The notes below the pieces were generated by a model. The model was not told the origin of the DNA. It was given only the letters and a program-made list of their open reading frames with translations, and did no database searches. Positions 1 to 64,000 of a DNA stretch of 64,000 nucleotides are shown in pieces (within the stretch, counting starts at the first letter, position 1; every line of letters starts with the position of its first letter). The position numbers were made by a program, and so were the translations under genes. The stretch lies in IMG/VR virus record IMGVR_UViG_3300028840_006907, positions 128,001 through 192,000 of that record; one strand, given 5' to 3'. The DNA comes from a virus.

Positions 1-66
1 ACCTTTTTCAGCTTCTTTGGCTACTGATTCAGGAGGTTTAAAATTGATATGTTCATATTTTTTCAT
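1..66 (-). CDS. hypothetical protein, N-terminal fragment (gene runs off window start)
   Basis: Reverse complement of 1-66 reads MKKYEHINFKPPESVAKEAEKG from ATG at 64-66, open to the window edge. Confidence 0.25.
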   Translation of the reverse strand, partial: MKKYEHINFKPPESVAKEAEKG

Positions 67-116
67 AATAAATAACTCCTTATTATGTTTTTATATATTT
101 ATAGATAATTATTTTT

Positions 117-202
117 GGAGGATATCCGAATTGGTTTAGGGGCTCGGTTGGAAACCGAGTGGGCTCAATGCCTTGCAGGTTCGATCCCTGTGTCCTCCGC
201 CA
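117..202 (+). tRNA. tRNA-Ser (anticodon GGA)
   Basis: Acceptor GGAGGAT/GTCCTCC, anticodon stem CTCGG/CCGAG with loop TTGGAAA, long variable arm, T-loop TTCGATC, encoded CCA. Confidence 0.8.
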
Positions 203-282
203 CTTTTTCAAAAAAACTTCCGAACAATTCTTGTTCTCATGTCGTATCATATATAGGGGCTGTTTTTTATGAAAGGTAAGAT

Positions 283-624
283 ATGGGTCGATACCAAATA
301 GCACTGGAGAAAAAACCTAAAAAGATCGAGTTAAATAAATCCGATACTAAGAAAATTGATATTTCTAATAAATCTGAATTAAAACAATCATATTTCACCG
401 ATCTTAAAGTGATGATGGAGTTTATGGCTGAAAAGGGTGGTAATTGGATACCAGAAAAAGATCTTTATTTTGAAGAGATCCCTTTAGTAGCCTATAAATC
501 TGATAACGAAATGGTTGTCATTACTGCAAAGGATATGCATCTTACGGAAAAGAATATAACGGAAATGGACAGAAAATCTTTTAGATCTGAGAAACCTCTT
601 CGATTTAAAAAGTTTTTTGAGTAG
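283..624 (+). CDS. small protein, MGRY-IAL N-terminal motif family (paralog 1 of 6)
   Basis: ORF track; N-terminus MGRYQIALEKK; shares internal EFM...W-x-P motif with paralogs; ends TAG. Confidence 0.5.
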   Translation: MGRYQIALEKKPKKIELNKSDTKKIDISNKSELKQSYFTDLKVMMEFMAEKGGNWIPEKDLYFEEIPLVAYKSDNEMVVITAKDMHLTEKNITEMDRKSFRSEKPLRFKKFFE

Positions 625-636
625 GATAGGAATCAT

Positions 637-945
637 ATGAGCCGGTATCGTATCATAGTTGATGAAAAAAAAGAAGAAGAACAGATCCATTTAAGACAGG
701 AACGAAATAAAGAAGAGAATAATCGCATATTTGACGATGTAAAAAAGATGAGTGACTTTATGTCCCTATTAAATTCAGTATGGGTTCCTACTCATTTTGG
801 GTTCATTATGAAATACAGGGAATTTGAAGGAGTGATAACAGTTATTATAAGTACTGCAGAGTATAATAAAACAAAAGATCTTTTACCCAAAGAATTGTTA
901 ATACAATTCGAAGCTCATGGAGTGGTAGTTTTTAAAAAATCATGA
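637..945 (+). CDS. small protein, MSRY N-terminal motif family (paralog 2)
   Basis: ORF track; N-terminus MSRYRIIVDEKK; AGGA upstream of ATG; C-terminal YNKTK motif. Confidence 0.5.
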   Translation: MSRYRIIVDEKKEEEQIHLRQERNKEENNRIFDDVKKMSDFMSLLNSVWVPTHFGFIMKYREFEGVITVIISTAEYNKTKDLLPKELLIQFEAHGVVVFKKS

Positions 946-1262
946 GTAGATACAAAATAGCATTAAATAAGGGAAAGTCTCCCGAAGATAAAGAATTAAA
1001 TGAGTATTTTGCAAATAAACCAGAACATAGTATTTCGTTTATAAGTGCTGTAGATGTTTATAATTTTTTATCTGAAGAAAGTGATAAATGGTTCCCAGAT
1101 TCTGGGACACCTTTGATAATAAGTTATGTAAATAAAGATAAAAATAGATCGTTTATGATAACTCAATATAACTGGAATAAGACAAAGCATTTTATACCAG
1201 TATCTATTTTGAGATCCATTGAAGAAAGAGCACCGTTTTTCGTATCAAAAAAGAGAGTATGA
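942..1262 (+). CDS. small protein, MSRY N-terminal motif family (paralog 3)
   Basis: ORF track; N-terminus MSRYKIALNKGK; YNWNKTK motif; ATGA overlap with upstream gene. Confidence 0.5.
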   Translation: MSRYKIALNKGKSPEDKELNEYFANKPEHSISFISAVDVYNFLSEESDKWFPDSGTPLIISYVNKDKNRSFMITQYNWNKTKHFIPVSILRSIEERAPFFVSKKRV

Positions 1263-1263
1263 A

Positions 1264-1788
1264 ATGGGACAAGAAATTTGGTTGTACCCAGATCCGGTTC
1301 AGATACCTAAGGTAAAAGAGTACGTTAAACTTTTAGGTAAGAGGGTGGATGATTATAATTACATCGATGGACCGGATTTTGATGGTTGGGAAATGAATTG
1401 TTGGATTGAATGGACAACAGTGGATCCCGAATGGGAGAGTGATACAGAAGAATACAGTTTTGAAGGTATGGATGAATTCTTAGAAATAGGTTATCAATCT
1501 CATCACTATAAGGGTGATTTCGCAGAATGTATTGCCTGGGAAATTAAAAAACGATTTACAATACTTAAAGTTGGTTGGGATTCAATTGGATGGTCCACTC
1601 AGTTCTGGGATAATGAGCCTTTTGATTTTCAGATAAAGATGAGACAAAAAACATTGAAAAAAGATTTGAGTGATGAAATGCGAAGGGATTTCGAAGAAGA
1701 AATAGTTATGATAAAAAAGATAAAAGAAGGCTGTATGGGTTTTGCCAAAGAGCTGTTCTTAAAAGCTGATCAATTACTAAAAAATTAA
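1264..1788 (+). CDS. hypothetical protein
   Basis: ORF track frame; start moved to ATG at 1264 (MGQEIWLYPD) to avoid overlap with upstream gene. Confidence 0.4.
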   Translation: MGQEIWLYPDPVQIPKVKEYVKLLGKRVDDYNYIDGPDFDGWEMNCWIEWTTVDPEWESDTEEYSFEGMDEFLEIGYQSHHYKGDFAECIAWEIKKRFTILKVGWDSIGWSTQFWDNEPFDFQIKMRQKTLKKDLSDEMRRDFEEEIVMIKKIKEGCMGFAKELFLKADQLLKN

Positions 1789-1790
1789 AT

Positions 1791-1946
1791 ATGGGTAGAT
1801 ACGAGATAGCACTAGATAAGCAACCGAAGAGAGTTTTAAATTTGAATCATTTTAAACAACAAGCCCAAACTGTTATATCAAGCTGGCCTAAATGGAAAAG
1901 ACAGGGAGCGGGTAAAGAGGAAACAGCTCCAATTAAAAGAAAATGA
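1791..1946 (+). CDS. small protein, MGRY-IAL N-terminal motif family (short paralog 4, 51 aa)
   Basis: Translated by eye: MGRYEIALDKQPKRVLNLNHFKQQAQTVISSWPKWKRQGAGKEETAPIKRK; below the track length cut-off. Confidence 0.4.
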   Translation: MGRYEIALDKQPKRVLNLNHFKQQAQTVISSWPKWKRQGAGKEETAPIKRK

Positions 1947-1964
1947 GTTATTAAGGGATACAGT

Positions 1965-2318
1965 ATGAGTCGTTTTGATATTGCCTTGGGTAAAGAACTC
2001 CCAAAGGTAAAAAAGACCAAAAATTCTAAGAAAAGTAAGAAGGCTAAAAAGAAGGTTATTTCTCCGTATGATTTAAAGAGTAATGTAACTGTATTTACGA
2101 ATGCTCGTAAGATGTATGAGTTTATGGGTTTGGCAATAGGTTCTTGGCATCCTGTTATTTCTGACCCACCGGTGATTGGTTATCATAACCCGGCTTGGGA
2201 AGGGATCTCGGTTACAATTAGTGTTGAAGATTACAACAAAACAAAAAGTCCAATTAAGGGTATTAAGATGCCTGTTATGAGTCCTGTTGAAATTGTAGGA
2301 AATTTGTTTAGAAAATAA
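1965..2318 (+). CDS. small protein, MSRF-IAL N-terminal motif family (paralog 5)
   Basis: ORF track; N-terminus MSRFDIALGKE; EFM...SWHPV and YNKTK motifs. Confidence 0.5.
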   Translation: MSRFDIALGKELPKVKKTKNSKKSKKAKKKVISPYDLKSNVTVFTNARKMYEFMGLAIGSWHPVISDPPVIGYHNPAWEGISVTISVEDYNKTKSPIKGIKMPVMSPVEIVGNLFRK

Positions 2319-2420
2319 ATGGCAGTGTAGCATAGTAGATTAATGCATTCGGCTCATATCCGGGAGATCGGAGGTTTAATTCCTCTCACTGCCACCAATT
2401 TACATAAAGAAAGAAGTAGT

Positions 2421-2621
2421 ATGACATATGAATTAGAATTTGATCCTGAATATGAAGAACAAATTCGTGAGGCAGAATTACTTGCTAGTGATATATGCCC
2501 TACGTGCCTTGGTTCAGGTAAGGTCTATGGTAAATGGAATACAAAAAAACGGTGTACTGACTGTGATGGTACAGGAAAACACCCGGATAATCATAAAGAA
2601 GAAAAGGAGCTTCCTTATTAA
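2421..2621 (+). CDS. small zinc-finger protein (DnaJ-type CXXCXGXG repeats)
   Basis: CPTCLGSGK...CTDCDGTGK in translation; start placed at internal ATG 2421 behind AAGAAG. Confidence 0.4.
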   Translation: MTYELEFDPEYEEQIREAELLASDICPTCLGSGKVYGKWNTKKRCTDCDGTGKHPDNHKEEKELPY

Positions 2622-2900
2622 TGGCAACAAACAACCAGACTACAACGCGCTGGGATCCTAATGGTGAAATCGTGAAAAACTATGGTTGTTTGAGCGATTG
2701 TGACGGTGCGATAATCCGATGACGGTGGACTCCGTAGCTGAAGCTCCATATCAGCTTCTATGGGTAACAATGGAGATAACCCATAGCGCAGGGCTGTCAT
2801 AGCTTTAGAGTGTCATATAAGGAAGTATCCTTATATAAATTTATTAACCCTTTACAAAGGAGGTAGATATGCTATAACACAATAAACAAGGAGTTATAGT

Positions 2901-3137
2901 ATGTCTAGAAGTTACAGAAAGCCGTATGTAAAAGACGGCTATGGATCAAAGGGCAAAAGATTCATGAAGAATTATGCCAATCGGGTGGTAAGGCATTCTA
3001 AGGATGTTCCGAATGGCAGAGCCTATAAGAAATTATTTTGTTCTTATGATATTTGTGATTATTATTTCTACGTGGAAGTAAAGAGAAAGGATGATCCTTA
3101 TTTTGAACCAGAGTTCTGGAAATACGCCAGAAAATGA
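2901..3137 (+). CDS. hypothetical protein
   Basis: ORF track; GGAG upstream of ATG. Confidence 0.4.
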   Translation: MSRSYRKPYVKDGYGSKGKRFMKNYANRVVRHSKDVPNGRAYKKLFCSYDICDYYFYVEVKRKDDPYFEPEFWKYARK

Positions 3138-3162
3138 AATAAAAGTACAAGCTACAAGGATA

Positions 3163-3309
3163 ATGCAGGAATTACTTAAACGCATCTTAGACAATTCTGC
3201 AGAGGTAGGACGACCAGACCCAGACATAAGATATGGCTCTTCTCTTCATGTTTTAAGTAAATCCATTGGGCAAGTCATGGCGGAGGAATTGGAGAAATTG
3301 AAGAAATGA
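3163..3309 (+). CDS. hypothetical small protein
   Basis: ORF track frame 3091..3309 trimmed to ATG 3163 behind AAGGA. Confidence 0.3.
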   Translation: MQELLKRILDNSAEVGRPDPDIRYGSSLHVLSKSIGQVMAEELEKLKK

Positions 3310-3503
3310 AAGTTTCATTCCATTTTTTATGGTATGACTTCTGGGTCGGGTTCTTTTGGGATCAAAAGAAACGAATTTTGTACTTTTGCCCATTACCATG
3401 TGCCGTTATTAAAATGAAATTCAGGAAAAGGAAAATTGATAAAGGTTTTCGACATCCAAAATTAAGCTTCTTTTATAAAGTTTTTAAAGGGAAAAAAGAA
3501 TAA
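3306..3503 (+). CDS. hypothetical small protein
   Basis: ORF track only. Confidence 0.25.
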   Translation: MKVSFHFLWYDFWVGFFWDQKKRILYFCPLPCAVIKMKFRKRKIDKGFRHPKLSFFYKVFKGKKE

Positions 3504-3557
3504 CTATTTGTGCTGTAATAAAGATGGGATTTTAATTGTAGAAAAAGTTATAGGATT

Positions 3558-4142
3558 ATGATGAGTGAAGCTCGTAAAAGTTATGCTAAACGTTCATTTA
3601 TTATAGGTAAATTTAAATATATCTTTAAAATATATGTTACTGAAGAACTAATATTTTCATCAGAGGATCTATTCCCTTTAAGGGATAAGACTATGATAAC
3701 ATTTTTTAGAACGAATTCTTATATTGAAACAGCAAAACAAATGAATATCTCAATTCCTGAATTAAAGAAAAAGATCTTAAATACTATAGAATTACTTGGA
3801 GAAGTTAGATCATTCTATTTAACGAAAAAACTTGTTAGGCATAATAAAAAAAGTAAAGATTGTAATTTAGGAACTTATAGAACAAAAAGAATAAGAGTAA
3901 GTGAATATAAAAAACCATTAGTTGAAGAATTCAGATGTAATATTAAGAGGTATCAAAATATAATGGGTAAATTTTTGAGCCCTTTAAAAAAGGATGTTAT
4001 GGAATTAATATTGAAAAACGGCTCTTATTTAAAAACAGCTAAAAGATTGAATATAACACCCAAAAAAGTCAGAAATGAGCTTGTGGGAATAGTTAAATTA
4101 CTTAAAAAGGTGAAAAAGACTGATTGGATTATTCCATCATAG
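3558..4142 (+). CDS. putative DNA-binding protein with two HTH-like segments
   Basis: Two similar segments (TAKQMNISIPELKKKIL and TAKRLNITPKKVRNELV) resembling helix-turn-helix / sigma region-4-like motifs; ends TAG. Confidence 0.4.
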   Translation: MMSEARKSYAKRSFIIGKFKYIFKIYVTEELIFSSEDLFPLRDKTMITFFRTNSYIETAKQMNISIPELKKKILNTIELLGEVRSFYLTKKLVRHNKKSKDCNLGTYRTKRIRVSEYKKPLVEEFRCNIKRYQNIMGKFLSPLKKDVMELILKNGSYLKTAKRLNITPKKVRNELVGIVKLLKKVKKTDWIIPS

Positions 4143-4154
4143 AAAAGAGATATT

Positions 4155-4322
4155 ATGACCATATGTCCTTATTGTAATGAACAAAGAAGTTTAGAGCATG
4201 ATAATTCATGTGTTCTCTGGAAACGAAGAATATACATAGGTTTTACGAATGCCCTGATGTGCCTTTTCGGGATACTTTTAATATTTGGTCTAATGTTTCT
4301 TGTAATAAAGTATGGTTGAAAG
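4155..4322 (+). CDS. small membrane protein with CxxC motif (55 aa)
   Basis: Translated by eye: MTICPYCNEQRSLEHDNSCVLWKRRIYIGFTNALMCLFGILLIFGLMFLVIKYG; in frame with the upstream ORF across a TAG. Confidence 0.3.
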
Positions 4323-4328
4323 ATTTAT

Positions 4329-4410
4329 GGCCGAGTGGCAGAATTGGCAGACGCGCTAGATTTAGGATCTAGTTTCGAAAGAATTGGAGGTTCGATCCCT
4401 CTCTCGGCTA
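4329..4410 (+). tRNA. tRNA-Leu (anticodon TAG)
   Basis: Acceptor GGCCGAG/CTCGGCT, anticodon stem CTAGA/TCTAG with loop TTTAGGA, long variable arm, T-loop TTCGATC, A73; no encoded CCA. Confidence 0.8.
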
Positions 4411-4438
4411 TTTAAAGAATTCTTTAAAGGTAAATAAG

Positions 4439-4741
4439 ATGAGAACTTATGGACAAATAGTAGATGATGTAAAAAAGGTTTCAGGGCCTCAATTAGTGGC
4501 TTTGTTCTGCGTCATAGCAGGTGAGTGTATAAAAAAGAAATGTTTCAATCCTGGTGGGATGAAAACAACTATTGCCAGAATAGAAAACAGAATTGCTGAA
4601 GAAATGGGTAAAGAAGAACCTAAACCTAAGATAGCGGAATTAACGTGTGGAAGTTGTGGAGCCACTTACACTTTAGATACGAATTATATACATCGTACAT
4701 GTGGCTTACGGGGCTGTAAAGGTAAGTTACATAAATTATAA
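4439..4741 (+). CDS. hypothetical Cys-containing protein
   Basis: ORF track; CGSCG...C..C residues. Confidence 0.4.
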   Translation: MRTYGQIVDDVKKVSGPQLVALFCVIAGECIKKKCFNPGGMKTTIARIENRIAEEMGKEEPKPKIAELTCGSCGATYTLDTNYIHRTCGLRGCKGKLHKL

Positions 4742-4749
4742 ATAAAAAT

Positions 4750-4833
4750 GATCGGGTGGAGGAATTGGGATACTCAGCAAATTTAAGCTTTGCTGTCCTT
4801 TGTGACATGCGGGTTCGATTCCCGCCCCGATTA
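4750..4833 (+). tRNA. tRNA-Leu (anticodon TAA)
   Basis: Acceptor GATCGGG/CCCGATT, anticodon stem GCAAA/TTTGC with loop TTTAAGC, long variable arm, T-arm GCGGG-TTCGATT-CCCGC, A73. Confidence 0.75.
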
Positions 4834-4846
4834 TTATATAATAATT

Positions 4847-5323
4847 ATGGTTTACAAAAATTGTAGAACATACGGCCCTTATGAAGGTAAAGATGGTAGA
4901 CTAAGAGTATGTGTAGTTTACCCTGATTTGAGTAAAAGAACAGTATCATATCCTAAATATCTTATGGAGAAACATTTGAATAGATATTTAGAAAAGAATG
5001 AAACAATAGATCATAAAGATGAAAATCCTTTAAATAATAAATTAAGTAATTTGAATATTCTTATTAAAGGTGATCATTGCCGTAAACATGCTAAGAGATT
5101 GTTACCTAGAAGTTTTAGCTGCCCTCAATGTAAGAAACCGTTTGTTTTATCAGGACGAAGATTACATGATGCTATACAAAACAGAAAAAGAGGTAAAGTG
5201 GGTCCTTTTTGTAATAAAAGATGTGGGGGAATATACGGAACAGATGTTCAAAATAAAAGAATAGAAGTTTTAGATGTGATTCAAATACCTGTTGAATATG
5301 AGCCTAAAATAAAAGAGATATAG
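4847..5323 (+). CDS. HNH endonuclease
   Basis: DHKDENPLNNKLSNL...GDHCRKH motif; track ORF starts inside tRNA-Leu, so start moved to ATG 4847. Confidence 0.55.
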   Translation: MVYKNCRTYGPYEGKDGRLRVCVVYPDLSKRTVSYPKYLMEKHLNRYLEKNETIDHKDENPLNNKLSNLNILIKGDHCRKHAKRLLPRSFSCPQCKKPFVLSGRRLHDAIQNRKRGKVGPFCNKRCGGIYGTDVQNKRIEVLDVIQIPVEYEPKIKEI

Positions 5324-5325
5324 AC

Positions 5326-5637
5326 ATGAATTTATATTGTCCAAAATGCAAGGAGCGTCGTGTTGCCCAAGTAGGTGCAGGGGCTTCTATAATGGTAAAT
5401 GGTAAACCTGCTGATTATAGCATTTTAAAAGGAATTATGAGATGCGGTGAGTGTGGTAGCTCATTGGTAGCAGAAGAAGATTTAATAGAATACAATCCTC
5501 ATAAATGTTTACCTGTTGGGTTTTCTTTTTGTGAAGGGTTTTGTCCACAGAAGACAGAAGATGGTAAATGCGGGTTTGATAAGTATGAGTTGTTAAGTTG
5601 TCCTTATGATTTAGGTAATCGTAATTGTAATTGTTAA
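5326..5637 (+). CDS. Cys-rich zinc-ribbon protein
   Basis: CPKCK...CGECG...multiple Cys in translation. Confidence 0.4.
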   Translation: MNLYCPKCKERRVAQVGAGASIMVNGKPADYSILKGIMRCGECGSSLVAEEDLIEYNPHKCLPVGFSFCEGFCPQKTEDGKCGFDKYELLSCPYDLGNRNCNC

Positions 5638-5644
5638 TAAATAA

Positions 5645-5727
5645 GGCCGGATGTTGGAATTGGTATACAAGGACGGCTCAAACCCGTTCGCCTTTACGGT
5701 ATGGGAGTTCGATTCTCCCTCCGGCTA
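5645..5727 (+). tRNA. tRNA-Leu (anticodon CAA)
   Basis: Acceptor GGCCGGA/TCCGGCT, anticodon stem GACGG/CCGTT with loop CTCAAAC, long variable arm, T-arm GGGAG-TTCGATT-CTCCC. Confidence 0.8.
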
Positions 5728-5741
5728 AATAAAGGATTCTT

Positions 5742-6035
5742 ATGAATAAAAGGTGCTTTTATACGTCAATAGTGCAAAGCCGGTATCATATCAGAGGCAC
5801 TAAGCCACAGGAACCTTATATTCATTATATAGATCCTTATCTTCGGAAGGTATTGAGATATCCTCGGTGGTTAAGATCTGATCTTAAATTTGAAGTACAA
5901 GAGCCCGTTTTATCGAAAAAAGAATATTTAAAAATAAAAATGAAAATTATAGCTAAAATTGCAAAAAAAGCTACAGAGCAAATTCAAGCTGAAGAAGATA
6001 GACGCATTATCAAATTTTTAAAGAAAGTTGCATAA
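5742..6035 (+). CDS. hypothetical protein
   Basis: ORF track. Confidence 0.35.
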   Translation: MNKRCFYTSIVQSRYHIRGTKPQEPYIHYIDPYLRKVLRYPRWLRSDLKFEVQEPVLSKKEYLKIKMKIIAKIAKKATEQIQAEEDRRIIKFLKKVA

Positions 6036-6376
6036 TGGAAAATAAAGAAATTACTCTTAGGGAAATTGGTGAATTAGCCAATAAACTAGAAGATGAAATC
6101 GGAATAAATCTGGATGCTGTGATGAATAAGTTGACTCAGGAGGTTGGAGAGTTCAATGATGCCATCCAAAAGCACAGAGGTATTCACAGCCGGTCATGGG
6201 TACCTTTGGTTAAAGTGATAGATGAGCTAGGTGATGTCCTTGTGAATTTAATATCGATAGCTTATAGGCTTGAAATTAATCCAGATGCCTTTCCTGGTAT
6301 AGCTGAGAAGACTCTTAATAAGTTCAAAGAGCGTAAGAATGATTACATAGAAAATAAGGGGATTGATAATGTATAG
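6035..6376 (+). CDS. MazG-like nucleotide pyrophosphohydrolase
   Basis: LTQEVGEFNDAI and ELGDVLVNLISIAYRL resemble the MazG/HisE all-alpha NTP-PPase EExxE/D motifs. Confidence 0.5.
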   Translation: MENKEITLREIGELANKLEDEIGINLDAVMNKLTQEVGEFNDAIQKHRGIHSRSWVPLVKVIDELGDVLVNLISIAYRLEINPDAFPGIAEKTLNKFKERKNDYIENKGIDNV

Positions 6377-6557
6377 TTCGATTCAAACTGATTTAGTGAC
6401 CAGACGTGTCCTTATAAATGATTATGAGGTAAAGGATTATGAGGGAATTGTAAGAGCCGTCTTTCATGATGGTAAATATTTAAAAGCCATAGTGGAAAAA
6501 GAAGGTGGTGAATTAGAACAGTGTAATGTTGTAGAGATGAAAATTATTAGAAAATAA
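6363..6557 (+). CDS. hypothetical small protein
   Basis: ORF track; overlaps upstream stop. Confidence 0.3.
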   Translation: MIMYSSIQTDLVTRRVLINDYEVKDYEGIVRAVFHDGKYLKAIVEKEGGELEQCNVVEMKIIRK

Positions 6558-6563
6558 ATATAC

Positions 6564-6642
6564 GCCCTGTTAGCTCAGTTGGATCTAGAGCAAGGCCCTT
6601 CTAAGGCTTAGGTCGGGGGTTCGAGTCCCTCACAGGGTGCCA
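6564..6642 (+). tRNA. tRNA-Arg (anticodon TCT)
   Basis: Acceptor GCCCTGT/ACAGGGT, D-stem GCTC/GAGC, anticodon stem AGGCC/GGCTT with loop CTTCTAA, T-loop TTCGAGT, encoded GCCA. Confidence 0.8.
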
Positions 6643-6867
6643 TTTTAATAATGCTCTAATAGCGCATTTTTAATAAATGCGAATGGAGGATTATTATGGA
6701 CGAGAACAAGAAGCATTTAATTGAAATGGCTACACTTAAGTACGGAGAAATTTATCCCACTAGTGAATGTAATTCCCTCTTAGAATGATTTACTGTAGTG
6801 GGAGGTAAGTTGTACCTCTGGTTTAATTTAAAGGATGGGAATACAAGAGTCCTGTCACGGGAGATAA

Positions 6868-7443
6868 ATGATGGGGATAAGGATTGATATTGAACATGTC
6901 CGGAAGATCCAGGAAGAACGGAAAAGAATTAATTCTATACCATTAGAACAAATTGAATGGTACGAAGATGGGATAAAATTGGAAATTCATCCCGATTTAA
7001 TAAGAGAATTTTTATTTACAGGATTAGATAATACTGACTTCATAATAAGTGAAATGTACAAAGATAAAGGTCCTTACAGAGTTTTTAAAGATTCTGAATG
7101 TGGTAGATTATTTGATGAGAAGCAAATTGTCGGGCAGAAAATGTGCTATTTAGGTGATGTTGGTTGTGGCTCAACCGGTATAGGACCTAGACCTATATTT
7201 GTTGATGCTGAAGAGTTTGTGAAAAGAGTAAGTACTTTACGATCAGAAGGTATGACAAAAGAACAGTGTAAAGAGTTTGTCTTTAAGAAACTGGAAAAGA
7301 AAGGGTGTGGTTATAATTTTAGTGGATCCTGGATTGAATGGGATAGTCTTATAGAAGCAGTTTTCGGTAATTTAGAAACTGATAACACGAATCCAGTTGT
7401 CCGGAACGTAATTGAAATAATGAAACGTGATAAGTCCCTGTAG
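6868..7443 (+). CDS. hypothetical protein
   Basis: ORF track; stop TAG overlaps the start of tRNA-Arg(CCT). Confidence 0.4.
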   Translation: MMGIRIDIEHVRKIQEERKRINSIPLEQIEWYEDGIKLEIHPDLIREFLFTGLDNTDFIISEMYKDKGPYRVFKDSECGRLFDEKQIVGQKMCYLGDVGCGSTGIGPRPIFVDAEEFVKRVSTLRSEGMTKEQCKEFVFKKLEKKGCGYNFSGSWIEWDSLIEAVFGNLETDNTNPVVRNVIEIMKRDKSL

Positions 7444-7509
7444 TTCAACAGGATAGAACATAGGTTTCCTAAACCTAGTATTGGGGTTCGAGTCCCTACA
7501 GGGATACCA
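7434..7509 (+). tRNA. tRNA-Arg (anticodon CCT)
   Basis: Acceptor GTCCCTG/CAGGGAT, D-stem GTTC/GAAC, anticodon stem TAGGT/ACCTA with loop TTCCTAA, T-loop TTCGAGT, encoded CCA. Confidence 0.8.
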
Positions 7510-7640
7510 TAAATTCATAATAGAAAGGAACATCAGAGTGCAGAAAAACATGTTGAAGGTGTTTAGCATTTTGCCCCATTATTACATACAATATGACACT
7601 CGAAATGTATAATTAAAAATGAGAGGAGGATGATGTAGCT

Positions 7641-8192
7641 ATGAACAACTATAAGACATTAGTATTAGCAGGTGGAGTACCTATTGACGTGGAAAGCTGG
7701 CAAAAATCATTAACAAAATGTATATCGGGAAAGGCCATAGCAATCAAGAATAGGAAAGAAATTGCCTTTGAGACTAATGGAGTAGTTACATACATACCTT
7801 CGATCATTGTAATCTTAAATACCTATTTTATGGGTAGATTAAGGTTTGTAAATACGGTTCCTCTTAATAGGCGTAATTTGTGGCTTAGGGATAAAGGTCA
7901 TTGTATGTATTGTAATAGTAAAATAACGACAGAAGAAGTGACTTTTGATCATGTCATTCCTCAAAGTAAAGGCGGTAAAACAACTTGGACGAACGTTGTC
8001 TGCTCGTGTTCTATTTGTAATAATAAAAAAGACAATAGAACTCCAAAACAGGCTAGGATGACTTTGGTAAAAGCACCAACGGTTCCTAAACTTAGTAAAA
8101 AGGTTGTCCAAAGAATGATAAAAAAGTTGGGAACTATTTCTATTAATGAGGATTCTTGGAAAGGTTATTGGGACGTGACTTTATTGTCGTAA
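7641..8192 (+). CDS. HNH endonuclease
   Basis: CMYCNSK...FDHVIPQSKGG...NVVCSCSICNNKK HNH motif; GAGGAGG upstream. Confidence 0.6.
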   Translation: MNNYKTLVLAGGVPIDVESWQKSLTKCISGKAIAIKNRKEIAFETNGVVTYIPSIIVILNTYFMGRLRFVNTVPLNRRNLWLRDKGHCMYCNSKITTEEVTFDHVIPQSKGGKTTWTNVVCSCSICNNKKDNRTPKQARMTLVKAPTVPKLSKKVVQRMIKKLGTISINEDSWKGYWDVTLLS

Positions 8193-8193
8193 G

Positions 8194-8224
8194 AAAAAGG
8201 GAGTATTTTTACTCCCTTTTTTTA
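8194..8224 (+). terminator. rho-independent terminator-like hairpin
   Basis: AAAAAGGGAGTA-TTTT-TACTCCCTTTTT perfect stem followed by a T-run, directly after the HNH stop. Confidence 0.55.
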
Positions 8225-8253
8225 TATTTAAAATTATAAAAGGAGAAAAAATT

Positions 8254-8514
8254 TTGAAAGCTGTATGCACATGGGGTGATGGACCCGATGTAATCTTATG
8301 TTTAGATGGAACACCTTTGGTTTTACTCGAAAATCCTGATTTAAATAATGGCCAATCAGTTCATGGTGTTGTAACTAAAGGTGATGTAGATTTAACTGCT
8401 GATCAGGCTTATAAATTGGGTTTTCAATTAATAAATGCCGCTCAACAGGCCAAAAAATTGTATGAAGGGATTAGGGGACAGGATGAGAAAAGAAATTCAG
8501 GAAATGATAGATAA
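8254..8514 (+). CDS. hypothetical protein (possible TTG start)
   Basis: ORF track; AAAGGAG upstream of TTG. Confidence 0.3.
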   Translation: MKAVCTWGDGPDVILCLDGTPLVLLENPDLNNGQSVHGVVTKGDVDLTADQAYKLGFQLINAAQQAKKLYEGIRGQDEKRNSGNDR

Positions 8515-8662
8515 AATTGATCGTGGTGAACACATGCCTTATAAAGTTATTAAAGGGCGGGTGCCTATAACAAACGGTGAAGAAGACTGGGACCAAGCAG
8601 AATTTACATCAACCGAGGAGAGGGTATTATGTCCAGAGACAGCGAATGCGAAGAATCATTAA
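8483..8662 (+). CDS. hypothetical small protein
   Basis: Track frame 8435..8662 trimmed to ATG 8483 behind AGGGGA. Confidence 0.3.
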   Translation: MRKEIQEMIDKIDRGEHMPYKVIKGRVPITNGEEDWDQAEFTSTEERVLCPETANAKNH

Positions 8663-8841
8663 GGTACCATACCTGCCAGGGACCTCTGCATAAAGTTATA
8701 GATAATGGTGAATCCAGAGTTATTTGTATGGGTGCTATAAAAACTTTAATATTAAAAGGCCATGAAATAGATATAGAGGAAAATGTTCCCAGGAAGTTTA
8801 AGAAGGAGTTGTCCAGTATTGTTATAATCGATAATTCATAA
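8629..8841 (+). CDS. hypothetical small protein
   Basis: ORF track; GGAGAGGG upstream of ATG. Confidence 0.35.
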   Translation: MSRDSECEESLRYHTCQGPLHKVIDNGESRVICMGAIKTLILKGHEIDIEENVPRKFKKELSSIVIIDNS

Positions 8842-8868
8842 TAATTCATTAATATCGATTTAAATAGT

Positions 8869-9246
8869 ATGGCAAAGAAAAAAATATTCGAAATCGATAA
8901 AGACAGTATTGTTAAAGCAACTAAAGAGGGTTATCTATATTGTTGTACTATACCACCTCATGGAGAAATCCGTGGGGATAGAAATAAGCGTTATATTTAT
9001 TACCATAGAGCTTTAATGGAACAAAAATTAGGTCGTTTTCTTAAATCTTGGGAAGAGGTTGACCATAAAAATGGGGATAAAACTGATAACCGCCTATCAA
9101 ATCTTGTTTTAAAGGTACATGGAGAGCATCAACGTGATCATGCCAATAATGGTAATAGCTTCTGGAAAAAGAGTCCTCTGAATAAACCTGGTGCGAAACG
9201 AAAGGCTCATAGAGTAATAGCTAAGTTTTTGGGAGAAATGTGTTAA
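8869..9246 (+). CDS. HNH homing-endonuclease-like protein
   Basis: VDHKNGDKTDNRLSNL...HGEHQRDH motif. Confidence 0.55.
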   Translation: MAKKKIFEIDKDSIVKATKEGYLYCCTIPPHGEIRGDRNKRYIYYHRALMEQKLGRFLKSWEEVDHKNGDKTDNRLSNLVLKVHGEHQRDHANNGNSFWKKSPLNKPGAKRKAHRVIAKFLGEMC

Positions 9247-9478
9247 AGAATACTTTTTCGGCTTCTTGTGGAGTATACTTTTTAAATAAGAGTGATATCT
9301 TTTTTCCTTCAATATCTAAAATTCTTTCTACATAAGGTTGCCCTATTTCAGGTATAAATTTATTTGCAAATTTATTATTTTTCTGTATTTTCAATGAATG
9401 GTGATATCTTAATTTTGAAGGAATATCTTTTATTCTTTTTTTAGGTTTTTTCTCTAAAATTATCTCATATCTACCCAT
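9221..9478 (-). CDS. small protein, MGRY N-terminal motif family (paralog 6)
   Basis: N-terminus MGRYEIILEKKPKK, near-identical to paralog 1 N-terminus but on the opposite strand about 9 kb away. Confidence 0.45.
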   Translation of the reverse strand: MGRYEIILEKKPKKRIKDIPSKLRYHHSLKIQKNNKFANKFIPEIGQPYVERILDIEGKKISLLFKKYTPQEAEKVFFNTFLPKT

Positions 9479-9481
9479 GAT

Positions 9482-9985
9482 TTAAAAAGTTTTCCATGAA
9501 GTCCCTTCTGAATTACCTGCTCCGGGTCCAGCAGTAAAACCGCAGGTCTTACAAGTAGGGTACTGCCAGCATGTGGTACCATTTCCTTCATAAGTCCGAC
9601 AACAACGACAGTTTGTATATGTATATTTTATATCAATTCCCCCACATTTGGGGCATGGGTCTTGTCCGTTTCTTAGAATACCTTTTTCATCAAATAACTT
9701 TTTCAGTCGTCTTTTTTCTTTGTATAGGTTCTCAATCTTTTTATCTATTTTTTCAATCATTTTAGTAAAGATAGGATTAGCCTTGTTCCAAGCAATTCGG
9801 ATTGATTCATATTCTGCTCCTAAAGCACAAATACTTACCTTTACTGTATTATTACATTTTTTATTTGAGCACCGGGCCTCACCGGGATTAAAGGTTGTAT
9901 AACCGCAATGCCCAGCCAAGATTCCTTTGGTACCACATTTTAAACAGGGGTTAACCTTTTTATTAATAGGAGTTTTTAGTTCCAT
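9482..9985 (-). CDS. Cys-rich protein (multiple CxxC)
   Basis: ORF track; CLKCG, CPKCGG, CKTCG and other CxxC pairs. Confidence 0.4.
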   Translation of the reverse strand: MELKTPINKKVNPCLKCGTKGILAGHCGYTTFNPGEARCSNKKCNNTVKVSICALGAEYESIRIAWNKANPIFTKMIEKIDKKIENLYKEKRRLKKLFDEKGILRNGQDPCPKCGGIDIKYTYTNCRCCRTYEGNGTTCWQYPTCKTCGFTAGPGAGNSEGTSWKTF

Positions 9986-10164
9986 TTAAGTCTCTTTCTG
10001 TTTAAAGCAATCACGCCAATTATCACCGAAATGTTCTTGTGCAAATTTAATTGTAATAACTCTGACTGAATTACAATTATCACAAGGTCTATCCATACTA
10101 TCCTGCTCATGACCACATTCTGAACATACATAATTCATTTTATTGCCTCCCTCAGGTTTATATA

Positions 10165-10566
10165 TTATCTACAAGCTCCTGCACAACTCTTACCACAGTG
10201 CTTCCAAAATTCATCCCATTTCTTTTTACTGGCATTTTTCTTAGGTAACCGGGCAATGGGGCCTATCCATCTTACATCATCTGACCCACATTTACACATA
10301 CGTACTACACCAGAACGTTTAAGTACAAAATAATCAGGCCATACATAAATTTTATGGCATTCGTAACATATTACTTTATAGGAAGCTCGGGTAGTTTCTG
10401 TCCTTTCACAATAAACTTCCCCTTTCCTAGGTTTATTTTTTCGTAAAGGTTTAAGGGGTGTTTGTTTATATACCTTTGCTCTTATAGTTTTAAGAAATTT
10501 CTGGAATATCCTTTGTCTTTCCTCACCATTAATAGCATCTCTTAATTCTTGGCCTAACGTTTTCAT
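10165..10566 (-). CDS. Cys-rich hypothetical protein
   Basis: ORF track; CYECH...CKCGSDD...CGKSCAGAC. Confidence 0.4.
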   Translation of the reverse strand: MKTLGQELRDAINGEERQRIFQKFLKTIRAKVYKQTPLKPLRKNKPRKGEVYCERTETTRASYKVICYECHKIYVWPDYFVLKRSGVVRMCKCGSDDVRWIGPIARLPKKNASKKKWDEFWKHCGKSCAGACR

Positions 10567-10612
10567 GTAAATATTCCTCTTAAAATTGTGCCTTGAAAAC
10601 TTGCACCGTTTT

Positions 10613-10915
10613 TTAAATATTTTGATTTATGATTTTGCCTTTATATTCCTTAAGCATCTCATCCATATTGGTGATCCGAATTTTTTTATTGAACTGCTTT
10701 GCCATTCCCCTGGGACTTTTTAAAATTAGTCCAGTATCATCTAATTCGAAATATTCCCATTCCCGACGTTGATATCCAAGAGATTTAACAATACGCATAC
10801 CGTAACCTCCCCCTTCATTTTTATGTACTGCATTAGATTGACAGCCCATAACATTGTAACTGGCTAAATATTTTAGGAGGGGAAATTCCTCATATTTGAT
10901 TTCTTTGACTTTCAT
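10613..10915 (-). CDS. hypothetical protein
   Basis: ORF track. Confidence 0.35.
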   Translation of the reverse strand: MKVKEIKYEEFPLLKYLASYNVMGCQSNAVHKNEGGGYGMRIVKSLGYQRREWEYFELDDTGLILKSPRGMAKQFNKKIRITNMDEMLKEYKGKIINQNI

Positions 10916-11277
10916 TTTTTACTGTAACCTTTTTTACGTTTATATTCTACTCTTGTTAACCATCCACTAAAAGAAATTAATGCTCTTCTTTTTAATCTGG
11001 GCTTTGAATAAAAGCGTGATTTATAGTGCTTCCTTTGAAATGATAACTTTCTTCTGAGTTTGATTAATTCAGGATCAATCGGTTTTAAATGATACTCTTC
11101 TTGTTTTTCAGGTTCAGGCTCTCCCGTAAAAGTACCCATGGCAACTGGAGTCCTACCTACAAAAACAATAGTACAAGTCCATGTGCAATTAGCACAACAA
11201 GTAGAAGTTAATCCCCATCCTTGAGGGCATTGATTATAATAAGTTCCTCCAGTGCCTGTGCAAGAGATATCTATCAT
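10912..11277 (-). CDS. hypothetical Cys-rich protein
   Basis: ORF track; ATGA-type overlaps with neighbours. Confidence 0.35.
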   Translation of the reverse strand: MIDISCTGTGGTYYNQCPQGWGLTSTCCANCTWTCTIVFVGRTPVAMGTFTGEPEPEKQEEYHLKPIDPELIKLRRKLSFQRKHYKSRFYSKPRLKRRALISFSGWLTRVEYKRKKGYSKK

Positions 11278-12089
11278 TTGTCAGGTATCTCCTGGAATTT
11301 GTTACTGTATTTCCATTTAAATCCACCACCTGTTCTATTTGTAAAAAATTTTTTTCCAGACGGATCATTTCTATTCCTATCTTTTCGGTTCCTGGCTACT
11401 GCTGTTATTTTAGACTTATCTACACCTGTTACAAAAGAAGCTTCTTTAATACTGCTGTATGTGCATATTAAGTTTACTCCCTTTTTATCCCATTGTTCTA
11501 CAGGTCTTTCAAATTTTTTGCACCATTGTTCTTTGGTTATTATTTCAAGGTTGTCTAATGCATATGGTTTATTTGTATCAATTCGGGTTATATATGGTGT
11601 TAAACCTTTATTTTGTTTATCTTGTACCCATATCCGAAACATTTTGAAAAATTTATATTGATCGGAGATCCATCCTAAAAACTCATCGAATGAATAAGAA
11701 AGATCTTCTCCTTTTTTTCTTGAAAGTGCCTTATGACGATTGTAAACTTTATTTAGAAAATCATTAACATAATTGAGCCTTTTTTTCTTCCAAATTTTAT
11801 GACAGTCTTTGCATATGTTGAAATTTTTACGAGCTTTATTTTTATCAGTTAATTCAACTCTACATTTACAACATACTTTTTGGTTATCATGTTCATAATT
11901 TTCTGCATATTTCCAGATGTAACCTCCACAACTTTTAGATTTACCAACAACACAATTATTTATAGTTTGTCGATGTAATTTATTCTTTCTTGCAGCCATG
12001 GATATTGAAGGGTAAGTCTTTATGGCTCTACCGGTTTCCATTGAATATTTTGTAACTGCTCTCCATCGAGTCTTTGGTATATTAATCAT
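11274..12089 (-). CDS. putative DNA-binding protein with two repeated homing-endonuclease-associated-like modules
   Basis: N- and C-terminal segments repeat the pattern GxxYxSIxEA/MAxxxGxxxxxIxxxxxxK...GGYxWKY; CxxC pairs in the middle. Confidence 0.35.
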   Translation of the reverse strand: MINIPKTRWRAVTKYSMETGRAIKTYPSISMAARKNKLHRQTINNCVVGKSKSCGGYIWKYAENYEHDNQKVCCKCRVELTDKNKARKNFNICKDCHKIWKKKRLNYVNDFLNKVYNRHKALSRKKGEDLSYSFDEFLGWISDQYKFFKMFRIWVQDKQNKGLTPYITRIDTNKPYALDNLEIITKEQWCKKFERPVEQWDKKGVNLICTYSSIKEASFVTGVDKSKITAVARNRKDRNRNDPSGKKFFTNRTGGGFKWKYSNKFQEIPDK

Positions 12090-13297
12090 GGTTTTTTACA
12101 GAAATGATAAAGTTTACGTTTTTCTGGAAAAGATTTACCTATCCGGGATTCTCCTAATAACTTATAATAATTAAATCCGACATCTCTGAAAATAGTTACA
12201 ACATCTCCGTCCGAGTCATGAGGCTCAAGAAATACATGTCGAAAAAGTGATAAATATTTAAGTAGTCTCTTTTTCTTTTTAATCCATCGTAAAAAACTGA
12301 AACAAAAAACTACGTCATAATCATATCCAAGGATGTTTTCATATTCTGAATTATCAAGATCTATTTGAATAATTCTCATCTTATCAGTAGGAATTCGAAA
12401 AGCATTTTTTACTATCTGTGTAGCTTGTAGATGAACCGAATTAAAATCAATTGCAGTAGCTGAATCTATCCCACAATATTTGAAGAGATAGGCAGGGACA
12501 AGTCCCATACAGGTACCTAGATCAAGTACTTTGAGCCCTTCCCAGCAAATTTCATTTTTAAATTTAGTCCATCTTAAATTCCAATTTCTTTCCCCTTCAT
12601 AATACTTCCCATTTATGGTAACGTTATAATAGGGTTTAAAATTCATACCACCCGTGGAATAAGACCAGGCTTTTTCTATAAGAGGAATATCGATTCCAGA
12701 ACGTTCGATAGTAATTGTTTCATTATATAAATTCTTTAGAAATTCATAATAGTCAACTGGGATGCATTGTAAGTGGTATAAAGGGATCTTTATAAAATCT
12801 CTGATATTTGCTATTGATTCAAGATCGATTATACCGTATTCATATCCATTATCAGTTACATTTGATTGGACTAAGTCATAAAAGAAGAACCCAGTTTTTC
12901 GGGCATTTTCGGTTAAAGTTTTAAAGAATCGTTTATACTTGTCGTTCTGTTTATTTACATTTTCAAAAGTACTAAATTCATGCTTATTTTTATACCGTTG
13001 AATATCCCCGTATAGTTTACCATCTATTTCCTTCATGGGACAAGAGACATATCCCATGCTGTACCCTATACAAGAGCCGTTATCAGAAAGAATAACTTCT
13101 TTGATGTCAGCAAGACCATTATAAAATCCTGCATTTACAGCTTGTAGAAATAGACTTCCTATATGTCGTTCCCAAAGGACATAGTCTTCTTTCCAAAGTT
13201 TGTAATATGTTTTATTTAAAGGGTCGTAAAATAATCTGTTTTCTTTTACAATTTCTAGTGCACAGAAGTCAATAGTATCTATATATGTAAATTTCAT
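12086..13297 (-). CDS. protein with C-terminal class I SAM-dependent methyltransferase-like domain
   Basis: VLDLGTCMGLVPAYL (motif I-like), IIQIDLD, DVVFCFSFL in translation. Confidence 0.4.
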   Translation of the reverse strand: MKFTYIDTIDFCALEIVKENRLFYDPLNKTYYKLWKEDYVLWERHIGSLFLQAVNAGFYNGLADIKEVILSDNGSCIGYSMGYVSCPMKEIDGKLYGDIQRYKNKHEFSTFENVNKQNDKYKRFFKTLTENARKTGFFFYDLVQSNVTDNGYEYGIIDLESIANIRDFIKIPLYHLQCIPVDYYEFLKNLYNETITIERSGIDIPLIEKAWSYSTGGMNFKPYYNVTINGKYYEGERNWNLRWTKFKNEICWEGLKVLDLGTCMGLVPAYLFKYCGIDSATAIDFNSVHLQATQIVKNAFRIPTDKMRIIQIDLDNSEYENILGYDYDVVFCFSFLRWIKKKKRLLKYLSLFRHVFLEPHDSDGDVVTIFRDVGFNYYKLLGESRIGKSFPEKRKLYHFCKKP

Positions 13298-13306
13298 TAA
13301 TTCTCC

Positions 13307-13804
13307 TTAATCTGATATAAGAATAAATTCACTTTCATGAACATTAAATTTGTCAGGATCCCATGTTGATACGATAATTTGGATTAATTCATTGGCTTTG
13401 TTTTTTGTCGCATCAATTCCTTGAAGACCGCATTTTACATTATTTTTAATATTACTAGCACCTGAAATTGTGACCATATCATCATTTTTGGAAATTGTAT
13501 TTAAGATACGGCCCATTGTATCCATGGAAAGAAGTTGTACATCTTTAAAGATAAAACGAAATAGAGAATATTTTTTTTCTTCGTAATGTCTTTTCTGTAT
13601 ATCAGGCCAACAAATATTATGGAATTTTTTAATTTCTTTTTTAATACTGTTTATGTCTTCAATCACTTCTTTCCATTCATTAGAGATGGTATAATTAGGG
13701 ATAGAAATTTCATGAGCCGTTTCAATTCCGGCTTCAATTAGTAAAGTCGTTCTTAATATTCTTGTTTTCTGATAATATTCGAGATAATTTTTTATTTGAC
13801 CCAT
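13307..13804 (-). CDS. hypothetical protein
   Basis: ORF track; GAGGA upstream of ATG. Confidence 0.4.
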   Translation of the reverse strand: MGQIKNYLEYYQKTRILRTTLLIEAGIETAHEISIPNYTISNEWKEVIEDINSIKKEIKKFHNICWPDIQKRHYEEKKYSLFRFIFKDVQLLSMDTMGRILNTISKNDDMVTISGASNIKNNVKCGLQGIDATKNKANELIQIIVSTWDPDKFNVHESEFILISD

Positions 13805-14084
13805 TTTTTATTTCCTCTTCTTTTTTCTTAATATCAAATGAAATCATCCCTATTATATAAATTATAAAAGTTGCAGTAAAAATTATAATAGGAGGTAAGA
13901 TTTTAAACCCTAACCATAGGATAATACTGACAACATAAATAATAATAATAATAATCCATGTAATAATGAATCTGTTAGGTGGCTCATAAAAACATTTCAA
14001 TTCTTCATAAGTACTATTTTTCATATGGTAATTTTTTCTCCCACTGCTTTCCACAAATTTTACATTCCATAGTGACTTTACCAT
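13734..14084 (-). CDS. hypothetical membrane protein (start uncertain)
   Basis: ORF track; hydrophobic segments IITWIIIIIIYVVSIILWLGF; overlaps both neighbours by about 70 nt. Confidence 0.25.
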   Translation of the reverse strand: MVKSLWNVKFVESSGRKNYHMKNSTYEELKCFYEPPNRFIITWIIIIIIYVVSIILWLGFKILPPIIIFTATFIIYIIGMISFDIKKKEEEIKNGSNKKLSRILSENKNIKNDFTN

Positions 14085-14382
14085 CTCTTTTGCTATTCGG
14101 GATTTCTCTACTTTCAGTATGTATCCAACGTATATCTTCAGAATCCCTGTCTTGTGTATAAGGGTAATCAGGTGTACATTTTTCTATAGTCTTTTTTAAC
14201 TTTTTCAGTCTTTCTCTAATTTTTTCTTGCCTCTTTCCGAATTCTGGGTCACATTTTTCCATGTGCTCACTCCAGTGGCCCCGTTTTATTCTTTTATGGC
14301 ATATTTGACAAGTAAAACAACATGCAATAGTGTGTTTGATGCTTTTATTGTCATGGCATTTACAGTGGCATTCTTCAGTCAA
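14014..14382 (-). CDS. zinc-finger protein
   Basis: CHCKCH...CCFTCQICHK...CKICGK. Confidence 0.4.
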   Translation of the reverse strand: MTEECHCKCHDNKSIKHTIACCFTCQICHKRIKRGHWSEHMEKCDPEFGKRQEKIRERLKKLKKTIEKCTPDYPYTQDRDSEDIRWIHTESREIPNSKRDGKVTMECKICGKQWEKKLPYEK

Positions 14383-14401
14383 TTTTATATCTCCCCTTTA
14401 A

Positions 14402-15571
14402 TTATCCAAAATTAGACTTTCGGGTCAGAGGTATCTTTTTTGCAGTATCCGCAAATAGTTTTAACCCTTTCCATGAATCAATGTGGTAGGAAGTAATATA
14501 AGGTGCCTTAGGAGGTGGGCAACCACAATGCCCGTTAACTCTAACTGATCTTTTACCCTCTTTATTGGCATACATCTCCTTAGCATCTTTTAAAGGCATA
14601 TTCCCATCGACCATCCAGTAAGTCCATGCTCTTTCAAAGGTGAAACCCGGGAGTTCTCCAGAGATAGAGAAAGGAACTTCTCCGTCACCTTTTTTAGATA
14701 CAATATCAATACCGGCTAGATCAAGTTCAAGTCTGATGTAATGATCACAAGCTACCTCTCCAGCAAGATTCCCCATTGTATAACTTTCTCCATTATTGGC
14801 TAGATGCGTTTCGCATTTCTTTTTGATTTTTTTCTGATAACATTCTTCGTGGAAATATTTCCATTTTTCATAAAGAACTTCATCATTTTCTTCAATGACA
14901 TAATTTTCATCTATATTTTTTCTGCCATTTTTGTTTTTCTCATAACCATATTCTTTATCAATAGTCAGGTCAATGAGCCCCCTATTGAAAATAGTATGAT
15001 GAAATATATAGACAGTATTTTTGTCTGTGTTTCGAAGCTCTTTTTCAATTTCTGTTAAAGTTTTCCCGACGTATTTGGAGTTTATCTCAAATTGGTTAGA
15101 GTACCGTAATCTTTTGGTTTTATGGCAATACTCTACTTCCCATCCTTTATTACAGTGGGAACATTTTACATAAGCGGGAGGTAAATCATTGCCCATTGAG
15201 AATGAGATACTTATAGGATACGGCCTTTTGTTTTTTGCCCAATCAAAATCTTCTGCATCCATCTCTTCTCGGGTTAATATATTAGGGATATTTTCTTTAC
15301 TCCATCTTTCAATAAAATCCCAAAATTCTGTCTTTGTAAAAACTTTTCCTACAGGAAAATTGAAAATTTTCTCTACCGGAATAAAACCTGTCGCAGTACC
15401 TAAATTACCACACGTATCGAGATAATATCGACCTAAGACATAATATTCGTATAGTCTTTCATCACGTTTGTAACCTGCTTCGTGTCTTTCATTGATCATT
15501 TCCCAAAATGTGTTGTAAGATTTAAGTGACTTTTCGATTCCTTTAATTGTGTTATAGTCTTGTTTTTTCAT
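14402..15571 (-). CDS. hypothetical protein (389 aa)
   Basis: Long uninterrupted ORF in the track. Confidence 0.5.
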   Translation of the reverse strand: MKKQDYNTIKGIEKSLKSYNTFWEMINERHEAGYKRDERLYEYYVLGRYYLDTCGNLGTATGFIPVEKIFNFPVGKVFTKTEFWDFIERWSKENIPNILTREEMDAEDFDWAKNKRPYPISISFSMGNDLPPAYVKCSHCNKGWEVEYCHKTKRLRYSNQFEINSKYVGKTLTEIEKELRNTDKNTVYIFHHTIFNRGLIDLTIDKEYGYEKNKNGRKNIDENYVIEENDEVLYEKWKYFHEECYQKKIKKKCETHLANNGESYTMGNLAGEVACDHYIRLELDLAGIDIVSKKGDGEVPFSISGELPGFTFERAWTYWMVDGNMPLKDAKEMYANKEGKRSVRVNGHCGCPPPKAPYITSYHIDSWKGLKLFADTAKKIPLTRKSNFG

Positions 15572-16599
15572 TTTACCACATGTTTAGAAGTGATTGTTTC
15601 TGCGAATTCTGGCCCCCTATCATAGTCATCAATCCATATGTTATCACAGTGCCGATTTCCTTTTTTCTCACTGCCGTACCATTGTGTCCTCCAATGTGCC
15701 TCAACTCTTATCTTATGATCCAGTTTCCATTTTCCGACACCTCCAGCTTGTTTGATACGAGTTATATCGTTATTCTTATCCTTTATATTTGAACCAACAA
15801 TAATAAATCTTTTGTTGGTAGCTTTTTCTTTCCTTTGTTCCAGTTTTCTTTTCTTGGTTTTATTTTTAATATTTTTTAATCTTGCATCAAAATCTAGTGG
15901 ATCATGGTTTTTTAAATCAGGTTTTTTGCTTGTGATATATAAAAGAGTGTTAAATACAAATTTTGCGAATTCTTCTAAATGATCAACATTTTTATATAAA
16001 TCATATTTATCTACTTCTTCCTTTTTTCTTTTTGTCTCATTTTCAATATAAATCTTTAATTGATCCTGAATTTTTCCAGGTTGCATTTCTATGTGGAAAT
16101 AAAAGGTGGTATCATTAAATGGTATGTCTGGTGTAGGTTTTAATAATGAACATGCCATTACTCTAATATGCTTTTCAGTATTGAAATCTCGAAGATAAAC
16201 GTAAAAACCATTTACAGGATGTTTACTTCCATCTATATCATTTATAGAAAAAAGACCTGGATCTATCTGTATAAAAATTTCTCTAAACGGGGATCTTAAG
16301 AAATAAGCATCAGTATTACAATTTGTTTGGGCTAGTCTTGCTGAAAGTTCTGGTGTTATATAGTATATCTGATCAGCATTATTTTTCATTTGATACATAT
16401 GAAAATATGTATTGTAAAAATGACTTATTCTTGCTGGTGAATCAAATTCAGTAAAAATAGAAGAAGTAGCATTACAAAATTGTTTGAATGTAGGATCAAA
16501 ACCAATATCGAGCATATTTTGTACTAGTATAGTTGGGGCTACTGTCTCTAGATGTTTAATAGCCAGTTCATAATGAGTTTTTGTGAAATACTTCTCCAT
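15568..16599 (-). CDS. hypothetical protein (343 aa)
   Basis: Long uninterrupted ORF; ATGA overlap with downstream gene. Confidence 0.5.
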   Translation of the reverse strand: MEKYFTKTHYELAIKHLETVAPTILVQNMLDIGFDPTFKQFCNATSSIFTEFDSPARISHFYNTYFHMYQMKNNADQIYYITPELSARLAQTNCNTDAYFLRSPFREIFIQIDPGLFSINDIDGSKHPVNGFYVYLRDFNTEKHIRVMACSLLKPTPDIPFNDTTFYFHIEMQPGKIQDQLKIYIENETKRKKEEVDKYDLYKNVDHLEEFAKFVFNTLLYITSKKPDLKNHDPLDFDARLKNIKNKTKKRKLEQRKEKATNKRFIIVGSNIKDKNNDITRIKQAGGVGKWKLDHKIRVEAHWRTQWYGSEKKGNRHCDNIWIDDYDRGPEFAETITSKHVVK

Positions 16600-16763
16600 A
16601 ATAATTATACAAAGTTTATAAGGTGTTTCAATAAGAAAAAAATGATTTAATTTCTATTTAATCGTTTAATCAGCGATTATCTATTAATATAATTACCGTA
16701 TATAGAAAGTAATGTACTATAAAAATAAAGTGAAATACCATAAAAGCAAACAGAAATGATAAA

Positions 16764-17390
16764 ATGATTGAGACACTTTTTTATTTTTGCTATTATTCTT
16801 ATTTACTAGGTGACTTAAAAAGTACTGAGATGTACTATTCTCTATTGAGAAAAGAATTCAAAGAACATGGCCGAAAAGATTCATTAGAATCTCACCAATA
16901 CCGAGAATTGAAAAAAGTTAAAGATGCTCTTGATTCTGGAACCATATCCAAGAAGGAATGGGTAGCTGATAAAGTTATTGTACCCAAGATTAATTCAGAG
17001 ATAAAAATAAAACAAGATGAATTGGTCCGGAAGATCCATATGGAGGGGCTAGAACAGCTTAAAGTTATCTTGGATGATTGTGTGCAGATATATAATATTG
17101 AGCATCCTTGTGGCTCCTACGGGGCTGTAGATATGGTTTATAAAGGATTGAATACGATCTATCCGGTGGAAGTGAAACGAAGTCGGGGAGAACATGATTT
17201 AATTGGACAAATAGGAAAGTATGATTTATATCATCGTTTAAGGCTCCATTACAAACATTATAAACATGTTCAACCGGTAACGATATGTCATTCTTATCAG
17301 AAATTTGCTTTAAATGAGTTAAGACAAATGAGGGTTTTGACCTTAATTTATACCATAATTAATAAGAAAATTACTCTAAATGTAATATAA
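16764..17390 (+). CDS. hypothetical protein
   Basis: ORF track; first + strand gene after the divergent intergenic region 16600-16763. Confidence 0.4.
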   Translation: MIETLFYFCYYSYLLGDLKSTEMYYSLLRKEFKEHGRKDSLESHQYRELKKVKDALDSGTISKKEWVADKVIVPKINSEIKIKQDELVRKIHMEGLEQLKVILDDCVQIYNIEHPCGSYGAVDMVYKGLNTIYPVEVKRSRGEHDLIGQIGKYDLYHRLRLHYKHYKHVQPVTICHSYQKFALNELRQMRVLTLIYTIINKKITLNVI

Positions 17391-17487
17391 ATTACTTTTC
17401 TATTGACTTTAAGATCATTTAGGGGTATATTTAAATTAAATTACCTTTTGTTAGAAAACGATAATTTCTAAAGAGTGTGTCAAAGAA

Positions 17488-17565
17488 ATGCTGAGAATGA
17501 CTTTTAATAGTAACCCAAATCCACAACCAAAGAATTTGCTATTCGTTGGGGTTGTTATGATATAG
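17488..17565 (+). CDS. small peptide ORF (25 aa), copy A of a repeated peptide-plus-hairpin unit
   Basis: Translated by eye: MLRMTFNSNPNPQPKNLLFVGVVMI; similar to the peptide at 18036..18110. Confidence 0.25.
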   Translation: MLRMTFNSNPNPQPKNLLFVGVVMI

Positions 17566-17589
17566 TCATAATCTCTACCTTGGATCAGG

Positions 17590-17629
17590 AAAAGCCCCGG
17601 CAAATGAGAGTTCTCCGGGGCTTTTCTTA
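17590..17629 (+). terminator. terminator-like hairpin with conserved loop AATGAGAGTTC (copy A)
   Basis: Stem AAAAGCCCCGG / CCGGGGCTTTT, 14 nt loop CAAATGAGAGTTCT, then T-rich tail. Confidence 0.45.
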
Positions 17630-17646
17630 TTTAATAATGTACTAAT

Positions 17647-17979
17647 ATGAAATTCGGTTCTATCACAGGTTTTTATAAGGGAAGGATAGAACTTATGAAT
17701 AAAGTATCTTGGGATGAGTATAATAGTATGGTAAATTCAGCAATTGATAGTGGGTATCCTTATGCTAGTGGTATTTTAATAGCTGAATTAGAATCCATAG
17801 CTAAGAATCTAACTCATCAAAATAAAAAGATAGAGGAAACATTAGTAAAAGAAGATAAGGATAAATTGGAAATTAGATTGGAATCAGTAAAGTCATGGAA
17901 TAAAGATACTATTGAGGGTATCGAAAGAGCTATTAAAAAAGCTGATGAAGCAGTAAAAAAATTAAGTGTTGACATTTAA
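17647..17979 (+). CDS. hypothetical protein
   Basis: ORF track. Confidence 0.4.
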   Translation: MKFGSITGFYKGRIELMNKVSWDEYNSMVNSAIDSGYPYASGILIAELESIAKNLTHQNKKIEETLVKEDKDKLEIRLESVKSWNKDTIEGIERAIKKADEAVKKLSVDI

Positions 17980-18035
17980 TACAATTTGTGGTATCTTTAA
18001 ATTTACATAGTTTTTATTATAAGGAAAGTTTTAAA

Positions 18036-18110
18036 ATGTTGTTTACAAAAATACTCAATAATAACCCGCAACCTAATCAACCAACGAATATTTATTTGTC
18101 GGGGGCCTGA
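18036..18110 (+). CDS. small peptide ORF (24 aa), copy B of the repeated unit
   Basis: Translated by eye: MLFTKILNNNPQPNQPTNIYLSGA; AAGGAAAG upstream. Confidence 0.25.
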   Translation: MLFTKILNNNPQPNQPTNIYLSGA

Positions 18111-18140
18111 GTATTGTCCAAAAGTTAAACTGAAATCACA

Positions 18141-18175
18141 ACCCCCGGCGAATGAGAGTTCACCGGGGGTTTTTA
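18141..18175 (+). terminator. terminator-like hairpin with conserved loop AATGAGAGTTC (copy B)
   Basis: Stem ACCCCCGG / CCGGGGGT, loop CGAATGAGAGTTCA, then TTTTT. Confidence 0.45.
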
Positions 18176-18179
18176 TTTT

Positions 18180-18255
18180 TGGGATGTCGCCTAACGGTAT
18201 GGCACCTGACTCTGGCTCAGGAATAATCAGGGTTCAAGTCCTTGCATCCCAGCCA
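18180..18255 (+). tRNA. tRNA-Gln (anticodon CTG)
   Basis: Acceptor TGGGATG/CATCCCA with U1-A72 (typical of bacterial tRNA-Gln), anticodon stem CCTGA/TCAGG with loop CTCTGGC, T-loop TTCAAGT, encoded GCCA. Confidence 0.75.
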
Positions 18256-18279
18256 ATTAACTTTAGGAAACAACAATAA

Positions 18280-18353
18280 CGGGGTGTGGCCTAGTCTGGT
18301 AAGGCGTCTGCTTCGGGAGTAGAAAATCGGAGGTTCAAATCCTCTCATCCCGA
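18280..18353 (+). tRNA. tRNA-Pro (anticodon CGG)
   Basis: Acceptor CGGGGTG/CATCCCG with C1-G72, D-stem GCCT/AGGC, anticodon stem TCTGC/GTAGA with loop TTCGGGA, T-loop TTCAAAT. Confidence 0.75.
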
Positions 18354-18371
18354 TTAATAAAGGTAAAAATT

Positions 18372-18926
18372 ATGAGACCCATGATATATCCTAAAAAGAA
18401 TAGGAAAATAAAAAGACCACGAAGATCGAGACCATTAAAAAGATGTGTTCATATTGATGGAAAAGAATGGAGGTGGGAAACAACAGGTCACTGGGATAGT
18501 GATGCAGGTAGTTATGGTTGTTTAACTGATCAGAGCGTTAAAATACTTTCTCCTGATAATAAATTTTTTTCTATACGTGCTCATGAAGTAATGAAATGTG
18601 AACCGATAAGATGGGAATGTTGTGTTGGTGAAAAATTAATAACAGTTTTACCGGGGAAAGTAAAACAGTATATAATAGATAATTTAATTGATCATGATAT
18701 TTCAAGATCGTTAAGGAGACGCATTCATATAGATGGTAGAGAATGGGGTTGGCAGTTTAGTAAAGGAAATCCTGCATATCAGCTCTGTGGAGTATCTGTC
18801 CGTTCTCCTGATAATCGGTATTTATGGATTTATGCAAAAGAGTTAGGATACGAGATTAAACCATCAGTAATTAAAAAGTATATAATTGATAATTTATTAT
18901 ATCGGGGTATAGCGCAGCCTGGTTAG
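18372..18926 (+). CDS. hypothetical protein with internal tandem duplication
   Basis: Two repeated halves (HIDGKEWRWETTGHW...SPDNKFFSIRAHEV / HIDGREWGWQFSKGN...SPDNRYLWIYAKEL; KQYIIDNLIDH / KKYIIDNLLYR); 3' end overlaps tRNA-Pro(GGG). Confidence 0.4.
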   Translation: MRPMIYPKKNRKIKRPRRSRPLKRCVHIDGKEWRWETTGHWDSDAGSYGCLTDQSVKILSPDNKFFSIRAHEVMKCEPIRWECCVGEKLITVLPGKVKQYIIDNLIDHDISRSLRRRIHIDGREWGWQFSKGNPAYQLCGVSVRSPDNRYLWIYAKELGYEIKPSVIKKYIIDNLLYRGIAQPG

Positions 18927-18980
18927 CGCGTCTGAATGGGGTTCAGAAGGTCGCCAGTTCAACTCTGGCTACCCCGACCA
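18903..18980 (+). tRNA. tRNA-Pro (anticodon GGG)
   Basis: Acceptor CGGGGTA/TACCCCG, D-stem GCGC/GCGC, anticodon stem TCTGA/TCAGA with loop ATGGGGT, T-arm GCCAG-TTCAACT-CTGGC, encoded ACCA. Confidence 0.8.
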
Positions 18981-19008
18981 AAGTTCTTTGAAAATTATGG
19001 GGGTGTGG

Positions 19009-19274
19009 CAGAAGGGATATGCAGTCCTCAAAAAGTAGACAGGTCTGGGTAAAACCGGGTCATTACAGGAAGTTTGTATTCGCTACTGAAACGAAACAAA
19101 GGGAAGGTAGTGTAACGCTTACGGACTGGTGCTTGCAAGGGTTTACGGAAGACACTGACACGTTGCCTGGGATCTGGAGACAGCCCAGGAGGGTTTGTAA
19201 ATAACGGCAGGAAGTCCTTTTTCCCAATAGTGAGCTTTGGATGACTTATGCCGGTTCGAATCCGGTCACCTCCA
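19009..19274 (+). ncRNA. tRNA-Ala-like element with about 190 nt insertion (interrupted tRNA or other tRNA-like RNA; identity unresolved)
   Basis: 3' end is a canonical T-arm GCCGG-TTCGAAT-CCGGT followed by CACCTCC-A; the only complementary 5' strand is GGGGGTG at 19009, giving a 7 bp acceptor helix with a G3-U70 wobble (the tRNA-Ala/tmRNA identity pair); no group I motifs and no tag-like ORF inside. Confidence 0.3.
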
Positions 19275-19360
19275 TCAAAATAAATTAAATAGATAGATAG
19301 GCAAACTGGCAAGCCATTTGGTTGTAATAGAAAATGTGTAGCAAGATCATAAAGACATAC

Positions 19361-19632
19361 TGGAGTGTAGCTCAGTGGCAGAGCGGGTGGCTGTCTTGGT
19401 TGGCAGCTCTTATAGGAAACTGTAAGATGAAAACTCGGTGAATTCAGGGAAACCTAAGTCTTAAACAGATATGGCAATCCTGAGCGAAGCCTTGAGAAAG
19501 GAACGTGCAGAGACTTATAGCGCCGAGCACCTAAGGTGAAAACTATGGTGATGAGATAGTCCAGGCCCTTGGGAAATCAGGGGAATTACTGTAACCACTT
19601 GGTCGGGGGTTCAAATCCCTCCACTCCAGCCA
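19361..19632 (+). tRNA. tRNA-Asn (anticodon GTT), interrupted by a group I intron in the anticodon loop
   Basis: Exons join to TGGAGTG-TA-GCTC-AGTGGCA-GAGC-G-GGTGG-CTGTTAA-CCACT-TGGTC-GGGGG-TTCAAAT-CCCTC-CACTCCA-G-CCA; U1-A72 and loop CUGUUAA match E. coli tRNA-Asn. Confidence 0.7.
19395..19591 (+). ncRNA. group I self-splicing intron (in tRNA-Asn anticodon loop, between positions 35 and 36)
   Basis: Contains group I core motifs TCAGGGAAACC, GGCAATCCTGAGC, GTGCAGAGACT (R-like) and GAGATAGTCC (S-like); 5' exon ends in U paired to G in putative guide GCAGC (P1 GCTGT/GCAGC); intron ends in G. Confidence 0.65.
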
Positions 19633-19683
19633 ATTTTAAAGGGTCCTAGAGGAATTTACTTTAAAGAAAAGGAGAAAAATTAA

Positions 19684-19884
19684 ATGAGTAAAGATGAGAA
19701 ACCTGATTATTCGAAAGATTTCGATACATGTCCTTGGTGTAATAAAATACCAAAAGTATCGAAACATTTCAGATATGATGAATGGCAACTGATCCATCGT
19801 TGTGATAAATTACTTACTGTAATTAGTATGGATTGGACTGAATTAGATAGTCTTAAAAATCGATGGAATCGACCTAAGAAATGA
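19684..19884 (+). CDS. hypothetical small protein
   Basis: ORF track; AAGGAGAAAAA upstream; CPWCNK in translation. Confidence 0.4.
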   Translation: MSKDEKPDYSKDFDTCPWCNKIPKVSKHFRYDEWQLIHRCDKLLTVISMDWTELDSLKNRWNRPKK

Positions 19885-20156
19885 CAGAATGTACTATATG
19901 TGAAAGAGAAACTCCTGAGAAATATGTGGAGAAACATCACTTGACTCCTTGTAGCCGAGGAGGAAAGGATAAGGAGAAAACACTTACTTGTATTGATTGC
20001 GGAGATCAGGTACATCGATTATTTACGAATAAAGAATTGGAGAGAGACTATTATACACTCGAAAAATTATTAGCTCATCCTAAAATCCAGAAATGGAAGA
20101 AATGGGTTAAGAATAAGAGATTCGGGATATGTATGAAACGAAAAAAGAAGAGATAA
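19881..20156 (+). CDS. zinc-binding small protein
   Basis: ORF track; CTICERE...CIDCGDQVH; ATGA overlap with upstream gene. Confidence 0.4.
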   Translation: MTECTICERETPEKYVEKHHLTPCSRGGKDKEKTLTCIDCGDQVHRLFTNKELERDYYTLEKLLAHPKIQKWKKWVKNKRFGICMKRKKKR

Positions 20157-20163
20157 TATATAA

Positions 20164-20239
20164 CGGGCGGTCGCCTAATCTGGTATGGCACCACATTTGG
20201 GATGTGGAATAACTGGAAGTTCAAATCTTCTCCGCCCGA
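20164..20239 (+). tRNA. tRNA-Pro (anticodon TGG)
   Basis: Acceptor CGGGCGG/CCGCCCG with C1-G72, anticodon stem CCACA/TGTGG with loop TTTGGGA, T-arm GGAAG-TTCAAAT-CTTCT, A73; variable region slightly long. Confidence 0.65.
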
Positions 20240-20263
20240 TATATTTTTAAATCAATAAGTTAC

Positions 20264-20339
20264 TGGGATGTAGTTCAGTTGAAAGAACACCGGAATTTGG
20301 ATCCGGGGGTCGCAGGTTTGAGCCCTGCCATCCCAGCCA
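20264..20339 (+). tRNA. tRNA-Gln (anticodon TTG)
   Basis: Acceptor TGGGATG/CATCCCA with U1-A72, D-stem GTTC/GAAC, anticodon stem CCGGA/TCCGG with loop ATTTGGA, T-arm GCAGG-TTTGAGC-CCTGC, encoded GCCA. Confidence 0.8.
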
Positions 20340-20537
20340 TTTAATTTTTTTATCAATATATTTACCACAAAGACGTATATTATTTATACAACTTAAAAAT
20401 AGGAATAATATATGACATAGATAAAAATACCACCCTAGATCCTCAAAATATTCAAACCTCCTTAAAACACGGTTATTATACCAAATGGTGTTATACCAAA
20501 CAGTACAATATTCATTCATTTAAACAGGAGAATAACC

Positions 20538-20837
20538 GTGATCAAAAATAGAAAATTTTTAAAATTTGAATTAAAATTAGAAGCTCAAAAATTACGAAAA
20601 ATCAAGACTGATATTAAAACCAAGCAGAGAGCTGGCCAGTATGCCGGTCATGAACAGTCCGAATTATTGACTCTTAAATGGAATTACCGCCATCGATTTA
20701 TTGCTTATTGTATGATGCGGGGTAGAGAATATAAGCAAATCGAAAGAACATGTAGAGTTGAACCAAATCATGACTGGGTAAAGGAGATCATCAATGAATA
20801 CTCCCCGCAAAAAGAAACTATACGTGCTTCTGCGTAA
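20538..20837 (+). CDS. hypothetical protein
   Basis: ORF track; AGGAGAA upstream; GTG start. Confidence 0.35.
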   Translation: MIKNRKFLKFELKLEAQKLRKIKTDIKTKQRAGQYAGHEQSELLTLKWNYRHRFIAYCMMRGREYKQIERTCRVEPNHDWVKEIINEYSPQKETIRASA

Positions 20838-21108
20838 AGATTTGGATGAAACTTATCGATGTGTTCAAGGAGGCCATGCTATTGCTGAGTATTCTCTAAA
20901 GGATTACCAGTCATTTAAAGAATGGGCAAATGGAACTCTGATTTATCTTGGAGTACCTGATTTAAAAGCTTTGGAATTATGGTTGCTCAAATTGGAACGG
21001 AAAAATATTTTTCATATCAGGTTTCATGAACCCGATCTTGGGAATGAGTTAACATCGGTAGCTTGTATAAATACAGGGAAAATTTTTAAAAGTCTTCCTC
21101 TTGCTTAA
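20794..21108 (+). CDS. PTH2-family peptidyl-tRNA hydrolase-like protein
   Basis: LYVLLRKDL...QGGHAIAEY...IYLGVPDLKAL...TGKI lines up with the PTH2 pattern (VLVVRxDL...QxxHA...kvvlKv....L......G......DAG.T.i..G..T.lgiGP). Confidence 0.5.
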   Translation: MNTPRKKKLYVLLRKDLDETYRCVQGGHAIAEYSLKDYQSFKEWANGTLIYLGVPDLKALELWLLKLERKNIFHIRFHEPDLGNELTSVACINTGKIFKSLPLA

Positions 21109-21115
21109 AGTTACA

Positions 21116-21189
21116 GCGCCTGAGGCTCTGAGGTGAGCAACTTGGACTCTAAATCCAAGTTTTTCAGGGTTCGACTCCCTACAGGCGCA
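21116..21189 (+). tRNA. putative amber suppressor tRNA (anticodon CTA)
   Basis: Acceptor GCGCCTG/CAGGCGC, A73, D-stem GCTC/GAGC, anticodon arm ACTTGGA-CTCTAAA-TCCAAGT (loop has U33, CUA, A37), T-loop TTCGACT; non-canonical 7 bp anticodon stem or 3 nt D/anticodon linker and short D-loop. Confidence 0.5.
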
Positions 21190-21287
21190 TTATAACTATA
21201 ATCTTTCCAACATTTTAAATTTTTAGTTATCACAATCATCTCTCAATCTTGTATAATATATAAGGGAAAAATTTAAGGAGATATAAA

Positions 21288-22022
21288 GTGATAATAATTT
21301 CTAAATTCCATGATTATTACGATAGTGGAATGACATATGGTATTGATAAAGAATTGAGGTTTATAAGAAAAACTGAAAAAATAGATAAACAATTGGAGAT
21401 ACCTGAAAAGATTACTGAATTAATGAAAGATTTGCCTAAGGTTTATGATTATTATAGAAGTCAACAATTTACAGCTCAACCTTTTATAATAATTTTCTGT
21501 GGTCAGGTTCATCTGGGGTATCATTTTTTTAATTTGAAAGATCCTAAGGATAAGAACTATTATGTGCGTCATACAGATCCAGATATCTATACATATGATT
21601 TGCCTTCAGTAGAAAAAGTGATTCAGAAATACGAACCGGAGATGTTCAAAACGTTTCGTAATAAAGATACACTCTTTCACCGTATCCTACCTTCATTCAA
21701 ATATGACGTTCTGGAAAGAGCATTCAAAAAATTCGAAGACAAGAAAATGGATGTCGGGATTCATCTGGATGAAGAATCCCCGATCCTATATCTTGGATAT
21801 GATGACAGAGATTTTATTTACATAAAGAATCCTGTTCTTCGGAAACTTCAATTTTTTAAAAAGGTTAATTCATTTACAGCTTTCCAGAATATCTCAATGT
21901 TTATAGGAGGAATTTGTAGCAAGACTTTCCCTCCCACCGTGGAACTCAGTGAAAAAGACAGAATCGGAAAACAAGGATTTGACAAGTGGTCTTTCAGAAA
22001 GAAGGGGGAAAATTCAAAATGA
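21288..22022 (+). CDS. hypothetical protein (244 aa)
   Basis: ORF track; AAGGAGA upstream of GTG. Confidence 0.45.
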   Translation: MIIISKFHDYYDSGMTYGIDKELRFIRKTEKIDKQLEIPEKITELMKDLPKVYDYYRSQQFTAQPFIIIFCGQVHLGYHFFNLKDPKDKNYYVRHTDPDIYTYDLPSVEKVIQKYEPEMFKTFRNKDTLFHRILPSFKYDVLERAFKKFEDKKMDVGIHLDEESPILYLGYDDRDFIYIKNPVLRKLQFFKKVNSFTAFQNISMFIGGICSKTFPPTVELSEKDRIGKQGFDKWSFRKKGENSK

Positions 22023-22192
22023 ATTTATTAGTAGCAGTAACAGGAGGATTCAATTTGTTTCATTGAAAATGCTATGGAACATTGTAGTGTAGAAGATCGT
22101 AAGAATGTTTATTATAATAATGCAGATAAAATATTGGATGGGGTTTATTTAGATAGATAAAGAAGAGTTTTAAATACATATATTTGAAATTG

Positions 22193-22240
22193 AAATACCC
22201 ATATTCGAAATTCATGAATCTTGAATATGGGTATTTTAAT
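22193..22240 (+). terminator. terminator-like long hairpin
   Basis: AAATACCCATATTC ... GAATATGGGTATTT perfect 14 bp stem around a palindromic loop, followed by TTTAATTATTT. Confidence 0.45.
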
Positions 22241-22290
22241 TATTTATTGATATTTCCATTAATTATAAACCTTAACTAGGAAGATGTATT

Positions 22291-22563
22291 ATGGCCGATA
22301 AAAAAACCGAAAAGAAGAAGTTTAATTGTGAGGTATTATTAGCACTTGATGAGAAGATAGGCCGAGGCAATATAGTCAGGTTACAAGTAGTGCGTTGGAA
22401 TAATTATTCCCCGGTTCTGGAAAAACGGGAGTATTACCAGAAGGATGATGAAGAAAGAACTGGGAAAGCCAAAGGTTTTAATCATGAAGATTTTGAAATG
22501 ATCCTAGAAAATGCAGATAAAATTCAGAAACTCCTTGAAAAGGAGTTTAAAGATAAAAAATAA
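22291..22563 (+). CDS. hypothetical protein
   Basis: ORF track; AGGAAG upstream. Confidence 0.4.
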   Translation: MADKKTEKKKFNCEVLLALDEKIGRGNIVRLQVVRWNNYSPVLEKREYYQKDDEERTGKAKGFNHEDFEMILENADKIQKLLEKEFKDKK

Positions 22564-22580
22564 AATAAAGGTTAGTTTAT

Positions 22581-22763
22581 ATGAGTATCGAGATTGTCGT
22601 AGCTGAATTAACACAAGGACTCAAAACTTTTCAATCAATCCATGGAGTTGATGACGAAGCAATGGTTGATGTTCTTACAGAGTGTGCCGAAATGTATAAA
22701 CGTAAAAAATTAGCAAAGGAAATGATGAAAAATAAAGATATAGTGACTGAACCTATTACTTAG
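22581..22763 (+). CDS. hypothetical small protein
   Basis: ORF track; convergent with the following minus-strand block. Confidence 0.35.
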   Translation: MSIEIVVAELTQGLKTFQSIHGVDDEAMVDVLTECAEMYKRKKLAKEMMKNKDIVTEPIT

Positions 22764-23454
22764 ATTTCTTTTCTTTATATTTGCTAAAGAGACCCATAAA
22801 AAGCGTCCAGAGTAATTTCAAGGCGTTATTCCTGACGTATTTTATTATTAATTCAATACCTTTCTTTTCGATATATAATTCAAATTCCTTTTCAAAAGTT
22901 TCTGTTCTATCCTTTATTGATTTTTTCCATACTTCAACCATTTCATTCAGATTGGTTTTACGTTCTTCAATCTCTTCTCGAATAGAATCTATTACCTCTT
23001 CTTTTTTATTACCTATTTCACTCAACAGGTCACTTAAATTTTTATCAATATCATTTTTGACATTCTTTAAAGCATCCTCTAGGAAACCTTGACCTTCATC
23101 CAATATCTTTCTGAGATTGTTATAGACTTCTCCCAATTCCCCTGTCTTGGTATCAGTTTTTCCCAAGAATTCCTTAACATTCTGGAGCTTTTCATCCATA
23201 TTACCAAGGTTGAGCTTTTCCATTGATTTTCTAATTTTTTCTGCTTTATCTTCTTGAATAGCCATATATTCTGCTAAATAATCTACTATTTTGTTTATTT
23301 TAAGTTTTGATTCAGAAAAATCAGGTTTTAGTTTTTCAACTTCCTCTTGTAATTCTTCTAAAAACATTTCACGGATTTTCTGAAGGGCTCCTTCCATTGC
23401 CCCACCGTTTGATGAGACACTGTTAAGTAGGTTCTTAAATTTCTTTTTATTCAT
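22756..23454 (-). CDS. coiled-coil protein
   Basis: E/K-rich heptad-like sequence throughout (LEELQEEVEKLK..., EIEERKTNLNEMVE). Confidence 0.45.
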   Translation of the reverse strand: MNKKKFKNLLNSVSSNGGAMEGALQKIREMFLEELQEEVEKLKPDFSESKLKINKIVDYLAEYMAIQEDKAEKIRKSMEKLNLGNMDEKLQNVKEFLGKTDTKTGELGEVYNNLRKILDEGQGFLEDALKNVKNDIDKNLSDLLSEIGNKKEEVIDSIREEIEERKTNLNEMVEVWKKSIKDRTETFEKEFELYIEKKGIELIIKYVRNNALKLLWTLFMGLFSKYKEKKSK

Positions 23455-23726
23455 GATTTCCTTTCTATTATTGTTATTTTTCTTACTTTGAGTTTCGGTC
23501 CTGGTACAACTTTGGCTGGTATTGGTATTTGTTCATGATACCATTCTATAAATCTTTCATCGTTTATATCAAAAATAAGCCCATCAGAGATAACAATATC
23601 AGGTTTATTTGATTTACTATCTGAAGTACCAATATGGACAGGATGGGTATATTCTTTTTCTGATGTTTGAACTTTTTCAGTTACCCAATAATATCCGTTT
23701 TTTTCAGGAGCTTTCTTTGTCCACAT
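23451..23726 (-). CDS. hypothetical protein
   Basis: ORF track; ATGA overlap. Confidence 0.4.
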   Translation of the reverse strand: MWTKKAPEKNGYYWVTEKVQTSEKEYTHPVHIGTSDSKSNKPDIVISDGLIFDINDERFIEWYHEQIPIPAKVVPGPKLKVRKITIIERKS

Positions 23727-24029
23727 TTATAATATTTCTTTCACTTTGTTTTTTAATGTATCACATTTAGGATCAAATTCTGGCTCTTTTCCATCGTTCC
23801 ATGGTGACTTAATCCAGAAAAAGCATGAGTCAACACGACCCACTCTGATGTCTCCATTCATGTAATCCCTTTGTCCTTTAAAATAAGCCCTCTCAATGGC
23901 TTTAAAGTCGGTAGTGGCCTCTATACTAATGTATTGTATTTTATTGCTCTCAGGGGCAAATAACCGCCATGAGATAAGGAATAGTAAGTAAGCTCCTATT
24001 AAAATTATAAAACTATTAATTTTAAACAT
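23727..24029 (-). CDS. hypothetical membrane-anchored protein
   Basis: N-terminal hydrophobic segment FIILIGAYLLFLISW; stop TAA directly abuts downstream ATG. Confidence 0.4.
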   Translation of the reverse strand: MFKINSFIILIGAYLLFLISWRLFAPESNKIQYISIEATTDFKAIERAYFKGQRDYMNGDIRVGRVDSCFFWIKSPWNDGKEPEFDPKCDTLKNKVKEIL

Positions 24030-24897
24030 ATAAATTGTTCTCTTGTATAATACCAGCTATTAATGTGAGAAAAGGAGACTCCCTAAGATACTTTTCCCGA
24101 TCCTCCTTTAATTCTTTTCTGATATCTGTAGAGGATATCTTTGGTATTTTATTACCAGCATCAAAAAACTTATGTGGTTCTTTCATATACCAATTCACAT
24201 TTGGATCGCGCTTTTCTCCTTGTCTAGATACTACAATGAATGGTATCAATTTTTCAAGGTGTTCATAGTTAACCCATTTATCAAATGTATTGGCATTATC
24301 AAGTCCAATGACATAATTGAATCGGTATTCGTTTTTGGCAAAATCCTCTTCCATAAATTTATTAAGGAAATAATATGTCTCTCCAGCTAGTTCGTGAACA
24401 ATTTCATAATCGCATACTTTCATTCTCTTATCTACCTGTACATATTCTCGACACATGGCTAGCCGTAGTGATGCAGGAGCCATTTCTTTTCCATATAAAT
24501 GTCTGTAGCAGGGGATGTACCAAACTTCATCGAATAACCCTGCTTCATCGAGTAAGAATTTTCCTATAGCAAGATGGCCAGGATGGATGGGATCAAAAGC
24601 ACCCCCGATGAGCGCAACTGATACTTTCCTGCCAAGTTTACGGTATAAAGATCGGCTATTAATTTTGGTGATGTTCATTTCAACCAATTCATTAAAATCA
24701 TAACCGGCTTCATTAATCCATTGTATCAGTGTACCAAGTAGATCGCTCGTTTCATCTTTTAATCCCGTCATGGTCCTGGCTCTTGTCAATTCAAATGCTT
24801 CTTTAAGGATATCATTCAATCTGATATCAGTAGGAGTATTTCCAAAAGCTTCTGAATACGTTTTATTGATATTATTTAATAAATCTGATAAATTCAT
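24022..24897 (-). CDS. nadD: nicotinate/nicotinamide mononucleotide adenylyltransferase (NadD/NMNAT-like) with N-terminal extension
   Basis: GGAFDPIHPGHL (HxGH nucleotidyltransferase motif) and ISSTDIR near the C-terminus; about 100 aa N-terminal helical extension of unknown function. Confidence 0.6.
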   Translation of the reverse strand: MNLSDLLNNINKTYSEAFGNTPTDIRLNDILKEAFELTRARTMTGLKDETSDLLGTLIQWINEAGYDFNELVEMNITKINSRSLYRKLGRKVSVALIGGAFDPIHPGHLAIGKFLLDEAGLFDEVWYIPCYRHLYGKEMAPASLRLAMCREYVQVDKRMKVCDYEIVHELAGETYYFLNKFMEEDFAKNEYRFNYVIGLDNANTFDKWVNYEHLEKLIPFIVVSRQGEKRDPNVNWYMKEPHKFFDAGNKIPKISSTDIRKELKEDREKYLRESPFLTLIAGIIQENNLYV

Positions 24898-25078
24898 TTT
24901 TCAATTTCTTTTTAGGTAAATTTTTTATTATACAATCAATACAAATATCTTTACTTTTCCACTGCCCATTTTCTATAGTTCTTAATACCACCCTATAACT
25001 TTTATCTCTAATAAAGAGCCTGCTATCGTCAATATCCATTTGTTTTTTGCATATATCACATATTGTAATTTTAGCCAT
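24872..25078 (-). CDS. small zinc-ribbon protein
   Basis: CDICKK...CIDCIIK. Confidence 0.35.
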   Translation of the reverse strand: MAKITICDICKKQMDIDDSRLFIRDKSYRVVLRTIENGQWKSKDICIDCIIKNLPKKKLKNEFIRFIK

Positions 25079-25095
25079 TTTGTTTTAAATTACAT

Positions 25096-25887
25096 TTATA
25101 TATCTAAATGGCAAATACGAGGCATTTCCATTTTATGAGCATTCTTTTCATGTCGTTCTAGATATAATTCAAGAACTTTCATTTTTCTTTTTTCTATTGT
25201 TAACATAGATTTCATCGCTTCAAGTCCTTTGATAGTTTTTAAACCACCTAATTTTTTACAAAAATCCATAGCCCATTCCAATTCAGAATATGTAGCTCCA
25301 ATCTGATCTTCATCAGTTCTGCCATCTTCCCATAATCCATCAGTAGGTTTTGCTGTTAAAATATCTGAGTTCACTCCAAGATAGGCTCCCATACCATATA
25401 CCTCAGATTTGACTAGCTCTCCTATTGGACTTATATCAACACCACCATCACCGAATTTTGTAAAGAAACCAATTCCGAAATCTTCAACCATATTCCCAGT
25501 ACCAACAACATAATAATTATGGGTATTTGCGATAGCATAAAGAGCTACCATTCGAAGACGGGATCTGGTATTAACCATGGCAAATTCATTGTAATAATTA
25601 CTATGATTAAAATTATTAAAGACAACTGAAAGATCTTCCGTATGACTGGTAACATTGGTATAGTCTTTTTTTAATTTTTCAACATGTGCTTCTGCTCTGG
25701 GAAGAATATCTTGATTTATTGGCATATGGGCACATATAACAGGTTTATAAGTTCTGGCACATAAATTTGATACAACTGCTGAGTCAATTCCACCTGAAAC
25801 TCCAACTACACAGCCATCTACATGGGATTCCTTCATGTCTCTAATAATCCAATTTACAATATGATCTGAGACTTTTTTATAGTCCAA
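25096..25887 (-). CDS. nadE: NH3-dependent NAD+ synthetase
   Basis: PP-loop GVSGGIDS near N-terminus; length 263 aa typical of NadE. Confidence 0.65.
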   Translation of the reverse strand: MDYKKVSDHIVNWIIRDMKESHVDGCVVGVSGGIDSAVVSNLCARTYKPVICAHMPINQDILPRAEAHVEKLKKDYTNVTSHTEDLSVVFNNFNHSNYYNEFAMVNTRSRLRMVALYAIANTHNYYVVGTGNMVEDFGIGFFTKFGDGGVDISPIGELVKSEVYGMGAYLGVNSDILTAKPTDGLWEDGRTDEDQIGATYSELEWAMDFCKKLGGLKTIKGLEAMKSMLTIEKRKMKVLELYLERHEKNAHKMEMPRICHLDI

Positions 25888-25899
25888 ATTTATCCTCCT

Positions 25900-27624
25900 T
25901 TAATTCATGGCAATTGAGTATATTTTTTTATTGTCAACAAATAACACTTTCATATGTTCATGGTATAATCGCATAGATACATTAATCGGTGTATTCGTAA
26001 TATCCTTACTTCCTTTATTATTTTTAAATAGAGACATTTTATCATTATCGACAGAGATGCACATTCCAGTAGGTAATGTAATAAAATTAACTGGATGGTA
26101 ATCAATCATATCTTCCTGTTTAATATCATAGCTAGTATGGGTTTTATCAAAACAAATTGTATATTTAAAATAACTTCCCTGTTTTTCTGTGACCACTATA
26201 CAGATTCCTTTATCATACCGGGCATCAATGATTCTTTGGCCGTCCAATTCTTTTACATAAGTATTAATACATTTCCCTCTTTCGAAAGGAATAGCTAATC
26301 GTATCTTTGTGAAATCATCCTGTACAATAACACCTCGGAAAGACTTATATGATTTGCTTATTCTACATACAGTTTTAGTCGTATGAATAACTCTCTGGAA
26401 TTTTTCAAAATGATTCTCTATCAATCTTCCATTATTAATGGTGTAAATATACCCATTATACCCCATTATGTCTTCAGCTTTGATGTCGGATATTGATTTA
26501 TTATTTAAATCAAAGAACTCAGCTTTTAAATTCTTGAAATAAACTATTAAGGGATCCGCTCCATAAGCTTCACACATGCCTACTATGGTTGATTTTAAAG
26601 GTTTATGGAACTTAACCACTTTATCTTTATTCTGGTCATATATGGCTTTAGAAGTTATCACAAAGCGTTTATCATTAAAGAAGAAGATATTCCGAATCGG
26701 TTCATTTACTTCGAATACTTTTTCTACTATGAAATCACCTCTACTAGTTATAGTTCTGGCAACTGCTGCTACAACCACGACCTCGTCCGGTAATGGCGGG
26801 ATGGATCTCTCATTATTTTTAAATTCTGATACATACCATTCAAAATGTTTTTTAGGGATCACAGAATAATCTTGGCACATGGCCGGTAATGGCTTTGCTC
26901 CTTTATCAAAATTTGAGACTCCATCATCCATCCTTTTAATCCATTGTTTCGGTTTATAATCGATATGTCTACTTTTGTAAGGGTGAATACCCAGATACAT
27001 TTGATAAGTTACGACACCCCAGGAGAACCAGTCAGAGTACTCAGTAAATTGAGCATTCTTAACCTGTCGATCTCGAACACTATCCATAAGAGCATCTGCT
27101 GGGAAGCTTTTTGTTTTCCAGGCATCCACATCAATGTGATAAACGGTCTTTAAATCACCGCTAAGAAGGAAATTCATCTCATTATAATCAACTACTAGGA
27201 AGCCATTTTTATGGATGTATTGTAGGGCTTTCTGCATTTTAAGAACTAGGTCAGCTATATCTGTTGGACTTAAATGTTTATTGTCTCTGAAAGTCTTAGT
27301 AAATACTTGGCAGAGAAATTCAACTCCATCAACATATCTCATTGTAAACCCAATGGGTGTGTGGTTCCTCACTTCATATAAAGGTTCTATGGGTGACAGG
27401 ATATCATCTCGTTTTAATTCGGTCAATTCGTGTATTTTTGCTTCTGGTATCATATTTTTAGTATCATGATAAATTTTATATGCAATCCCATTTAGATAAA
27501 AAACTGTTCCAAAACCACCAGAAGCTTTATAATTATCATCAGTCAAAGTAACAATTTCTTTTGTTGTCTGAACTTTGAATGACTTCTTTATTATCGGGTT
27601 CATTTTTGTTTTCGGTAAAATCAT
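25900..27624 (-). CDS. Ser/Thr protein kinase-like protein with large C-terminal domain
   Basis: Gly-rich loop GGFGTVF, lysine in IAYKIY, catalytic-loop-like HKNGFLVVDYNEMNFLL, DVDAW, SDWFSWGVVTY; about 330 aa C-terminal region unassigned. Confidence 0.55.
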   Translation of the reverse strand: MILPKTKMNPIIKKSFKVQTTKEIVTLTDDNYKASGGFGTVFYLNGIAYKIYHDTKNMIPEAKIHELTELKRDDILSPIEPLYEVRNHTPIGFTMRYVDGVEFLCQVFTKTFRDNKHLSPTDIADLVLKMQKALQYIHKNGFLVVDYNEMNFLLSGDLKTVYHIDVDAWKTKSFPADALMDSVRDRQVKNAQFTEYSDWFSWGVVTYQMYLGIHPYKSRHIDYKPKQWIKRMDDGVSNFDKGAKPLPAMCQDYSVIPKKHFEWYVSEFKNNERSIPPLPDEVVVVAAVARTITSRGDFIVEKVFEVNEPIRNIFFFNDKRFVITSKAIYDQNKDKVVKFHKPLKSTIVGMCEAYGADPLIVYFKNLKAEFFDLNNKSISDIKAEDIMGYNGYIYTINNGRLIENHFEKFQRVIHTTKTVCRISKSYKSFRGVIVQDDFTKIRLAIPFERGKCINTYVKELDGQRIIDARYDKGICIVVTEKQGSYFKYTICFDKTHTSYDIKQEDMIDYHPVNFITLPTGMCISVDNDKMSLFKNNKGSKDITNTPINVSMRLYHEHMKVLFVDNKKIYSIAMN

Positions 27625-28487
27625 TAATATTCCTCATTTAAATAAATAGTAGCAGTACCAACGTCATCATAATGATGCCAATTATGTTTTTTAACTTTCT
27701 TACCAAAAAAGATCATGCGCTTTTTTACAAATTCACCGGTAGTGTTTTTAAATCCAATAAATTCGGGTATTGTAATATCTAATCCTATATCTTTTTTATA
27801 ACTATCTCTGTAGGTTGATATACCATCTGTACATATTGTAACAGATAAGAGTTTATCCTTCATAATATTGGAAATTTCTTCGGAATAGATTGTATCAAAA
27901 GGTAATGAAGATTCAAGAGGATTTTCTAGCCCCTTTTCTCCTGACAAAGTAATAATTTCCCGAAAGCATTGAGGATTATCTTCACCTTTAATAGCACAAT
28001 TTTTTAAATAGACTGTTCTATCACTTATTAGATAAAATGGGGCATTTAAGGAATAATCTATTTTCATTATTAGCTGATAATTACCGCCATCTTCTTTTCT
28101 ATAATTAGCTGTAATGACACCATCACCCCATGCAAATACCAATACTCTTGAAGACAATCTTATAGTTATTAATAATGTGGCTTCCAAAGCCTTAGGAGTA
28201 ATGGGGTATATCTTTCTTATTTCATCAGCTCTTTTGTGAATGCCGTTTCCGAGATAAAATGAGAGTTCTTTCAGATTTAATCGTTCGAATAATCCAGTTT
28301 GGATACAAAATTCAATATTATATTTAGCAACATGACATAATATTTGAGCACCTACTTCAGAATGATCCGCAGAAGAACATCCATCTGCAACGATGCCATA
28401 CTCAATTCCTTTAAAAGAGCCACTTAATGCATAGTCTTGACAGACTAAATGAGTGCTTCCTTTTTCATAATATGAGTCACAGCTCAC
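27624..28487 (-). CDS. PP2C-family protein phosphatase-like protein
   Basis: YGIVADGCSS, VFAWGDGVI, TICTDGIST, DDVGTATIYL resemble PP2C metal-binding motifs; GTG start behind AAAGGAGG. Confidence 0.5.
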   Translation of the reverse strand: MSCDSYYEKGSTHLVCQDYALSGSFKGIEYGIVADGCSSADHSEVGAQILCHVAKYNIEFCIQTGLFERLNLKELSFYLGNGIHKRADEIRKIYPITPKALEATLLITIRLSSRVLVFAWGDGVITANYRKEDGGNYQLIMKIDYSLNAPFYLISDRTVYLKNCAIKGEDNPQCFREIITLSGEKGLENPLESSLPFDTIYSEEISNIMKDKLLSVTICTDGISTYRDSYKKDIGLDITIPEFIGFKNTTGEFVKKRMIFFGKKVKKHNWHHYDDVGTATIYLNEEY

Positions 28488-28546
28488 AATTACCTCCTTT
28501 TAGTAAGCACAGAAGGCTCCATTACAGAGCCTTCCTGCAAAAATTC

Positions 28547-29314
28547 CTAGTTAAATTTGAAATCTTTAATTGGTTGTGAAGGTTGTCCGGTGCCGAGGGC
28601 ATCTGACTGTGAGCTAACACTCTGACTCATAAACTGGGCTAGTTTAGCTAATTTTGATTCAGAAACATCACCCATTGATATATATTCATCAAGTCCAGCT
28701 TCTTCTTTGAAATCCGTAAGTAATTTCTTTAAATCTTTTCTACCATCATTAACACCAATAAGAATGGTACGAACTGATTCCATCGCTTCATCTTCATCAT
28801 TCATACTGTCTAATGTTTCTTTTATCATTTGTGGAGTAACACCGAATTCGGGGCAATTATCTTCACCATCAGTAATTATGAAAACCATTCCATTAGCATT
28901 TACGATCCTTTCAGAATTATAGAGCTTATTTATATAATCTCTCATGACGTCCAAACCACAAAGAGTCGCTTGAAAAAGATTTGTAGCATTCGCTGGAAAG
29001 ATCACATCGTCGTAATTATCTAGTTCAATATCACTCAGAAGCATCCATCCATGAATTTCCTGGATACCTCCATTATTAAAAGCGATAACACGTAATAAAA
29101 GATTCAAAGCTCGTGGGGAGCCTTTACATGACCCTACACATGCTTTTATCATTTTTTCCAGACCTGTTTTAAACCCTTTCACTGAATAGGTTTTATCAAC
29201 GATTATAGTGACTGCTGTATATTCTGTAGCTCCAAGTCTATCAACTTTAACTTTTGTATAATCGAATTTATGGAGAGATACATCGGAATCACTTACATTC
29301 ATAAACTTAGGCAT
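28547..29314 (-). CDS. von Willebrand factor A (vWA) domain protein, TerY-like
   Basis: VFIITDGEDN and vWA-like alternation of hydrophobic strands; first gene of the vWA / PP2C / kinase triad. Confidence 0.5.
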   Translation of the reverse strand: MPKFMNVSDSDVSLHKFDYTKVKVDRLGATEYTAVTIIVDKTYSVKGFKTGLEKMIKACVGSCKGSPRALNLLLRVIAFNNGGIQEIHGWMLLSDIELDNYDDVIFPANATNLFQATLCGLDVMRDYINKLYNSERIVNANGMVFIITDGEDNCPEFGVTPQMIKETLDSMNDEDEAMESVRTILIGVNDGRKDLKKLLTDFKEEAGLDEYISMGDVSESKLAKLAQFMSQSVSSQSDALGTGQPSQPIKDFKFN

Positions 29315-29326
29315 AAGTTATCCTTT

Positions 29327-30154
29327 CTAGAAAAAGTCCACTGTTGTAGCAACCTGCATACCATAATCATCTGCAGTATACTTGTTAATAAAGTCTTCAC
29401 CATTTTGCTCACATCCAGGTACACTTGAAGTAGCATCTTTGAGTAAAACGAATTTTTTAACTTGGTCGGCACCTAAATATTCAAAGATATCTCTGAATGT
29501 AAAGGAATAGCAGTGTGAAAGAGCTTCACCAGCTCCAAGAATTATATCATATTCCTTGATTACATTGATAAAATCTTCGTTTAATCTGGTTCCTTCATCC
29601 TCTGGGTCAATCACGTCAGCCACTAATGCTGAATAGTGCTCAGTGAAAGGATTACTCCCTTTGGTGGTACGGGGAGCAATACCGTAATAAGTGGCTTCCC
29701 ATTCAGAGACCGCATTGAGAAATTCAGGCTCTAACATTTGTCCATCACTTCCGATAATACAATGTTCAGGCCATATCATTAATTGATATCTGTTATTAGC
29801 CTTTAATTGTTTCAAGTAGTCAACATAACGCTCTTGAAAGCCTGGATTGAAAGCACGGTATTCTCCATCTAAGACCATTTCTAAAGTTAAGTACGTAGGT
29901 ACAGTATTCCCTTTGTGAAGGAAAATAGGTGTGGGGTGGTTTCCCTCTCTGTCAATCCAAGATCGGCTGTGAGCCACGTGGAGCTTATAATGTGAGTCCA
30001 TCGTGATTTGGATTTCATCAATATCACCCCCGAATTTTCGAATCATTTTTGAAAGTCTTGCCATGTCTTCAACGGCACCAGGAACAGTGAGAGTTCCCCT
30101 TGTAAAGTCTTTTTGAGGGTCAATTACCACAAGGCACACTTTAGGTTTTTCCAT
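29327..30154 (-). CDS. pncA: isochorismatase-fold hydrolase, nicotinamidase (PncA)-like
   Basis: VIDPQKDF (catalytic Asp region), WPEHC (nicotinamidase-type motif), candidate catalytic Cys in ALSHCY. Confidence 0.5.
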   Translation of the reverse strand: MEKPKVCLVVIDPQKDFTRGTLTVPGAVEDMARLSKMIRKFGGDIDEIQITMDSHYKLHVAHSRSWIDREGNHPTPIFLHKGNTVPTYLTLEMVLDGEYRAFNPGFQERYVDYLKQLKANNRYQLMIWPEHCIIGSDGQMLEPEFLNAVSEWEATYYGIAPRTTKGSNPFTEHYSALVADVIDPEDEGTRLNEDFINVIKEYDIILGAGEALSHCYSFTFRDIFEYLGADQVKKFVLLKDATSSVPGCEQNGEDFINKYTADDYGMQVATTVDFF

Positions 30155-30201
30155 ATCTTATCCTCCTTTAAGATTTAGTATATGTTATCTGTTATTTATA
30201 A

Positions 30202-30444
30202 TTAAAGCAACCCTTTTATATCAGCCCTTTCAATATCAGTTCTGTTAAAAAAGTTCTTATTTCCTTTTTTTCTAGGTTCTGGTAATACCCCGCATTTTAT
30301 ACGACGGTATATAGTTTGTTTGGATATATTATATTCAGTACAAATATCTCTCAAACTAATTTCATCTCTATGATGTTTGTAAAGTATTTTAGCTACTTCT
30401 TCTGCTATAGCTTTTGCTAATTTTTTAATATCTGCATCATCCAT
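30202..30444 (-). CDS. small HTH DNA-binding protein
   Basis: ISLRDICTEYNISKQTIYRRIKCG helix-turn-helix-like segment. Confidence 0.4.
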   Translation of the reverse strand: MDDADIKKLAKAIAEEVAKILYKHHRDEISLRDICTEYNISKQTIYRRIKCGVLPEPRKKGNKNFFNRTDIERADIKGLL

Positions 30445-30451
30445 AATATAT

Positions 30452-31624
30452 TTATATCATTAAATCTTTTTTACAATGTACAATCATATCTTTATTACCA
30501 GTGTTCTTTCCTTCGTCATCTGATAACTTGACTGTGTCAATCCATCTGCCATTTATCATACAGGCTATCATTTTAATAACAATATTCAATGGTATGACAT
30601 CTACGTCATTTGTAAACCAGGTTCCAATTCCATATGCATCTCTGATCAAATTGATGCAAGCTTTATGGATAGATTTCACTTTATCTATACTGTTAATAGC
30701 ATCAGAGAATACCAATGTTTTAAGCATCGGATCAATTCTTAATTTTTGGTATTTACTTACTGATTTAGTAATGAAATCAAAAGGTGAACCACTATCTTGC
30801 CGGAGACCATCAAAAAGTTTCGCAAAAAATGTATTGAATGTTTTTAGGAATACATCAGTAGTAAATGTATCTGGAAGAGCAATTCCAAGATCTCCTTGAA
30901 ATATATCAGACCATATTTTCAGAGCCATCTCATTAGCCATACGAAATCCATACATAGCTGCATGGAATTGATACCATTCATGAGCTTTTGTTCCTATGGG
31001 AGTTAAATTGTATTTCTTTGCTAGATAAACATTACTAGGTCCAGAGAAACAACTACCTAGATATTGCTTTGCATCACGAACTACTTCATCATGATTCTTT
31101 AGAGAGTATCTTCTACGAGTACCAAATTCAGCGATGGGTACTCCGATTTCTTTAAGAGCCATAAATTTCAGACGATTTCTTTCTTTACGTTCCTTACGAA
31201 TCATCTTTGTCTTACCAGTTTTCTCAAAATAAAGTTGACTGATAGTAGCCATCAAAGGTACTTCCCAAAGAATCTTTCGGTACCAGGGTCCTATATACTT
31301 ACAATGAAAATTAGATCCTTCTTGTGTTAATATTATCTCATCTGGGTTATACCGGTACCCACTAAGAAGATCGATATAGGCAGGATTTAAATAATAACAT
31401 TTTTCTTTAAGAAAGTCTATATCATCTTTGCTTAATGTAAAACCACGAAATGTGTCTATAATTCTCCTTAATTCATCGGCAAAGCCATCTGGAAACTCTC
31501 TACCATCACGGTTTATAAATTGGTACATAGCGAGAGCATTGGGGTATTTCTGACATGCCCCACACTGCATAGTGAATTTATACACATCATTATCGAGTAT
31601 ACCAGCTACGTACTCATTCTCCAT
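30452..31624 (-). CDS. pncB: nicotinate phosphoribosyltransferase (PncB-like)
   Basis: DNDVYKFTM, EFGTRRRYS, GPSNV...GTKAHEW match the NAPRTase signature pattern. Confidence 0.65.
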   Translation of the reverse strand: MENEYVAGILDNDVYKFTMQCGACQKYPNALAMYQFINRDGREFPDGFADELRRIIDTFRGFTLSKDDIDFLKEKCYYLNPAYIDLLSGYRYNPDEIILTQEGSNFHCKYIGPWYRKILWEVPLMATISQLYFEKTGKTKMIRKERKERNRLKFMALKEIGVPIAEFGTRRRYSLKNHDEVVRDAKQYLGSCFSGPSNVYLAKKYNLTPIGTKAHEWYQFHAAMYGFRMANEMALKIWSDIFQGDLGIALPDTFTTDVFLKTFNTFFAKLFDGLRQDSGSPFDFITKSVSKYQKLRIDPMLKTLVFSDAINSIDKVKSIHKACINLIRDAYGIGTWFTNDVDVIPLNIVIKMIACMINGRWIDTVKLSDDEGKNTGNKDMIVHCKKDLMI

Positions 31625-31712
31625 ATATACCCTCCTTTTATTTTATCTATTTCCGTTCTTTTATTTCTAAAATCCTTTTTTTATATTCTTATAATGGAAA
31701 GGAACTATCATA

Positions 31713-31943
31713 TTGGAAACTGAAAAACATATAAAAACGATTATAGCTGAGATTTTATGCCTTAAAGAAGATGAAATAATACCGCAAGCATCTATCGTAG
31801 ATGATCTTGGTGCAGATTCACTAGATGAAATAGAAATTTTAATGGCTTTAGAGGATGAACTTGATATAGATATTCCTGAAAATGAAGCTCAGAGAATGAA
31901 AACAGTTAAGGATATCTTAAAATATATTGAAGAAATCACCTAA
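31713..31943 (+). CDS. acyl carrier protein
   Basis: DLGADSLDEIE phosphopantetheine-attachment motif; 76 aa acidic protein; lone + strand gene within a minus-strand block. Confidence 0.6.
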   Translation: METEKHIKTIIAEILCLKEDEIIPQASIVDDLGADSLDEIEILMALEDELDIDIPENEAQRMKTVKDILKYIEEIT

Positions 31944-32017
31944 CTAAATACATAACTCCTAAATAGAATAAAAGACCAAAAATAGCAAATAAACTTAAGA
32001 GTATAAAATATGCTTTA

Positions 32018-32548
32018 TCATCTTTGGTCCATTTCATCATTAAGCCCTAACTTTTCAGAATATTCCTCAAAAAGAAATCTATGTTTATCACTTTTTGATA
32101 AATTGTAGTCTTCCCAAATATCCTCTACTATAGATGTACCATAAAAACATATCCCTGCACAATTATTACTATTGTATTCGTTATAAATTTTCATACAATC
32201 CTCACTCCACTCTATCAAATGACATCCTGCAGGAGGGGGAGGGAATGTTTCTACGAATTTTTTATAGTATCTGGATATTATTGGTAGTTTATTATATTCT
32301 ACAATAATGTAGTCAAAAGTTGAAGCATGAATTAATCTTATCCATCCTGGAATTTTTTCATCTTTTACTGCATCCCATAATCGTTTATGATTTTTTTCAA
32401 TTAACCATGTATCAAGATCACCTTTCTTTAAATATTTATTCCATATTGAATTCCATATGTAAGCGAGACCTCCCCAGGCATCCCTATATTCTTGATAGGT
32501 CTCTACAAAGCCGTTTAATTCCGCTACTTTTAATTCTGTGTAACTCAT
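32018..32548 (-). CDS. hypothetical protein
   Basis: ORF track. Confidence 0.4.
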   Translation of the reverse strand: MSYTELKVAELNGFVETYQEYRDAWGGLAYIWNSIWNKYLKKGDLDTWLIEKNHKRLWDAVKDEKIPGWIRLIHASTFDYIIVEYNKLPIISRYYKKFVETFPPPPAGCHLIEWSEDCMKIYNEYNSNNCAGICFYGTSIVEDIWEDYNLSKSDKHRFLFEEYSEKLGLNDEMDQR

Positions 32549-32580
32549 ACTTTTATGCTACCTGGTTCATTTTGTAAATG

Positions 32581-32793
32581 TCATATTTTAGGATTTTTCC
32601 ATTCTTCCAGTTCTCTAATTTTTATTATTTGGTCAAGAGATAAATCTGTATATTCAGAAATACCAAATTTTTTCATATATTTTTTAACGACTTTGCCTCT
32701 GGCTTCTAAAATTTTCTCAGTTTCTTCAGCCGCTTCTTTAGAACTAGTTGTATAATGTGTCTCACCGAATGGCGTTTTAATAGGATAATTCAT
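32581..32793 (-). CDS. hypothetical small protein
   Basis: ORF track. Confidence 0.35.
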   Translation of the reverse strand: MNYPIKTPFGETHYTTSSKEAAEETEKILEARGKVVKKYMKKFGISEYTDLSLDQIIKIRELEEWKNPKI

Positions 32794-32799
32794 TATTTT

Positions 32800-33726
32800 T
32801 TACCTTTTATGTGTGAGTAATTTTACTTTTAGATTTTTAATATTTTCGTTTTTATTATCACTACTGATGATCTGTGATAATATATCGACAATACCTGGAT
32901 TCTCCAGTTCCTGAACCATCATTTTACTTATCATACCATCAATAGAGATACAGCTATTGATTGTCATTTTTTTCATATTCTTGATATTATTCGCGTTGAC
33001 CACTTCAACGATGGTATTTATTTCACGTTTTATCTCTTCTTCAATGGATTCAATAAGGGTACCTATGACAAAGGTGCGCTCATCAGATCTAGGATCATGG
33101 GGATCATCTGCTATTACAAAAACAGCCTTACATTCTTTGACATTTGCTTTATGCAGAATATCCAGATCAGTAGGCATTCCCCTAATGAAAGAAATTTCAG
33201 TTTTAATATCTTCCGGAAGCTCTTCTAATTTTTCAGTTATTAGTACCATTTTACATTTAGAATATTTGGAAGTATTTTTTATTTCGTGAATGAAATATTT
33301 AATTTTCTTTTCATTGGGATATCCACAAAGGATAACATGATTTTTAAAGGCTATATCCATTAAGCCTCTCCTTTTCCTATTAATAAGATCGATTAATATA
33401 CTGGTTATAACACCGATTAAAGAGCCTATAATACCTATCCCAAGTATCATACAGGCATATGAAATGACAAACCGTCCTATAAAGGTTTTTGCATAAAAAT
33501 CCCCGTATCCTACGGTAGTCATTGTTACAATAGCCCACCAGATTGAATCCAGTAAAGAAATGTCTTGAGAGTCCCTTTCAACAAAATAGAAAGTAACTCC
33601 GAAGAATAGATTTAATACGGCAGCCAAACCTATTACGTATATTAAATCTCTTTTAAAGAGACTCCCAAAACGTAAAAATAATCTGAATATATTCATAAAT
33701 TTTATAATAGACCGTGGGAGAAACAA
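32800..33726 (-). CDS. potassium channel with RCK/TrkA-like cytoplasmic domain
   Basis: Selectivity filter TVGYGD flanked by two hydrophobic helices; VILCGYPNEKK Rossmann-like start of an RCK domain. Confidence 0.6.
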   Translation of the reverse strand: MFLPRSIIKFMNIFRLFLRFGSLFKRDLIYVIGLAAVLNLFFGVTFYFVERDSQDISLLDSIWWAIVTMTTVGYGDFYAKTFIGRFVISYACMILGIGIIGSLIGVITSILIDLINRKRRGLMDIAFKNHVILCGYPNEKKIKYFIHEIKNTSKYSKCKMVLITEKLEELPEDIKTEISFIRGMPTDLDILHKANVKECKAVFVIADDPHDPRSDERTFVIGTLIESIEEEIKREINTIVEVVNANNIKNMKKMTINSCISIDGMISKMMVQELENPGIVDILSQIISSDNKNENIKNLKVKLLTHKR

Positions 33727-33800
33727 CTTTAACTTTATATTTTTAATATTTAGCTTCGTTTATACGAAGAAGGGTAGATCCCCCACGGCTATGTTATTGA

Positions 33801-34469
33801 TTATAAATCATCATACCCTGGTAGATCTTGGCCTAATGCTTTTTCTGTTTCAGCATCAAGACTACCAGTAGGATCGGCACTTTGTTCAACAAGAGCATCA
33901 GAAGCATCTAACTCAGCTTGCATTTTTGCTTCTCTTTCCTTGAATTTAGCAACTGCTGACATGGAACTATCAGTATTTATTGTAGCAATGGCATCATTGG
34001 ATTTTTTAACTTCTTCCATTGTCTTCATGCGATCTATCGCACGTTTCATCGTGTCCAAATTTCCAGATAATGTAGTTACATTGCTCTCTTGCTTTTTATA
34101 AATGTTTTGATACTGTTCAAGACTCTTTTCCAGTGTCTGTAATTCGTTATCAAGTTCTAATTTAATAGCATATTGTTGTTTAGCCAGATCTTCATGTCCC
34201 GCCGTTTTTAATTTTTTTACTTTATCTATGCGACTAACAATTTCTTCTTTTTTAGTACTCACTTTTCTCTGTAAGCCCATTATTGAAGCTTTAGTATTTG
34301 CTAATCCAACTCTTGCTTTTTGAAAGTCCTCTTGTGCCTCTTCAATGTCTTGTTTAGCAAAAGCAATTCGATTTCCATCTTCAATTTTTTCTTCCACTTC
34401 GTTCATCTTTGCTTTACCAAATTTGAATATTGTTCCAAATAAACCCATTATCTTATCCTCCAATTTCAC
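33801..34469 (-). CDS. pspA: PspA/IM30-family protein
   Basis: N-terminus MGLFGTIFKFGKAKMNEVEEKIED matches the PspA/Vipp1 start pattern; remainder coiled-coil. Confidence 0.5.
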   Translation of the reverse strand: MKLEDKIMGLFGTIFKFGKAKMNEVEEKIEDGNRIAFAKQDIEEAQEDFQKARVGLANTKASIMGLQRKVSTKKEEIVSRIDKVKKLKTAGHEDLAKQQYAIKLELDNELQTLEKSLEQYQNIYKKQESNVTTLSGNLDTMKRAIDRMKTMEEVKKSNDAIATINTDSSMSAVAKFKEREAKMQAELDASDALVEQSADPTGSLDAETEKALGQDLPGYDDL

Positions 34470-34857
34470 TAATTTTTTTGATATTTTGACTAACTGTTAA
34501 GACCATCGATACAATTGACGCCTGCAATTCGTTAGAATCAAGGTTTGCGATTTCCAAGACATCTTTAAAAATGATTTTACCTTTACTTGTGTCCCATCCG
34601 AACCCACCGTGAACTGCTTCATCAGCATTTAGCTTTAATAGCAACTCACCAAATTCTTGTGATACTCGTTCGGCTGGACAAATATCCATGAGGAAAATTA
34701 TTGTTGTTTCCTCAACGTCAATAATTACTTCGAGCCCGGTATCGGGTTCGGTTACCAAGAAGATATCATCGGTTTTTTGTTCCGTATCGAAATCTCCTAA
34801 TTCTGTCAACATTTCGAAAACTTTAATTCCGTTTTCAATTTCTTTTTGACTTGCCAT
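34453..34857 (-). CDS. YbjN-like hypothetical protein
   Basis: Weak resemblance only; acidic 134 aa protein. Confidence 0.3.
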   Translation of the reverse strand: MASQKEIENGIKVFEMLTELGDFDTEQKTDDIFLVTEPDTGLEVIIDVEETTIIFLMDICPAERVSQEFGELLLKLNADEAVHGGFGWDTSKGKIIFKDVLEIANLDSNELQASIVSMVLTVSQNIKKISEIGG

Positions 34858-34888
34858 GATTTTTTATTCCTTTTTTATTTGTTATTTG

Positions 34889-35455
34889 TTATCTCATTGA
34901 AAGAATACTTACTTCGTGTTCTTTCACTTGACATCCATACCATATTTCTAGATATTCGTCATCATCACTACCTGACCATTCCAGAAATGCTATTGGATTA
35001 TTAATTTCACTATTCGTACCATATTCACAGATATGTAATGGCTCTCCTTCTTCTCCATTAACTTCAATTTCAACACCGAAAATAGGGGAAGATTTTTGAA
35101 TCCATGTTATATCTTCACCATCAAGTGTAATCTCGAAGTCATGTTCAAAATCTTCTCCATCTTCATCAATAATAGCTCCATAATAATCTGAAGCATCACC
35201 TTCCTGATCCAGATAGAATAATAAGATGTCAGTTACATTATCTACTTTCCGGATCATCAGCATATATTTACGTTTATCCGGAGCTATGACGATATAAGCA
35301 GTATAAGTGAAAAGATCACTTGGTTCGTGATAAATACGTACCTCTTCGATTTTGAAATCCACTCCATCACTAGCTTTAAAAGTAGCAATGGTTTGTAAAT
35401 CGGAGAGGGTCATAATATCACCTTCTCTGTGACCTAGTAATTCTTTTATTTCCAT
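34889..35455 (-). CDS. hypothetical acidic protein
   Basis: ORF track. Confidence 0.4.
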   Translation of the reverse strand: MEIKELLGHREGDIMTLSDLQTIATFKASDGVDFKIEEVRIYHEPSDLFTYTAYIVIAPDKRKYMLMIRKVDNVTDILLFYLDQEGDASDYYGAIIDEDGEDFEHDFEITLDGEDITWIQKSSPIFGVEIEVNGEEGEPLHICEYGTNSEINNPIAFLEWSGSDDDEYLEIWYGCQVKEHEVSILSMR

Positions 35456-35456
35456 C

Positions 35457-36296
35457 TTAACTACCGCCCTTCATTTTAGTTATAATTACGCCAACTATTA
35501 CAGCGACAACTATAAATCCAATAAAAAGAAGAATGTACAGAACTATTTTTGCATCATTTTCATTTGTAGGTTTTCGATCTACATGTACGACTTGTGGTGT
35601 TTGTACATGTTGTACACGAGGAGTAGTTAAAGCAGTTAAAACGAGGGCATCAACAAGAAAATCATCATCGTCATAGACAACAAAAACCCCTGAGCTATTA
35701 CGATAACCGTATCTGCCATTATAAAAGTCAGTTTCATACCGTTGCCCGTTAATTTCACGGTATCTAGGAACATGATCTGGCATTACGTCAGGTTCTTTAT
35801 CATATGTTTGATTACTTAAAGATTTTCGATAAGCTGTTTCAGCTTCTTTTTTAGATTTAAAAGTTTTTCCTTTTAAAGCCTTGTGTTTTGACAGCTTTTT
35901 ATCAACAGCACTTTTCTGGGAAGCATTAAGTTTAGGAACAGTTGTAGTCTGATTTTTACTAGTTCCATCCTTTCCCTTTATAGTACTTGAACCGGTAGGT
36001 CGTGTTAAAGATGACTTGGTATTAGTACCTGTATTATTTTTTAATTCTGCAGCTTTTTTCTCAGCTTCTAATCGCTTTTTCTTTTCTGCTGCGGTTTCAA
36101 CTTTCTTCTTATCATCTTTTTTCTTTACTTTTGATGTCCCGGTAGGACGGGTAACTTGTTTCTTTTCTTGTTTCTTTTTGCTATCGCCACTCTTGCTACT
36201 ACCGGATTTTGATTTAGATTTTGCAGCATAAACATCATCAATTCCGGCACCAGAAACCAAAAGTGAAAGAAATAGAATTATAAAAATTCTTTTCAT
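35457..36296 (-). CDS. Lys-rich protein with N-terminal signal-like and C-terminal transmembrane segments
   Basis: N-terminal MKRIFIILFLSLLVSGAG, K/S/T-rich low-complexity middle, C-terminal IVLYILLFIGFIVVAVIVGVII. Confidence 0.45.
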   Translation of the reverse strand: MKRIFIILFLSLLVSGAGIDDVYAAKSKSKSGSSKSGDSKKKQEKKQVTRPTGTSKVKKKDDKKKVETAAEKKKRLEAEKKAAELKNNTGTNTKSSLTRPTGSSTIKGKDGTSKNQTTTVPKLNASQKSAVDKKLSKHKALKGKTFKSKKEAETAYRKSLSNQTYDKEPDVMPDHVPRYREINGQRYETDFYNGRYGYRNSSGVFVVYDDDDFLVDALVLTALTTPRVQHVQTPQVVHVDRKPTNENDAKIVLYILLFIGFIVVAVIVGVIITKMKGGS

Positions 36297-36304
36297 AATA
36301 ACCT

Positions 36305-36338
36305 TCCATTTAAAAGTGATGGGGGCTAATGAGCCCCC
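36305..36338 (-). terminator. terminator-like hairpin (minus strand)
   Basis: GGGGGCT-AATG-AGCCCCC stem-loop followed on the minus strand by a U-rich stretch, in the 47 nt gap after the flotillin gene. Confidence 0.35.
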
Positions 36339-36343
36339 TTTGC

Positions 36344-38209
36344 TTATGACGCTTCGACTTCTTCTATGAATTCTTGCTCTGCAGGTTCTGGAACTGGTTC
36401 TGTTACCTGTTCTTCGACCTGGGGAGATTCTTTAGGTTTTGTGGAAGTCATCATATTAGACACATTCTTCACTACATTTGGAAGATTATCACCTAATCCT
36501 GCTTCTTTTAATAATTGATCTACAACAGGAGCCTGAGCGCGATATCCAAGAAGTTGATCCAATAAAGATTGAGTAGAAAAACCTCCTGCAGACATTTTTG
36601 ACCCACCGTTACCATTACTATGGCCATTGCTACCGGTCAAACCTGATACGTTGATAACTTTGAAAGCTTCAATTTTTTCAAGGGGTTTTACACTGGATTC
36701 AATTACTGCTGATATGTGTTCAATTATTTGGAGTTTTACACGCATATCAACAATGTCTTTAGAGAGCCTGTTTTCAGCTTCATTGAGTTTTTCCTGACCT
36801 TCAGCTTCGACTTCGTATTTTCTTTCATCGGCATCAGCTTGAATTTTGATAGCCTCAGCTTTGGCTTTGGCTTCAATTTTGATAGCCTCAGCACGATCTT
36901 GAGCTGCTTCTTTTTCAGCCTGTGCAAGAACTTTAATTTTGGCTGCATCTGATCCGGCTACTTCTTCAGCTCTAATAATTGTAATTTCTCTGGCACGATT
37001 AGCAATTTCTTTTTCACGAGCGGTGGTTACTTTTTCCTCTGCAGAAATAGCGAGTGCTCTAGCTTCATTTGCTTCCTGATCAGCCAAAGAGGTTTCTTTA
37101 GATTTATTAGCAACTTCAATATCTCTTTCCTGTTCAGCAAGTTTTATTGCTTTCTGTTTTTCGATGGTAGCTGACTCTACTGCTTGTTCTTTAACAATAG
37201 TAGCTGATTCAATTGCTTGTTCTTTTTCAATATTGGCTTCTTGTAAAGCTTTTTCTTTTATAATATTTGCTTCGGCAATGGCTTGTTCTTTTCTAATATT
37301 CTGTTCTTCAAGAGCTTTGGTAGTTTCGATTGTTTTCTTTTTAACTTCTTTTTCAGATTCTATCCTTGCTTCTTGGGCTATCTTATTTTGTTCAGCATTA
37401 AATTTTTCTTTTGTGGCATTTTCTTCTGCTGTCCTAGTAGCAATTTCACGTTCTTGTTCAAGTCTAGAATACTCTTTTTCTTTATTAATTTTTAAAGTCT
37501 GTTGTTCAGCTTGAAGATTTTTTGTTTCAATTTTTACTAGATTATCTCTTTCAATCTCATTACGTTCTTTTCTACGCTCTTCGATGATTCTAGTTAATGC
37601 TGTCAATCCCTCAGCATCAAAAGCATTATTCTCATTGAAGTGCTCTCTACTGGTTTGATCAAAACCTGTAAGTGACACAGTTTCAAGCTCTAAGCCATTT
37701 TTCTTAAGGTCTTCCAGAACATTGTTTTGGACTTTTTGCACAAAATCAGCACGTTGCTCATGCAGTTCTCTCATTTGCATTTGAGCAGCAACAGCTCTTA
37801 AGGCGTCAACGAATTTACCTTCAATAAGTTCACGTAGTTTCTCTGGGTCAAGAGTGCGGTCACCAAGAGTTTGAGCGGCATTTGCTATGGAATCAGCTTC
37901 TGGTTGTACCCGCATATAAAACTCTACAAGAACGTCAACTCTCATACGATCTTTTGTAATTAATGCGTCCTTTTCATTTCTTCTTACCGGTAATTTTAAA
38001 GTACTAAGTTTTACCCAGGTTATTTGATGAAGTACAGGTAATACTACTGCTCCACCTTCTTTTATAACTTTTTTCTTGCCCATACCAGTACGGACAAAAG
38101 CCATATCAGATGAAGCTTTTACGTACATCCTAGCAATAATTAATCCTATAACAATTAGTGCCACTAGGATTATACCTGCCATAATTAAAATAGGCATAAG
38201 GTTTTCCAT
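36344..38209 (-). CDS. flotillin-like SPFH/band-7 protein
   Basis: N-terminal TM helix, SPFH-like region, then long E/A/K coiled-coil with repeats (EANIIKEKALQEANIEKEQAIESATIVKEQAVESATIEKQKAI). Confidence 0.55.
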   Translation of the reverse strand: MENLMPILIMAGIILVALIVIGLIIARMYVKASSDMAFVRTGMGKKKVIKEGGAVVLPVLHQITWVKLSTLKLPVRRNEKDALITKDRMRVDVLVEFYMRVQPEADSIANAAQTLGDRTLDPEKLRELIEGKFVDALRAVAAQMQMRELHEQRADFVQKVQNNVLEDLKKNGLELETVSLTGFDQTSREHFNENNAFDAEGLTALTRIIEERRKERNEIERDNLVKIETKNLQAEQQTLKINKEKEYSRLEQEREIATRTAEENATKEKFNAEQNKIAQEARIESEKEVKKKTIETTKALEEQNIRKEQAIAEANIIKEKALQEANIEKEQAIESATIVKEQAVESATIEKQKAIKLAEQERDIEVANKSKETSLADQEANEARALAISAEEKVTTAREKEIANRAREITIIRAEEVAGSDAAKIKVLAQAEKEAAQDRAEAIKIEAKAKAEAIKIQADADERKYEVEAEGQEKLNEAENRLSKDIVDMRVKLQIIEHISAVIESSVKPLEKIEAFKVINVSGLTGSNGHSNGNGGSKMSAGGFSTQSLLDQLLGYRAQAPVVDQLLKEAGLGDNLPNVVKNVSNMMTSTKPKESPQVEEQVTEPVPEPAEQEFIEEVEAS

Positions 38210-38244
38210 TTGTTAAATCCCTTTCAGTTGATTTTTTAATTTAA

Positions 38245-38949
38245 TTAAAGTTCATTTTCGATACATCTAAATGTACCGTCTTTCTCCTTTCGAATTATTA
38301 AGACCTCATCACCAGCTTTAAATTCAGCGTCATCTTCTTCGGGTTCCAGGTAAACAAGATGTTGCTGTCCGTGTTTATCTTTAAGCCGTGCTTCAGCTCT
38401 AAGACCTCTTTTTGTACTACCAACAGTAATAGTTGCAAGGGTTCCAATAAATTCATCAGATGAGACCGCAGTGCTCTCATCTTTGAATGCAATATGACTG
38501 CATAATTTTGATATATAACGTGATATCAAAATCGAAAGAACAAAAGAGGCTGGCACAATTATAAACCATGGAAAGTAATGACTAGTATATTTTTTTATAT
38601 AAAATTGACCTATTAGACCTATACCGGAGAATGAAGATAAAAATATGATGAAGTAAACGAGCATCGGTACTTTTCCTTTCACCCAAATAAATAGCTTGGA
38701 TAAAGCAGGAACACTTGCTCCTTCTCCTACATCAGCTTCTACATCTACATCTGCGTCAGCATCTATGTCAATTTCAATTTCAGGTACGTCTATATCTGGT
38801 ACATCTACGTCAGCATCAAAATCTGGAATTAATCCATCTAGGAAACCAGAGATCACTCCGGATGAGAGTACTTCTAATAAAAAAATTAATACTAACAATA
38901 CTAATGCTACTGAAAAGGCCGTATTTTCAGTAGAAAGAAAGAGTTCCAT
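38245..38949 (-). CDS. NfeD-like membrane protein
   Basis: TM segments, acidic DxDxD linker, C-terminal OB-like tail; trimmed to ATG behind AAGGAAG; lies next to the flotillin gene. Confidence 0.45.
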   Translation of the reverse strand: MELFLSTENTAFSVALVLLVLIFLLEVLSSGVISGFLDGLIPDFDADVDVPDIDVPEIEIDIDADADVDVEADVGEGASVPALSKLFIWVKGKVPMLVYFIIFLSSFSGIGLIGQFYIKKYTSHYFPWFIIVPASFVLSILISRYISKLCSHIAFKDESTAVSSDEFIGTLATITVGSTKRGLRAEARLKDKHGQQHLVYLEPEEDDAEFKAGDEVLIIRKEKDGTFRCIENEL

Positions 38950-39076
38950 TTTACTTCCTTCTTTGTAATTTGTAAATCTTATGGTTTTGGTTAATAGTGT
39001 ATTGAGACTTTTATGGTTAAAGGATTGGTTATTGCTATATTGTCCTCCTTTCAATTATTTAATTGAATATATTTAT

Positions 39077-39970
39077 TTAAGCAGCTCTACTCATATTATA
39101 TATGTTACCCATTTTTCTAAATTCTTCTTCGTCAATTTGAATCATGTTAAGGAATGCAATGACGTTATCAGTAGGTGGTATATTAGAATCTTTGATCCGT
39201 ACACAAACTTCCTCAATAATTTTTCCAGCTTTCCATACTCTGGTATGCGACCGGTTTCTATATACCTGATAGATTTTACCACTCTGCCCCTTTACCAGGA
39301 CAAAACCGTATTTGATGTATTTTCTAAATTCAGCTTCAGTGATCTCTTCGCGTAGGGTTTCGATTGCAATCTGTTCATTCTCAGGAATATTGCTTATAGG
39401 ATTGGCTCTTGATCTGATATTTATAGCTAAGTTTCTTCTGAAGTTATCTTTGATTTGCTGTCTCTTGATCTCTTTTTGTATTTCACTATAATTATCATCA
39501 CCTTTAAAGGTGAGAGTAGGCCAACTTATATAACCATCAATATTTGGATATTCTATAATGTACTTTGATGGATCGTAAGTATATTGAGCTGAATCTACAA
39601 CTCTTATTTCAGCCCCACTTGTTGCTGATCTTGTGGTAGGACTGTAATAAATTTCTGTTTTGGTAGCTGTACCTGTCCCTTGATAGACAGCATTGGTAGA
39701 CCCTGTGTCAAATATACAATTTCCAGATATTTTAATGGTAGATCCCGTGCTTCCACTATAGATATAATTAGCTGCTGATCCCGATGTAATATTGATCCTA
39801 GTAGTGTTAGCAGTACTACTTGTTGATACCAAGGCATCATATTCCGAGTATCTATCAGAGGTAATTGTACTGTTAGGGAAATAATCATTATTATTGTTTG
39901 CTCCACTTGGAGGATAATATAGGTATTTATCAGAAAATTCGAAAGTAGCTGGTGTAGCCATTATCAGCAA
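39077..39970 (-). CDS. hypothetical protein with S/T-rich N-terminal half
   Basis: ORF track. Confidence 0.4.
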   Translation of the reverse strand: MLIMATPATFEFSDKYLYYPPSGANNNNDYFPNSTITSDRYSEYDALVSTSSTANTTRINITSGSAANYIYSGSTGSTIKISGNCIFDTGSTNAVYQGTGTATKTEIYYSPTTRSATSGAEIRVVDSAQYTYDPSKYIIEYPNIDGYISWPTLTFKGDDNYSEIQKEIKRQQIKDNFRRNLAINIRSRANPISNIPENEQIAIETLREEITEAEFRKYIKYGFVLVKGQSGKIYQVYRNRSHTRVWKAGKIIEEVCVRIKDSNIPPTDNVIAFLNMIQIDEEEFRKMGNIYNMSRAA

Positions 39971-40260
39971 TCCTTTAAATGATTAATAAGTTTTTGTTTG
40001 ATACTACTACTGTTGTCAAGAAGGAATATGTTAAATTTACCTTGTTTTTTAATTAAACATAGACTGGTCTTAGTATTGCCTTGAATTTCTACCATGCCCT
40101 CTTTCTTTTTGAGTGCGTTAAAAGATTCCTCAACTTCCTTTTTTAAATCTTCCAAATCTAATTCAAATTTTATACTTCTGGAATCATCATGGAAATGGAT
40201 ATCTCCATTATTTACATGTATTCTTAGACCTGAAATTGTATCTTCGTTTGTACCACCCAT
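39964..40260 (-). CDS. hypothetical protein
   Basis: ORF track. Confidence 0.35.
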   Translation of the reverse strand: MGGTNEDTISGLRIHVNNGDIHFHDDSRSIKFELDLEDLKKEVEESFNALKKKEGMVEIQGNTKTSLCLIKKQGKFNIFLLDNSSSIKQKLINHLKDC

Positions 40261-40338
40261 AGTATTTTAATCCCTGTTTTATGGTCACCGGAGAAAGGTT
40301 GAAGCCCTCTCCGATGGTTCAAATTTATATAACTGCAA

Positions 40339-41160
40339 TTAAGCAGCCATGTTTTTTTGTTCTTCTAATTGATTTATTTTCATAAATATTTGTAAGGCTT
40401 TAGCGACTTCATCTATCCCCCAGAGTTCATAGTCCAGAAATTTAATCATGTCTGTTGGATCAGATCCGAGGATAGCAAAGGAATAAAGAATACCTGGCAT
40501 AATTGTCCCTATATCCCGAATGTAAAATTCCATGTTATTCTGACCATAGAATTCTCTTTTAATATCTGCTTCCATAACCCCTGTATCCATATATTTTGTA
40601 GCGCACCAAGCTACATGGTTGCCGTGTAATATATGTCTCATTTCCTCTGAATTAGCATTCTTTAAAGCAGCCGTTAACATATTTAAGACAGCTTTTTCAG
40701 TGTAGAGCACATCTTTTGAACCAAGAAAAGAGGAAATACTTTTAGCTAAAGACATAGTTGCTGTCTCGTTACTTATTCGGGCCTTTTCCGGTAAATCCTC
40801 AAATTTAACATAATTAGGATTCCACACTTTTTCTATTGGTTCAGCATCCGATTGAATACCTAAAGCTAACATCGCTTCTTTGGACAGATCTCTGACAAAA
40901 ACAGCATTTTTTTCTTTTCCTGTAAATGTGTAATCTCCCATTGGACCTCCTCCATACTCTATTCTGTACGTATCGCCAATTGGAAAAAAACCTCGGAAAG
41001 GATGATCTGGATTTTTTAAAAGTTTGGTTTGTCCTTCATACCATAATTGGTGAGGTAGGCGAGATGGTATGGCCATATTTTTGAGAAGATAGAGATAAAA
41101 GGCACTCCCACTTCCCGGAATACTACTCGCATTTTTTGTAGGATAATATCCCATAATCAC
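40339..41160 (-). CDS. hypothetical protein (273 aa)
   Basis: ORF track; no family recognised. Confidence 0.4.
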   Translation of the reverse strand: MIMGYYPTKNASSIPGSGSAFYLYLLKNMAIPSRLPHQLWYEGQTKLLKNPDHPFRGFFPIGDTYRIEYGGGPMGDYTFTGKEKNAVFVRDLSKEAMLALGIQSDAEPIEKVWNPNYVKFEDLPEKARISNETATMSLAKSISSFLGSKDVLYTEKAVLNMLTAALKNANSEEMRHILHGNHVAWCATKYMDTGVMEADIKREFYGQNNMEFYIRDIGTIMPGILYSFAILGSDPTDMIKFLDYELWGIDEVAKALQIFMKINQLEEQKNMAA

Positions 41161-41257
41161 ATACTCCTTTATGATTTAAATGTATGTTTATGTTATTTAT
41201 GACTAACTTTTTCCAAGCATCTCCTCTTCACACTTAGAAAAAAGTTGTTTTCTATTC

Positions 41258-41626
41258 TTAAAATACAGATTCCACTAGTTTAAAAAAGAATTGTGAACTC
41301 TGTTTTATATATTCAGACCCTTCCCGTAAAACGAAAGGCATTTTCTTCTCAAAATCTTCTAAAATATCTTTAGCTTTCTTTTTATCTTTCCCCATTACAG
41401 TGATCATAATATTATATGAATCACCATCAGGAGTTCTGACTATGCAATCTCTTTGGGATATTAAAACCATTAATGAATCTGAAGGTGTAGCTCCTTTTAC
41501 ACGTAAAGCGTATTTTTTTACTCCTGGAAATCCTAAAGAAAGTTCAAAGAAGTCATTGGAATAACGTTCTATGTGTTCTCTAATATCATCATTAACAGTA
41601 CCGACTTTTACAGCATTATCTTCCAT
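41258..41626 (-). CDS. hypothetical protein
   Basis: ORF track. Confidence 0.4.
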   Translation of the reverse strand: MEDNAVKVGTVNDDIREHIERYSNDFFELSLGFPGVKKYALRVKGATPSDSLMVLISQRDCIVRTPDGDSYNIMITVMGKDKKKAKDILEDFEKKMPFVLREGSEYIKQSSQFFFKLVESVF

Positions 41627-42002
41627 TCTGGCGTTCCTTTACAACTATTAATTTTGCTTCTTCCCAATTTTCCTGAAAGAATTCTCCAATACCTTTAAAA
41701 ATGAAATACAGAGATACTATAAGAGTCCCTATAGAAAGTATTTGCATTCCTAGAAAAGTACTTTGAAATAAGAAATGGTATCTAGGTAAAGAATCTACAG
41801 CCAATGCTATGAAATTATTTGAATAAACTAAATTGCTTGAATGAAGAAATCCGAGAATGATTGAACCTATAATAGTTGCCCCTATTAATACACTTAACAG
41901 AAATAAGGAAACGTATTTATACATTTTTACCGTTGCTTCACCAAAAAATAATTCTGTTATTTCTTGGAATTTCAATCTGAGAAATATTTGGAAGGTTCTC
42001 AT
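41616..42002 (-). CDS. hypothetical membrane protein
   Basis: Several hydrophobic helices (LFLLSVLIGATIIGSIILGFL etc.). Confidence 0.4.
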   Translation of the reverse strand: MRTFQIFLRLKFQEITELFFGEATVKMYKYVSLFLLSVLIGATIIGSIILGFLHSSNLVYSNNFIALAVDSLPRYHFLFQSTFLGMQILSIGTLIVSLYFIFKGIGEFFQENWEEAKLIVVKERQNGR

Positions 42003-42005
42003 ATT

Positions 42006-42422
42006 TTATCCTTTCGCGGTTTTGGGTACCATTAGAATTTCTTCGGCATCAACATCAAATTCAACAATTTTACGGTTTCTTTTACCATCCCTATCTACGC
42101 TATAAGCTTTCCATCCATCTTTTAACAATTGATTGAATCGTTCTTTAGCTTGTTTGGCTTCAATACCATCGTCTTTATCCCATACTATTCTTTCATCACC
42201 TTTTTGATTGAGGATTTTCATTTCATGCTTTTTAGTTACCTTTTTGGCTAGTACAACTATTTCTTCTAATGCTGGGTTAAATCTTTCGATAATAGCCGTT
42301 TTGCTTTCATTGGTAAATTGATAACCTTGTCTTTTATATCTCATAAACATAGTTTTGGCTTGATCGATTTGTTTTAAATGAGTTTTATCCCACATGATGC
42401 GAGTGTCTAAGACGAGTTCCAT
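42006..42422 (-). CDS. hypothetical protein
   Basis: ORF track. Confidence 0.4.
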   Translation of the reverse strand: MELVLDTRIMWDKTHLKQIDQAKTMFMRYKRQGYQFTNESKTAIIERFNPALEEIVVLAKKVTKKHEMKILNQKGDERIVWDKDDGIEAKQAKERFNQLLKDGWKAYSVDRDGKRNRKIVEFDVDAEEILMVPKTAKG

Positions 42423-42817
42423 TATTTACCTCCCTTTTTCTTGGTCTTCTTTGCGATGCCTATTATACTTTTTAGTTTAGCCATCATACTGAATTCTGGC
42501 CTCTCTAGTGAAATGACTATATCACCATCTTTACAGGTAAATATGAGTGTATCATTATCCCCTGAACCAGGAATTTTTTTAACATCATCTTCTTTAAGAG
42601 AATTCAGATCAAGTTCATTGATGGCATCTTCGAAAAGGTCACAATCTTTTTTAAAGAGGAGTTTACCATCAGTGATATGGACAACACCACGTTTGAAAAC
42701 TTTGTAAGTAAGGCCACTTATTTTTCCCTCTTCTACGACATTTTGCTCTCTAGATTTTTTAGAGACTTTTCTCTTCGATTTAAATTCGAGGACATTCTTT
42801 TTTTTATTCATAATCAA
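42422..42817 (-). CDS. hypothetical protein
   Basis: ORF track. Confidence 0.4.
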   Translation of the reverse strand: MIMNKKKNVLEFKSKRKVSKKSREQNVVEEGKISGLTYKVFKRGVVHITDGKLLFKKDCDLFEDAINELDLNSLKEDDVKKIPGSGDNDTLIFTCKDGDIVISLERPEFSMMAKLKSIIGIAKKTKKKGGK

Positions 42818-42885
42818 CCCTCATCAATAATAATTACTTTATGTATTAGCTTCATTACAATTACAATATCTATGTTTATTTATAA

Positions 42886-43299
42886 TCATGCTCTGAGAGA
42901 GAATTTTTCTTTCCATAACCGTCTCATAAATCCGTTAGCTGTCTGTAAATTATCTTCAGTTGTTTCTTCCTGATAATCCCGACATGATGCTAACATGGGC
43001 CGAAGATCATCTACAATAGGACTATTTTGGTTATCGAAAAATCTATCACCAGTAATTTCTCCATTCTCAATTTTCCTATAATGTATATGTCCACAGTTAG
43101 GGCAATGTACACGATGATTCCCATTCAAAGACATATTCATTTTGATATCAAAATATTTCCCACAGCTACTACAATAAAATTCTACCTTTTGACGCATCCC
43201 TTTTACCTTGTCTTGGCCCTTTTTGGTACAGTTTGTTATATATTTTACGAGATTAAGAACCCGTTTCATTAAGTAAATTTTTTTAAATTTTTTAGGCAA
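42886..43299 (-). CDS. zinc-ribbon protein
   Basis: CSSCGKYF...HCPNCGH. Confidence 0.4.
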   Translation of the reverse strand: MPKKFKKIYLMKRVLNLVKYITNCTKKGQDKVKGMRQKVEFYCSSCGKYFDIKMNMSLNGNHRVHCPNCGHIHYRKIENGEITGDRFFDNQNSPIVDDLRPMLASCRDYQEETTEDNLQTANGFMRRLWKEKFSLRA

Positions 43300-43329
43300 T
43301 CACTGTATCTTGTTATTTTAAAACCCCTT

Positions 43330-43602
43330 TCAGAAAATATTTTTTTTCGTTTTTTTATTAGGATCAGGTTTATTCTTATCTCCATATTCATGATCCATGA
43401 CAATATTTTTAATTTCATTCCAATACATATAAAGAGTCCCTTTTCCATCAGGAAATGGTATTCCGATTCTCAATGTCTCTTTTTCATATTCTGAGATTTC
43501 TATATTATATGTTCTATCCGATTGCTCTGATATATGCACTTCTGCAGATCCTGTGCCAATGTTAATTCGAGCTTCTTCATATGACTTTATTTTATTATTC
43601 AT
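43330..43602 (-). CDS. hypothetical protein
   Basis: ORF track. Confidence 0.4.
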   Translation of the reverse strand: MNNKIKSYEEARINIGTGSAEVHISEQSDRTYNIEISEYEKETLRIGIPFPDGKGTLYMYWNEIKNIVMDHEYGDKNKPDPNKKTKKNIF

Positions 43603-43711
43603 TGTAATTTTCTTCTAATATTGGTTTTATATTATGCTCTGTAATATTTATACATGTGTGCAGATGCAATTATCTCAATTTTTTTTATTTTTTTTATCAG
43701 GCTAAATTTTA

Positions 43712-44353
43712 ATGAAAAATTTGGGCAAAACAATTGATCGATTAATCTCAATTGACCAGGGTCTTGAAAAATCTTTAAAACCCATAAAAAACAAATGGAA
43801 ACGATGGCCTAAAAGAACTATGAACTATTGGGCTGAACTTCTGGAAGTTTTAAATTCGGATGATTTGATGGAGCATCCTGATCGTGATAAAATGAGTCAA
43901 GTTCTTAATGATGCCAAAAAAAGGAAACGTCCTAATTATTCTTTTGAAGTAATATCAATGCATGATAGGATTGTAGGTCCTTTAACAGGTCTTTTAGCTG
44001 ATAAAATAAGACGTTTGGATCTCAGATCAATAAAAATAGGAAGAGACCGTGCTGAGGCTAATATGACGCATAATTTAAAGATGCAGATTGATGTGGCACG
44101 AAGAGAGCAACTTTTAGAAATTGAAACCAAAAAAATATGGGTTGCTTTAAGAGATGAATTTAAATTATGGACAAAGCCTGGTTATTACAATATCAAAGTT
44201 TCAACTGAAAATAATATCCTTTATATGGTGGAACAACTCCCACAACCTCAGTTGGTCGGACCAGGTGTAATAAAGATGAATCCGGATATGTTAAAAAAAT
44301 TTTTTGATTTTATGGGGATGGATCCTCCCCCCGAACTTTTTGGAGGTAAATAG
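43712..44353 (+). CDS. hypothetical protein
   Basis: ORF track. Confidence 0.4.
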   Translation: MKNLGKTIDRLISIDQGLEKSLKPIKNKWKRWPKRTMNYWAELLEVLNSDDLMEHPDRDKMSQVLNDAKKRKRPNYSFEVISMHDRIVGPLTGLLADKIRRLDLRSIKIGRDRAEANMTHNLKMQIDVARREQLLEIETKKIWVALRDEFKLWTKPGYYNIKVSTENNILYMVEQLPQPQLVGPGVIKMNPDMLKKFFDFMGMDPPPELFGGK

Positions 44354-44889
44354 TGATCAGAGCATTAAGAGTAGTTGAAGCATATTTAAAAGAAGCCTAT
44401 GATTTCAGCTCAGTCCAGGCTGAATTTCCTGAGAAGATAGCCCAGGAGCTTCGGGATTGGGGGTATAAACATATTCCTGAAGAAGCTCTTTCTGGTGACG
44501 GGTTTGAAGATGATAAACATGTGACTATTAAGTACGGAATCCATATTAATGATTTTACTGAAATAAGAGATCTGTTTAAAGATGAAAAACCGATAGAGAT
44601 GGTCCTTGGTAAAATGACCCTTTTTACTTCAAGTCCTGATTTTGATGTATTGAAAATTGATATTAAATCACCGGCTCTGCATCGATTAAACAAAGCTGTA
44701 TCAAAAAATTTTGAAGTCACAGATACACATCCAGAATACCTACCCCATTGCACAATAGCATATGTGAAGAAAGGTGCTGCAGATCCCTTTAATGGCGATA
44801 CTACATTTGAGGGTCGTAAGGTAATATCAGATTTAATTCTTTTTTCAGGAAAAGATAATCGTCATACGGAATTTAAATTGGTTAAATAA
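44353..44889 (+). CDS. 2H phosphoesterase (LigT/ThpR-like, possibly Acb1-like)
   Basis: Two H-x-T-x motifs at the expected spacing (HVTIKYG and HCTIAYV); 178 aa. Confidence 0.55.
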   Translation: MIRALRVVEAYLKEAYDFSSVQAEFPEKIAQELRDWGYKHIPEEALSGDGFEDDKHVTIKYGIHINDFTEIRDLFKDEKPIEMVLGKMTLFTSSPDFDVLKIDIKSPALHRLNKAVSKNFEVTDTHPEYLPHCTIAYVKKGAADPFNGDTTFEGRKVISDLILFSGKDNRHTEFKLVK

Positions 44890-45681
44890 ATGAAATACGA
44901 TGTGATCATAATAATAGGTGGTGGTATTAATAAAGACGGTGACCTTCCTGAAGAGGCATCATTACGGGTCAAGGAAGGGGTAAAGAAGTATAATGATGGT
45001 ATTGCCCCGAAAATATTGATGTCAGGGCGTTGGGGTAAAGATATAGATTTTACTCCGAAGAAGAAAGAAGCAATAGCTATGAAAGAGATGGCTGTTGATT
45101 TAGGTGTACCATCCAAGGATATTTTAATTGAAACTAGGGCTATGGATACTTTAAGTAATGCTAAAGAATCTAAAAAAATTATTGATAATAGTGATTGGAA
45201 AAATATTCTTGTTGTAACCTTGGATTTTCATAAGGATCGGACTGAAAAAATATTTAGAGATATTTTCGGTGATTCTTATAATATAGATGTCTATGGAGGT
45301 AAGAGTAATTTAGAAGAGTCATTATATAAGAGACATCTGAAAATGGAAGATTTAAAAATGAAAAGATATGAGAGACAGAAAAAGTTTTCTTCTATAATAG
45401 ATACACTTGATCAAATTGCTGATGATATAGAATTACAGGATAAAAGAATTGCTCTGGCAATAGATATTGTCAGTGATCAAATAGAGAAGAGGGCTTTTTT
45501 CAATCAATCCACTTGGTTACCTGGGCGTTGTACAAGAACATATCCAAATAGGAATCAGAAATCTCATAGTAGATATGAGAAAAGAGCTACTTATATATGT
45601 ATTGCTTGTAATTTACGAAGATATTCGGCGAGTGAGTATTGCCCTCGATGCGGTCATTCTATGCAAAAGATCTTCTGCTAG
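44890..45681 (+). CDS. DUF218 (YdcF/SanA-like) domain protein with C-terminal zinc ribbon
   Basis: IIIGGGINKDG...ILMSGRWG...LVVTLDFHKDR resembles the DUF218 pattern; C-terminal CIACN...CPRCGH. Confidence 0.4.
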   Translation: MKYDVIIIIGGGINKDGDLPEEASLRVKEGVKKYNDGIAPKILMSGRWGKDIDFTPKKKEAIAMKEMAVDLGVPSKDILIETRAMDTLSNAKESKKIIDNSDWKNILVVTLDFHKDRTEKIFRDIFGDSYNIDVYGGKSNLEESLYKRHLKMEDLKMKRYERQKKFSSIIDTLDQIADDIELQDKRIALAIDIVSDQIEKRAFFNQSTWLPGRCTRTYPNRNQKSHSRYEKRATYICIACNLRRYSASEYCPRCGHSMQKIFC

Positions 45682-45937
45682 GTGTTCTTTTCCTAGCTTC
45701 ATTAATTTTTAGATTTCTACCACCTAATTCTCTGTTATTTAAGTTAGAGATAGCATCATCTGCTTCGCTATCCTTACTCATTTCGACAAAACCAAAACCT
45801 CGTGAACGGCCTGTATCACGATCTTTAATGATTTGAGCTGATACAACTGTACCAAAAGTACTGAAAAGTTCTTTTAATTCATCTTCTGTGGTTTTCCATT
45901 GAAGATTACCAACATAAATTTTCTTGTTTGGCAACAT
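45659..45937 (-). CDS. RRM-type RNA-binding protein
   Basis: RNP-2 IYVGNL and RNP-1 RGFGFVEM motifs. Confidence 0.65.
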   Translation of the reverse strand: MLPNKKIYVGNLQWKTTEDELKELFSTFGTVVSAQIIKDRDTGRSRGFGFVEMSKDSEADDAISNLNNRELGGRNLKINEARKRTPSRRSFA

Positions 45938-45982
45938 ATCCTCCGATTAATTTTAAATAAATTTAGTAGGCAGTAATATAAT

Positions 45983-46906
45983 TTAAATGCCTGTTTGTAG
46001 TCTATAACTGATTAAAACTCTTTTTTGTATTGTATTTCCATAAATTCTGTGATCGAAAGCATCTTTCCCTTTTGTCTTTACCCATAAAAAGCCGTCTTTA
46101 TATTTAACTAGTGCGAATTGGCCTTTTAATTTTTTTCCATTAAAATTGAGAATATACTTGGTATCTCCTTCGGAATAAATAAGATCGAAAGTACCTTTAT
46201 CCCAAATTTTAACTTTACCTGCACCATAACCATCTTTTATTTCACCTTCGAATTGGCCATAAGCTATGGGATGATCTTCAGTTTCAATCAGATATACTTT
46301 GTTCTTTCTGGTAGGAATTTCGCGCAGTTTATTAACGAAAGACCTGTATACTGTTCCTGGATCCTTTGATCCTTTACCTGTAGGTTCATTGGTTTGAGGT
46401 CTCTTTTTATCATAGTTTTTAAGGGATCTTTCTAGTGATTTTACGGGGAATTCAAGTCTAACATCCCAATGTTTTCCAGCTTTGTCAGCTTCATGATTAT
46501 GGATAACGAATTTACCTTTATAACCTTGTTTCATTTTTTCCAGGTCATATCCGGCTGTAATAGTTCTGACTATATGAGATTCACCATTTATGCTTCGATT
46601 TATGATTGATGCAATTTTTTTGGATAACTTTTTATATTCTTCTGCGAAGGCATCAAATTTTTGAATAGCTTTTTTGATCTCATATTCTTTTACACCAGAA
46701 AGTGCTATTACAATTTGAGAGTCTTTTCGGTTAATGGTAAAACCGTGTTTACTTGCTATTTTAAAAACTCTTTTAGAAGGTTCATTATTAAAAATAAAAG
46801 CCCAATGATTTTTATACCATCCTAAACTAGCGGGTTTTTCTGGTATTAGGGCTTCAGCAGCATTTATGAGAGGTCCCTCTAAATGTATATGAGCTATTTT
46901 ATCCAT
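45983..46906 (-). CDS. protein with LigD-type 3'-phosphoesterase domain
   Basis: KFVIHNHEADKAGKHWDVRLE and ETEDHPIAYGQFEGEI...YGAGKVKIWDKG match the LigD phosphoesterase signature. Confidence 0.55.
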   Translation of the reverse strand: MDKIAHIHLEGPLINAAEALIPEKPASLGWYKNHWAFIFNNEPSKRVFKIASKHGFTINRKDSQIVIALSGVKEYEIKKAIQKFDAFAEEYKKLSKKIASIINRSINGESHIVRTITAGYDLEKMKQGYKGKFVIHNHEADKAGKHWDVRLEFPVKSLERSLKNYDKKRPQTNEPTGKGSKDPGTVYRSFVNKLREIPTRKNKVYLIETEDHPIAYGQFEGEIKDGYGAGKVKIWDKGTFDLIYSEGDTKYILNFNGKKLKGQFALVKYKDGFLWVKTKGKDAFDHRIYGNTIQKRVLISYRLQTGI

Positions 46907-47768
46907 AAGTTTCTGTTAATACCGGTTTCTTACCTTTAAGTTTTAACCATTCATATTTCTTTTTGTTGTTTTTTAAATGGTTTAAATATTCTTCTGTAAC
47001 AGTGATTTCTTTAAATTCCCCATCTATAAATTCATTTATTACTTCTCCTACTTTAGGAAGGGGCTCTTCTGAAAGTGGGGTTGAAGGGATTGTTTCTCCT
47101 TTTTGATGTTGTTGCTCTCGTTTTCTTAACCTTTTTATTTTACTTACTTCTGCTGGTGAAAGGGGTTCACCATAAAGGCTTTCTTTTTTAAGATAAGCTG
47201 ATAATACTCTGTGGGCAGCTTCTTTATTTTTTGTATCCTCCATATTAATTGACGCTCCTTCTCTATATTTATTTATAACTTTCATAGCTTTCTTTTTTCG
47301 TTGTCTCCACATATTGAGACATTGAGCCACTGCTTCATCATGGTCTTTTTTCTCAACTTTTAATAATTGGTGCATACAAGCAGACATCCATTCTTTTTCA
47401 TTTTTAAATTTATTTGGATTAGGCATATCAATAACCTTTTTTAAAGATGTTTTTATTTTGATATCTGTAAAAGCTCTTTTAAGAATATCTTCAGTTTCTT
47501 CAATTCCTTCGAGATAGGATTTAAATTCCTCCGGTCTTAGATAGACGAGAAGACGTAGAAATTCCCCGGCATGAACAACTTCTTCTTCTGCGATATCTCT
47601 CAATACATTCTCAACTTTACTATCTTTTATAGAATCAGCCAATTGGGTATATAATTGAACCGCTTCATATTCTGCTGCAATTAAAAATCTAATCGCTCTT
47701 ATAATCTCTTCTTTATCTAAATTTCGGTCATTTCTCAATCCCGAAAAAGGTGTCCCAAAGTCAGGCAT
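46899..47768 (-). CDS. hypothetical protein with ferritin-like N-terminal segment
   Basis: AAEYEAVQLYTQLA...AEEEVVHAGEFLRL resembles a ferritin/rubrerythrin-like pair; weak. Confidence 0.3.
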   Translation of the reverse strand: MPDFGTPFSGLRNDRNLDKEEIIRAIRFLIAAEYEAVQLYTQLADSIKDSKVENVLRDIAEEEVVHAGEFLRLLVYLRPEEFKSYLEGIEETEDILKRAFTDIKIKTSLKKVIDMPNPNKFKNEKEWMSACMHQLLKVEKKDHDEAVAQCLNMWRQRKKKAMKVINKYREGASINMEDTKNKEAAHRVLSAYLKKESLYGEPLSPAEVSKIKRLRKREQQHQKGETIPSTPLSEEPLPKVGEVINEFIDGEFKEITVTEEYLNHLKNNKKKYEWLKLKGKKPVLTETYG

Positions 47769-47782
47769 AATATTATTTCTCC

Positions 47783-48076
47783 TTAAATTATTGGTATTGA
47801 AACCACATTTTGGTGAGGGTGAAAGAAAACTTTATGACCATGAATATCTATTTCTATAATTTTATCTTTTAAAGTAAAACGATAATAATTACGGCCTTTT
47901 TCAACTCCACTCACATTTGTTTTATTTATTACCTGATCAACTTTGTGCTTTTTAATAAATTCTTTTGTGTTTTTTGATAATTTTTTAAATTGATCATTTA
48001 AATTGTCATCATTAAAATCGATGGTAGCTTCATCACTAACAGCTCTTTTATATTCATTCCATGAAATCTTTTCCAT
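47783..48076 (-). CDS. hypothetical protein
   Basis: ORF track. Confidence 0.35.
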   Translation of the reverse strand: MEKISWNEYKRAVSDEATIDFNDDNLNDQFKKLSKNTKEFIKKHKVDQVINKTNVSGVEKGRNYYRFTLKDKIIEIDIHGHKVFFHPHQNVVSIPII

Positions 48077-48363
48077 TATTCTTCCTCTTTAAAAGCATCT
48101 GGAAAATACACCGATGTTTTATTCGGCGCTGTACCCAAAGAAATGGCTTCTTTGAGTATTATTCTCATATCGTAAGCAGAAATTACATCGTCTTTTTTAA
48201 GGATAACTTCTAAAGAATCTCCATCATATCTAATCATCTTTTCAATGTGGCCTCTTTCTTTTCCCAGATCTTTTTGAAGTTTAACTGGAAGATCCGATGT
48301 CTTTTTAATTTCGATTTCTTCTGAAACTGCCATTTTATAATCATTCCATTTAACTTTTTTCAT
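48076..48363 (-). CDS. hypothetical protein
   Basis: Track ORF begins at TTG; trimmed to first ATG (MKKVKWNDYK). Confidence 0.35.
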   Translation of the reverse strand: MKKVKWNDYKMAVSEEIEIKKTSDLPVKLQKDLGKERGHIEKMIRYDGDSLEVILKKDDVISAYDMRIILKEAISLGTAPNKTSVYFPDAFKEEE

Positions 48364-48375
48364 ATTTGATTCCAA

Positions 48376-48951
48376 TTAAGGTCCTGGTGGTATTGCTGGT
48401 TCTACATCTACATCTCTTTTAGCTTCTTCTTCCTGTCTTTTCTCTTCTGTTAATAGCTCATTTTCAGCCCATACAAAAACTTGAATGCCATCACTAGTCC
48501 AGGATAAATCTTTAAATAATTTTAAGTTTCGATCCATTCTATCAATAATATCAGGATCAATTATATCATTACGACGGATCATTACTTTATATAAAAACAT
48601 ATCACCGTCTTGTTCGTTTTCGAGAATTTGGACTTCATTTTTTTCGATTATATTATTTATACCTAATTTTTTTAAAGTAGGTAAAACCTGGTTGTAAAGA
48701 TACGAAACTTCATAAGGATTTTCTTGAGCTTTAATCAGATAAGCTGTTTCTCTTATTATGTTGGCAAGAAATGTATTTTTTTCAATTTTTTTTAATCTCT
48801 TTTCAATATTTTCCTTTTGTTTAAGAAGCCTTTTTCTCTCAGGAGTATCTACTTCCTTTTCCTTTTTTGTAGGATCATCAGGAATATTTGAAGGATTTGG
48901 GTTATTTGTTTTCCCTGGACTGGTAGTGAAATTTCTCTGTGTTATAGCCAT
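48376..48951 (-). CDS. hypothetical protein
   Basis: ORF track. Confidence 0.4.
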   Translation of the reverse strand: MAITQRNFTTSPGKTNNPNPSNIPDDPTKKEKEVDTPERKRLLKQKENIEKRLKKIEKNTFLANIIRETAYLIKAQENPYEVSYLYNQVLPTLKKLGINNIIEKNEVQILENEQDGDMFLYKVMIRRNDIIDPDIIDRMDRNLKLFKDLSWTSDGIQVFVWAENELLTEEKRQEEEAKRDVDVEPAIPPGP

Positions 48952-49013
48952 AAAGTGTATAATCCTTATCTAAAGTAAGAATTATACACTTCGTATTAAA
49001 AGATAATTAGCAA

Positions 49014-50534
49014 TTATGAATAGTTTTTTCTCCCTACAATGGTGAAGGAATTCTTTTCTTGATTATAATTTGAGTACATGATAATTAAATTATTCCCCAT
49101 ATCTTTTTTAACTTCATCAAAGAATTGTGGTACTCCACCCATCATCATATGAACGATAAAATATCCTCCAGGTCGTATAAGGCCCTTACAATTTTCATAA
49201 ACAGGTTTATTCTGTGGACTAAATCCATGTGGTCCTAGATAAAGTACAAATGGAAAACTCTCTCTTTTAAATTCGGTTCCAAGATCGTCTATATCTGGTT
49301 TAGCGAATTTATTGGTATCAACTGTAATAACATTATGATGTTTATAATAACCGGAAAAGAAACAAAGTCCTTTATCAGCAGAGAGCATATATTTGTCTAC
49401 TTCGGATAAGTCGGGAGTTATTAACATTTCTTTCATGTAATTAAAATGTTGCCCAGTGAATTTGATTTTTAAATGATCAATTGCCTGTAAAACGTCCTCA
49501 GGTCTCACCTGAGTGAAGCAAGGACTAGGGTGGCCTTTGACACAAGTTCTGAAATCATGCTTGTAGCAGGGGCTACAAACCACACTAGGATCCAATCCTA
49601 TAGCATTTTTAAAGTATCTCATTCTTACTTCACTTGGAAATGGCCCATAAAGTCCCACTAATGGTTTATCTAGTGCCCCAGCTACTTGTACCATGAATGT
49701 GTCAGGAGAGATCACCATATCGAATCTTGTGGCTAATATCATAACTTGTCTAACACTGTAGTTGGTGGCTAAATAGACATTATTATTGCCTCCTTTGAAA
49801 TAACTTCCTATTACGTTATGTTGTGGCATTCCTATTAGCACAATTTTAACTTTGTTCTCTCTTGCAAGTATATCAATGATAACTTTCATTTTTTCTTTAG
49901 GAAAATTACGTAATGGAGCAGAAGTTTCCATTTGGATTCCGATAACATATTCTTCGGATTTAATCCCTATAATTGCAAGTTCTTTTTCAAGCCAATCCAT
50001 TTCTTCTTTTACATAAAAGAGTTGTGGTTTTTTGTCCTCAGGAGGAAGATGGATGCTATCAATACTGAAATAACTAAAAAACATATCTACAGCGTGAGTT
50101 TTCTTTGATTGCTCACTAGAAGATTCTATGATACCTTGGAACATGAGATGGTAATCGACTTCTTCCAATAACTGAGCATCAAAAGGCATATCATAGAGTC
50201 CGTCTATTTCCGGAACGTTTTCAAGTGATTGCTTACATCCTGAAGCTACCCGTATGAAAGAAGTAGGATATTTTTTCTTAAGGTATCGGAGAACTGGACT
50301 AAGAAATAAGATATCACCAATACCACCAGTTCTCCAGCACATTAATTTTTTATTGGTTAAATCCTCACCTTTATATGGTCTGTATATGGTTTCAATAGGA
50401 TAAGACATTCCTATATTTTGAGGAAATAAATTACGGTATTGCCCTTCGATGTCTTCAGCCATAACATAACTATGATTGGCTTCAAGAGTTTTATCAGCAT
50501 GGGTAAATGTTTCAGATATTTCAACTTTTCTCAT
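49014..50534 (-). CDS. glycosyltransferase family 9 (heptosyltransferase-like) domain protein
   Basis: WRTGGIGDILFLSPVLRYLKKKYP and VISPDTFMVQVAGALDKPLVGLYGP resemble GT9 N- and C-terminal motifs; extra terminal regions. Confidence 0.45.
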   Translation of the reverse strand: MRKVEISETFTHADKTLEANHSYVMAEDIEGQYRNLFPQNIGMSYPIETIYRPYKGEDLTNKKLMCWRTGGIGDILFLSPVLRYLKKKYPTSFIRVASGCKQSLENVPEIDGLYDMPFDAQLLEEVDYHLMFQGIIESSSEQSKKTHAVDMFFSYFSIDSIHLPPEDKKPQLFYVKEEMDWLEKELAIIGIKSEEYVIGIQMETSAPLRNFPKEKMKVIIDILARENKVKIVLIGMPQHNVIGSYFKGGNNNVYLATNYSVRQVMILATRFDMVISPDTFMVQVAGALDKPLVGLYGPFPSEVRMRYFKNAIGLDPSVVCSPCYKHDFRTCVKGHPSPCFTQVRPEDVLQAIDHLKIKFTGQHFNYMKEMLITPDLSEVDKYMLSADKGLCFFSGYYKHHNVITVDTNKFAKPDIDDLGTEFKRESFPFVLYLGPHGFSPQNKPVYENCKGLIRPGGYFIVHMMMGGVPQFFDEVKKDMGNNLIIMYSNYNQEKNSFTIVGRKNYS

Positions 50535-50797
50535 TTTTTAACTCCTCCATCATAGAAATTGATTTTCAAGGATCCTTCCATGATCCCGTCTGGGCCTATG
50601 GCTCCTACATCATTTTTAAGAAAAAGAGGCCATCGTTTATCAAATTCTCCGGTAGCAAATATTCCTTTTTCTTCCATCATTTTAATTAGTAAGTTGATAC
50701 GTAAATCAATATTGTAGATATTCATCCGGTATTGATCTAAGATTTGATTTTGTTGAGCTGTTCTTAAACTTAGAAGCTCAGTACTCTCACCTGGCAT
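50531..50797 (-). CDS. hypothetical protein
   Basis: ORF track. Confidence 0.35.
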   Translation of the reverse strand: MPGESTELLSLRTAQQNQILDQYRMNIYNIDLRINLLIKMMEEKGIFATGEFDKRWPLFLKNDVGAIGPDGIMEGSLKINFYDGGVKK

Positions 50798-51723
50798 GGT
50801 GCCTCCTTTTCAAGTTGATATAATTTGTGATATAACAATTTTTCTTTTTCAGAAATTATTGAAGGTATTTTTATTTTAATAATTGCTTTAAAGTCCCCGA
50901 CTTCTTTTTTGTATGTTATTCCTTTGTTTTTGAATTCTATTTTCTGCCCGTATTGTGTCCCAGGAGGGATTTTTATGTTCACAGTTTTTTTGAAAACTTT
51001 AAGATTAAACGAATCTCCAAGTATTGCTTGAATAGGGCTAATGGTTATTTTTCCAATAATATCAAGGCCATTTACATAGTATCTGGGATCTTCTTTAATA
51101 ATTAGACTTACAATTAAATCGCCAGGAGATCCCCCAGGAATACAATTGCCAAGTTTAGGTATTCTTATGATTTCTAAAAGTGGGTTAAGGGTTATTGTAT
51201 GCTGAATTATCTCAGGCTGGAGAGCAGTTCCATTACATATCTTACATTGATCTCCTTCAGGAATTCTTCCCATACCTTTGCAATATGTACATTTCTTTTT
51301 AGATCCTAGTATCAGTGATAATCCCTGTAAGCCAGTGCCATTACAGTATACACATTTTTTTAATAGCCTCTCTGCTGAACCTGTGCCCGAGCAATCTTTG
51401 CATGGCCCTTTTCTTTTAATTACAATTAATTTATTTATACTTTGAATTAGGTCCATTCTGGTCACGTTTATAGAGACTTTTAAATTGCTTCCTTGTTTGA
51501 AACTTCTTTTCTTTACGAATTGGTTGTCATATTTTTTTCTTTTATTCTCATCTTTTAAAACTTCATAGGCATCTGTGGCTTCTCTGAATTTTTCTTCAGC
51601 AATTTTATCATCAGGGTTTTTGTCAGGATGATACTTTATAGCCAACTTTCGATAAGCGACTTTAATCTCTATATCTGTAGCATCTTCTGGTATATTTAAG
51701 ATCTTATAATAGTTCTTATTCAT
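50770..51723 (-). CDS. dnaJ: DnaJ-like chaperone (J domain plus CXXCXGXG zinc-finger repeats)
   Basis: J domain YYKILNIPEDAT...YHPDKN with HPD; four C-x-x-C-x-G-x-G repeats. Confidence 0.7.
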   Translation of the reverse strand: MNKNYYKILNIPEDATDIEIKVAYRKLAIKYHPDKNPDDKIAEEKFREATDAYEVLKDENKRKKYDNQFVKKRSFKQGSNLKVSINVTRMDLIQSINKLIVIKRKGPCKDCSGTGSAERLLKKCVYCNGTGLQGLSLILGSKKKCTYCKGMGRIPEGDQCKICNGTALQPEIIQHTITLNPLLEIIRIPKLGNCIPGGSPGDLIVSLIIKEDPRYYVNGLDIIGKITISPIQAILGDSFNLKVFKKTVNIKIPPGTQYGQKIEFKNKGITYKKEVGDFKAIIKIKIPSIISEKEKLLYHKLYQLEKEAPCQVRVLSF

Positions 51724-51819
51724 TTCAAAAAATAGAAAAAAGTTTCAAAAGATTATTAATGGGTTTAATAATTATACGATATCTGGAAGTGATCGCGATA
51801 AGTAAAAAATTTTTTATTT

Positions 51820-52230
51820 TTAGGTGTAGGTATAAAAGAAGCGAAAATTAGGTTCATCAATTCCGGATCTGGTAGTGACTTGTGAGTCTATCCATAGATA
51901 ATAGGACGAAGTGGTATCCCAATTAACTGAGACTCCGTTTGGAGAGGATGCCGTAGCATCAGGGACTTCTGTAAAGTGAGTAGATAATTTGTTACTCCCT
52001 GATTCTATCGAGGATTCGAAAGCTGAGGAGATATAATACCCAAATTCAGTATCTTTCCATGTCCCTTTGTTTTCAAGATAAACTTTGAAATCTGTTATAT
52101 TTTCATTGGAGAAGGCTCTTAAAACAATAGGTTTAACTGAGTGTTGATTTTGGATAATATCACCAAAATTTAAAGCACTGACTTGTTCAATGAGATCACC
52201 AGTAATATAATCATATGTTTCGAAATACAT
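51820..52230 (-). CDS. hypothetical protein
   Basis: ORF track. Confidence 0.4.
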   Translation of the reverse strand: MYFETYDYITGDLIEQVSALNFGDIIQNQHSVKPIVLRAFSNENITDFKVYLENKGTWKDTEFGYYISSAFESSIESGSNKLSTHFTEVPDATASSPNGVSVNWDTTSSYYLWIDSQVTTRSGIDEPNFRFFYTYT

Positions 52231-52363
52231 ACTAGTGAACGGAATATTAAAAGATAATCAAAAAAGGTAAAGGCTGAAGAGAGGCCAATCTCTTCAGCCT
52301 TTGGCTCATATAGTTTAAAGGAAAACAAATAGAAAATATTTAAAAAGAAAGGAATCGTGCCCT

Positions 52364-52561
52364 TTAATTTTTGACTGTTTTATAACGAAGGTTTCCTTCG
52401 GGATCACAAAACGAAGTGTAAACTTTTCCACCACCGATGCCGAGGAGAACTGTGATAAAGATATTAGACCAGATATTTAAATGACTGAAACAAAAGAGTA
52501 ATATCATAAGGACAGTTAATATTGAAAATATGATTGTTGCTACAGTTTTATTGGTTTTCAT
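52364..52561 (-). CDS. small membrane protein
   Basis: Two hydrophobic helices in 65 aa. Confidence 0.35.
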   Translation of the reverse strand: MKTNKTVATIIFSILTVLMILLFCFSHLNIWSNIFITVLLGIGGGKVYTSFCDPEGNLRYKTVKN

Positions 52562-52564
52562 TGG

Positions 52565-52966
52565 TTACCTCTTTCTCAAAGATGAAAAAATGGATTTTAA
52601 ACGAGCATCAGAAAGTAACTCTTCTTGTAAACGTTTCTGACAAGCTGTACATTTTTCTATATGTCCTGCAATAATTTCTTTTTGAATATTATTAAGATTG
52701 TCTATCCAATTATAATTGCTATCATTAATATCTTCTGTAAAAACATAGGCATTAATATGACCTTTTGGATCAAAAATTTCATGACGTAATAGGAACTCAT
52801 TACCACATTTATCACACTTACTAAGTTCATCCCAATGTTTCGGTTCGCTCCATCTCTTTTCTAAATAGGTTATATTATTAACGTCTGTAAGATTAGTACC
52901 ACATTTTTTGCAGTTAGTTTTTTTATCATCTAATTTAATAATCTGAATGCCTGTTGGTTTTTTCAT
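52565..52966 (-). CDS. zinc-ribbon protein
   Basis: CKKCGTN...CDKCGNE...CTACQKR. Confidence 0.4.
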   Translation of the reverse strand: MKKPTGIQIIKLDDKKTNCKKCGTNLTDVNNITYLEKRWSEPKHWDELSKCDKCGNEFLLRHEIFDPKGHINAYVFTEDINDSNYNWIDNLNNIQKEIIAGHIEKCTACQKRLQEELLSDARLKSIFSSLRKR

Positions 52967-52969
52967 TTT

Positions 52970-53518
52970 TTATTTTGCCTTTTCTCTGTATATCTTTGCT
53001 CTCTCTTTATTTTTTTCTCTACATTTTTTGCAAAGGGTGGTACTCCCATCTGCTATAGGATATTTACCACATCGACCACATAGACCTAATTGGTAACGGC
53101 GACGGTATGATTGAGAAATACATTTTTTGCAAGAAGTTTGTCCAGGAAGTCTTGGATTGGTTTCACAATACCCGCATAAACCTTTTTTAAGGAATTTATT
53201 TCTTCTCCTTCTTTTATATTCTTTAGCAAACATTTTACAAGTTGAACAAGCTTTGATGAATTTTCCTTTATTTTTTTCCATATCTTCTTTAGAAAGCTTA
53301 TTTCCACAAATAAAACATTGGCTTTTGTATGCTTTTCTTGTAATTCTGGTAATATTATATATTTGTGTAACTGTGACACCAAATATTTTAGCCACTATTT
53401 CAGCAGGGATTTTATCTTTGTTTCTGAAGGTGTAAACCTGTCTTTTTTCTTCAGTAGTCCACTCATAATTTTTCTTTTCTTTTACACCATCTAAATACCA
53501 AGAAGGTCTCTCAGCCAT
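52970..53518 (-). CDS. putative DNA-binding protein (HTH plus multiple zinc fingers)
   Basis: IPAEIVAKIFGVTVTQIYNI HTH-like segment followed by five CxxC pairs. Confidence 0.4.
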   Translation of the reverse strand: MAERPSWYLDGVKEKKNYEWTTEEKRQVYTFRNKDKIPAEIVAKIFGVTVTQIYNITRITRKAYKSQCFICGNKLSKEDMEKNKGKFIKACSTCKMFAKEYKRRRRNKFLKKGLCGYCETNPRLPGQTSCKKCISQSYRRRYQLGLCGRCGKYPIADGSTTLCKKCREKNKERAKIYREKAK

Positions 53519-53906
53519 TACATACCTCTTCTGTTAAACGTGTTTTTGAAGAGTACCAAATTTGTTCATCTATGCTGTATAATACACATGTGATGGTACC
53601 GTTCATTGGAGGTTTCTTCTCAGTAGAAGGGAAGGGAATTTTTATTTCATTTCTATCAATTTTCCCTACTACAACATATTTTTCTGGGCTTATATCAATT
53701 ATTCTTTCTATTTTAATCTGAAATGTTTTCTCTTTTATATTGTTTGCTTCATGATGTATCCTTTTACAATCAACTAAAAATTCTTCAGCTATTGAGATAA
53801 ATATCTTTTGTTTTTCTATGGGTAGGTTGAAAAACTCTTTCATTAAAAGGGTCTTGAACCATCTTTTATATTTATCAAATCGTTTTTCAATTTTGTTTAT
53901 GTTCAT
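53511..53906 (-). CDS. hypothetical protein
   Basis: ORF track. Confidence 0.4.
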   Translation of the reverse strand: MNINKIEKRFDKYKRWFKTLLMKEFFNLPIEKQKIFISIAEEFLVDCKRIHHEANNIKEKTFQIKIERIIDISPEKYVVVGKIDRNEIKIPFPSTEKKPPMNGTITCVLYSIDEQIWYSSKTRLTEEVCNG

Positions 53907-54012
53907 GCTGACTCCTTATAAATATTATACCAGTCTACAAAGGGAAAACTACCAACTTTTATTTAGGTTTTTTATAACCTAAATAGATATAAGGAGTTAT
54001 GACTAAAGAAAA

Positions 54013-54312
54013 TTAGTGTGGAATTCCCACAAGTTTCTTAGTTTTCTTTATTTTTGGGACAACTAATTTAAATTTATGTGGTTTTTTTGGTTTTCCAGGT
54101 TTAGTATGTTTTATTTTTTTAAACCAAGTTGGTTTATATCTCATGAACATTTTTCTATGTTTAAGAACACTTCCATGGGTTCGCATGTATCTACGTCTCT
54201 GTACTCGGATCTTACTTCGATTCTTTCTATAATATAAACGGGCTTTAAGTCTTTGAGAAGGACTTCTGCGAGTAGGAGGTTTAATTCTGAGTTTTACTGC
54301 GATTTTTTCCAT
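54013..54312 (-). CDS. highly basic small protein
   Basis: R/K-rich 99 aa sequence, likely nucleic-acid binding. Confidence 0.35.
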   Translation of the reverse strand: MEKIAVKLRIKPPTRRSPSQRLKARLYYRKNRSKIRVQRRRYMRTHGSVLKHRKMFMRYKPTWFKKIKHTKPGKPKKPHKFKLVVPKIKKTKKLVGIPH

Positions 54313-54316
54313 AATA

Positions 54317-54757
54317 TTAATGCTCGATTCCTTTTTCCATCTCTTCGAGTAAATCGTAATAGTTAGGTATCTCTGCTAAATGATCAAGAGCTATTTTAAG
54401 AGCTATTTTTTTATGAATCGTTTCTTGAAAAGAACTGTCTTTTTTGATGTGCTCTTTTTCTACTTTTATCCCTTTTTTTAGTTGTTTCTTATCTACATCT
54501 TTTTCTGTTATTTTTTTTTCTGTAGCTAAACCATTCGACATAAAAGATACAAATGCTGAGGCTAATTTATAGATCTCTTTTTCGAAGTCATGTATATCAT
54601 AATTATTTTTTTCTGCAAAAGAATGCACTTGAGAGTCACTAGGATTAGGATTCTCTTTTAAAAATGAGAAGACATCTTCTTCTATATTTTTGGCTATTTT
54701 TCTGGTGCACAATAAGGCTGCTACTCTTAATATAGATGAGATATTTATTTGTGACAT
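54317..54757 (-). CDS. hypothetical protein
   Basis: ORF track. Confidence 0.4.
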   Translation of the reverse strand: MSQINISSILRVAALLCTRKIAKNIEEDVFSFLKENPNPSDSQVHSFAEKNNYDIHDFEKEIYKLASAFVSFMSNGLATEKKITEKDVDKKQLKKGIKVEKEHIKKDSSFQETIHKKIALKIALDHLAEIPNYYDLLEEMEKGIEH

Positions 54758-55010
54758 ATTTATACTCCTTATTAGTTTTTAGAAGTAAGTAGAAATAAAT
54801 AGATTATTACAAATTCTTTTTAAGAGTTTTTTGATATGATTATATATAATTTGATTGAAAGAACTATCTTTTCTTTCCCACAATCACACTTACATTTCAA
54901 ATATATATGACGGTTTTTATCTCTTTTCTCAATTTTTAATACAGTTAATCTGCCAAATTTTTTATTGATTAAATTATCAGGTTTACCTATCATAATCGTT
55001 GGAAGGGTTT

Positions 55011-55538
55011 TTATAGATCGTGCATCTTTTTAAATTTATAAAGTCGGTATTCTGCAGATTTTTTTAATTTTTTTTCAATTTGTTCATATTCATTCAATAA
55101 TTCCTGAACTTTATTTGTAGTGAGATGGCCTCGGGCTATTTTCTTTTCAATCTCTTTCATTCTCTTCAAAGGTCGAGTTACTTTTCTGTACATATTATTT
55201 TGACCTTGCAGAGCAGATTGATTTTTTAACTTATGACAATTTTTACAATAGTATTTTTGTACTCTTGTAGCTAATTCGATGGGAGGGAGAAATAGTTTGC
55301 TACATCTTTTCTTACATTTAGGGCATTTAAAAAACCATCTATATCCTCCCAGATAATTCTCCATAGCTTCATATTCAAAAACCTGATCATTTACTGTGAA
55401 TTTATTTAATTCTTTTAAAGTTAAGTCATAGAATTCTTCCTGTGTGGATTCAGGATAGTCTCTATTAATAATCTTTTTTATAGTTTTTTGTAGAGTATTT
55501 ATGTCTACTGAACTACAATTTTCCACTGTGATTTGCAT
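55011..55538 (-). CDS. hypothetical protein with zinc ribbon
   Basis: CPKCKKRC...CKNCHK. Confidence 0.4.
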   Translation of the reverse strand: MQITVENCSSVDINTLQKTIKKIINRDYPESTQEEFYDLTLKELNKFTVNDQVFEYEAMENYLGGYRWFFKCPKCKKRCSKLFLPPIELATRVQKYYCKNCHKLKNQSALQGQNNMYRKVTRPLKRMKEIEKKIARGHLTTNKVQELLNEYEQIEKKLKKSAEYRLYKFKKMHDL

Positions 55539-55693
55539 TTATAACTGTCCTTCTAGAGTAAAAAAGTGTTTAATATAGATAAAATATCAAAAGATTATTA
55601 AAGATGACTTATAGTATATATAAAATAAATTGTTGAATATGGTTTTTAATTGGGTATAAATCATATTCTTAATGCTTTTTATATAATTTTACT

Positions 55694-55996
55694 TTATCCA
55701 GAAGTTTTTTTGTTATCGAATATATGTTGAGCTTCCTTTGAAAATTTGAAAAAAGGAGCTTGATATGATGGTATATCTACTGTTTCTCCTGTACGAGGGT
55801 TTCTTCCTATACGTTTGTTTCTTCTTTTCACACTAAAAGCTCCAAAGCCTCTGATTTCAATTCTGTTTTCCCTTGATAGATTTTCTAATACCTGATCAAG
55901 AAACAGTTCGACGACGGATTTTACGTCATTTACCGGTCTACCAAGTTTTTGTGCTATTTGGTTGCATATATCTAATTTTGTGGTATTTTTACTCAT
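55694..55996 (-). CDS. HU/IHF-family DNA-binding protein
   Basis: RGFGAFSVKRRNKRIGRNPRTGETVDIP matches the HU arm motif (GFGxF...R.GRNPxTGE). Confidence 0.65.
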   Translation of the reverse strand: MSKNTTKLDICNQIAQKLGRPVNDVKSVVELFLDQVLENLSRENRIEIRGFGAFSVKRRNKRIGRNPRTGETVDIPSYQAPFFKFSKEAQHIFDNKKTSG

Positions 55997-56019
55997 GCTA
56001 AACTCTCCTTAAAGACCTT

Positions 56020-56526
56020 TTATTTTTTTGGTTTAAATAAATTTATGTGGTAAAAGAATTTCCATAACCAACCGATGAATGGGATATCTGTTACAGGTTT
56101 TTCTAAAACCCATTCTAGAGCACAGATATCAGGATATTCTTTTTCTTTATATTTTTTGTCATTTAATCTCTCTTCGAATAATTGTTGAAGATCTTTTTTT
56201 GTATACCTATATACGAAAGCATTACAATTTTGACAATGGTGTATCTCTTGGCATATATCCAATAGATGGGGTTCAATCTTAGCATTTTCAGGATTTGGTG
56301 GTGGCCATATAAATCTTCCTTTTGGTAGATTTGATTCTGGCTGGTGAAGAAAACAAAGATTTATTACGGTAGATATTTTACCCTTTTTTAGATAATAAGG
56401 GTAATTATATCTACAATTCTCAGGTACTCTTTTAAGAAATTTCTTATAAAGTTTTACTAGATGGTAATATTTTACCTCTCTTAATTTTTTCCAAATTTTT
56501 CCAGTACTTTTCATTTTGGTTCCCAA
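56020..56526 (-). CDS. hypothetical protein
   Basis: ORF track. Confidence 0.4.
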   Translation of the reverse strand: MGTKMKSTGKIWKKLREVKYYHLVKLYKKFLKRVPENCRYNYPYYLKKGKISTVINLCFLHQPESNLPKGRFIWPPPNPENAKIEPHLLDICQEIHHCQNCNAFVYRYTKKDLQQLFEERLNDKKYKEKEYPDICALEWVLEKPVTDIPFIGWLWKFFYHINLFKPKK

Positions 56527-57179
56527 TTAAGTCCAAAAACCTTTACTTTAGGTTTTTTGTAAAAGAAATTTTCATCTATGAAATAGATTTTGTCCGCATA
56601 CGACTCTAAAGAAGAGTTGTAGCATTTTTTAAAGCTCCATATTTCTATCTGTTTATTTTTACTCTTTAAATACCGGCATAGATCAGTGAAATTCCCGTCT
56701 CCAGACATTAATATCCATTTAGAGTAATGGTTTATTTTATCCAAACAATCAATCACTATTTCTACATCATTATATGATTCTTTGTATATGGGTATATTAT
56801 ATGTCTGTTCATTCTGGACTGGTTTATTATATCCTGTTGTGGGTCGATTCTGCCTTTTAATTCTTACATTTTGTTTTTTTGCCTTCATAGACTTATTGTA
56901 AACGGGTTCATTCTGGACTAACCGGTTATGCCCTATTAAGGTCCGGTTTTGTTTTTTTGCCCTTATAGTGTATCCTATGGAAGTCAGTTTGGATTCAAAT
57001 CTGCTACTATCAAAATCATTTCCTCTGAACATATAAATACTTGCACCAATAAGAAATTCGGTTTCTCGACTATTAAAATATTCCCACACTTTTTCAAAAT
57101 CGATCTTTTCTTCTTTGTTTTTCATTTCATAAAAGAGATTTTGAAGATCTATTTGTAGGAATGTCGTAAAATTTTTCAT
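56511..57179 (-). CDS. hypothetical protein, possible NYN/LabA-like domain
   Basis: ILMSGDGNFTDL resembles the NYN pattern; internal basic repeats KAKKQN...; weak. Confidence 0.3.
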   Translation of the reverse strand: MKNFTTFLQIDLQNLFYEMKNKEEKIDFEKVWEYFNSRETEFLIGASIYMFRGNDFDSSRFESKLTSIGYTIRAKKQNRTLIGHNRLVQNEPVYNKSMKAKKQNVRIKRQNRPTTGYNKPVQNEQTYNIPIYKESYNDVEIVIDCLDKINHYSKWILMSGDGNFTDLCRYLKSKNKQIEIWSFKKCYNSSLESYADKIYFIDENFFYKKPKVKVFGLNWEPK

Positions 57180-57781
57180 TTAATTTTCTCCATGATAAGA
57201 CCGTTTTTTGATTCCTTCACTTTATATACTCGGTCTGCATCGTGTTTAAATTCTTTTTGATGGGTTACAAGAAGTATATCTATACCTATCTTTTTTGAGA
57301 GTTCACTTATTAATTTTGCTGTGTTAGAAATGTAAAGTTCTCCGACTGGTGCAAAGGTCTCATCTAAAAGCATCAATCGTGCGAGATCTTTTTTTAGTAC
57401 ACTGAGAATACGCATAAGAAAACTTTCTATAACAGCTACACTTCCTCCAAAAGATTTGAAATCACCTTCAATATCTCCATCTAAAGTTTTTAATTCAATA
57501 TTTATTTTTCCTGCTTTTTCTTTTTTGTCAGGTAAAAAAGTTAAATTCTGATCATCAAAGACACTTTTAAGACCGTAAGTGATAAGAGCTGCCATTCGGG
57601 TTATTTCATTTTTAACCATAATATCTAAAAGATGTTTTAATACCACACTAGCTTTTGAATCCCTTTCGATGTTTATCTTAAGGGATTCAATAGTATCTTT
57701 TAGTGACTGCTCTTGATTTAATAACGCCTTATAGAACCCATCAATCTGATCTGTTTGTCGTTGTAAAGCAGTAATATCCAT
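57176..57781 (-). CDS. SbcC/Rad50-like ATPase, C-terminal half (signature, Walker B, H-loop)
   Basis: SFGGSVAVIESF (signature-like), RLMLLDETFAPV (Walker B), ILLVTHQ (H-loop) after a short coiled-coil. Confidence 0.4.
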   Translation of the reverse strand: MDITALQRQTDQIDGFYKALLNQEQSLKDTIESLKINIERDSKASVVLKHLLDIMVKNEITRMAALITYGLKSVFDDQNLTFLPDKKEKAGKINIELKTLDGDIEGDFKSFGGSVAVIESFLMRILSVLKKDLARLMLLDETFAPVGELYISNTAKLISELSKKIGIDILLVTHQKEFKHDADRVYKVKESKNGLIMEKIK

Positions 57782-57783
57782 TT

Positions 57784-58938
57784 TTATACTTTCCTAGCTA
57801 GTGTTAATAAAGCTATCGCAGTAAAAGGTATTGTGATTGGATCTTTGTCTTTCTCTTCTATGATAATACTAGCTTCACTATAGATAGTGCATTTTCTCGC
57901 TTTTAAATAGAAATTGACATTTTTTGCCTGAAAGAGACTTAAAATGTTTTTAAATTTAGCACATTCTATAAGGAAATCAAGTTTATTATTTCCTGAAATT
58001 CTTTTACATTCCATATTTTCATATGAAGGTCGATCAGTCAAGGTTTTCATTTTAAGTATTTGATCTTCTCCGTAAGAAGAATCGATGGCTATATCTTCCC
58101 ATGAAGAAAGAGCTAAACGATTCAACTTTTTTGAGAAATCTGAACAGTTCACATTAAAACCGTCTGTGTCTGGGACTTCAGTGGTAATTGGTAATTTCGG
58201 TTTTCCCACAATTGATTGTCTAAAACCGAAATAATTAAGGTCGTCTTCTGAAGAAAATGTAATGTATTTTTCAGAAGATTTAATAGTGACTTCAGAAGAT
58301 TTTGTTTTATCAACAAAATTGATAATTGATGGAAGCATTGCTCTTCTTAAAGCCAGTTCCGGGATACTATTGAAATCATCACTCTTGAAAGCCCCTATTT
58401 TAGTATTACCATCTGATCCGTATAATGTACCTTCTTCAATAAACAGATTGGAGAACTTTTTATCCTTATCATCCTTAGGAAGAAAACCCTGGATAAATTT
58501 TACTCCTTTAAGAAAAACAACTGAATTGATTTTGCCCCTTAATTCTTGATTGGTTAAATCAAAATTAAGAAATTTTTCAGGTTCGAAAGAAGCAAAAGAA
58601 ATGTAAGCTTTTTTGTTATCAGATGCATACACATTCAGAGTTTTCTTTTCAGGGTCGTAGGAAAAAGAGATCTCTTCTGAATCTGAATTGTTAATAAGTA
58701 AAAGTATTCTTTTTGGATCTGCTGTAAATTCTGTTATATCCCCTTCAACAGATTTTAAAGGAAAATGAGATTGAGCAATTTTATCTTCGTCTGTGGCATA
58801 CAAAGAAACGTTTTCATTACTTTCATTAATTCTGAATAAAGTATGGCTACGGATGGTATTAGCCACATCACCCGTTGCCAGGGAGACTACTGATAGAGCA
58901 GTTTTTAATTCTTTAGTTGGAGCTGAAAAATTTATCAT
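57784..58938 (-). CDS. possible DNA polymerase sliding clamp (DnaN-like)
   Basis: N-terminus MINFSAPTKELKTALSVVSLAT resembles the beta-clamp start; length 384 aa; weak. Confidence 0.3.
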   Translation of the reverse strand: MINFSAPTKELKTALSVVSLATGDVANTIRSHTLFRINESNENVSLYATDEDKIAQSHFPLKSVEGDITEFTADPKRILLLINNSDSEEISFSYDPEKKTLNVYASDNKKAYISFASFEPEKFLNFDLTNQELRGKINSVVFLKGVKFIQGFLPKDDKDKKFSNLFIEEGTLYGSDGNTKIGAFKSDDFNSIPELALRRAMLPSIINFVDKTKSSEVTIKSSEKYITFSSEDDLNYFGFRQSIVGKPKLPITTEVPDTDGFNVNCSDFSKKLNRLALSSWEDIAIDSSYGEDQILKMKTLTDRPSYENMECKRISGNNKLDFLIECAKFKNILSLFQAKNVNFYLKARKCTIYSEASIIIEEKDKDPITIPFTAIALLTLARKV

Positions 58939-58941
58939 TTT

Positions 58942-59202
58942 TTATACCTCTATTAAGTTAAGTTTTTGTTTAGTTTCTTCTACTTCTTTTTCCAGATCTG
59001 TCAATAATTTCTGTAATTCATTTTCTTTCTCTTCTCTGATACTGGATAATTTTTTCGGATCATAACCTTTCTTTTTTATCTCCTTGAGGAGCTTTTCAAG
59101 ATTAATTTTTTCATTATTAAATCTCTCCTCCAGGCGGATTTTCTGATTAGAGATAGTATTCACATCTTCTTTGATTTTTTGATATCTTTCTGTTTCATTC
59201 AT
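58942..59202 (-). CDS. small coiled-coil protein
   Basis: E/K-rich heptad-like 86 aa. Confidence 0.35.
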   Translation of the reverse strand: MNETERYQKIKEDVNTISNQKIRLEERFNNEKINLEKLLKEIKKKGYDPKKLSSIREEKENELQKLLTDLEKEVEETKQKLNLIEV

Positions 59203-59217
59203 AACATTTACCTCATT

Positions 59218-60060
59218 TTAATCGAGACCGAATTCGATAACTTCACCATCGCTCTCTAGGTTTTCTATTTTAGAAGGTTTTGCCCGAGAAGCCTTATCTT
59301 TAAGACCCTCAAGACATTCGTTTGCATAGTTACAATATTTACAGGATTTGGAACTAGGTGTAGGAAGATATTTCTCTGTATTAACAATCTCTTTAATATC
59401 CAAAGATAGATTTGCTCTGAATTCGTTTAATAATTCCTGATCAATTGCTACAGGAATAAGAGTGTTAAAACGGTAATAGAAAAATCCTAGTTCCATTGGT
59501 AATCTTTTAAATTGGAAATAGTAAAGTAAAGCATAAAATAGGAGTTGATTATTATCAATATTTTTACCTATTTTAGTAGTCCCTTTTCCATCAAAGATAG
59601 ATTCTTCTGTTGTTTTTATAGGATTTTTATGTATAAAATCTAACCTTCCTTTTAAAATTAGAGAATTTTTTAATGTTACTTCTATCTGTATTTCTGACCG
59701 TGTATTAAGAAAATAATTTCTATTCGTTGATTCCATGATATGGCATACATCAGAATAAGCTGATGCTAGGATCTCCTCTTTAGACTCTTTACAGAAAAAT
59801 GCAGTCCAGTCAACGAGGCTATTTCTTAAAATCATTTTGTATAAAGTAATTAGTTTTTCTCTTATTTCTGAAGAAGTCAAGATAGGGTTGGTTTTACACC
59901 AAATATTACAATATAATTCAAAGAATTTTTCTACCAGTCTTCCATACAAAGTGAAATACTCATTAATAGGTACAGTAGGAGGATCTTCCTTTACATATTG
60001 TTTATAGAATTTTTTAGGGCATTCTTTAAATGCCTTCCAGGATTTAAAGGTTATGTTCAT
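59218..60060 (-). CDS. PD-(D/E)xK nuclease, Cas4/RecB-like with Cys cluster
   Basis: GRLDFIH...IFDGKGTTK nuclease-like core; one N-terminal Cys (KECPKK) and C-terminal CKYCNYANEC. Confidence 0.4.
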   Translation of the reverse strand: MNITFKSWKAFKECPKKFYKQYVKEDPPTVPINEYFTLYGRLVEKFFELYCNIWCKTNPILTSSEIREKLITLYKMILRNSLVDWTAFFCKESKEEILASAYSDVCHIMESTNRNYFLNTRSEIQIEVTLKNSLILKGRLDFIHKNPIKTTEESIFDGKGTTKIGKNIDNNQLLFYALLYYFQFKRLPMELGFFYYRFNTLIPVAIDQELLNEFRANLSLDIKEIVNTEKYLPTPSSKSCKYCNYANECLEGLKDKASRAKPSKIENLESDGEVIEFGLD

Positions 60061-61031
60061 TTAGAAGCCTCCTGGATAAAATAAAGCACTCTTTTCCGGA
60101 CAGCTTCAACCATATCCATTTTGTCTATCATATCATCAATTGTTTGGGATTTATCAGATGAATCAACTACAGCTTCAGTAGCTAATTTTTCCACAAATAA
60201 TTTTATTTCTTCTTTTTCCTGTTGTTCCTGTTTTTTCTTTTCAAGATCAAAAACCTCACTTGCAGGTTGAATTCTTAATCTTATAGGACGTACTAAATAC
60301 GATGGCTCACCGTTTTCTACCTGGATTTTTATGAAACCTATCTGAGGGTGATGGTCTATATCATCTTCTGATATAGCCCCGCGACTCATTGAGCCTATAT
60401 TTATAAAATATTTCCCGTTCTGTTTATAGATACCCTGGTCTATGTGATAATGCCCTATAACGAAAATGTCAGATGGGAGTTCACCTATCTCATCATACCC
60501 ATAAATTTTATTCTTAAAAAGCATAGTACTTTTTAAACCAGCATAAATGTGGAGAGCACATATCTGTGTAATACAATCACCTTTATCAGGTAGATTTAAA
60601 TTTGATAAATCAATATCTTCTGTAAATGGAATTCCTACAAGAGATATTTTCACATTATCCTTTTCAATTATCTCATGACGAAGTTGAATAAGGGTACCAT
60701 CAGCAAATAACACTCCCAGCGGTTGTTCAGAGATACTTTCCAATCGATCTGCTGAAAGATCATGATTTCCTTCTATCATATAGATGGGACAGGAAAATTT
60801 TTGAAATATTTTTATGAGTTCCCTGTTTAAGTTGTGGCTGTTTTTTGCCGGATTCTTAAGATTAAAAAGATCCCCTGCTATAATAGCAGCATCAGCATTT
60901 AATTTTCTACATGCCATGCCCATTTGGTCTATTTTATCAAGCATGGTTTTTTTAAAATCATCTGTCCTTGATCTGGGACCGTTATCACTAATATGGATAT
61001 CATTCGCTGTTATAATTGTAAATTCAGTCAT
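60057..61031 (-). CDS. sbcD: SbcD/Mre11-family nuclease
   Basis: Calcineurin-like phosphoesterase motifs DIHISD, AGDLFN, EGNHD, GHYH. Confidence 0.65.
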   Translation of the reverse strand: MTEFTIITANDIHISDNGPRSRTDDFKKTMLDKIDQMGMACRKLNADAAIIAGDLFNLKNPAKNSHNLNRELIKIFQKFSCPIYMIEGNHDLSADRLESISEQPLGVLFADGTLIQLRHEIIEKDNVKISLVGIPFTEDIDLSNLNLPDKGDCITQICALHIYAGLKSTMLFKNKIYGYDEIGELPSDIFVIGHYHIDQGIYKQNGKYFINIGSMSRGAISEDDIDHHPQIGFIKIQVENGEPSYLVRPIRLRIQPASEVFDLEKKKQEQQEKEEIKLFVEKLATEAVVDSSDKSQTIDDMIDKMDMVEAVRKRVLYFIQEASK

Positions 61032-62329
61032 AATGGCCTCTCACATAAAGGGCATACTTTAATTTCGTTCTTTTCTTTTTGTGCTTTTTCAAGCTCAGAG
61101 GTAGTTTTCTTTAAATCATCCCTTGTGGTTTTCAGGGATTTAACTAGTGCAAGAAATTCAATTTCTATGCTTTGCATATTTGTTAAATCTTTTAGCTTTA
61201 ATGAAACCTTATTTATAGCTTTTTGGATTTGATCGAAATTTAGAGATTGTAAAACATTCTTTTGTTTTCGTATGTTTTCAGAAGTAGTGATTAAAGAATC
61301 ATCCCATTTTTTAAGGGATAATACTTCATTTAGAGATAATTCTGTATCTTCAATTTTAGGTATCTTTATTTTTGATATACTTTTTAATTTGTTAACTATT
61401 GACGTTAATACTTTATACTTTTCACTCTTTTCTTGAATCCATTCAAATTCATCTAATATTTCTTTACCTTTGGTTTCATTAGGAATACTTATTTCGGGAA
61501 TGCTTTTTAATTTTTCTATGACCTCTATTGATTTTTTATATTTGCTATCTGTTTCTTGAAGCCATGGTAATTCAGATATAACTTTTTTACATTTAGAACT
61601 ATCAGGTATCTCGATATCTTTTATGGATTTAAGACGTTGTAATATGTCAGTGAGGGATTTTAACTGTCCTTCTAAATATCTGATGGTATGGATTTCTTCT
61701 TGAAGTTCTTTTGCCTTTTTATCTTTTTCAGCAAGTAATTTTACTGTTTCTTTTATTGTTTTGAAATCCTTATATTTCTCAAGATCAATTTGAAGTGCTT
61801 TGAGATCAGCTTCCCTGGTTTTTAATAACGATTTATCAGCTTTAATTGCTTTTTGGCATAAACTATCTGCAGTACTGAGAGTATCGATTTGATATAGATT
61901 TGCTAAAACCTCTGTGACGACAGGACCAGGTTTATTGATAAGAAAAAGAGGATCGAATTGAGATGCTATTAATGGTGATATCTTTTGATCCCCTATTACC
62001 ATTTTTCGAAATCCTGCCTTTGTTATAGGTTCGGGAATAGTTCCTTTTAATTTTGTAAACGGTTCATCATAACCTTTGATTTTATAAGAAGCTGTACTTT
62101 TTGTTTTTTCCCATTCAAAATTAAGGTCTTTATAATCGACAATGACTCTAGCTTTTTTCTTACCTTTCTTTATGAAACCACTTCCGGTCTGGTTATTTAA
62201 AGCTGCATCAATTGCTCTTATAATAGCACTTTTCCCAATATTGTTCTTACCAATAACAACAGTGAATCCTTCAATATCGAAATCAACTTTATTTATACTC
62301 TGGAAATTTTCAATTGATATTTTAGTCAT
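61028..62329 (-). CDS. SbcC/Rad50-like ATPase, N-terminal half (Walker A, coiled-coil, terminal CxxC hook)
   Basis: Walker A GKNNIGKS, long coiled-coil, ends in KVCPLCERPL (zinc-hook-like CxxC) immediately before the stop. Confidence 0.5.
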   Translation of the reverse strand: MTKISIENFQSINKVDFDIEGFTVVIGKNNIGKSAIIRAIDAALNNQTGSGFIKKGKKKARVIVDYKDLNFEWEKTKSTASYKIKGYDEPFTKLKGTIPEPITKAGFRKMVIGDQKISPLIASQFDPLFLINKPGPVVTEVLANLYQIDTLSTADSLCQKAIKADKSLLKTREADLKALQIDLEKYKDFKTIKETVKLLAEKDKKAKELQEEIHTIRYLEGQLKSLTDILQRLKSIKDIEIPDSSKCKKVISELPWLQETDSKYKKSIEVIEKLKSIPEISIPNETKGKEILDEFEWIQEKSEKYKVLTSIVNKLKSISKIKIPKIEDTELSLNEVLSLKKWDDSLITTSENIRKQKNVLQSLNFDQIQKAINKVSLKLKDLTNMQSIEIEFLALVKSLKTTRDDLKKTTSELEKAQKEKNEIKVCPLCERPL

Positions 62330-63538
62330 TTATTTTCTCTTTTTCTTTTCTTTTTCTTTTTTAACAAAACTATCTGCTACATTTTCCATTAAAGAATCAA
62401 AATCATCACCTTCATTTTCTGTATTCTGATATATTTCTTGAATCTCATTATCCTGATTGATTGTGAGACAGTCCTGAACTTTTTTAAATGCATCCATATC
62501 AGTATTAAGTTTTTTCCATAACTGCTCTTTTCCCTGTACTTTGAAAATGAGTTCCTTATTTAATGTAAAGCTATAAAAGGAACCTCCTTTAACAATGACT
62601 TTTGAATTAATTGCCAATTCCATAATAGATTTGATATTATCGAAGCCAATTCCAAAACGAATGTAAACTGGAGCAGATTTGTAAGGTTTATCGATTTTAT
62701 TTTTTACAACAGAAGCTTTAATAGTTACATTGGTAGGTTCCTTATCTTTTTTACCTGTTAATTTACTTGTAACATCAATTTTTTCTACAATACTTCTTTT
62801 TAGTGATATTCGAACAGATGAATAAAATTTCAATGCCCTACCACCACTAGATTCTTCATCTGGACCTGTCTCATATTTGCTCTTTTTAATAACAGTTCTT
62901 AACTGATTGGTAAAAAGAAGATTTGTATTACTGGCTTTAAGAAATTTGGTAATATAATTCAAAAATACAGACATTAATTGTGCTTGCAATCCAATACGAG
63001 CTGATTCATCAATATCTCCTTGAAGAAATTCTTTTGGAATCATGGCAGAGACACTATCAACAGCAATGATATAAGGTTTCATCATAAGCATATCGAATAT
63101 TTGTCTGGCTCCTTGCTGAAAATAATTTGGTTGAACTAGTATAAATTTATCCGGACTGAGGTCTACCCCTATTTTCTGGGCATAGTCAGGATGGAATGTT
63201 TGTTCAAAATCAACTAGGATACCAACACTACCTAATTCTTGAGCACATTTAATAGCACTTAAAACAAAGGTTGTTTTACCAGAAGATTCATCACCAAATA
63301 TTTCAACGATATGACCTCGGGGAAGTCCTCCCGGTTTACCTGTCATAGTACCGTCCCCGATAAGTGAATCGATTATCCAAGAACCGGTAGGGACGAAATC
63401 AATAGCTTGTCTATTTTTTAAATTGACAATAGTATGTGCATCTTCTTTATTTACTTTTCTTAGATACTCTTGAGCGCTTAGTGGCTTCTTGGCCTTTTTC
63501 AAATATTCTTCCGCTGTGAAGGCTTTCTTTTCCGCCAT
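62330..63538 (-). CDS. recA: RecA-family recombinase
   Basis: GLPRGHIVEIFGDESSGKTT (Walker A), IAVDSVSAM, LQAQLMS, FTNQLR, SGGRALKFYSSVRISL match RecA conserved blocks; GGGAGG upstream of ATG. Confidence 0.7.
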   Translation of the reverse strand: MAEKKAFTAEEYLKKAKKPLSAQEYLRKVNKEDAHTIVNLKNRQAIDFVPTGSWIIDSLIGDGTMTGKPGGLPRGHIVEIFGDESSGKTTFVLSAIKCAQELGSVGILVDFEQTFHPDYAQKIGVDLSPDKFILVQPNYFQQGARQIFDMLMMKPYIIAVDSVSAMIPKEFLQGDIDESARIGLQAQLMSVFLNYITKFLKASNTNLLFTNQLRTVIKKSKYETGPDEESSGGRALKFYSSVRISLKRSIVEKIDVTSKLTGKKDKEPTNVTIKASVVKNKIDKPYKSAPVYIRFGIGFDNIKSIMELAINSKVIVKGGSFYSFTLNKELIFKVQGKEQLWKKLNTDMDAFKKVQDCLTINQDNEIQEIYQNTENEGDDFDSLMENVADSFVKKEKEKKKRK

Positions 63539-64000
63539 TTGTAATTTCCTCCCTTATATTTATAGAATTTCTTTTCTGTTTTCTGTAATCAAAAAATTGA
63601 TCATTTTCCCGATATATTATTCCTGTATATTCGGTCAGACCTTTTTTGGCACCTCTTTTATATTTATGTTTACCACAGAAAAGTTTTTGTTCATATTCTG
63701 TTAATTCATCATCTTTGTATTTGTGTAAGAAGTACCATTGATAAAATTTTAATCCTATTTTTCCTACGAAATAAGCATCAGCTACATGTTCGGAGAATCT
63801 TCTCCCCATTAAACCAAGTTCTTTTTTGGCTTGGTGTGTGATATGATGTTTTGTTATTTCTTCCATTTTTACTTTAGGTAAAGCGTATCTTTTTAAGGTA
63901 TTTGGTTGAACATAGATTACAAAGATCTGTTCATCAAGAAAAGCTTCATGAATATGCTGGTTTAAAGCGAAGAGTAATTCAGTGTTATAATCTTGTAAAT
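63447..64000 (-). CDS. hypothetical protein, C-terminal part (gene continues beyond window end)
   Basis: Frame of track ORF 63447..63866 stays open on the minus strand to position 64000; overlaps the recA start by about 90 nt. Confidence 0.35.
   Translation of the reverse strand, partial: LQDYNTELLFALNQHIHEAFLDEQIFVIYVQPNTLKRYALPKVKMEEITKHHITHQAKKELGLMGRRFSEHVADAYFVGKIGLKFYQWYFLHKYKDDELTEYEQKLFCGKHKYKRGAKKGLTEYTGIIYRENDQFFDYRKQKRNSINIREEITNGGKESLHSGRIFEKGQEATKRSRVSKKSK

Follow-up and report, generated by a model that had tools for sequence, protein, structure and literature searches.

A vWA–PP2C–kinase triad adjoining a predicted nicotinamidase gene in the NAD+ salvage operon of a huge phage

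Three consecutive genes specifying a vWA protein, a PP2C-type phosphatase and a Hanks-type kinase lie amid NAD+ salvage genes in viral DNA. Are they a defence module of the TerY-P kind that happens to be carried there, or do they form part of the salvage pathway itself? The window (the entire stretch of 64,000 nucleotides that was analysed) derives from a huge phage, its markers being a UvsX-like recombinase, gp46/47-like nuclease subunits, a clamp and 13 tRNAs, and the contig which bears it having a size of 389–470 kb.

Organization of the operon and its products

The minus-strand operon is compact, with 12-nt gaps between the stop of the pncA-like gene and the vWA start and between the kinase stop and the nadE start, and with the kinase ATG overlapping the PP2C stop by 1 nt. 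Terminator-like sites within it are in no excess over chance expectation. By homology it would encode a complete set for the conversion of nicotinamide to NAD+, consisting of pncB, a pncA-like gene, nadE and a nadD-like gene. The product of pncB (30452..31624; this and all of the following features are on the minus strand) is a nicotinate phosphoribosyltransferase, the enzyme of Preiss-Handler step 2, with NAPRTase (9.9e-50) and NAPRTase_N (1.7e-29) Pfam domains. At the other end, nadE (25096..25887) specifies an NH3-dependent NAD+ synthetase (step 4; Pfam NAD_synthase, 2.6e-45), and its DNA is about 70% identical to the nadE genes of cyanophages and pelagiphages. The nadD-like gene (24022..24897) codes for a nucleotidyltransferase which is extended N-terminally by about 90 amino acids and has a CTP_transf_like domain (Pfam 1.4e-17, residues 96–261); it is a candidate NaMN adenylyltransferase (step 3).

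Two small genes complete the operon. An open reading frame for a Cys-rich product of 68 amino acids (24872..25078, taken from the list of open reading frames) lies between nadE and nadD, has no Pfam match and was not found in related viral and cellular loci. Between pncB and the pncA-like gene, an 80 amino acid HTH protein (30202..30444; Pfam HTH_17, 6.3e-7) is a possible local regulator and is not conserved among related viral loci. Many relatives of the locus have NrtR nearby instead; no NrtR, NADAR, ARH, PARP or Thg1 was found in the window.

The pncA-like protein (29327..30154) on its own scores below the Pfam and NCBIfam thresholds, and its assignment is based on the profile of its family, which has more than 1100 matches. 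This profile is related to yeast Pnc1 (2h0r; 9e-11) and to PncA of M. tuberculosis (3pl1; 1.1e-8). The catalytic triad D12, K165 and C215 is invariant in 31/31 sequences, and in the HMMER alignment to 2h0r these residues line up with D8, K122 and C167 of yeast Pnc1. Also invariant in the family are the residues of the metal site peculiar to nicotinamidases, D53 and H55, in a DSH motif, and H131, in a WPxHC motif, which align with the motifs of Pnc1. The gene is thus predicted to specify a nicotinamidase, with putative activity in converting nicotinamide to nicotinic acid.

The vWA protein (28547..29314) gave no match in Pfam, NCBIfam, PADLOC, PHROGs or PDB sequences, nor did its family profile in PDB sequences, so that its assignment needed family members and fold prediction. 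The AF2 model (pLDDT 86.7) has only vWA domains as its top PDB fold matches, and several family members are labelled 'YegL' by JGI. Alignment to E. coli YegL using hhalign gave a probability of 83% (E 9e-6); the MIDAS positions of the two proteins correspond, and both end in a Ser-rich helix or tail, which in this family is conserved and Ser/Gln-rich. In the MIDAS-like site (D40-x-T42-x-S44, T111, D149) the first Ser is replaced by Thr (DxTxS), and D40, S44, T111 and D149 are invariant. This is a protein of the TerY/YegL type with an intact MIDAS.

The phosphatase (27624..28487; Pfam PP2C_2, 4.5e-16) had been thought minimal, and proved to be full-sized for its family. Residues D18, D35-G36, G121-D122-G123, D221-G222 and D274-D275 are invariant in 81/81 sequences. 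This is a PP2C_2 Ser/Thr phosphatase of the PphC type with all of its metal-binding aspartates. Its profile matches that of E. coli PphC (87% probability, E 3.8e-6), while pairwise BLASTP between the two revealed nothing.

In the 574 amino acid kinase, residues 1 to about 285 constitute a Hanks-type Ser/Thr kinase domain (26770..27624) in which all catalytic residues are present, the catalytic-loop Asn included. The profile matches YegI (97.8%, E 7e-13) over a region that extends to the helices after the kinase domain. The C-terminal domain (25903..26757, residues about 290–574), for which the original prediction had proposed fold modelling, is all-beta: the AF2 model (pLDDT mostly >90) has 28 strands in seven groups of four at residues 298–573, and is consistent with a 7-bladed propeller. 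It has neither a Pfam match nor an internal sequence repeat, and is unrelated to the C-terminus of YegI (0.1% probability). In 738 representative clusters it always occupies residues of about 280–565 of a kinase of roughly 565 residues; this domain of roughly 285 residues is confined to the present kinase family, which is never found without it. It is a putative sensor or partner-binding domain.

Profiles and fold prediction thus agree with the original prediction of three adjacent minus-strand genes for a vWA protein, a PP2C phosphatase and a Hanks kinase, the two enzymes having both the expected folds and their catalytic residues. Chance open reading frames or pseudogenes are ruled out by the existence of full-length families with invariant catalytic residues.

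A hairpin had also been noticed between the vWA and PP2C genes. It is real (28507..28538; dG −20.2 kcal/mol, z −3.24), and lies between the vWA stop, which it follows directly, and the Shine-Dalgarno sequence of PP2C (AAGGAGG, 28494–28500; GTG start at 28487). A survey of the vWA–PP2C spacers only, excluding PP2C coding sequence, gave z <= −2 in 35 of 45 non-identical spacers (median −3.6), and many of them are terminator-like; the structure is therefore conserved in position. It divides the genes into nicotinamidase plus vWA on one side and PP2C plus kinase on the other. Since the hairpin in the window lacks a U-tract, a role in attenuation or mRNA stability would be a guess.

A conserved four-gene cassette in phages and bacteria

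The related loci were retrieved through the kinase, and all gene frequencies are conditional upon it. In 101 of the 117 loci (86%) which remained after removal of redundancy and which had enough upstream sequence, the order pncA-like, vWA, PP2C, kinase is found on the same strand. It persists down to about 26% kinase identity, and the gap between the pncA-like and vWA genes has a median of 22 nt. The pncA-like, vWA and PP2C genes accompany the kinase in 74, 76 and 81 of 82 viral loci, and in 68, 71 and 67 of 80 cellular ones. In two Armatimonadota loci (L087 and L105) vWA and PP2C are fused in frame. The conserved unit is therefore one of four genes. The original prediction was right in placing the triad between nadE and pncA, yet this is no mere insertion: the triad belongs to a cassette with the nicotinamidase-like gene, and is fixed to the enzyme with which Preiss-Handler salvage of NAD+ is predicted to start.

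The cassette occurs on huge-phage contigs and in the chromosomes of Armatimonadota, Acidobacteriota and Patescibacteria. While it is indeed phage-borne in the window, as had been proposed, it is not phage-specific and is found in ordinary bacterial contexts as well. One bacterial-type contig has an operon of pncB, pncA-like, vWA, PP2C, kinase and NrtR, and in a complete chromosome of Nomurabacteria the cassette adjoins pncB and NrtR amid housekeeping genes; a prophage origin of the cellular copies was rejected on account of these two loci.

Unbiased clustering of the genes in 164 loci was used to define neighbour families. Cassette genes aside, pncB is among the three commonest (35/82 viral and 24/80 cellular loci). 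Homologs of nadD are found near 16/82 viral and 4/80 cellular cassettes, and nadE near 7/80 cellular ones. NrtR is present in 73/164 loci, usually just upstream and on the same strand, and genes for NADAR, ADP-ribosylglycohydrolase and WGR-PARP or PARP-like proteins recur. No Ter or restriction families are among the recurrent clusters of the 164 loci. The link to NAD metabolism that had been suggested from the window is thus strongly supported by comparative genomics, through synteny and through the NAD and ADP-ribose neighbours. In the literature searched, a scope to which the original TerY-P paper of 2012 does not belong, neither a description of this module in phages nor a link of TerY-P, vWA, PP2C or kinase with nicotinamidase was found.

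Relationship to TerY-P triads and to other NAD+ pathways

The TerY-P triad was reportedly described by Anantharaman, Iyer & Aravind in 2012 with E. coli YegL–PphC (YegK)–YegI as its prototype. As had been predicted, the gene order corresponds: E. coli yegL-pphC-yegI specify a vWA protein, a PP2C phosphatase and a Hanks kinase in the same order and strand as in the window, and the profiles are related to YegL, PphC and YegI. The cassette thus appears to be a distant relative of these triads. The differences lie chiefly in the kinase. YegI has a C-terminus with a CPWC zinc ribbon, two TM segments and a coiled coil or HhH region, and is without the catalytic-loop Asn (10.1101/819920); the cassette kinase retains this Asn and has, instead, a soluble all-beta C-terminus of about 285 residues. 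Moreover, TerY-P triads adjoin Ter, restriction or CoCoNuT genes, whereas the present one adjoins nicotinamidase and NAD/ADP-ribose genes. For the E. coli triad no substrates are known (10.1101/819920), so that there is no precedent which ties this type of triad to metabolism.

PMC11090510 (citing Gao 2020) presents TerY-P-like modules as stand-alone anti-phage systems; it describes the defence system as a phosphorylation switch, and gives TerY-P kinases a C-terminal OB-fold (defence type) or zinc ribbon (CoCoNuT, YegI type). The three domain types are those of the cassette triad, but the cassette kinase has neither of these folds, its beta-rich domain being peculiar to the family, and the triad in the window is phage-encoded and inside a metabolic operon. 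Even at E <= 10 the vWA and PP2C proteins found no match among the PADLOC models; the kinase matched only PD-T4-6 and mad6, weakly. In a control, E. coli YegL scored a marginal 0.032 against the TerY model, with no match for PphC or YegI, so that these models are narrow. Of the suggested TerY-P likeness a distant relationship therefore stands, and a close one to the validated defence type is argued against by both the PADLOC result and the kinase C-terminus.

Other phages rebuild NAD+ with the enzymes of the pathways NARP1–3, two of which start from nicotinamide, and these have been proposed or shown to counter NAD+-depleting immunity; the gene sets are Adps+Namat (NARP1), Nampt+Nmnat (NARP2) and PnuC+NadR-like (NARP3) (10.1101/2024.02.11.579819; PMC13464706). 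The operon in the window has none of these gene sets, specifying instead the deamidated Preiss-Handler route (PncA, PncB, NadD and NadE), and it carries a kinase, phosphatase and vWA module which NARP1–3 lack. A further parallel is with the NrtR-controlled NAD salvage operons of bacteria, in which, as in many of the related loci, genes of the pncA/pncB type lie beside the Nudix-WHD regulator NrtR. Against these, a Ser/Thr phosphorylation triad has been inserted, and the window has the small HTH protein only.

Possible functions of the cassette

The reading we prefer, which we regard as an even call, is that the cassette is a phospho-switch that controls Preiss-Handler NAD+ salvage, with the nicotinamidase as the gate, and that serves the phage against NAD+ depletion. 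An interaction of the triad with the nicotinamidase is suggested because the gene order is conserved; the physical complex, the target of phosphorylation, the signal and the role in counter-defence are inferred. The nicotinamidase and the vWA protein would be a working pair, translated from adjacent cistrons and separated from their regulators by the intercistronic hairpin or attenuator. Through its MIDAS the vWA protein would bind and retain the nicotinamidase, or a different enzyme of salvage, or else would activate it. The beta-rich domain of the kinase may sense a signal or a partner, upon which the kinase would phosphorylate the nicotinamidase/vWA pair, with the conserved Ser-rich tail at the vWA C-terminus as the obvious candidate target; PP2C would reset the switch. 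Deamidation of nicotinamide, and hence the flux via PncB, NadD and NadE to NAD+, would so be gated post-translationally, in cells on top of the transcriptional control by NrtR. The phage would most likely rebuild NAD+ from nicotinamide freed by NADase immunity of the host, or might tune its NAD+ supply over a long infection. It counts against a switch that one sees no evident reason to control a constitutive salvage enzyme so elaborately.

A more specific form of this proposal, which is tentative and which we consider unlikely, is that the cassette detects NAD+ depletion. The beta-rich domain would sense what the immune cleavage of NAD+ yields or brings about, namely nicotinamide, ADP-ribose or the state of the nicotinamidase–vWA complex, and phosphorylation of the vWA tail would free or activate the nicotinamidase, so that resynthesis occurs only when NADase immunity fires.

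Phages carry defence systems against competitors, and the triad might instead be an autonomous immunity or superinfection-exclusion module of the TerY-P type, which shares a 'conflict island' with NAD/ADP-ribose genes and is uncoupled from the nicotinamidase. The conflict-type genes of the neighbourhoods (PARP-like, ARH, NADAR) and the weak resemblance of the kinase to PD-T4-6 defence kinases are in keeping with this, and the validated TerY-P system being one of defence (PMC11090510) makes a non-metabolic role possible. We nevertheless think it quite improbable. Mere co-travel would lead one to expect neither 86% of loci, in phages and in several phyla of bacteria, with a fixed order and strand and a median nicotinamidase–vWA gap of 22 nt, nor an operon ending in NrtR. 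PADLOC TerY-P models match none of the three proteins, the kinase has neither the OB-fold nor the zinc ribbon known from described TerY-P kinases, and a Patescibacteria chromosome has the cassette amid housekeeping genes.

Equally improbable is that the cassette acts not as a metabolic valve but as a sensor. In that case the nicotinamidase-like and vWA proteins would detect or process a nicotinamide-containing molecule, either nicotinamide set free when NAD+ is cleaved or a signal that bears nicotinamide, and the kinase and phosphatase would relay this to other targets (e.g. transcription, host proteins or the development of the phage), with NAD+ resynthesis as a secondary matter. That NrtR, a regulator which senses ADP-ribose, and enzymes which process ADP-ribose are associated with the cassette fits such a function, as does the pncA-like family in exceeding the length of canonical PncA, with an insert between the metal-binding motifs. 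So too does the rarity of nadE and nadD near cellular cassettes, most of which have neither, which leaves nicotinamidase plus signalling triad as the only conserved core. However, all residues for nicotinamidase chemistry are invariant, pncB, whose product consumes that of the nicotinamidase, is so common a neighbour, all four Preiss-Handler steps are predicted in a single phage operon, and no candidate for a downstream target is conserved in the neighbourhood. Phages are known to encode Ser/Thr kinases that modify proteins of the host, and this kinase is catalytically intact. Host takeover through phosphorylation of host proteins, with the position in the NAD operon reflecting shared expression timing only, is nevertheless very improbable: the same cassette and order exist in bacterial chromosomes, where takeover is meaningless, and the kinase always has its private beta-rich domain and nearly always comes with PP2C.

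No biochemical purpose is known for TerY-P / YegL-PphC-YegI triads, nor how one of their subtypes protects against phage. In the present subfamily, which is large and coherent, the triad is tied to a predicted nicotinamidase, an enzyme whose chemistry is known, and to the genes of a known regulon (NrtR, pncB, nadE, nadD and ADP-ribose-processing enzymes), which makes its target directly testable in vitro with four proteins. Depletion and reconstitution of NAD+ are a central theme in the conflict of phages and bacteria, and the apparently phospho-regulated, complete Preiss-Handler route of huge phages would, if true, be distinct from NARP1–3 and the first with a signalling layer. Should the cassette in fact detect NAD+ depletion, it would constitute a regulated fourth route of NAD+ reconstitution in huge phages and the first physiological role for a triad of the YegL-PphC-YegI / TerY-P type, the function of which has been open since 2012. 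Its presence in Patescibacteria, which have a minimal metabolism, suggests that it may also matter for the NAD+ economy of reduced genomes.

Proteins and operon of the window

The three minus-strand reading frames of the original prediction were all located, together with every motif quoted for them. The kinase (25900–27624; 574 amino acids) matches Pfam Pkinase (E=5.6e-9), and the PP2C phosphatase (27624–28487; 287 amino acids, GTG start) matches PP2C_2 (E=4.5e-16). The vWA protein (28547–29314; 255 amino acids) gave no match in direct Pfam, PADLOC, NCBIfam, PHROGs and PDB-sequence searches. Its identity is established by its membership in a family of over 500 sequences, several of which JGI labels "YegL", by Pfam VWA, which 10 of 40 family members reach, and by its AF2 model (pLDDT 86.7), for which the PDB matches are vWA domains only. 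This family keeps a MIDAS-like D40-x-T42-x-S44 ... T111 ... D149 arrangement and a conserved Ser/Gln-rich C-terminal tail (S230, S232, S234, S235, S237, S246). In the PP2C family D18, D35-G36, G121-D122-G123, D221-G222 and D274-D275 are invariant (81/81 sequences). In its active site each of the three proteins seems competent, for catalysis or in function. Pfam thus supports the PP2C and kinase folds on which the original prediction depended, and the active-site residues are in place.

Residues 298–573 of the kinase are predicted with high confidence to form seven groups of four beta-strands (28 in all), an arrangement that would fit a 7-bladed propeller. The domain has no Pfam match and no detectable internal repeat, and shows no relation to the YegI C-terminus of E. 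coli; fold-search match lists for the kinase were dominated by its kinase domain. When the domain alone was searched exhaustively against 1.8 billion representatives, 738 clusters were returned. In every full-length match it lies at about residues 280–565 of a kinase of roughly 565 amino acids; the beta-rich domain is private to this kinase family.

Between 31624 and 24022 the minus strand carries, in order, pncB, a small HTH gene, the pncA-like gene, the vWA gene, a hairpin, the PP2C and kinase genes, nadE, a 68-aa ORF and a nadD-like gene. The gaps are 12 nt between the pncA-like and vWA genes, 59 nt (hairpin included) between vWA and PP2C, and 12 nt between kinase and nadE, while the PP2C and kinase genes overlap by 1 nt; the frequency of terminator-like sites does not exceed that of shuffled sequence. 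PncB matches NAPRTase at 1e-49, and the nadE match is at 2.6e-45. The pncA-like protein by itself falls under the Pfam threshold. Its family profile matches Pnc1 of yeast (9e-11) and PncA of M. tuberculosis (1e-8). Invariant throughout the family are the catalytic residues D12, K165 and C215, as well as D53, H55 and H131, which bind the metal. With pncB, pncA-like, nadE and nadD-like genes all present, this one operon is predicted to encode every one of the four Preiss-Handler steps that turn nicotinamide into NAD+, a route different from those of NARP1 (Adps+Namat), NARP2 (Nampt+Nmnat) and NARP3 (PnuC+NadR).

The source of the window is a huge phage. A T4-like recombination/replication module (57784–63538, minus strand) encodes a UvsX-like recombinase (6e-61), SbcC/SbcD-like gp46/47 nuclease subunits and a clamp-like protein; at 11274–12089 (minus strand) lies a homing endonuclease of the NUMOD/I-HmuI-like type. 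Identical genes are present on metagenomic contigs of 389–470 kb; no close relative was found among deposited phages, and among GenBank phages the kinase occurs in two uncultured huge phages only. There are 13 tRNA genes, one at 21116–21189 (plus strand) and 12 at 117–20339. One has a CTA anticodon (an amber suppressor, named tRNA-Pyl by ARAGORN), and TAG may possibly be recoded in part of this genome; the cassette ORFs appear complete under the standard code. Adjoining the NAD operon is a membrane-stress block (32800–39054, minus strand) with a K+ channel bearing an RCK domain, PspA/IM30, CesT_Tir_1 (YbjN-like), two unknown ORFs, flotillin/SPFH and YqiJ (NfeD-like); in three related loci (L001, L002, L005) CesT, PspA and the K+ channel lie in synteny with the cassette. 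A small acyl-carrier-protein-like gene (PP-binding; 31713–31943, plus strand) diverges from pncB and holds the same position in a 512-kb relative (L001/L002).

A four-gene cassette in viral and cellular genomes

Related loci were gathered from viruses (82, IMG/VR contigs as long as 548 kb among them) and from cellular genome assemblies (80), every one of them retrieved via the kinase, so that all counts are conditional on it. Of the viral loci, 81 contained PP2C, 76 vWA and 74 the pncA-like gene, whereas pncB was present in 35, nadE in 25 and nadD in 16. The corresponding cellular numbers were 67, 71 and 68, as against 24, 7 and 4. Once loci sharing >90% kinase identity had been merged and those with less than 4.5 kb of upstream sequence set aside, the order pncA-like, vWA, PP2C, kinase was found on one strand in 101 of 117 non-redundant loci (58/65 viral, 43/52 cellular), and it persists to about 26% kinase identity. 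The tightest junction is that of pncA and vWA (median gap 22 nt). From this shared order and strand and this tight junction, the conserved unit is a cassette of four genes, the nicotinamidase gene among them. The triad had been described as embedded in an NAD salvage cluster; it does adjoin the pncA-like gene and nadE, but the former is part of the unit itself.

The triad is phage-borne in the window, as proposed, but the cassette also has cellular carriers, among them Armatimonadota with chromosomes of 3.8–6.2 Mb, members of the Acidobacteriota, and a Nomurabacteria chromosome that is complete at 0.99 Mb; some "cellular" MAG contigs may be mis-binned phage, which the Mb-scale and complete chromosomes are not. 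Ordinary cellular genes rather than prophage genes flank these copies. In a neighbour-joining tree the window's kinase falls in a mostly viral clade flanked by two large cellular clades. In two Armatimonadota loci vWA and PP2C are naturally fused in one in-frame ORF (L087, 8059–9951, and L105, 7783–9951; stop-to-stop lengths 631 and 723 codons), which is Rosetta-stone evidence for a joint action of the two proteins. The junctions on either side of PP2C, with vWA and with the kinase, carry gene insertions in about 37% of loci, and the 512-kb relative has four extra small genes between PP2C and kinase.

The hairpin reported between the vWA and PP2C genes folds well (dG -20.2, z -3.24). It is a 10-bp GC-rich stem without a U-tract, located between the PP2C Shine-Dalgarno and the stop codon of vWA, which it directly follows. 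Among 45 non-identical spacers of 25–200 nt, 35 fold significantly better than shuffles preserving mononucleotide content only (median z -3.6), typically as one long perfect hairpin, in many followed by a U-tract. The hairpin is therefore conserved in position; its sequence is not conserved among the 45 spacers. It splits the cassette into nicotinamidase plus vWA and PP2C plus kinase, and looks like an attenuator or mRNA-stability element that would give the two halves different dosage.

Genomic surroundings and known triads

All ORFs in 164 loci were clustered without bias and the cluster representatives searched against Pfam. The recurrent neighbours are NAD/ADP-ribose genes, which strongly supports the suggested link to NAD metabolism: NrtR (Nudix + NrtR_WHD) in 73 loci, pncB in 68, nadE in 52, NADAR in 24, ADP-ribosylglycohydrolase in 14 and WGR-PARP in 11. 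NrtR is mostly upstream of the pncA-like gene on the same strand (median gap about 440 nt). One bacterial-type contig carries a pncB, pncA-like, vWA, PP2C, kinase, NrtR operon, and pncB and NrtR adjoin the cassette of the Nomurabacteria chromosome. The surroundings are an NAD/ADP-ribose conflict region.

WGR-PARP-like ADP-ribosyltransferases, ADP-ribosylglycohydrolases, NADAR and Thg1-like enzymes recur in related loci (examples: L017, 17677–18966; L093, 8846–9946; L072, 16236–16697; L049, 14544–15365). Immediately upstream of the cassette in a Capsulimonadaceae chromosome lies a gene for a 1000-aa WGR + ATP-dependent DNA-ligase protein (L100, 3648–6650, minus strand). In the 512-kb relative (L001/L002; regions 4185–6665, minus strand, and 11703–13976, plus strand), a protein of 826 aa that contains the shoulder domain of the major vault protein (PF11978) is encoded near the NAD operon.

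The TerY-P-type gene order was correctly recognized, E. coli yegL-pphC-(yegJ)-yegI having the same order. Profile comparisons matched YegI to the kinase (97.8%, E=7e-13), YegL to the vWA protein (E=9e-6) and PphC to the PP2C (E=3.8e-6), and the triad thus forms a distant branch within the TerY-P / YegLKI group. A zinc ribbon or OB-fold is found in the TerY-P kinases described so far (PMC11090510), unlike the cassette kinase with its different C-terminal domain, and the partners of TerY-P are Ter or restriction genes rather than NAD/ADP-ribose genes. PADLOC TerY-P models found no match in the cassette; an E. coli control shows these models to be narrow. A literature search, with the original TerY-P paper outside its scope, found no account, for phages or for bacteria, of a vWA-PP2C-kinase module coupled with nicotinamidase or with NAD salvage.

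Ter, restriction and CoCoNuT genes showed no recurrence among the neighbours of the 164 loci. With the nicotinamidase gene belonging to the conserved unit, we consider an autonomous defence or exclusion triad merely co-travelling with NAD genes unlikely.

A possible phospho-switch on NAD+ salvage

A phospho-switch acting on nicotinamidase-gated NAD+ salvage has, in our estimate, an even chance of being correct; we infer its complex, target, signal and counter-defence role from anatomy, homology and synteny. A relay sensing nicotinamide or ADP-ribose with other outputs, which would suit the ADP-ribose genes nearby, is about as improbable as the co-travelling triad. That the kinase serves host takeover is very improbable, with the cassette present in cellular chromosomes as well as in phages.

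In the phospho-switch, the nicotinamidase would be partnered by the vWA protein. The kinase, via its private beta-rich domain, would write a phosphorylation mark, for which the Ser-rich vWA tail is the obvious candidate, and the PP2C would erase it. The mark would control the entry of nicotinamide into the PncB, NadD, NadE route. In cells such a switch would complement NrtR, and in the phage it would support the rebuilding of NAD+ once host NADases fire.

Follow-up and report, generated by a model that had tools for sequence, protein, structure and literature searches.

Analysis of a 64,000-nt window of viral DNA (the whole stretch that was analyzed; IMGVR_UViG_3300028840_006907, positions 128,001 to 192,000) revealed a module of seven tightly packed minus-strand genes at 32800 to 38949, which is regarded here with moderate confidence as a bacterial-type PspA membrane-maintenance operon captured and kept by a lineage of very large phages. 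Read 5' to 3' on the minus strand, the genes encode a YqiJ/NfeD-like protein, a flotillin, two proteins designated X and Y, a CesT/Tir-like protein, PspA, and a K+ channel (Table 1). They are separated by 1 to 105 nt, and all seven terminate with TAA. Judged from the sequence, the module most likely keeps the membrane of the infected cell sealed and energized. A previous sequence-only reading of this DNA had named a K+ channel, PspA, a YbjN-like protein, a lysine-rich membrane-anchored protein, a flotillin, and NfeD. Each of these genes was found on the minus strand where that reading had placed it and with the right identity, and five of the proteins scored well above the curated Pfam cutoffs; the list had omitted the gene for Y. 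The conserved Y gene, a likely internal boundary, and the match to described bacterial PspA operon types (PMC11237479) go beyond that reading.

The parent contig of the window is phage-like and 388,651 bp long. The window carries 13 tRNAs, a UvsX-like recombinase gene, a clamp gene, and SbcCD-like genes, and the module lies in a neighborhood of host manipulation genes (for NAD+ synthesis and for a kinase and PP2C phosphatase). No capsid, portal, terminase, or other virion or packaging gene was seen within the window, and the label "phage" therefore rests on the replication genes, the tRNAs, and the 388.7-kb contig. A DNA match of substance to the window was not found among cultured phages, and a promoter scan of the module revealed nothing convincing.

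Table 1. Positions of the module genes and associated elements in the window
Feature	Coordinates	Strand	Basis
YqiJ/NfeD-like inner-membrane protein, 234 aa	38245..38949	-	Pfam YqiJ_N + YqiJ_OB
YqiK-type flotillin, 621 aa	36344..38209	-	Pfam Band_7 + Flot
G+C-rich hairpin, possible terminator/attenuator	36321..36338	-	Terminator-like scan, RNA fold
X, lysine/serine-rich secreted protein, 279 aa	35457..36296	-	Hydrophobic segments, conserved core
Y, acidic beta-rich cytoplasmic protein (predicted), 188 aa	34889..35455	-	Family clustering, AlphaFold2
Small acidic protein with chaperone fold, CesT/Tir-like (YbjN-like), 134 aa	34453..34857	-	Pfam CesT_Tir_1
PspA/IM30 (ESCRT-III superfamily), 215 aa	33801..34448	-	Pfam PspA_IM30
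Structured intergenic leader, PspA to channel gene	33697..33800	-	RNA fold
MthK-like two-transmembrane K+ channel + RCK domain, 298 aa	32800..33696	-	Pfam, MthK alignment
Possible internal start Met113 of channel gene	33358..33375	-	AAGGAGAGG Shine-Dalgarno-like sequence

The protein preceding PspA, which the sequence-only reading had called YbjN-like, matched CesT_Tir_1 in Pfam with 69.1 bits (cutoff 27; 4.5e-19) and belongs to the PF22550 branch; its homologue in locus L010 gave a weak YbjN match besides. The gene lies immediately upstream of the PspA gene in most related loci, and its product is the usual partner of YjfJ-type PspA. A possible identity with YjfI (DUF2170) was rejected: BLASTP against E. 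coli YjfI gave an E value of 25, and DUF2170 was absent in Pfam. PspA itself matched PspA_IM30 with 64.6 bits (cutoff 33.9; 1.3e-17), residues 10 to 211 covering profile positions 2 to 200 of 220. Comparison with solved Vipp1/PspA structures aligned residues 1 to 182 (from MGLFGTIF...), which take in the amphipathic N-terminal helix and the helical hairpin core, to Synechocystis Vipp1 (E value, 1.1e-5), and identity to E. coli YjfJ was 25% (E value, 5e-8). The N-terminal MGLFGTIFKFGKAK helix has a hydrophobic moment of 0.33, below that of Vipp1 (0.57) and YjfJ (0.45). The classical E. coli Psp system (PspF-ABCDE) was considered and rejected as well, as PspA reached 24.2 bits on TIGR02977 (cutoff 242.95) and none of the seven module proteins matched PspB, PspC, or PspF in Pfam or NCBIfam.

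The channel protein revealed Ion_trans_2 (53.8 bits; cutoff 22.5), Slo-like_RCK (43.7 bits; cutoff 24), and TrkA_N (25.6 bits) matches in Pfam. Its selectivity filter reads TMTTVGYGD, and hydrophobic segments at residues 16 to 40 and 71 to 107 flank the pore. The best solved relative is MthK, the Ca2+-gated channel of Methanothermobacter (PDB entry 1lnq), which shares the two-helix pore, the TVGYGD filter, and a single RCK domain; the alignment over pore and RCK (E value, 5e-19) extends from residue 28 and is continuous through residue 260. The protein is thus a predicted K+ channel of the MthK-like type in which the RCK domain directly follows the inner helix. The RCK domain is shorter than that of MthK. 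With respect to the Ca2+ ligands of MthK, the channel has a glutamate at the position of E210 and a valine at that of E212; the insertion IADDPHDPRSDE adjoins D184, whose equivalent could not be placed.

The lysine-rich membrane-anchored protein of the sequence-only reading corresponds to X, which contains 15.8% lysine and has a net charge of +26. X has a signal-like segment (residues 1 to 24), a conserved core (KKEAxxAY...RPxHIP...GxYG), and a C-terminal hydrophobic segment (residues 246 to 279), and is predicted to be secreted, its conserved domain lying outside the cytoplasm and its C terminus anchoring it in the membrane. No family assignment was obtained in Pfam, NCBIfam, or PHROG. Y, which starts 1 nt past the stop codon of X and has a net charge of -31, likewise gave no match in these three collections, and none of 38 Y family members matched Pfam. 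The Y family comprises 104 representatives after clustering at 50%. The AlphaFold2 model of Y has a pLDDT of 95.3, and a significant match to its fold was not found in PDB or BFVD. In distant bacterial homologues, X and Y are fused, and eight full-length examples have the order signal peptide, X domain, membrane helix, and Y domain. This arrangement is consistent with X and Y forming a split transmembrane unit, with X outside and Y in the cytoplasm.

Pfam analysis of the two upstream proteins predicted YqiJ_N (75.9 bits; 3.8e-21) and YqiJ_OB (73.8 bits; 1.1e-20) domains in the first and Band_7 (65.4 bits; 9e-18) and Flot (127.3 bits; 4.8e-37) domains in the second. The YqiJ/NfeD-like protein consists of an N-terminal membrane domain, an acidic linker of D/V/I-rich repeats, and a C-terminal OB fold, and hydrophobic segments were found; its gene contains an 18-nt repeat (38727 to 38765). 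The ATG at 38949 is preceded by AAGGAAG, and the JGI gene call agrees with this start (234 aa). The flotillin comprises an N-terminal membrane anchor (hydrophobic segment, residues 1 to 34), the SPFH/Band_7 domain, a coiled coil with 11-residue repeats, the Flot domain, and an acidic tail. The coiled coil is encoded in part by a 33-nt tandem repeat (3.6 copies, 37167 to 37300). The closest non-self matches of the flotillin are metagenomic (62 to 63% identity). The end of the yqiJ-like gene and the start of the flotillin gene are 35 nt apart, and the NfeD/YqiJ gene lies immediately upstream of the flotillin gene, as in E. coli yqiJ-yqiK and B. subtilis yuaF-floT.

This pairing also occurs in L002 to L004, L006, L007, and L019, and in the window, L007, and L019 it lies upstream of the X-Y-CesT-PspA cassette. 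In L011, a flotillin gene is represented in this slot by its 3' end, L008 has the downstream cassette without the pair, and most related loci lack a flotillin pair adjoining the cassette. In the phage contigs L002 and L003 and in Microbulbifer, the pair follows a PspA of a different subtype. The window module resembles this triad in that PspA and the pair occur together, but its PspA lies downstream, inside another cassette, and gave no BLASTP match to the PspA of the triad. An internal boundary between the flotillin gene and the five downstream genes is likely from these sequences. Between the flotillin stop codon and the start of X lies a hairpin of 7 bp, 6 of them G-C (36321 to 36338; RNA fold, -18.5 kcal/mol; z, -2.65), which is possibly a terminator or attenuator separating two suboperons.

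About 20 metagenomic phage loci related to the window (L007, L008, L010, and L019 to L035) share the X-Y-CesT-PspA cassette, with protein identities of 28 to 74%, and homologues of the kinase, PP2C, NAPRT, and the 40339-41160 gene lie near it in related loci. Repetition of the gene order in independent metagenomic contigs at such identities indicates that the module is not due to chance. The gene after PspA encodes a GluR0-type channel (SBP_bac_3, Lig_chan, and Ion_trans_2 domains) in 12 fetched loci representing 10 distinct contigs (L008/L009, L010/L018, L014, L019, L021, L023, L024, L026, L027, L028, L030, and L035; L009 duplicates L008, and L018 duplicates L010). Compared with the RCK channel of the window, this result shows that channels of two unrelated gating types occupy the slot. 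In several of the GluR0-type relatives, the filter is changed to STGLGN or STGFGN, so that K+ selectivity is not universal among them. L007, the closest relative, has no channel in the slot, and the channel is therefore dispensable. The conserved order across the phage lineage, together with recurrent PspA-channel and flotillin/NfeD-PspA pairings, bears out the grouping of these genes as one module in the sequence-only reading and makes its proposed host membrane role a reasonable supposition. Retention of the core set suggests that these viruses may look after the membrane of the host cell during infection.

Searching for bacterial counterparts revealed gene rows in L040 (Verrucomicrobiales) and L041 (unclassified bacterial assembly) in which the X and Y domains, either joined in one protein or encoded separately, are followed by an ORF of 146 to 147 aa, which gave no CesT_Tir_1 match, and then by PspA. 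These rows differ from the window in that an eight-helix membrane protein of the double-DUF350 type comes first and no channel or flotillin is nearby. The CesT/Tir-PspA dyad was reported by Ravi et al. (2024, mSystems, PMC11237479), who catalogued operons that join it to flotillin and YqiJ, to DUF350, and to a K+ channel. The window module resembles their group 1 in that a CesT/Tir-like protein immediately precedes a YjfJ-type PspA and in the membrane-anchored Band-7, coiled-coil, and Flot protein and the YqiJ-type membrane protein. It differs in its location in a phage-like genome and in the added X-Y pair and K+ channel, and the AAA+ ATPase with beta-propeller repeats of group 1 was absent from the ORF list and Pfam results for 32000 to 42000. 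Group 3 (E. coli yjfIJKLMC type) combines CesT/Tir-PspA with an ATP-grasp ligase, a K+ channel, DUF350, DUF1190, and DUF2491 (PMC11237479). It shares with the window a YjfJ-kind PspA after a small chaperone-like protein and the link to a K+ channel sensing an intracellular ligand, but the chaperone of the window is of the PF22550 type instead of DUF2170/YjfI. ATP-grasp, DUF350, DUF1190, and DUF2491 had no Pfam match in the module, and hhalign comparisons of Y with YjfK and of X with YjfM (probability, 0.1) revealed no relation. Taken together, the cassette, the X-Y fusion, and the bacterial rows therefore argue for a captured Psp-type operon of the kinds described by Ravi et al., here with a channel.

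Other very large phages also carry host-type envelope stress genes in small clusters. Sinorhizobium phage Phosso has a YqiJ-flotillin-XpaC-TelA cluster (flotillin identity, 38%) without adjoining PspA or channel genes, and the Jug phages (PMC12880540) carry a pspA-like gene beside terD instead of the CesT, X-Y, and channel genes of the window. A virus-encoded K+ channel is known from chloroviruses, but the channel of the window is a gated bacterial-type protein within a PspA operon. Kcv, as the chlorovirus channel is called, has no gating domains beyond its minimal pore and probably functions during entry, when it is located in the virion membrane.

The module would comprise two functional units, the YqiJ(NfeD)-flotillin pair and the five-gene cassette, whose products would be made in the infected cell and sent to the host cytoplasmic membrane. 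There, the flotillin and its NfeD partner may form a scaffolded membrane patch and help to recruit PspA; in B. subtilis, PspA is described as needing an SPFH protein for its recruitment to the membrane (PMC8581546). X-Y might be a transmembrane sensor or anchor in two parts, and the CesT-like protein might hold PspA soluble until needed. PspA, as an ESCRT-III-type polymer, would coat the stressed membrane and block ion leakage. The K+ channel, putatively RCK gated from the cytoplasm here and ligand gated from the outside in relatives, could set or buffer membrane potential or turgor. Overall, the membrane would stay sealed and energized through a long infection, and it would be for the lysis program of the phage itself to bring about its collapse.

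The same parts, with PspA being known to act against ion leakage, could instead neutralize abortive-infection effectors that perforate or depolarize the membrane, PspA patching the pores and the channel restoring the potential. The module lies among host manipulation genes, and phage NAD+ synthesis genes are often taken as counter-defense. Nevertheless, such a role is considered unlikely: in PADLOC, the module proteins showed no significant similarity to known defense or anti-defense proteins. PspA matched long SMC-like JetC/LmuB models weakly (E values of at least 8e-5), and likewise SMC models in NCBIfam, and the channel gave two weak matches (E values of at least 0.004) in which no matched stretch passed alone. 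Moreover, the operons from which the module would derive in bacteria are of the housekeeping or stress kind (Ravi et al. 2024, PMC11237479). It is similarly doubtful that the channel and PspA hold the potential against early holin firing or alter the membrane to bar the DNA of later phages. Holin triggering and DNA injection both need membrane energization, and the periplasmic ligand-binding domain of the relatives' channel could sense outside signals; however, no holin, endolysin, or spanin was recognized beside the module, and L007 does without the channel. Counteraction of abortive infection and control of lysis timing had been proposed in the sequence-only reading, and at the level of sequence they are not separable from general membrane upkeep. 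That the module is passenger DNA, either a recently acquired host operon without a role in infection or bacterial sequence misjoined to a phage contig, is very improbable and largely refuted by the conservation of the cassette: all recognizable parts have close bacterial counterparts (the flotillin is 48 to 56% identical to bacterial proteins named flotillin/YqiK), but a diverged lineage of phages has retained the cassette with changing neighbors (PspA identity falls to about 28%), several independent assemblies of 0.2 to 1 Mb encode the exact proteins, the G+C content and strand bias match those of the flanks, and all seven genes are intact.

Met113 of the channel protein, which is preceded by the AAGGAGAGG Shine-Dalgarno-like sequence and lies 3 residues from Met107 of MthK in the alignment, is a possible internal start that would yield a soluble RCK domain, as at Met107 of MthK; this start is proposed with caution because purine-rich arginine and lysine codons alone could create the motif. 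The leader between the PspA and channel genes folds with -29.4 kcal/mol (z, -4.0), a stability that none of 200 shuffled sequences reached; its long stem includes the TTG at 33726 and stops immediately short of the ATG at 33696.

Analysis of the window revealed a module of seven closely spaced minus-strand genes, which run in transcription order from a YqiJ/NfeD-like protein to a K+ channel (see table). The starts used are ATGs preceded by Shine-Dalgarno-like sequences and match the gene calls of the public record, and every module domain score exceeded the curated Pfam cut-off. The sequence-only reading had proposed a membrane module with a TVGYGD-filter K+ channel bearing an RCK domain, a PspA/IM30 homologue, a lysine-rich membrane-anchored protein, and a flotillin with coiled-coil repeats and its NfeD partner, and these assignments were confirmed. 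The channel has the filter TMTTVGYGD and aligns over both pore and RCK domain with MthK, its best solved relative (E 5e-19). PspA aligns from residue 1 with Vipp1/PspA structures and is 25% identical to E. coli YjfJ. The lysine-rich protein, here called X, contains 15.8% lysine and has a net charge of +26, a signal-like N terminus and a hydrophobic segment at the C terminus. The flotillin coiled coil carries a 33-nt (11-residue) repeat. Searches of solved structures at E-value limits of 1e-5 and 0.01 gave no sequence relative of flotillin or YqiJ, and PADLOC models gave nothing meaningful for the module. The gene described as YbjN-like is present, with CesT_Tir_1 as its Pfam identity, and all named genes were found; the list omitted one gene, here called Y, which encodes a protein with a net charge of -31 and no hydrophobic segment. 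The finding is real, and richer than that reading described. In the YqiJ-like protein, an acidic repeat linker (DADVDVPDIDVPEIEIDIDADADVDVEADV), for which short tandem DNA repeats code, lies between hydrophobic segments 1 and 2 of the N-terminal membrane domain.

Features of the module, its surroundings and the comparison loci (window positions unless a locus is named)
Feature	Position	Strand	Match
YqiJ/NfeD-like, 234 aa	38245-38949	minus	YqiJ_N 3.8e-21, YqiJ_OB 1.1e-20
Flotillin, 621 aa	36344-38209	minus	Band_7 9e-18, Flot 4.8e-37
X, 279 aa	35457-36296	minus	no family match
Y, 188 aa	34889-35455	minus	no family match
CesT_Tir_1, 134 aa	34453-34857	minus	4.5e-19
PspA_IM30, 215 aa	33801-34448	minus	1.3e-17
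K+ channel, 298 aa	32800-33696	minus	Ion_trans_2 1.8e-14, Slo-like_RCK 2.5e-11
YqiJ-like acidic linker	38727-38782		
PspA-channel spacer	33697-33800	minus	
Channel Met113 region	33358-33375	minus	
C-terminal-domain (~120 aa) family	39077-39970; L007 2016-2894, 8555-8923; L030 9300-9665		no family match
Gene common to L003	40339-41160		
PspA-YqiJ-flotillin triad	L002 8692-11827; L003 733-3805		
Phosso cluster (L006)	PV764938.1 355001-359181		
tRNA clusters	117-21189		
Suppressor tRNA, anticodon CTA	21116-21189		
NAD+ synthesis/salvage set	24022-31624		
NMNAT-like	24022-24897		
NAD synthase	25096-25887		
NAPRT	30452-31624		
Ser/Thr kinase	25900-27624		
PP2C phosphatase	27624-28487		
Family 9 glycosyltransferase	49014-50534		
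DnaJ, full length	50770-51723		

Exact copies of the module proteins are encoded on JGI contig Ga0180437_10000019 of 3300017963 (388,651 bp) and in further assemblies, the largest being 469,617 bp. Replication-type proteins of the window are a UvsX-like recombinase, a sliding-clamp-like protein and SbcCD-like nuclease subunits. Around the module lie genes for an acyl carrier protein, for DnaJ, for the kinase and PP2C phosphatase and for three NAD+ enzymes (NMNAT-like, NAD synthase and NAPRT), and G+C content and strand skew are uniform between the module and its flanks. The genome looks like that of a very large phage, a label that is indirect because the window contains no virion gene. A DNA search of positions 32500 to 39500 against cultured phages gave a single match of 168 nt at 68%, so that none of them is a near relative by DNA. 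At the protein level, tBLASTN against cultured phages returned nothing for PspA and only pore fragments for the channel, and scans of IMG/VR with flotillin, PspA and a Y alignment gave no confirmed relatives. Sigma-70-like sites were no commoner than in shuffled sequences, and the searches assigned no promoter to the module; TGTATAAT precedes six other genes and is absent from the module.

Related loci (L002 to L041) were fetched from metagenomic, phage and bacterial sources. The flotillin is 53 to 63% identical to metagenomic proteins and 48 to 56% identical to bacterial YqiK-type flotillins from Microbulbifer, Balneolaceae and Chitinispirillaceae. The relative closest to it is encoded on L007, a 29.5-kb contig, where the gene order YqiJ-flotillin-X-Y-CesT-PspA is that of the window and where the kinase and PP2C genes are also found nearby. 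Searches with Y added more loci. Mapping by tBLASTN revealed the X-Y-CesT-PspA cassette, or parts of it on short contigs, across the metagenomic loci, at protein identities to the window down to 28%. Other window genes recur in these loci at varying positions, which indicates one broad lineage in which the cassette is kept while its surroundings are reshuffled. Only three loci (the window, L007 and L019) have YqiJ and flotillin upstream of the cassette; the 3' end of a flotillin gene occupies this place in L011. A G+C-rich hairpin separates the stop of flotillin from the start of X, and the module was therefore treated as two units.

Word-indexed searches yielded nine proteins for Y and five for CesT; bacterial homologues were reached by a full HMMER search with the Y profile, which gave 104 Y-family representatives after clustering at 50%. 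Homologues of X and Y were identified in L013 and L036 to L041 and as proteins P0193, P0196, P0210, P0214, P0219, P0225, P0233 and P0235. The longer members are fusions that comprise a signal peptide, a serine/glycine-rich linker, the X domain, one membrane helix, a linker and the Y domain, and their source, where traceable, is Verrucomicrobiota and other bacterial assemblies. In the window, X stops right past its own membrane helix and Y starts one nucleotide further on. Since the homologues are fused and the window genes abut, X and Y are one single-pass membrane protein split in two, X lying outside the cell and Y in the cytoplasm. The AlphaFold2 model of Y (42 sequences) is predicted with a pLDDT of 95.3 to be almost all-beta, and this fold had no match in PDB or BFVD. 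None of the 38 Y-family members tested matched a Pfam domain, and Y was accordingly rejected as a DUF4178 protein. The assignments of Y to DUF2491/YjfK and X to DUF1190/YjfM were likewise rejected (hhalign probability 0.1).

Comparison of the position that follows PspA in the cassette revealed a GluR0-type channel in 12 fetched loci, corresponding to 10 distinct contigs (L008/L009, L010/L018, L014, L019, L021, L023, L024, L026, L027, L028, L030 and L035; L009 duplicates L008 and L018 duplicates L010). In these channels a periplasmic SBP_bac_3/Lig_chan domain for ligand binding is joined to an Ion_trans_2 pore, and some have the filter STGLGN or STGFGN instead of TVGYGD. The gene directly follows PspA in most loci and lies 1 to 4 kb downstream in L021, L026 and L028. 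An RCK-gated, MthK-like channel occupies the position in the window alone. That two unrelated gating architectures share one slot argues that the PspA cassette operates together with a gated pore of the K+ type. The linkage between PspA and a channel is not absolute: L007 has no channel, and its position holds a 243-aa gene that was considered as a hidden channel and rejected, being a paralogue of the window gene at 39077-39970. The window spacer between PspA and channel forms a long stem-loop (-29.4 kcal/mol, z -4.0) that spans an alternative TTG start and stops just before the channel ATG, for which no ribosome-binding site is obvious; this spacer may serve as a regulatory leader of the channel gene. 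At the pore-RCK junction, AAGGAGAGG lies just before channel Met113, which is three residues away from where MthK has Met107. In MthK, translation also begins at this methionine, which provides the soluble RCK domains. By analogy, an internal start at Met113 would yield a free RCK domain.

Flotillin is linked to PspA elsewhere as well. A PspA-YqiJ-flotillin triad is present on two phage-like contigs, L002 (397.8 kb) and L003, the latter sharing one further gene with the window, and on a Microbulbifer chromosome. The triad PspA proteins of phage and Microbulbifer are 40 to 42% identical, have no BLASTP match to the window PspA and belong to a different subtype; the flotillin pair is therefore tied to PspA in two ways. 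In B. subtilis, recruitment of PspA to the membrane requires an SPFH protein (PMC8581546). Sinorhizobium phage Phosso (469 kb) is the only cultured phage with a full-length flotillin, which has YqiJ upstream and XpaC and TelA downstream. In this cluster the YqiJ-like and XpaC-like (PF10112) genes, recorded as hypothetical proteins, stand in a row with flotillin and TelA; a different envelope-stress cluster here surrounds the same flotillin pair. In Jug phages, a pspA-like gene adjoins terD (PMC12880540).

A fused X-Y gene is present in five Verrucomicrobiota assemblies (L036 to L040). A gene for a double-DUF350 membrane protein lies upstream of X-Y in the four Verrucomicrobiota loci that are long enough and in L013. 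In L040 (Verrucomicrobiales) and in L041 (an unclassified bacterial locus with X and Y split), X-Y is followed by an ORF of 146 to 147 aa and PspA. CesT/Tir-PspA dyads occur in three operon types: one has flotillin, YqiJ/YuaF and an AAA+ ATPase; another combines the dyad with a lipoprotein, a beta-rich intracellular protein and a DUF350 protein of eight helices; in the third, the dyad is joined by an ATP-grasp ligase, by DUF350, DUF1190 and DUF2491 and by a K+ channel whose ligand sensing is intracellular (Ravi et al. 2024, PMC11237479). Viral genomes go unmentioned in that study. The window module mixes elements of these types and fully fits none, as it lacks the AAA+ ATPase, ATP-grasp ligase, DUF350, DUF1190 and DUF2491; it also differs from the yjf operon in that its chaperone is not YjfI/DUF2170. 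The module is not a new kind of system, because bacterial comparative genomics had already described its parts and most of the links between them. What is new is that a phage lineage has kept it, that PspA is repeatedly coupled to channels of two unrelated gating types, and that X and Y form a split transmembrane family.

For a module whose identities, gene order, conservation, topology and origin are established, all functional steps are extrapolated from the protein families involved. On balance, we lean towards a membrane-maintenance system that is complete in itself and would be expressed in the infected cell. Flotillin and the NfeD-like protein would form a scaffold, X-Y would act as a transmembrane sensor or anchor, the CesT-like protein may hold PspA, PspA may be the sealing polymer, and the gated K+ channel would buffer membrane potential or turgor. 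Two narrower versions of this idea appear unlikely: a specific counter-defence against membrane-targeting abortive infection and, about equally doubtful, control of lysis timing or superinfection. It is similarly improbable that the cassette is a circuit with which the phage controls the membrane electrically, in which the channel would set the potential, PspA would seal leaks, and the phage, rather than abortive-infection systems or an early-firing holin, would time membrane collapse. On this reading, cells infected by relatives with an outward-facing amino-acid-binding channel domain could even sense solutes of lysed neighbours and adjust lysis timing. In a still bolder version, PspA, an ESCRT-III relative, and flotillin would reshape the host membrane into a phage compartment. 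Passenger DNA is very improbable and is largely excluded by the conservation of the cassette.

PspA was named phage shock protein since it is induced by filamentous-phage infection; here, a phage lineage encodes a PspA of its own that is linked to an ion channel, and some members add a flotillin scaffold. If membrane maintenance is indeed the function, very large phages would be active managers of host membrane integrity and voltage, with a bearing on infection duration, lysis timing and evasion of membrane-targeting abortive-infection systems. The leads are the recurrent link of PspA to channels of two unrelated gating types and X-Y, a new transmembrane protein in two parts that is associated with PspA in phages as well as bacteria. 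Compact phage Psp-type operons could also be minimal study systems for their bacterial counterparts.

The window further contains 13 tRNA genes, one of them a suppressor tRNA that would read amber. This hinted at stop-codon recoding, of which there is no sign in the window because TAG is still used as a stop (10 of 74 long ORFs) and read-through raises the coding fraction only from 0.762 to 0.770. Host-type functions encoded on one strand include a heptosyltransferase-like family 9 glycosyltransferase and a full-length DnaJ. Paralogues on both sides of the module have in common a conserved domain, some 120 aa long, at the C terminus (...GKIYQ.YRN..H.R.W..G...E..C..IKDS.IPPTD...GNIYNM). An NAD+ synthesis/salvage gene set is adjoined by a Ser/Thr kinase and a PP2C phosphatase; L007 and L014 likewise have both of these genes close to the PspA cassette, and L030 has the kinase there.

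What the first reader, a model, noticed from the sequence alone, without database searches (positions are those of the whole stretch)
44353..46906. Nucleic-acid end-processing cluster: 2H phosphoesterase, DUF218, RRM protein, LigD-type 3'-phosphoesterase
A 2H phosphoesterase with two HxT motifs (LigT/ThpR-like; the same fold as anti-CBASS Acb1), an RRM RNA-binding protein and a LigD-type 3'-phosphoesterase domain protein are adjacent, close to a dense tRNA array. This could be an RNA or tRNA repair system countering anticodon nucleases, or a cyclic-nucleotide-degrading anti-defence enzyme.
Basis: partly seen in the sequence, partly recalled or inferred. Interest (0 to 1): 0.55.

Follow-up and report, generated by a model that had tools for sequence, protein, structure and literature searches.

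The report
Mosaic phage end-processing gene island
Four real nucleic-acid-related genes sit side by side in a huge phage, but they are two back-to-back gene sets at a fast-changing spot of the genome (the worn-down remainder of a DNA-end repair module, and an Acb1-like enzyme that probably destroys bacterial alarm nucleotides), not one RNA-repair machine.

Summary
All four ORFs exist at the stated coordinates with the stated domains, both HxT motifs and all six LigD-PE catalytic residues. The window comes from a 388.6-kb metagenomic contig that looks like a huge phage.

The genes form two convergent transcription units, and the tRNA array is more than 23 kb away.

In about 15 related phage loci the minus-strand unit reads ATP DNA ligase, Prim-Pol, PE (often fused to a probable Pol-beta nucleotidyltransferase), then RRM. 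The window has lost the ligase, the Prim-Pol core and the nucleotidyltransferase. A core-deleted Prim-Pol remnant is fused to a ferritin-like gene.

The plus-strand unit (213-aa protein, 2H, Zn-ribbon) persists in a relative that lacks the PE catalytic domain. DUF218 is a lineage-specific insertion fused to the Zn-ribbon, which in relatives is fused to, or follows, the 2H gene.

The 2H protein belongs to a widespread phage family (at least 565 IMG/VR stretches). About half of the sampled members lie inside giant polyvalent proteins. Its nearest solved relatives are Acb1 enzymes, but it fails the Acb1 threshold.

No RNA ligase, kinase or Ku was found. Best reading: independent counter-defence and end-healing genes at an accessory-gene hot spot. 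Moderate interest.

The parts
43712..44353 (+). 213-aa protein of unknown function, first gene of the + unit. Its stop overlaps the 2H start by 1 nt.
   Evidence: 30 homologues, all in this phage lineage, with no Pfam, PHROG or PDB sequence match. The AF2 model (pLDDT 83.5) has long helices plus a small beta domain and no Foldseek PDB match (best E 1.5). It lies next to 2H in L005, L007, L103 and L110, and is present without 2H in L002, L003 and L092.
44353..44889 (+). 2H phosphoesterase (H56xT58, H132xT134), a solo member of the phage polyvalent-type, Acb1-related 2H family.
   Evidence: At least 565 IMG/VR stretches encode relatives.
44890..45264 (+). DUF218 (YdcF-like) domain, aa 1-125 of the 263-aa ORF B. 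A lineage-specific insertion.
   Evidence: Pfam PF02698 at 1.8e-21. No tblastn match in 50,697 GenBank phages. Absent from all related loci. One 80%-identical 258-aa relative exists; the next-best hits are 44-46% identical, and the one whose context was examined is cellular.
45379..45681 (+). Helix plus Zn-ribbon module (FNQSTWLPGR, then CxxC...CxxC), aa 164-263 of ORF B.
   Evidence: It is a stand-alone ~100-aa gene next to RRM in L007 (where 2H follows it) and in L002 (which has no 2H). It is fused to the C-terminus of 2H in P0053/54/57, P0060-P0069, P0077, P0081 and L110.
45659..45937 (-). 92-aa bacterial-type RRM RNA-binding protein, last gene of the - unit.
   Evidence: RRM_1 at 2.6e-26 and NF058537 at 113 bits above cut-off. 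It holds the same position in L002/L101, L005, L007, L008 and L110. Only 3 GenBank phage records match.
46058..46531 (-). LigD-type 3'-phosphoesterase (PE) catalytic domain, aa 126-283 of ORF D, with a phage-clade-specific insertion of about 27-32 aa (aa ~153-184).
   Evidence: All six essential residues are conserved. The best PDB matches are the stand-alone archaeal PEs 3p43 and 3p4h.
46553..46906 (-). N-terminal domain of ORF D (aa 1-118), function unknown.
   Evidence: It is homologous to the C-terminal domain of the 764-aa Prim-Pol protein of L002 (38%), to the N-terminus of the PE proteins of L007 and L008, and to a stand-alone 157-aa protein in L110.
46902..47426 (-). Core-deleted Prim-Pol remnant, aa 115-289 of the 289-aa ORF. 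It comprises the 54-aa 'MPNP..WM..CMH..CLNMW' N-module plus a C-terminal tail.
   Evidence: aa 115-168 are 67% identical to the first 54 aa of the L007 Prim-Pol. aa 169-202 match L007 Prim-Pol aa 292-332. aa 115-252 align with the 136-aa remnant of L110 (E 2e-21).
47433..47768 (-). Encapsulin-ferritin-like (rubrerythrin-like) N-terminal part of the 289-aa ORF.
   Evidence: Pfam Rubrerythrin at 2.3e-6. NCBIfam EncB_fam at 72 bits, below its cut-off of 90. 86% identical to the 157-aa gene of L005.

Best explanation
The interval is the meeting point of two convergent transcription units in a huge phage. Accessory genes are gained, lost and shuffled at this spot. It is not a single system.

(1) Minus-strand unit. 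In related phages this unit is an end-processing and joining module: ATP-dependent DNA ligase, then an AEP-type Prim-Pol, then a LigD-type PE (often fused to a probable Pol-beta nucleotidyltransferase), then an RRM protein. In the window phage the ligase, the Prim-Pol catalytic core and the nucleotidyltransferase have been deleted. What remains is a catalytically intact PE with its N-terminal domain, and the RRM gene. I infer that this PE still works as a manganese-dependent 3'-end-healing enzyme. It would remove 3'-phosphates or 3'-ribonucleosides from broken phage nucleic acid, and sealing would be left to another ligase.

(2) Plus-strand unit. This encodes the 213-aa protein, the 2H enzyme and a Zn-ribbon module. 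The 2H enzyme is a solo member of the phage 2H family that also occurs inside giant polyvalent proteins. Its nearest characterised relatives are Acb1 enzymes. I infer that it uses its HxT/HxT tetrad for metal-independent cleavage of 3'-5' or 2',3'-cyclic phosphodiester bonds in host nucleotide immune signals. The Zn-ribbon would serve as a partner or targeting module.

DUF218 is a recently acquired YdcF-like, probably nucleotide-binding, domain inserted in frame in front of that Zn-ribbon.

Shown: gene structure, catalytic residues, synteny, the deletions and fusions, and family relationships. Inferred: the substrates and the counter-defence role.
For: Two units, with tight coupling inside each.

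The source is a 388,651-bp contig.

Synteny was read from about 15 related loci:
- L007: Lig | 54mod-PrimPol | Nterm-PE-NTase | RRM -> <- ZnR | 2H | 213.
- L005, L092, L094/L097, L103, L109 and L002/L101 carry Lig + PrimPol + PE.
- L110 has only a PrimPol remnant plus the PE N-terminal domain, yet keeps RRM, ZnR::2H and 213.

Deletions in the window: tblastn finds no ligase or Prim-Pol core in 64 kb.

PE is intact, with a clade-specific insertion.

The NTase extension in relatives is supported by a GS...DxD motif and weak NTP_transf_2/Polbeta hits in 4 of 5 and 3 of 5 members.

Hot-spot signs: two TnpB genes in L002, a GIY-YIG/NUMOD3 homing endonuclease in L009, Tad3 in L093, and five different PE/2H arrangements.

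2H relationships:
- Acb1 proteins rank first in the PDB profile search.
- hhalign gives probability 92 against Acb1 and 30 against ThpR.
- Foldseek ranks viral cyclic-nucleotide phosphodiesterases first.
- The best BFVD hit is a domain of a 1030-aa phage protein.
- 40 of 70 IMG/VR relatives lie in ORFs of 277-3923 aa near terminase and portal genes.
- None of 80 such loci has PE, RRM, ZnR, the 213-aa protein or a ligase within 9 kb.
- Iyer et al. 2017 (PMC5512222) reported that this class of phage 2H domains is never linked to RNA ligases, and predicted anti-signalling or RNase roles.

2H-ZnR fusions.

DUF218 is lineage-specific.
Against: - Within this phage lineage a 2H gene lies within about 3 kb of the PE/ligase module in 7 of 10 informative arrangements. 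Some are co-directional and nearly abutting (L093 has an 8-nt gap; also L009 and L103). This could mean functional coupling rather than a shared hot spot.
- The window 2H protein scores below the Acb1 gathering threshold.
- The Acb1 N-terminal Tyr12 and the C-terminal lid (E141, W147) have no alignable counterpart.
- Acb1-named proteins rank only 17th and lower in BFVD.
- Structure search does not clearly separate Acb1-like enzymes from CPDase, LigT or Usb1-like enzymes.
- No substrate was tested.
- Whether the rest of the 388-kb genome has a ligase, Prim-Pol or Ku is unknown. The metagenome scan is pattern-based and cannot prove absence.
Confidence: 0.5

Rival explanations
1. 2H and PE are successive end-healing enzymes of one nucleic-acid repair pathway. 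The 2H enzyme opens 2',3'-cyclic phosphate ends. PE then removes the resulting phosphate or a terminal ribonucleoside to give a 3'-OH. The ligase, Prim-Pol and nucleotidyltransferase (present in relatives; another ligase in this phage) extend and seal. The RRM protein holds the single strand. The pathway would restore phage DNA or RNA cut by host defence nucleases.
For: PE and 2H recur as neighbours in five different arrangements in the lineage: convergent (window, L005, L007, L109), co-directional and abutting (L093), co-directional (L009), and 213-2H upstream of Lig-PrimPol-PE (L103/L104). Further shared contigs can be inferred from equal contig lengths. The biochemical order, cyclic phosphodiesterase then phosphomonoesterase, is the established logic of RNA end healing (PMC3592404, PMC3675462). 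One relative (P0095) carries a DxDxT-like C-terminal extension on the 2H domain, seen only at motif level.
Against: L110 keeps RRM, ZnR::2H and the 213-aa protein without any PE catalytic domain. L002/L101, L003 and L092 have PE without 2H. Outside the lineage, 0 of 80 2H loci have PE or a ligase nearby. No 5' kinase was found. A single inversion explains the L103 arrangement. The window itself lacks the sealing enzymes.
Confidence: 0.2
2. One reading: a tRNA/RNA repair system that counters anticodon nucleases, functionally tied to the phage tRNA array.
For: 2H enzymes can heal RNA>p ends. An RRM protein binds RNA. The phage carries 13 tRNAs. Iyer et al. 2021 (PMC7824862) list 2H enzymes among possible RNA-repair components of jumbo phages.
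Against: No RNA ligase (Rnl1/Rnl2/RtcB), Pnkp-type kinase or Hen1 was found in the scanned window ORFs. The 213-aa partner has no enzyme fold. The tRNAs are more than 23 kb away, and no tRNAs flank the locus in 9 relatives. PE's partners in relatives are a DNA-type ligase and a Prim-Pol. This class of phage 2H domains is reported never to associate with RNA ligases (PMC5512222).
Confidence: 0.1
3. The PE gene is a decaying, functionless leftover of the deleted ligase/Prim-Pol module, and the adjacency of the four genes has no biological meaning at all.
For: Stepwise erosion of the module is visible across the lineage: the window, then L110 where the PE catalytic domain is gone. The window PE has lost the C-terminal extension present in its closest relative.
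Against: The ORF is intact and 63% identical to its closest relative over 91% of its length. All six essential residues and the clade-specific insertion are conserved. PE-only arrangements recur in L008 and L093. Stand-alone PE proteins are active enzymes in archaea (PMC3082917).
Confidence: 0.1

Closest known systems
Anti-CBASS nuclease Acb1 (phage T4 gp57B, Erwinia phage FBB1; PDB 7T26/7T27; Burkholderia phage BCSR5 phosphodiesterase 9Q2G)
   Same: Small phage-encoded 2H-fold enzyme with an HxT/HxT tetrad. These are the best solved-structure relatives by profile (3.3e-6) and by hhalign (probability 92). The Phe that stacks on the base (FBB1 F74) aligns with the invariant F91, and both motifs read HxTxxY.
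   Different: It falls below the Pfam Acb1 threshold (22.5 vs 27). It is about 25 aa longer at the N-terminus. Acb1 Tyr12 and the C-terminal lid (E141, W147) have no alignable counterpart. The family ends instead in a conserved FSGKDNRxT motif and is often fused to a Zn-ribbon. Its activity is untested.
2H domains of phage polyvalent proteins and their solo versions (Iyer et al. 2017, PMC5512222)
   Same: Relatives at 35-44% identity are embedded in ORFs of 277-3923 aa next to terminase and portal genes. The best BFVD match is such a domain, at 34% identity. There is no RNA-ligase linkage.
   Different: Here the domain is a solo gene in an early/accessory-type region. It is coupled to a lineage-specific 213-aa protein and a Zn-ribbon module.
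Bacterial LigD (NHEJ ligase with PE, ligase and Pol domains) and stand-alone archaeal PE proteins (CkoPE 3P4H, MbaPE 3P43)
   Same: The same six essential residues are present. Related phages carry ligase + Prim-Pol + PE as three adjacent genes, mirroring LigD's domain set. The window protein, like the archaeal PEs, is not attached to a ligase (PMC3082917).
   Different: It has a clade-specific insertion of about 27-32 aa, a novel N-terminal domain, and (in relatives) a probable Pol-beta NTase fusion. The relatives' ligase resembles archaeal and eukaryal ATP ligases only weakly and is not specifically LigD-like. Their Prim-Pol matches LigD_Prim-Pol only weakly. No Ku was found. No PE match was found in 50,697 GenBank phage records.
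E. coli ThpR/LigT RNA 2',3'-cyclic phosphodiesterase
   Same: 2H fold and HxT motifs. Foldseek matches at E about 1e-4.
   Different: hhalign probability is only 30. TIGR02258 scores 20.8 against a cut-off of 65.7.
YdcF/ElyC/SanA (DUF218) proteins
   Same: Clear DUF218 domain match (76.9 bits).
   Different: It is soluble, phage-encoded and fused to a phage Zn-ribbon module. It is at most 46% identical to the next-best DUF218 hits (one with a confirmed cellular context). It scores far below the ElyC and SanA equivalog cut-offs.

Membership tests
2H phosphoesterase superfamily | Two HxT/S motifs | tested here: met
   H56-V-T58 and H132-C-T134 are invariant in 37 homologues.
2H phosphoesterase superfamily | 2H fold and a family model passed | tested here: met
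   AF2 pLDDT 92. Foldseek matches to Acb1, CPDase, LigT and Usb1 at E 5e-6 to 1e-3. PF13563 scores 31.8 against a cut-off of 27.
Acb1 (anti-CBASS nuclease) | Passes the curated family model PF23474 | tested here: not met
   22.5 bits against a cut-off of 27 for the window protein. All 37 family members match at E<=0.01, best 1.4e-9.
Acb1 (anti-CBASS nuclease) | Base-stacking aromatics (Y12, W/F74, F107, W147), adenine-reading E141 and a C-terminal lid (PMC9117128) | tested here: inconclusive
   hhalign aligns F74 with F91 and Y111 with Y129. The N-terminal Tyr and the lid region are outside the alignment.
Acb1 (anti-CBASS nuclease) | Cleaves cGAMP, cA3 and cA4, and rescues phage from CBASS | not testable with these tools
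   Requires biochemistry and genetics.
ThpR/LigT RNA 2',3'-cyclic phosphodiesterase | Passes equivalog model TIGR02258 | tested here: not met
   20.8 bits against a cut-off of 65.7. hhalign probability 29.8.
LigD 3'-phosphoesterase (PE) superfamily | Six essential side chains: two His plus Asp for Mn, Arg plus His for phosphate, and Tyr | tested here: met
   H138, H146, D148, R150, H212 and Y216 align to CkoPE H9, H15, D17, R19, H51 and Y55 (PMC3082917).
LigD 3'-phosphoesterase (PE) superfamily | Family model passed | tested here: met
   PF13298 scores 59.9 against a cut-off of 31.1. The stricter TIGR02777 equivalog-domain model is not passed (70.3 vs 144), because the clade insertion splits the match.
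LigD 3'-phosphoesterase (PE) superfamily | Eight-stranded beta-barrel fold and Mn-dependent 3'-phosphatase / ribonucleoside resection | not tested
Bacterial LigD/Ku NHEJ system | Ligase and polymerase domains with PE, in one protein or one locus | tested here: not met
   No ligase or Prim-Pol core was found in the 64-kb window; only a core-deleted Prim-Pol remnant is present. Both are present in relatives.
Bacterial LigD/Ku NHEJ system | Ku end-binding partner | tested here: inconclusive
   No Ku domain was found among the window ORFs of at least 150 aa that were scanned, which is all but two, nor in the gene tables of the related loci. The other ~325 kb of the genome could not be read.
RNA repair systems (T4 Pnkp+Rnl, Pnkp-Hen1, RtcA/RtcB) | RNA ligase plus 5'-kinase (or RtcB) linked to the healing enzyme | tested here: not met
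   None was found in the window or the related loci. The 213-aa partner has no enzyme-like fold.
DUF218 / YdcF-like | Family model passed | tested here: met
   PF02698 scores 76.9 against a cut-off of 27.6.
Bacterial RRM RNA-binding proteins (Rbp) | RNP1/RNP2 motifs and family model passed | tested here: met
   RRM_1 scores 91.7 bits. NF058537 scores 113 against a cut-off of 100. IYVGNL and RGFGFVEM are present.

The most novel reading that the evidence does not exclude
A lineage of huge phages carries an undescribed, self-contained nucleic-acid break-repair and tailing module. Its parts are an ATP ligase, an AEP Prim-Pol, a LigD-type 3'-phosphoesterase fused to a Pol-beta nucleotidyltransferase, an RRM protein and a 2H cyclic phosphodiesterase. 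The module would heal and reseal phage DNA or RNA ends left by host defence nucleases. The window phage would keep only the healing half (2H + PE + RRM), with DUF218 recruited to the same Zn-ribbon adaptor as a second nucleotide-processing head.
Probability: 0.2. Interest if true: 0.65.

Novelty: new variant of a known kind. Interest (0 to 1): 0.42.

Why it matters
LigD-type PE enzymes are known from bacterial NHEJ and from orphan archaeal proteins whose partners are unknown. Here a PE subfamily turns up in huge phages, and this query found no match in 50,697 GenBank phage records. In relatives it has explicit partners: a ligase, a Prim-Pol, a probable nucleotidyltransferase and an RRM protein. 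That gives a testable context for what stand-alone PEs do, and for how large phages mend or tailor their nucleic-acid ends.

The 2H-Zn-ribbon and DUF218-Zn-ribbon fusions point to a shared adaptor for two enzymes. This could give the first functional handle on a soluble DUF218 domain.

For the window itself the practical message is a caution. Adjacency of nucleic-acid domains at a hot spot where convergent units meet does not make a system.

Tried and rejected
- blastn of 43-48 kb against GenBank phages: no match.
- Single-protein scans of IMG/VR with PE and with 2H: no relatives.
- The PE alignment was too divergent for a pattern scan.
- tblastn of PE and of DUF218 against GenBank phages: none.
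- The 213-aa protein had no hit in Pfam, PHROG, PDB sequence search or Foldseek PDB. The idea that it is the missing ligase or kinase was therefore dropped.
- DUF218 literature hits were mostly DUF2188 false matches from word-start matching.
- No paper was found on the BCSR5 phosphodiesterase.
- No paper was found on phage LigD-like modules.
- The promoter/terminator scan gave fewer sites than the shuffles and is uninformative.
- Names of the nearest DUF218 relatives were not available.
- The metagenome scan for the ligase did not return the window's own contig. It relies on two peptide patterns, so this is not proof that the ligase is absent from the genome.
- TAG recoding was considered because of the tRNA with anticodon CTA, and rejected for this locus: TAG ends 8 of 49 long ORFs, three of them here.
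- Calling the relatives' three genes a 'split LigD' was softened. Their ligase is not specifically LigD-like, and the Prim-Pol match is weak.

Full report
**Source and setting.** The window is part of a 388,651-bp JGI metagenome contig (3300017963, Ga0180437_10000019). It has about 33% G+C and 13 tRNA genes, all at 117-21189. The Pfam content suggests a huge phage. It includes NAD salvage genes, a kinase/PP2C pair, PspA, flotillin, YqiJ, DnaJ, a family-9 glycosyltransferase, a NYN domain protein, a Cas4-like nuclease, SbcCD-like genes and RecA. No nucleotide similarity to 50,697 GenBank phage records was found.

**Check of the observation.**
- ORF A (44353-44889, +, 178 aa). It passes the generic 2H model PF13563 (31.8 bits, cut-off 27). 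It matches Acb1 PF23474 below cut-off (22.5 vs 27) and PHROG 755. H56xT58 and H132xT134 are invariant in 37 homologues. An AF2 model (pLDDT 92) has the 2H fold.
- ORF B (44890-45681, +, 263 aa). A DUF218 domain (1.8e-21) plus a C-terminal Zn ribbon.
- ORF C (45659-45937, -, 92 aa). A bacterial-type RRM protein (RRM_1 2.6e-26; NCBIfam Rbp_regulator above cut-off).
- ORF D (45983-46906, -, 307 aa). It matches LigD_N (3.1e-16). Its best solved relatives are the stand-alone archaeal PEs 3P43 and 3P4H. The six side chains shown to be essential in CkoPE and MbaPE (PMC3082917) are all present: H138, H146, D148, R150, H212 and Y216.

First, the genes belong to two convergent units. The + unit is 43712(213 aa)-A-B, with overlapping or abutting starts. 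The - unit runs from the glycosyltransferase at 50534 through a 289-aa ORF to D and C. The two ends overlap by 23 nt. Second, the tRNA array is more than 23 kb away.

**The minus-strand unit is the remainder of a larger module.** PE homologues form a tight metagenomic clade of about 32 clusters (E <= 1e-26). A gap separates them from bacterial LigD at E about 1e-10. The clade shares an insertion of about 27-32 aa that LigD lacks. Gene neighbourhoods of relatives show one conserved backbone: DnaJ, glycosyltransferase-9, a ferritin-like gene, then ATP-dependent DNA ligase, Prim-Pol, PE and RRM.
- The closest relative, L007, reads Lig | 54-aa module-PrimPol | Nterm-PE-extension | RRM -> <- ZnR | 2H | 213.
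- The roughly 300-aa C-terminal extension of many PE proteins carries a GS...DxD motif. It gives weak but repeated NTP_transf_2/Polbeta hits (4 of 5 and 3 of 5 members), so it is probably a Pol-beta-type nucleotidyltransferase.
- In the window, tblastn finds no ligase and no Prim-Pol core.
- The 289-aa ORF upstream of D is an in-frame fusion. Its N-terminal part is an encapsulin-ferritin-like gene, 86% identical to that of L005. This is followed by the first 54 aa of Prim-Pol (67% to L007) and a stretch that aligns with Prim-Pol residues 292-332. The same part also aligns with the 136-aa Prim-Pol remnant of L110.
- D stops where the extension begins in relatives.
- D's N-terminal 118 aa are homologous to the C-terminal domain of the 764-aa Prim-Pol protein of L002, and to a stand-alone 157-aa protein in L110.

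The window therefore holds a reduced derivative in which only PE survives, with its catalytic residues intact.

I avoid calling the relatives' genes a 'split LigD' without qualification. Their ligase resembles archaeal and eukaryal ATP ligases only weakly. Their Prim-Pol matches LigD_Prim-Pol just below threshold.

**The plus-strand unit.** The 213-aa protein occurs only in this lineage (30 homologues). It has no family, PDB or fold match, and its model is mostly long helices. It is therefore not the missing ligase or kinase.

The C-terminal 100 aa of ORF B (helix + FNQSTWLPGR + two CxxC) vary in how they are encoded in relatives. They are a separate gene next to RRM in L007 (where 2H follows) and in L002 (which has no 2H). 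They are fused to the C-terminus of the 2H protein in at least 14 clusters and in L110. This is good evidence that 2H and the Zn-ribbon work together.

The DUF218 domain is absent from every relative examined. It has no match in GenBank phages. It has one 80%-identical 258-aa relative with the same architecture, and otherwise matches DUF218 proteins at no more than 46% identity; the one whose genomic context was examined is cellular. It is an in-frame insertion between 2H and the Zn-ribbon.

**What the 2H protein is.**
- A profile of the family finds Acb1 proteins first among solved structures: BCSR5 9Q2G at 3.3e-6, FBB1 7T26 at 1.3e-3, then YjcG at 0.04.
- hhalign gives probability 92 against FBB1 Acb1 and 30 against E. 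coli ThpR.
- Foldseek ranks the penguinpox cGAMP phosphodiesterase, FBB1 Acb1 and the BCSR5 enzyme first. CPDase, Usb1 and LigT follow within about two orders of magnitude, so the fold alone does not discriminate.
- In BFVD the best match is a domain of a 1030-aa phage protein (34% identity). Solo 2H proteins of Maribacter and Tenacibaculum phages follow, and Acb1-named proteins appear only from rank 17.
- In IMG/VR at least 565 stretches on viral contigs encode relatives. Of 70 ORFs analysed, 40 are 277-3923 aa long and sit near terminase and portal genes. This is the polyvalent-protein 2H class of Iyer et al. 2017 (PMC5512222). Those authors noted it is never linked to RNA ligases, and proposed RNase or anti-signalling roles.
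- None of the 80 loci has PE, RRM, ZnR, the 213-aa protein, DUF218 or the ligase within 9 kb.
- The Acb1 features described by Hobbs et al. 2022 (PMC9117128) are only partly recognisable. The HxT/HxT tetrad and the F74 equivalent are present. Tyr12 and the lid (E141, W147) cannot be aligned.

**Are PE and 2H coupled?** Within the lineage they are neighbours in five arrangements:
- convergent (window, L005, L007, L109);
- co-directional with an 8-nt gap (L093);
- co-directional with a gene between (L009);
- 213-2H upstream of Lig-PrimPol-PE (L103/L104).

This keeps a sequential 'cyclic phosphodiesterase then phosphomonoesterase' pathway alive as a rival. Several observations count against it:
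- L110 (512-kb contig) retains RRM, ZnR::2H and the 213-aa protein but has no PE catalytic domain.
- L002/L101, L003 and L092 have PE without 2H.
- The L103 order follows from a single inversion.
- The junction attracts mobile and accessory genes: two TnpB genes in L002, a GIY-YIG/NUMOD3 homing endonuclease in L009, Tad3 in L093, and NAD-salvage genes next door.

I therefore favour a shared hot spot over a shared pathway, at roughly 5:2.

**Mechanism proposed.**
- Shown: two units, intact catalytic sets, the fusions, the deletions and the family relationships.
- Inferred for PE: it acts alone as a Mn-dependent 3'-phosphatase / 3'-ribonucleoside-resecting enzyme on broken phage nucleic acid, as stand-alone archaeal PEs do in vitro (PMC3082917).
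- Inferred for 2H: with the Zn-ribbon module, it hydrolyses cyclic or 2',3'-cyclic phosphodiester bonds of host immune nucleotides in the metal-independent manner of Acb1 (PMC9117128).
- Inferred for the rest: the RRM protein is a general RNA-binding backbone gene of the lineage. DUF218 is a newly recruited, probably nucleotide-binding, head on the same Zn-ribbon.

**Novelty and score.** The 2H gene is a new member of a known phage family. The PE is a new variant: a phage clade with an insertion, a new N-terminal domain, and in relatives a probable NTase fusion and ligase/Prim-Pol/RRM partners. I found no description of it in the searchable literature. The DUF218::Zn-ribbon fusion is new but of unknown meaning. 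The window itself carries only the eroded form of the module. Interest is 0.42.

Noticed in passing
window 21116-21189 (+): A tRNA with anticodon CTA (amber suppressor; ARAGORN labels it 'Pyl') closes the tRNA array. Yet TAG is the stop codon of 8 of 49 long ORFs in the window, including three at this locus. If TAG is recoded, it is not recoded genome-wide.
   Followed up: partly
window 24022-31624 (-): An NAD+ salvage/regeneration set: cytidylyltransferase-like (NMNAT-like) 24022-24897, NAD synthase 25096-25887 and NAPRTase 30452-31624. It resembles phage NAD-reconstitution counter-defence pathways. The same genes lie next to the PE locus in L003 and L093.
   Followed up: no
window 25900-28487 (-): Adjacent Ser/Thr protein kinase (574 aa) and PP2C phosphatase (287 aa) genes.
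   Followed up: no
window 32800-39054 (-): A run of membrane-related genes unusual for a phage: a K+ channel with an RCK domain, PspA/IM30, a flotillin/SPFH protein (621 aa) and a YqiJ/NfeD-like protein.
   Followed up: no
window 47433-47768 (-): An encapsulin-associated ferritin-like (EncFtn/EncB-type) domain in a phage. It is conserved (86%) in relatives as a separate 118-157-aa gene just upstream of the ligase.
   Followed up: partly
window 47265-47426 (-); L002 4992-5189; L009 8001-8150; L033 8143-8310; L073 8040-8195: A 54-aa module (MPNP..WM..CMH..CLNMW) behaves as a mobile N-terminal cassette. It sits on Prim-Pol (L005, L007) and on PE (L009), stands alone (L002), and in unrelated IMG/VR phages lies in front of a nucleoside-deoxyribosyltransferase-like domain directly upstream of a 2H gene.
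   Followed up: partly
L005 8586-9464; L092 7448-8335; L103 6925-7806: In relatives the PE domain is fused to a ~300-aa extension with a GS...DxD motif and weak Pol-beta nucleotidyltransferase hits. A PE-NTase architecture was not found described.
   Followed up: partly
L027 6271-18042 and 39 other IMG/VR loci: Close relatives of the 2H domain lie inside giant ORFs of up to 3923 aa next to terminase and portal genes. These are polyvalent proteins.
   Followed up: partly
L002 10089-11150 and 12689-13885; L009 6266-7990; L093 6099-6482: Mobile or counter-defence genes lie at the same junction in relatives: two TnpB (OrfB_IS605/Cas12f-like) genes, a GIY-YIG + 13x NUMOD3 homing endonuclease in the place of ligase/Prim-Pol, and a Tad3-family gene.
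   Followed up: no
P0095 (305 aa, 1294-bp ENA contig): One 2H relative carries a C-terminal extension beginning with a DFDGT (DxDxT, HAD-phosphatase-like) motif. Pfam does not recognise it, so this is a motif-level observation only.
   Followed up: partly
window 56511-63538 (-): A nuclease and recombination block: NYN-domain protein, Cas4-like PD-(D/E)XK nuclease, SbcD-like and SbcC-like proteins, and RecA.
   Followed up: no
window 7641-8192 (+), 11274-12089 (-): An HNH endonuclease and a NUMOD1/I-HmuI-like protein lie within or next to the tRNA array.
   Followed up: no
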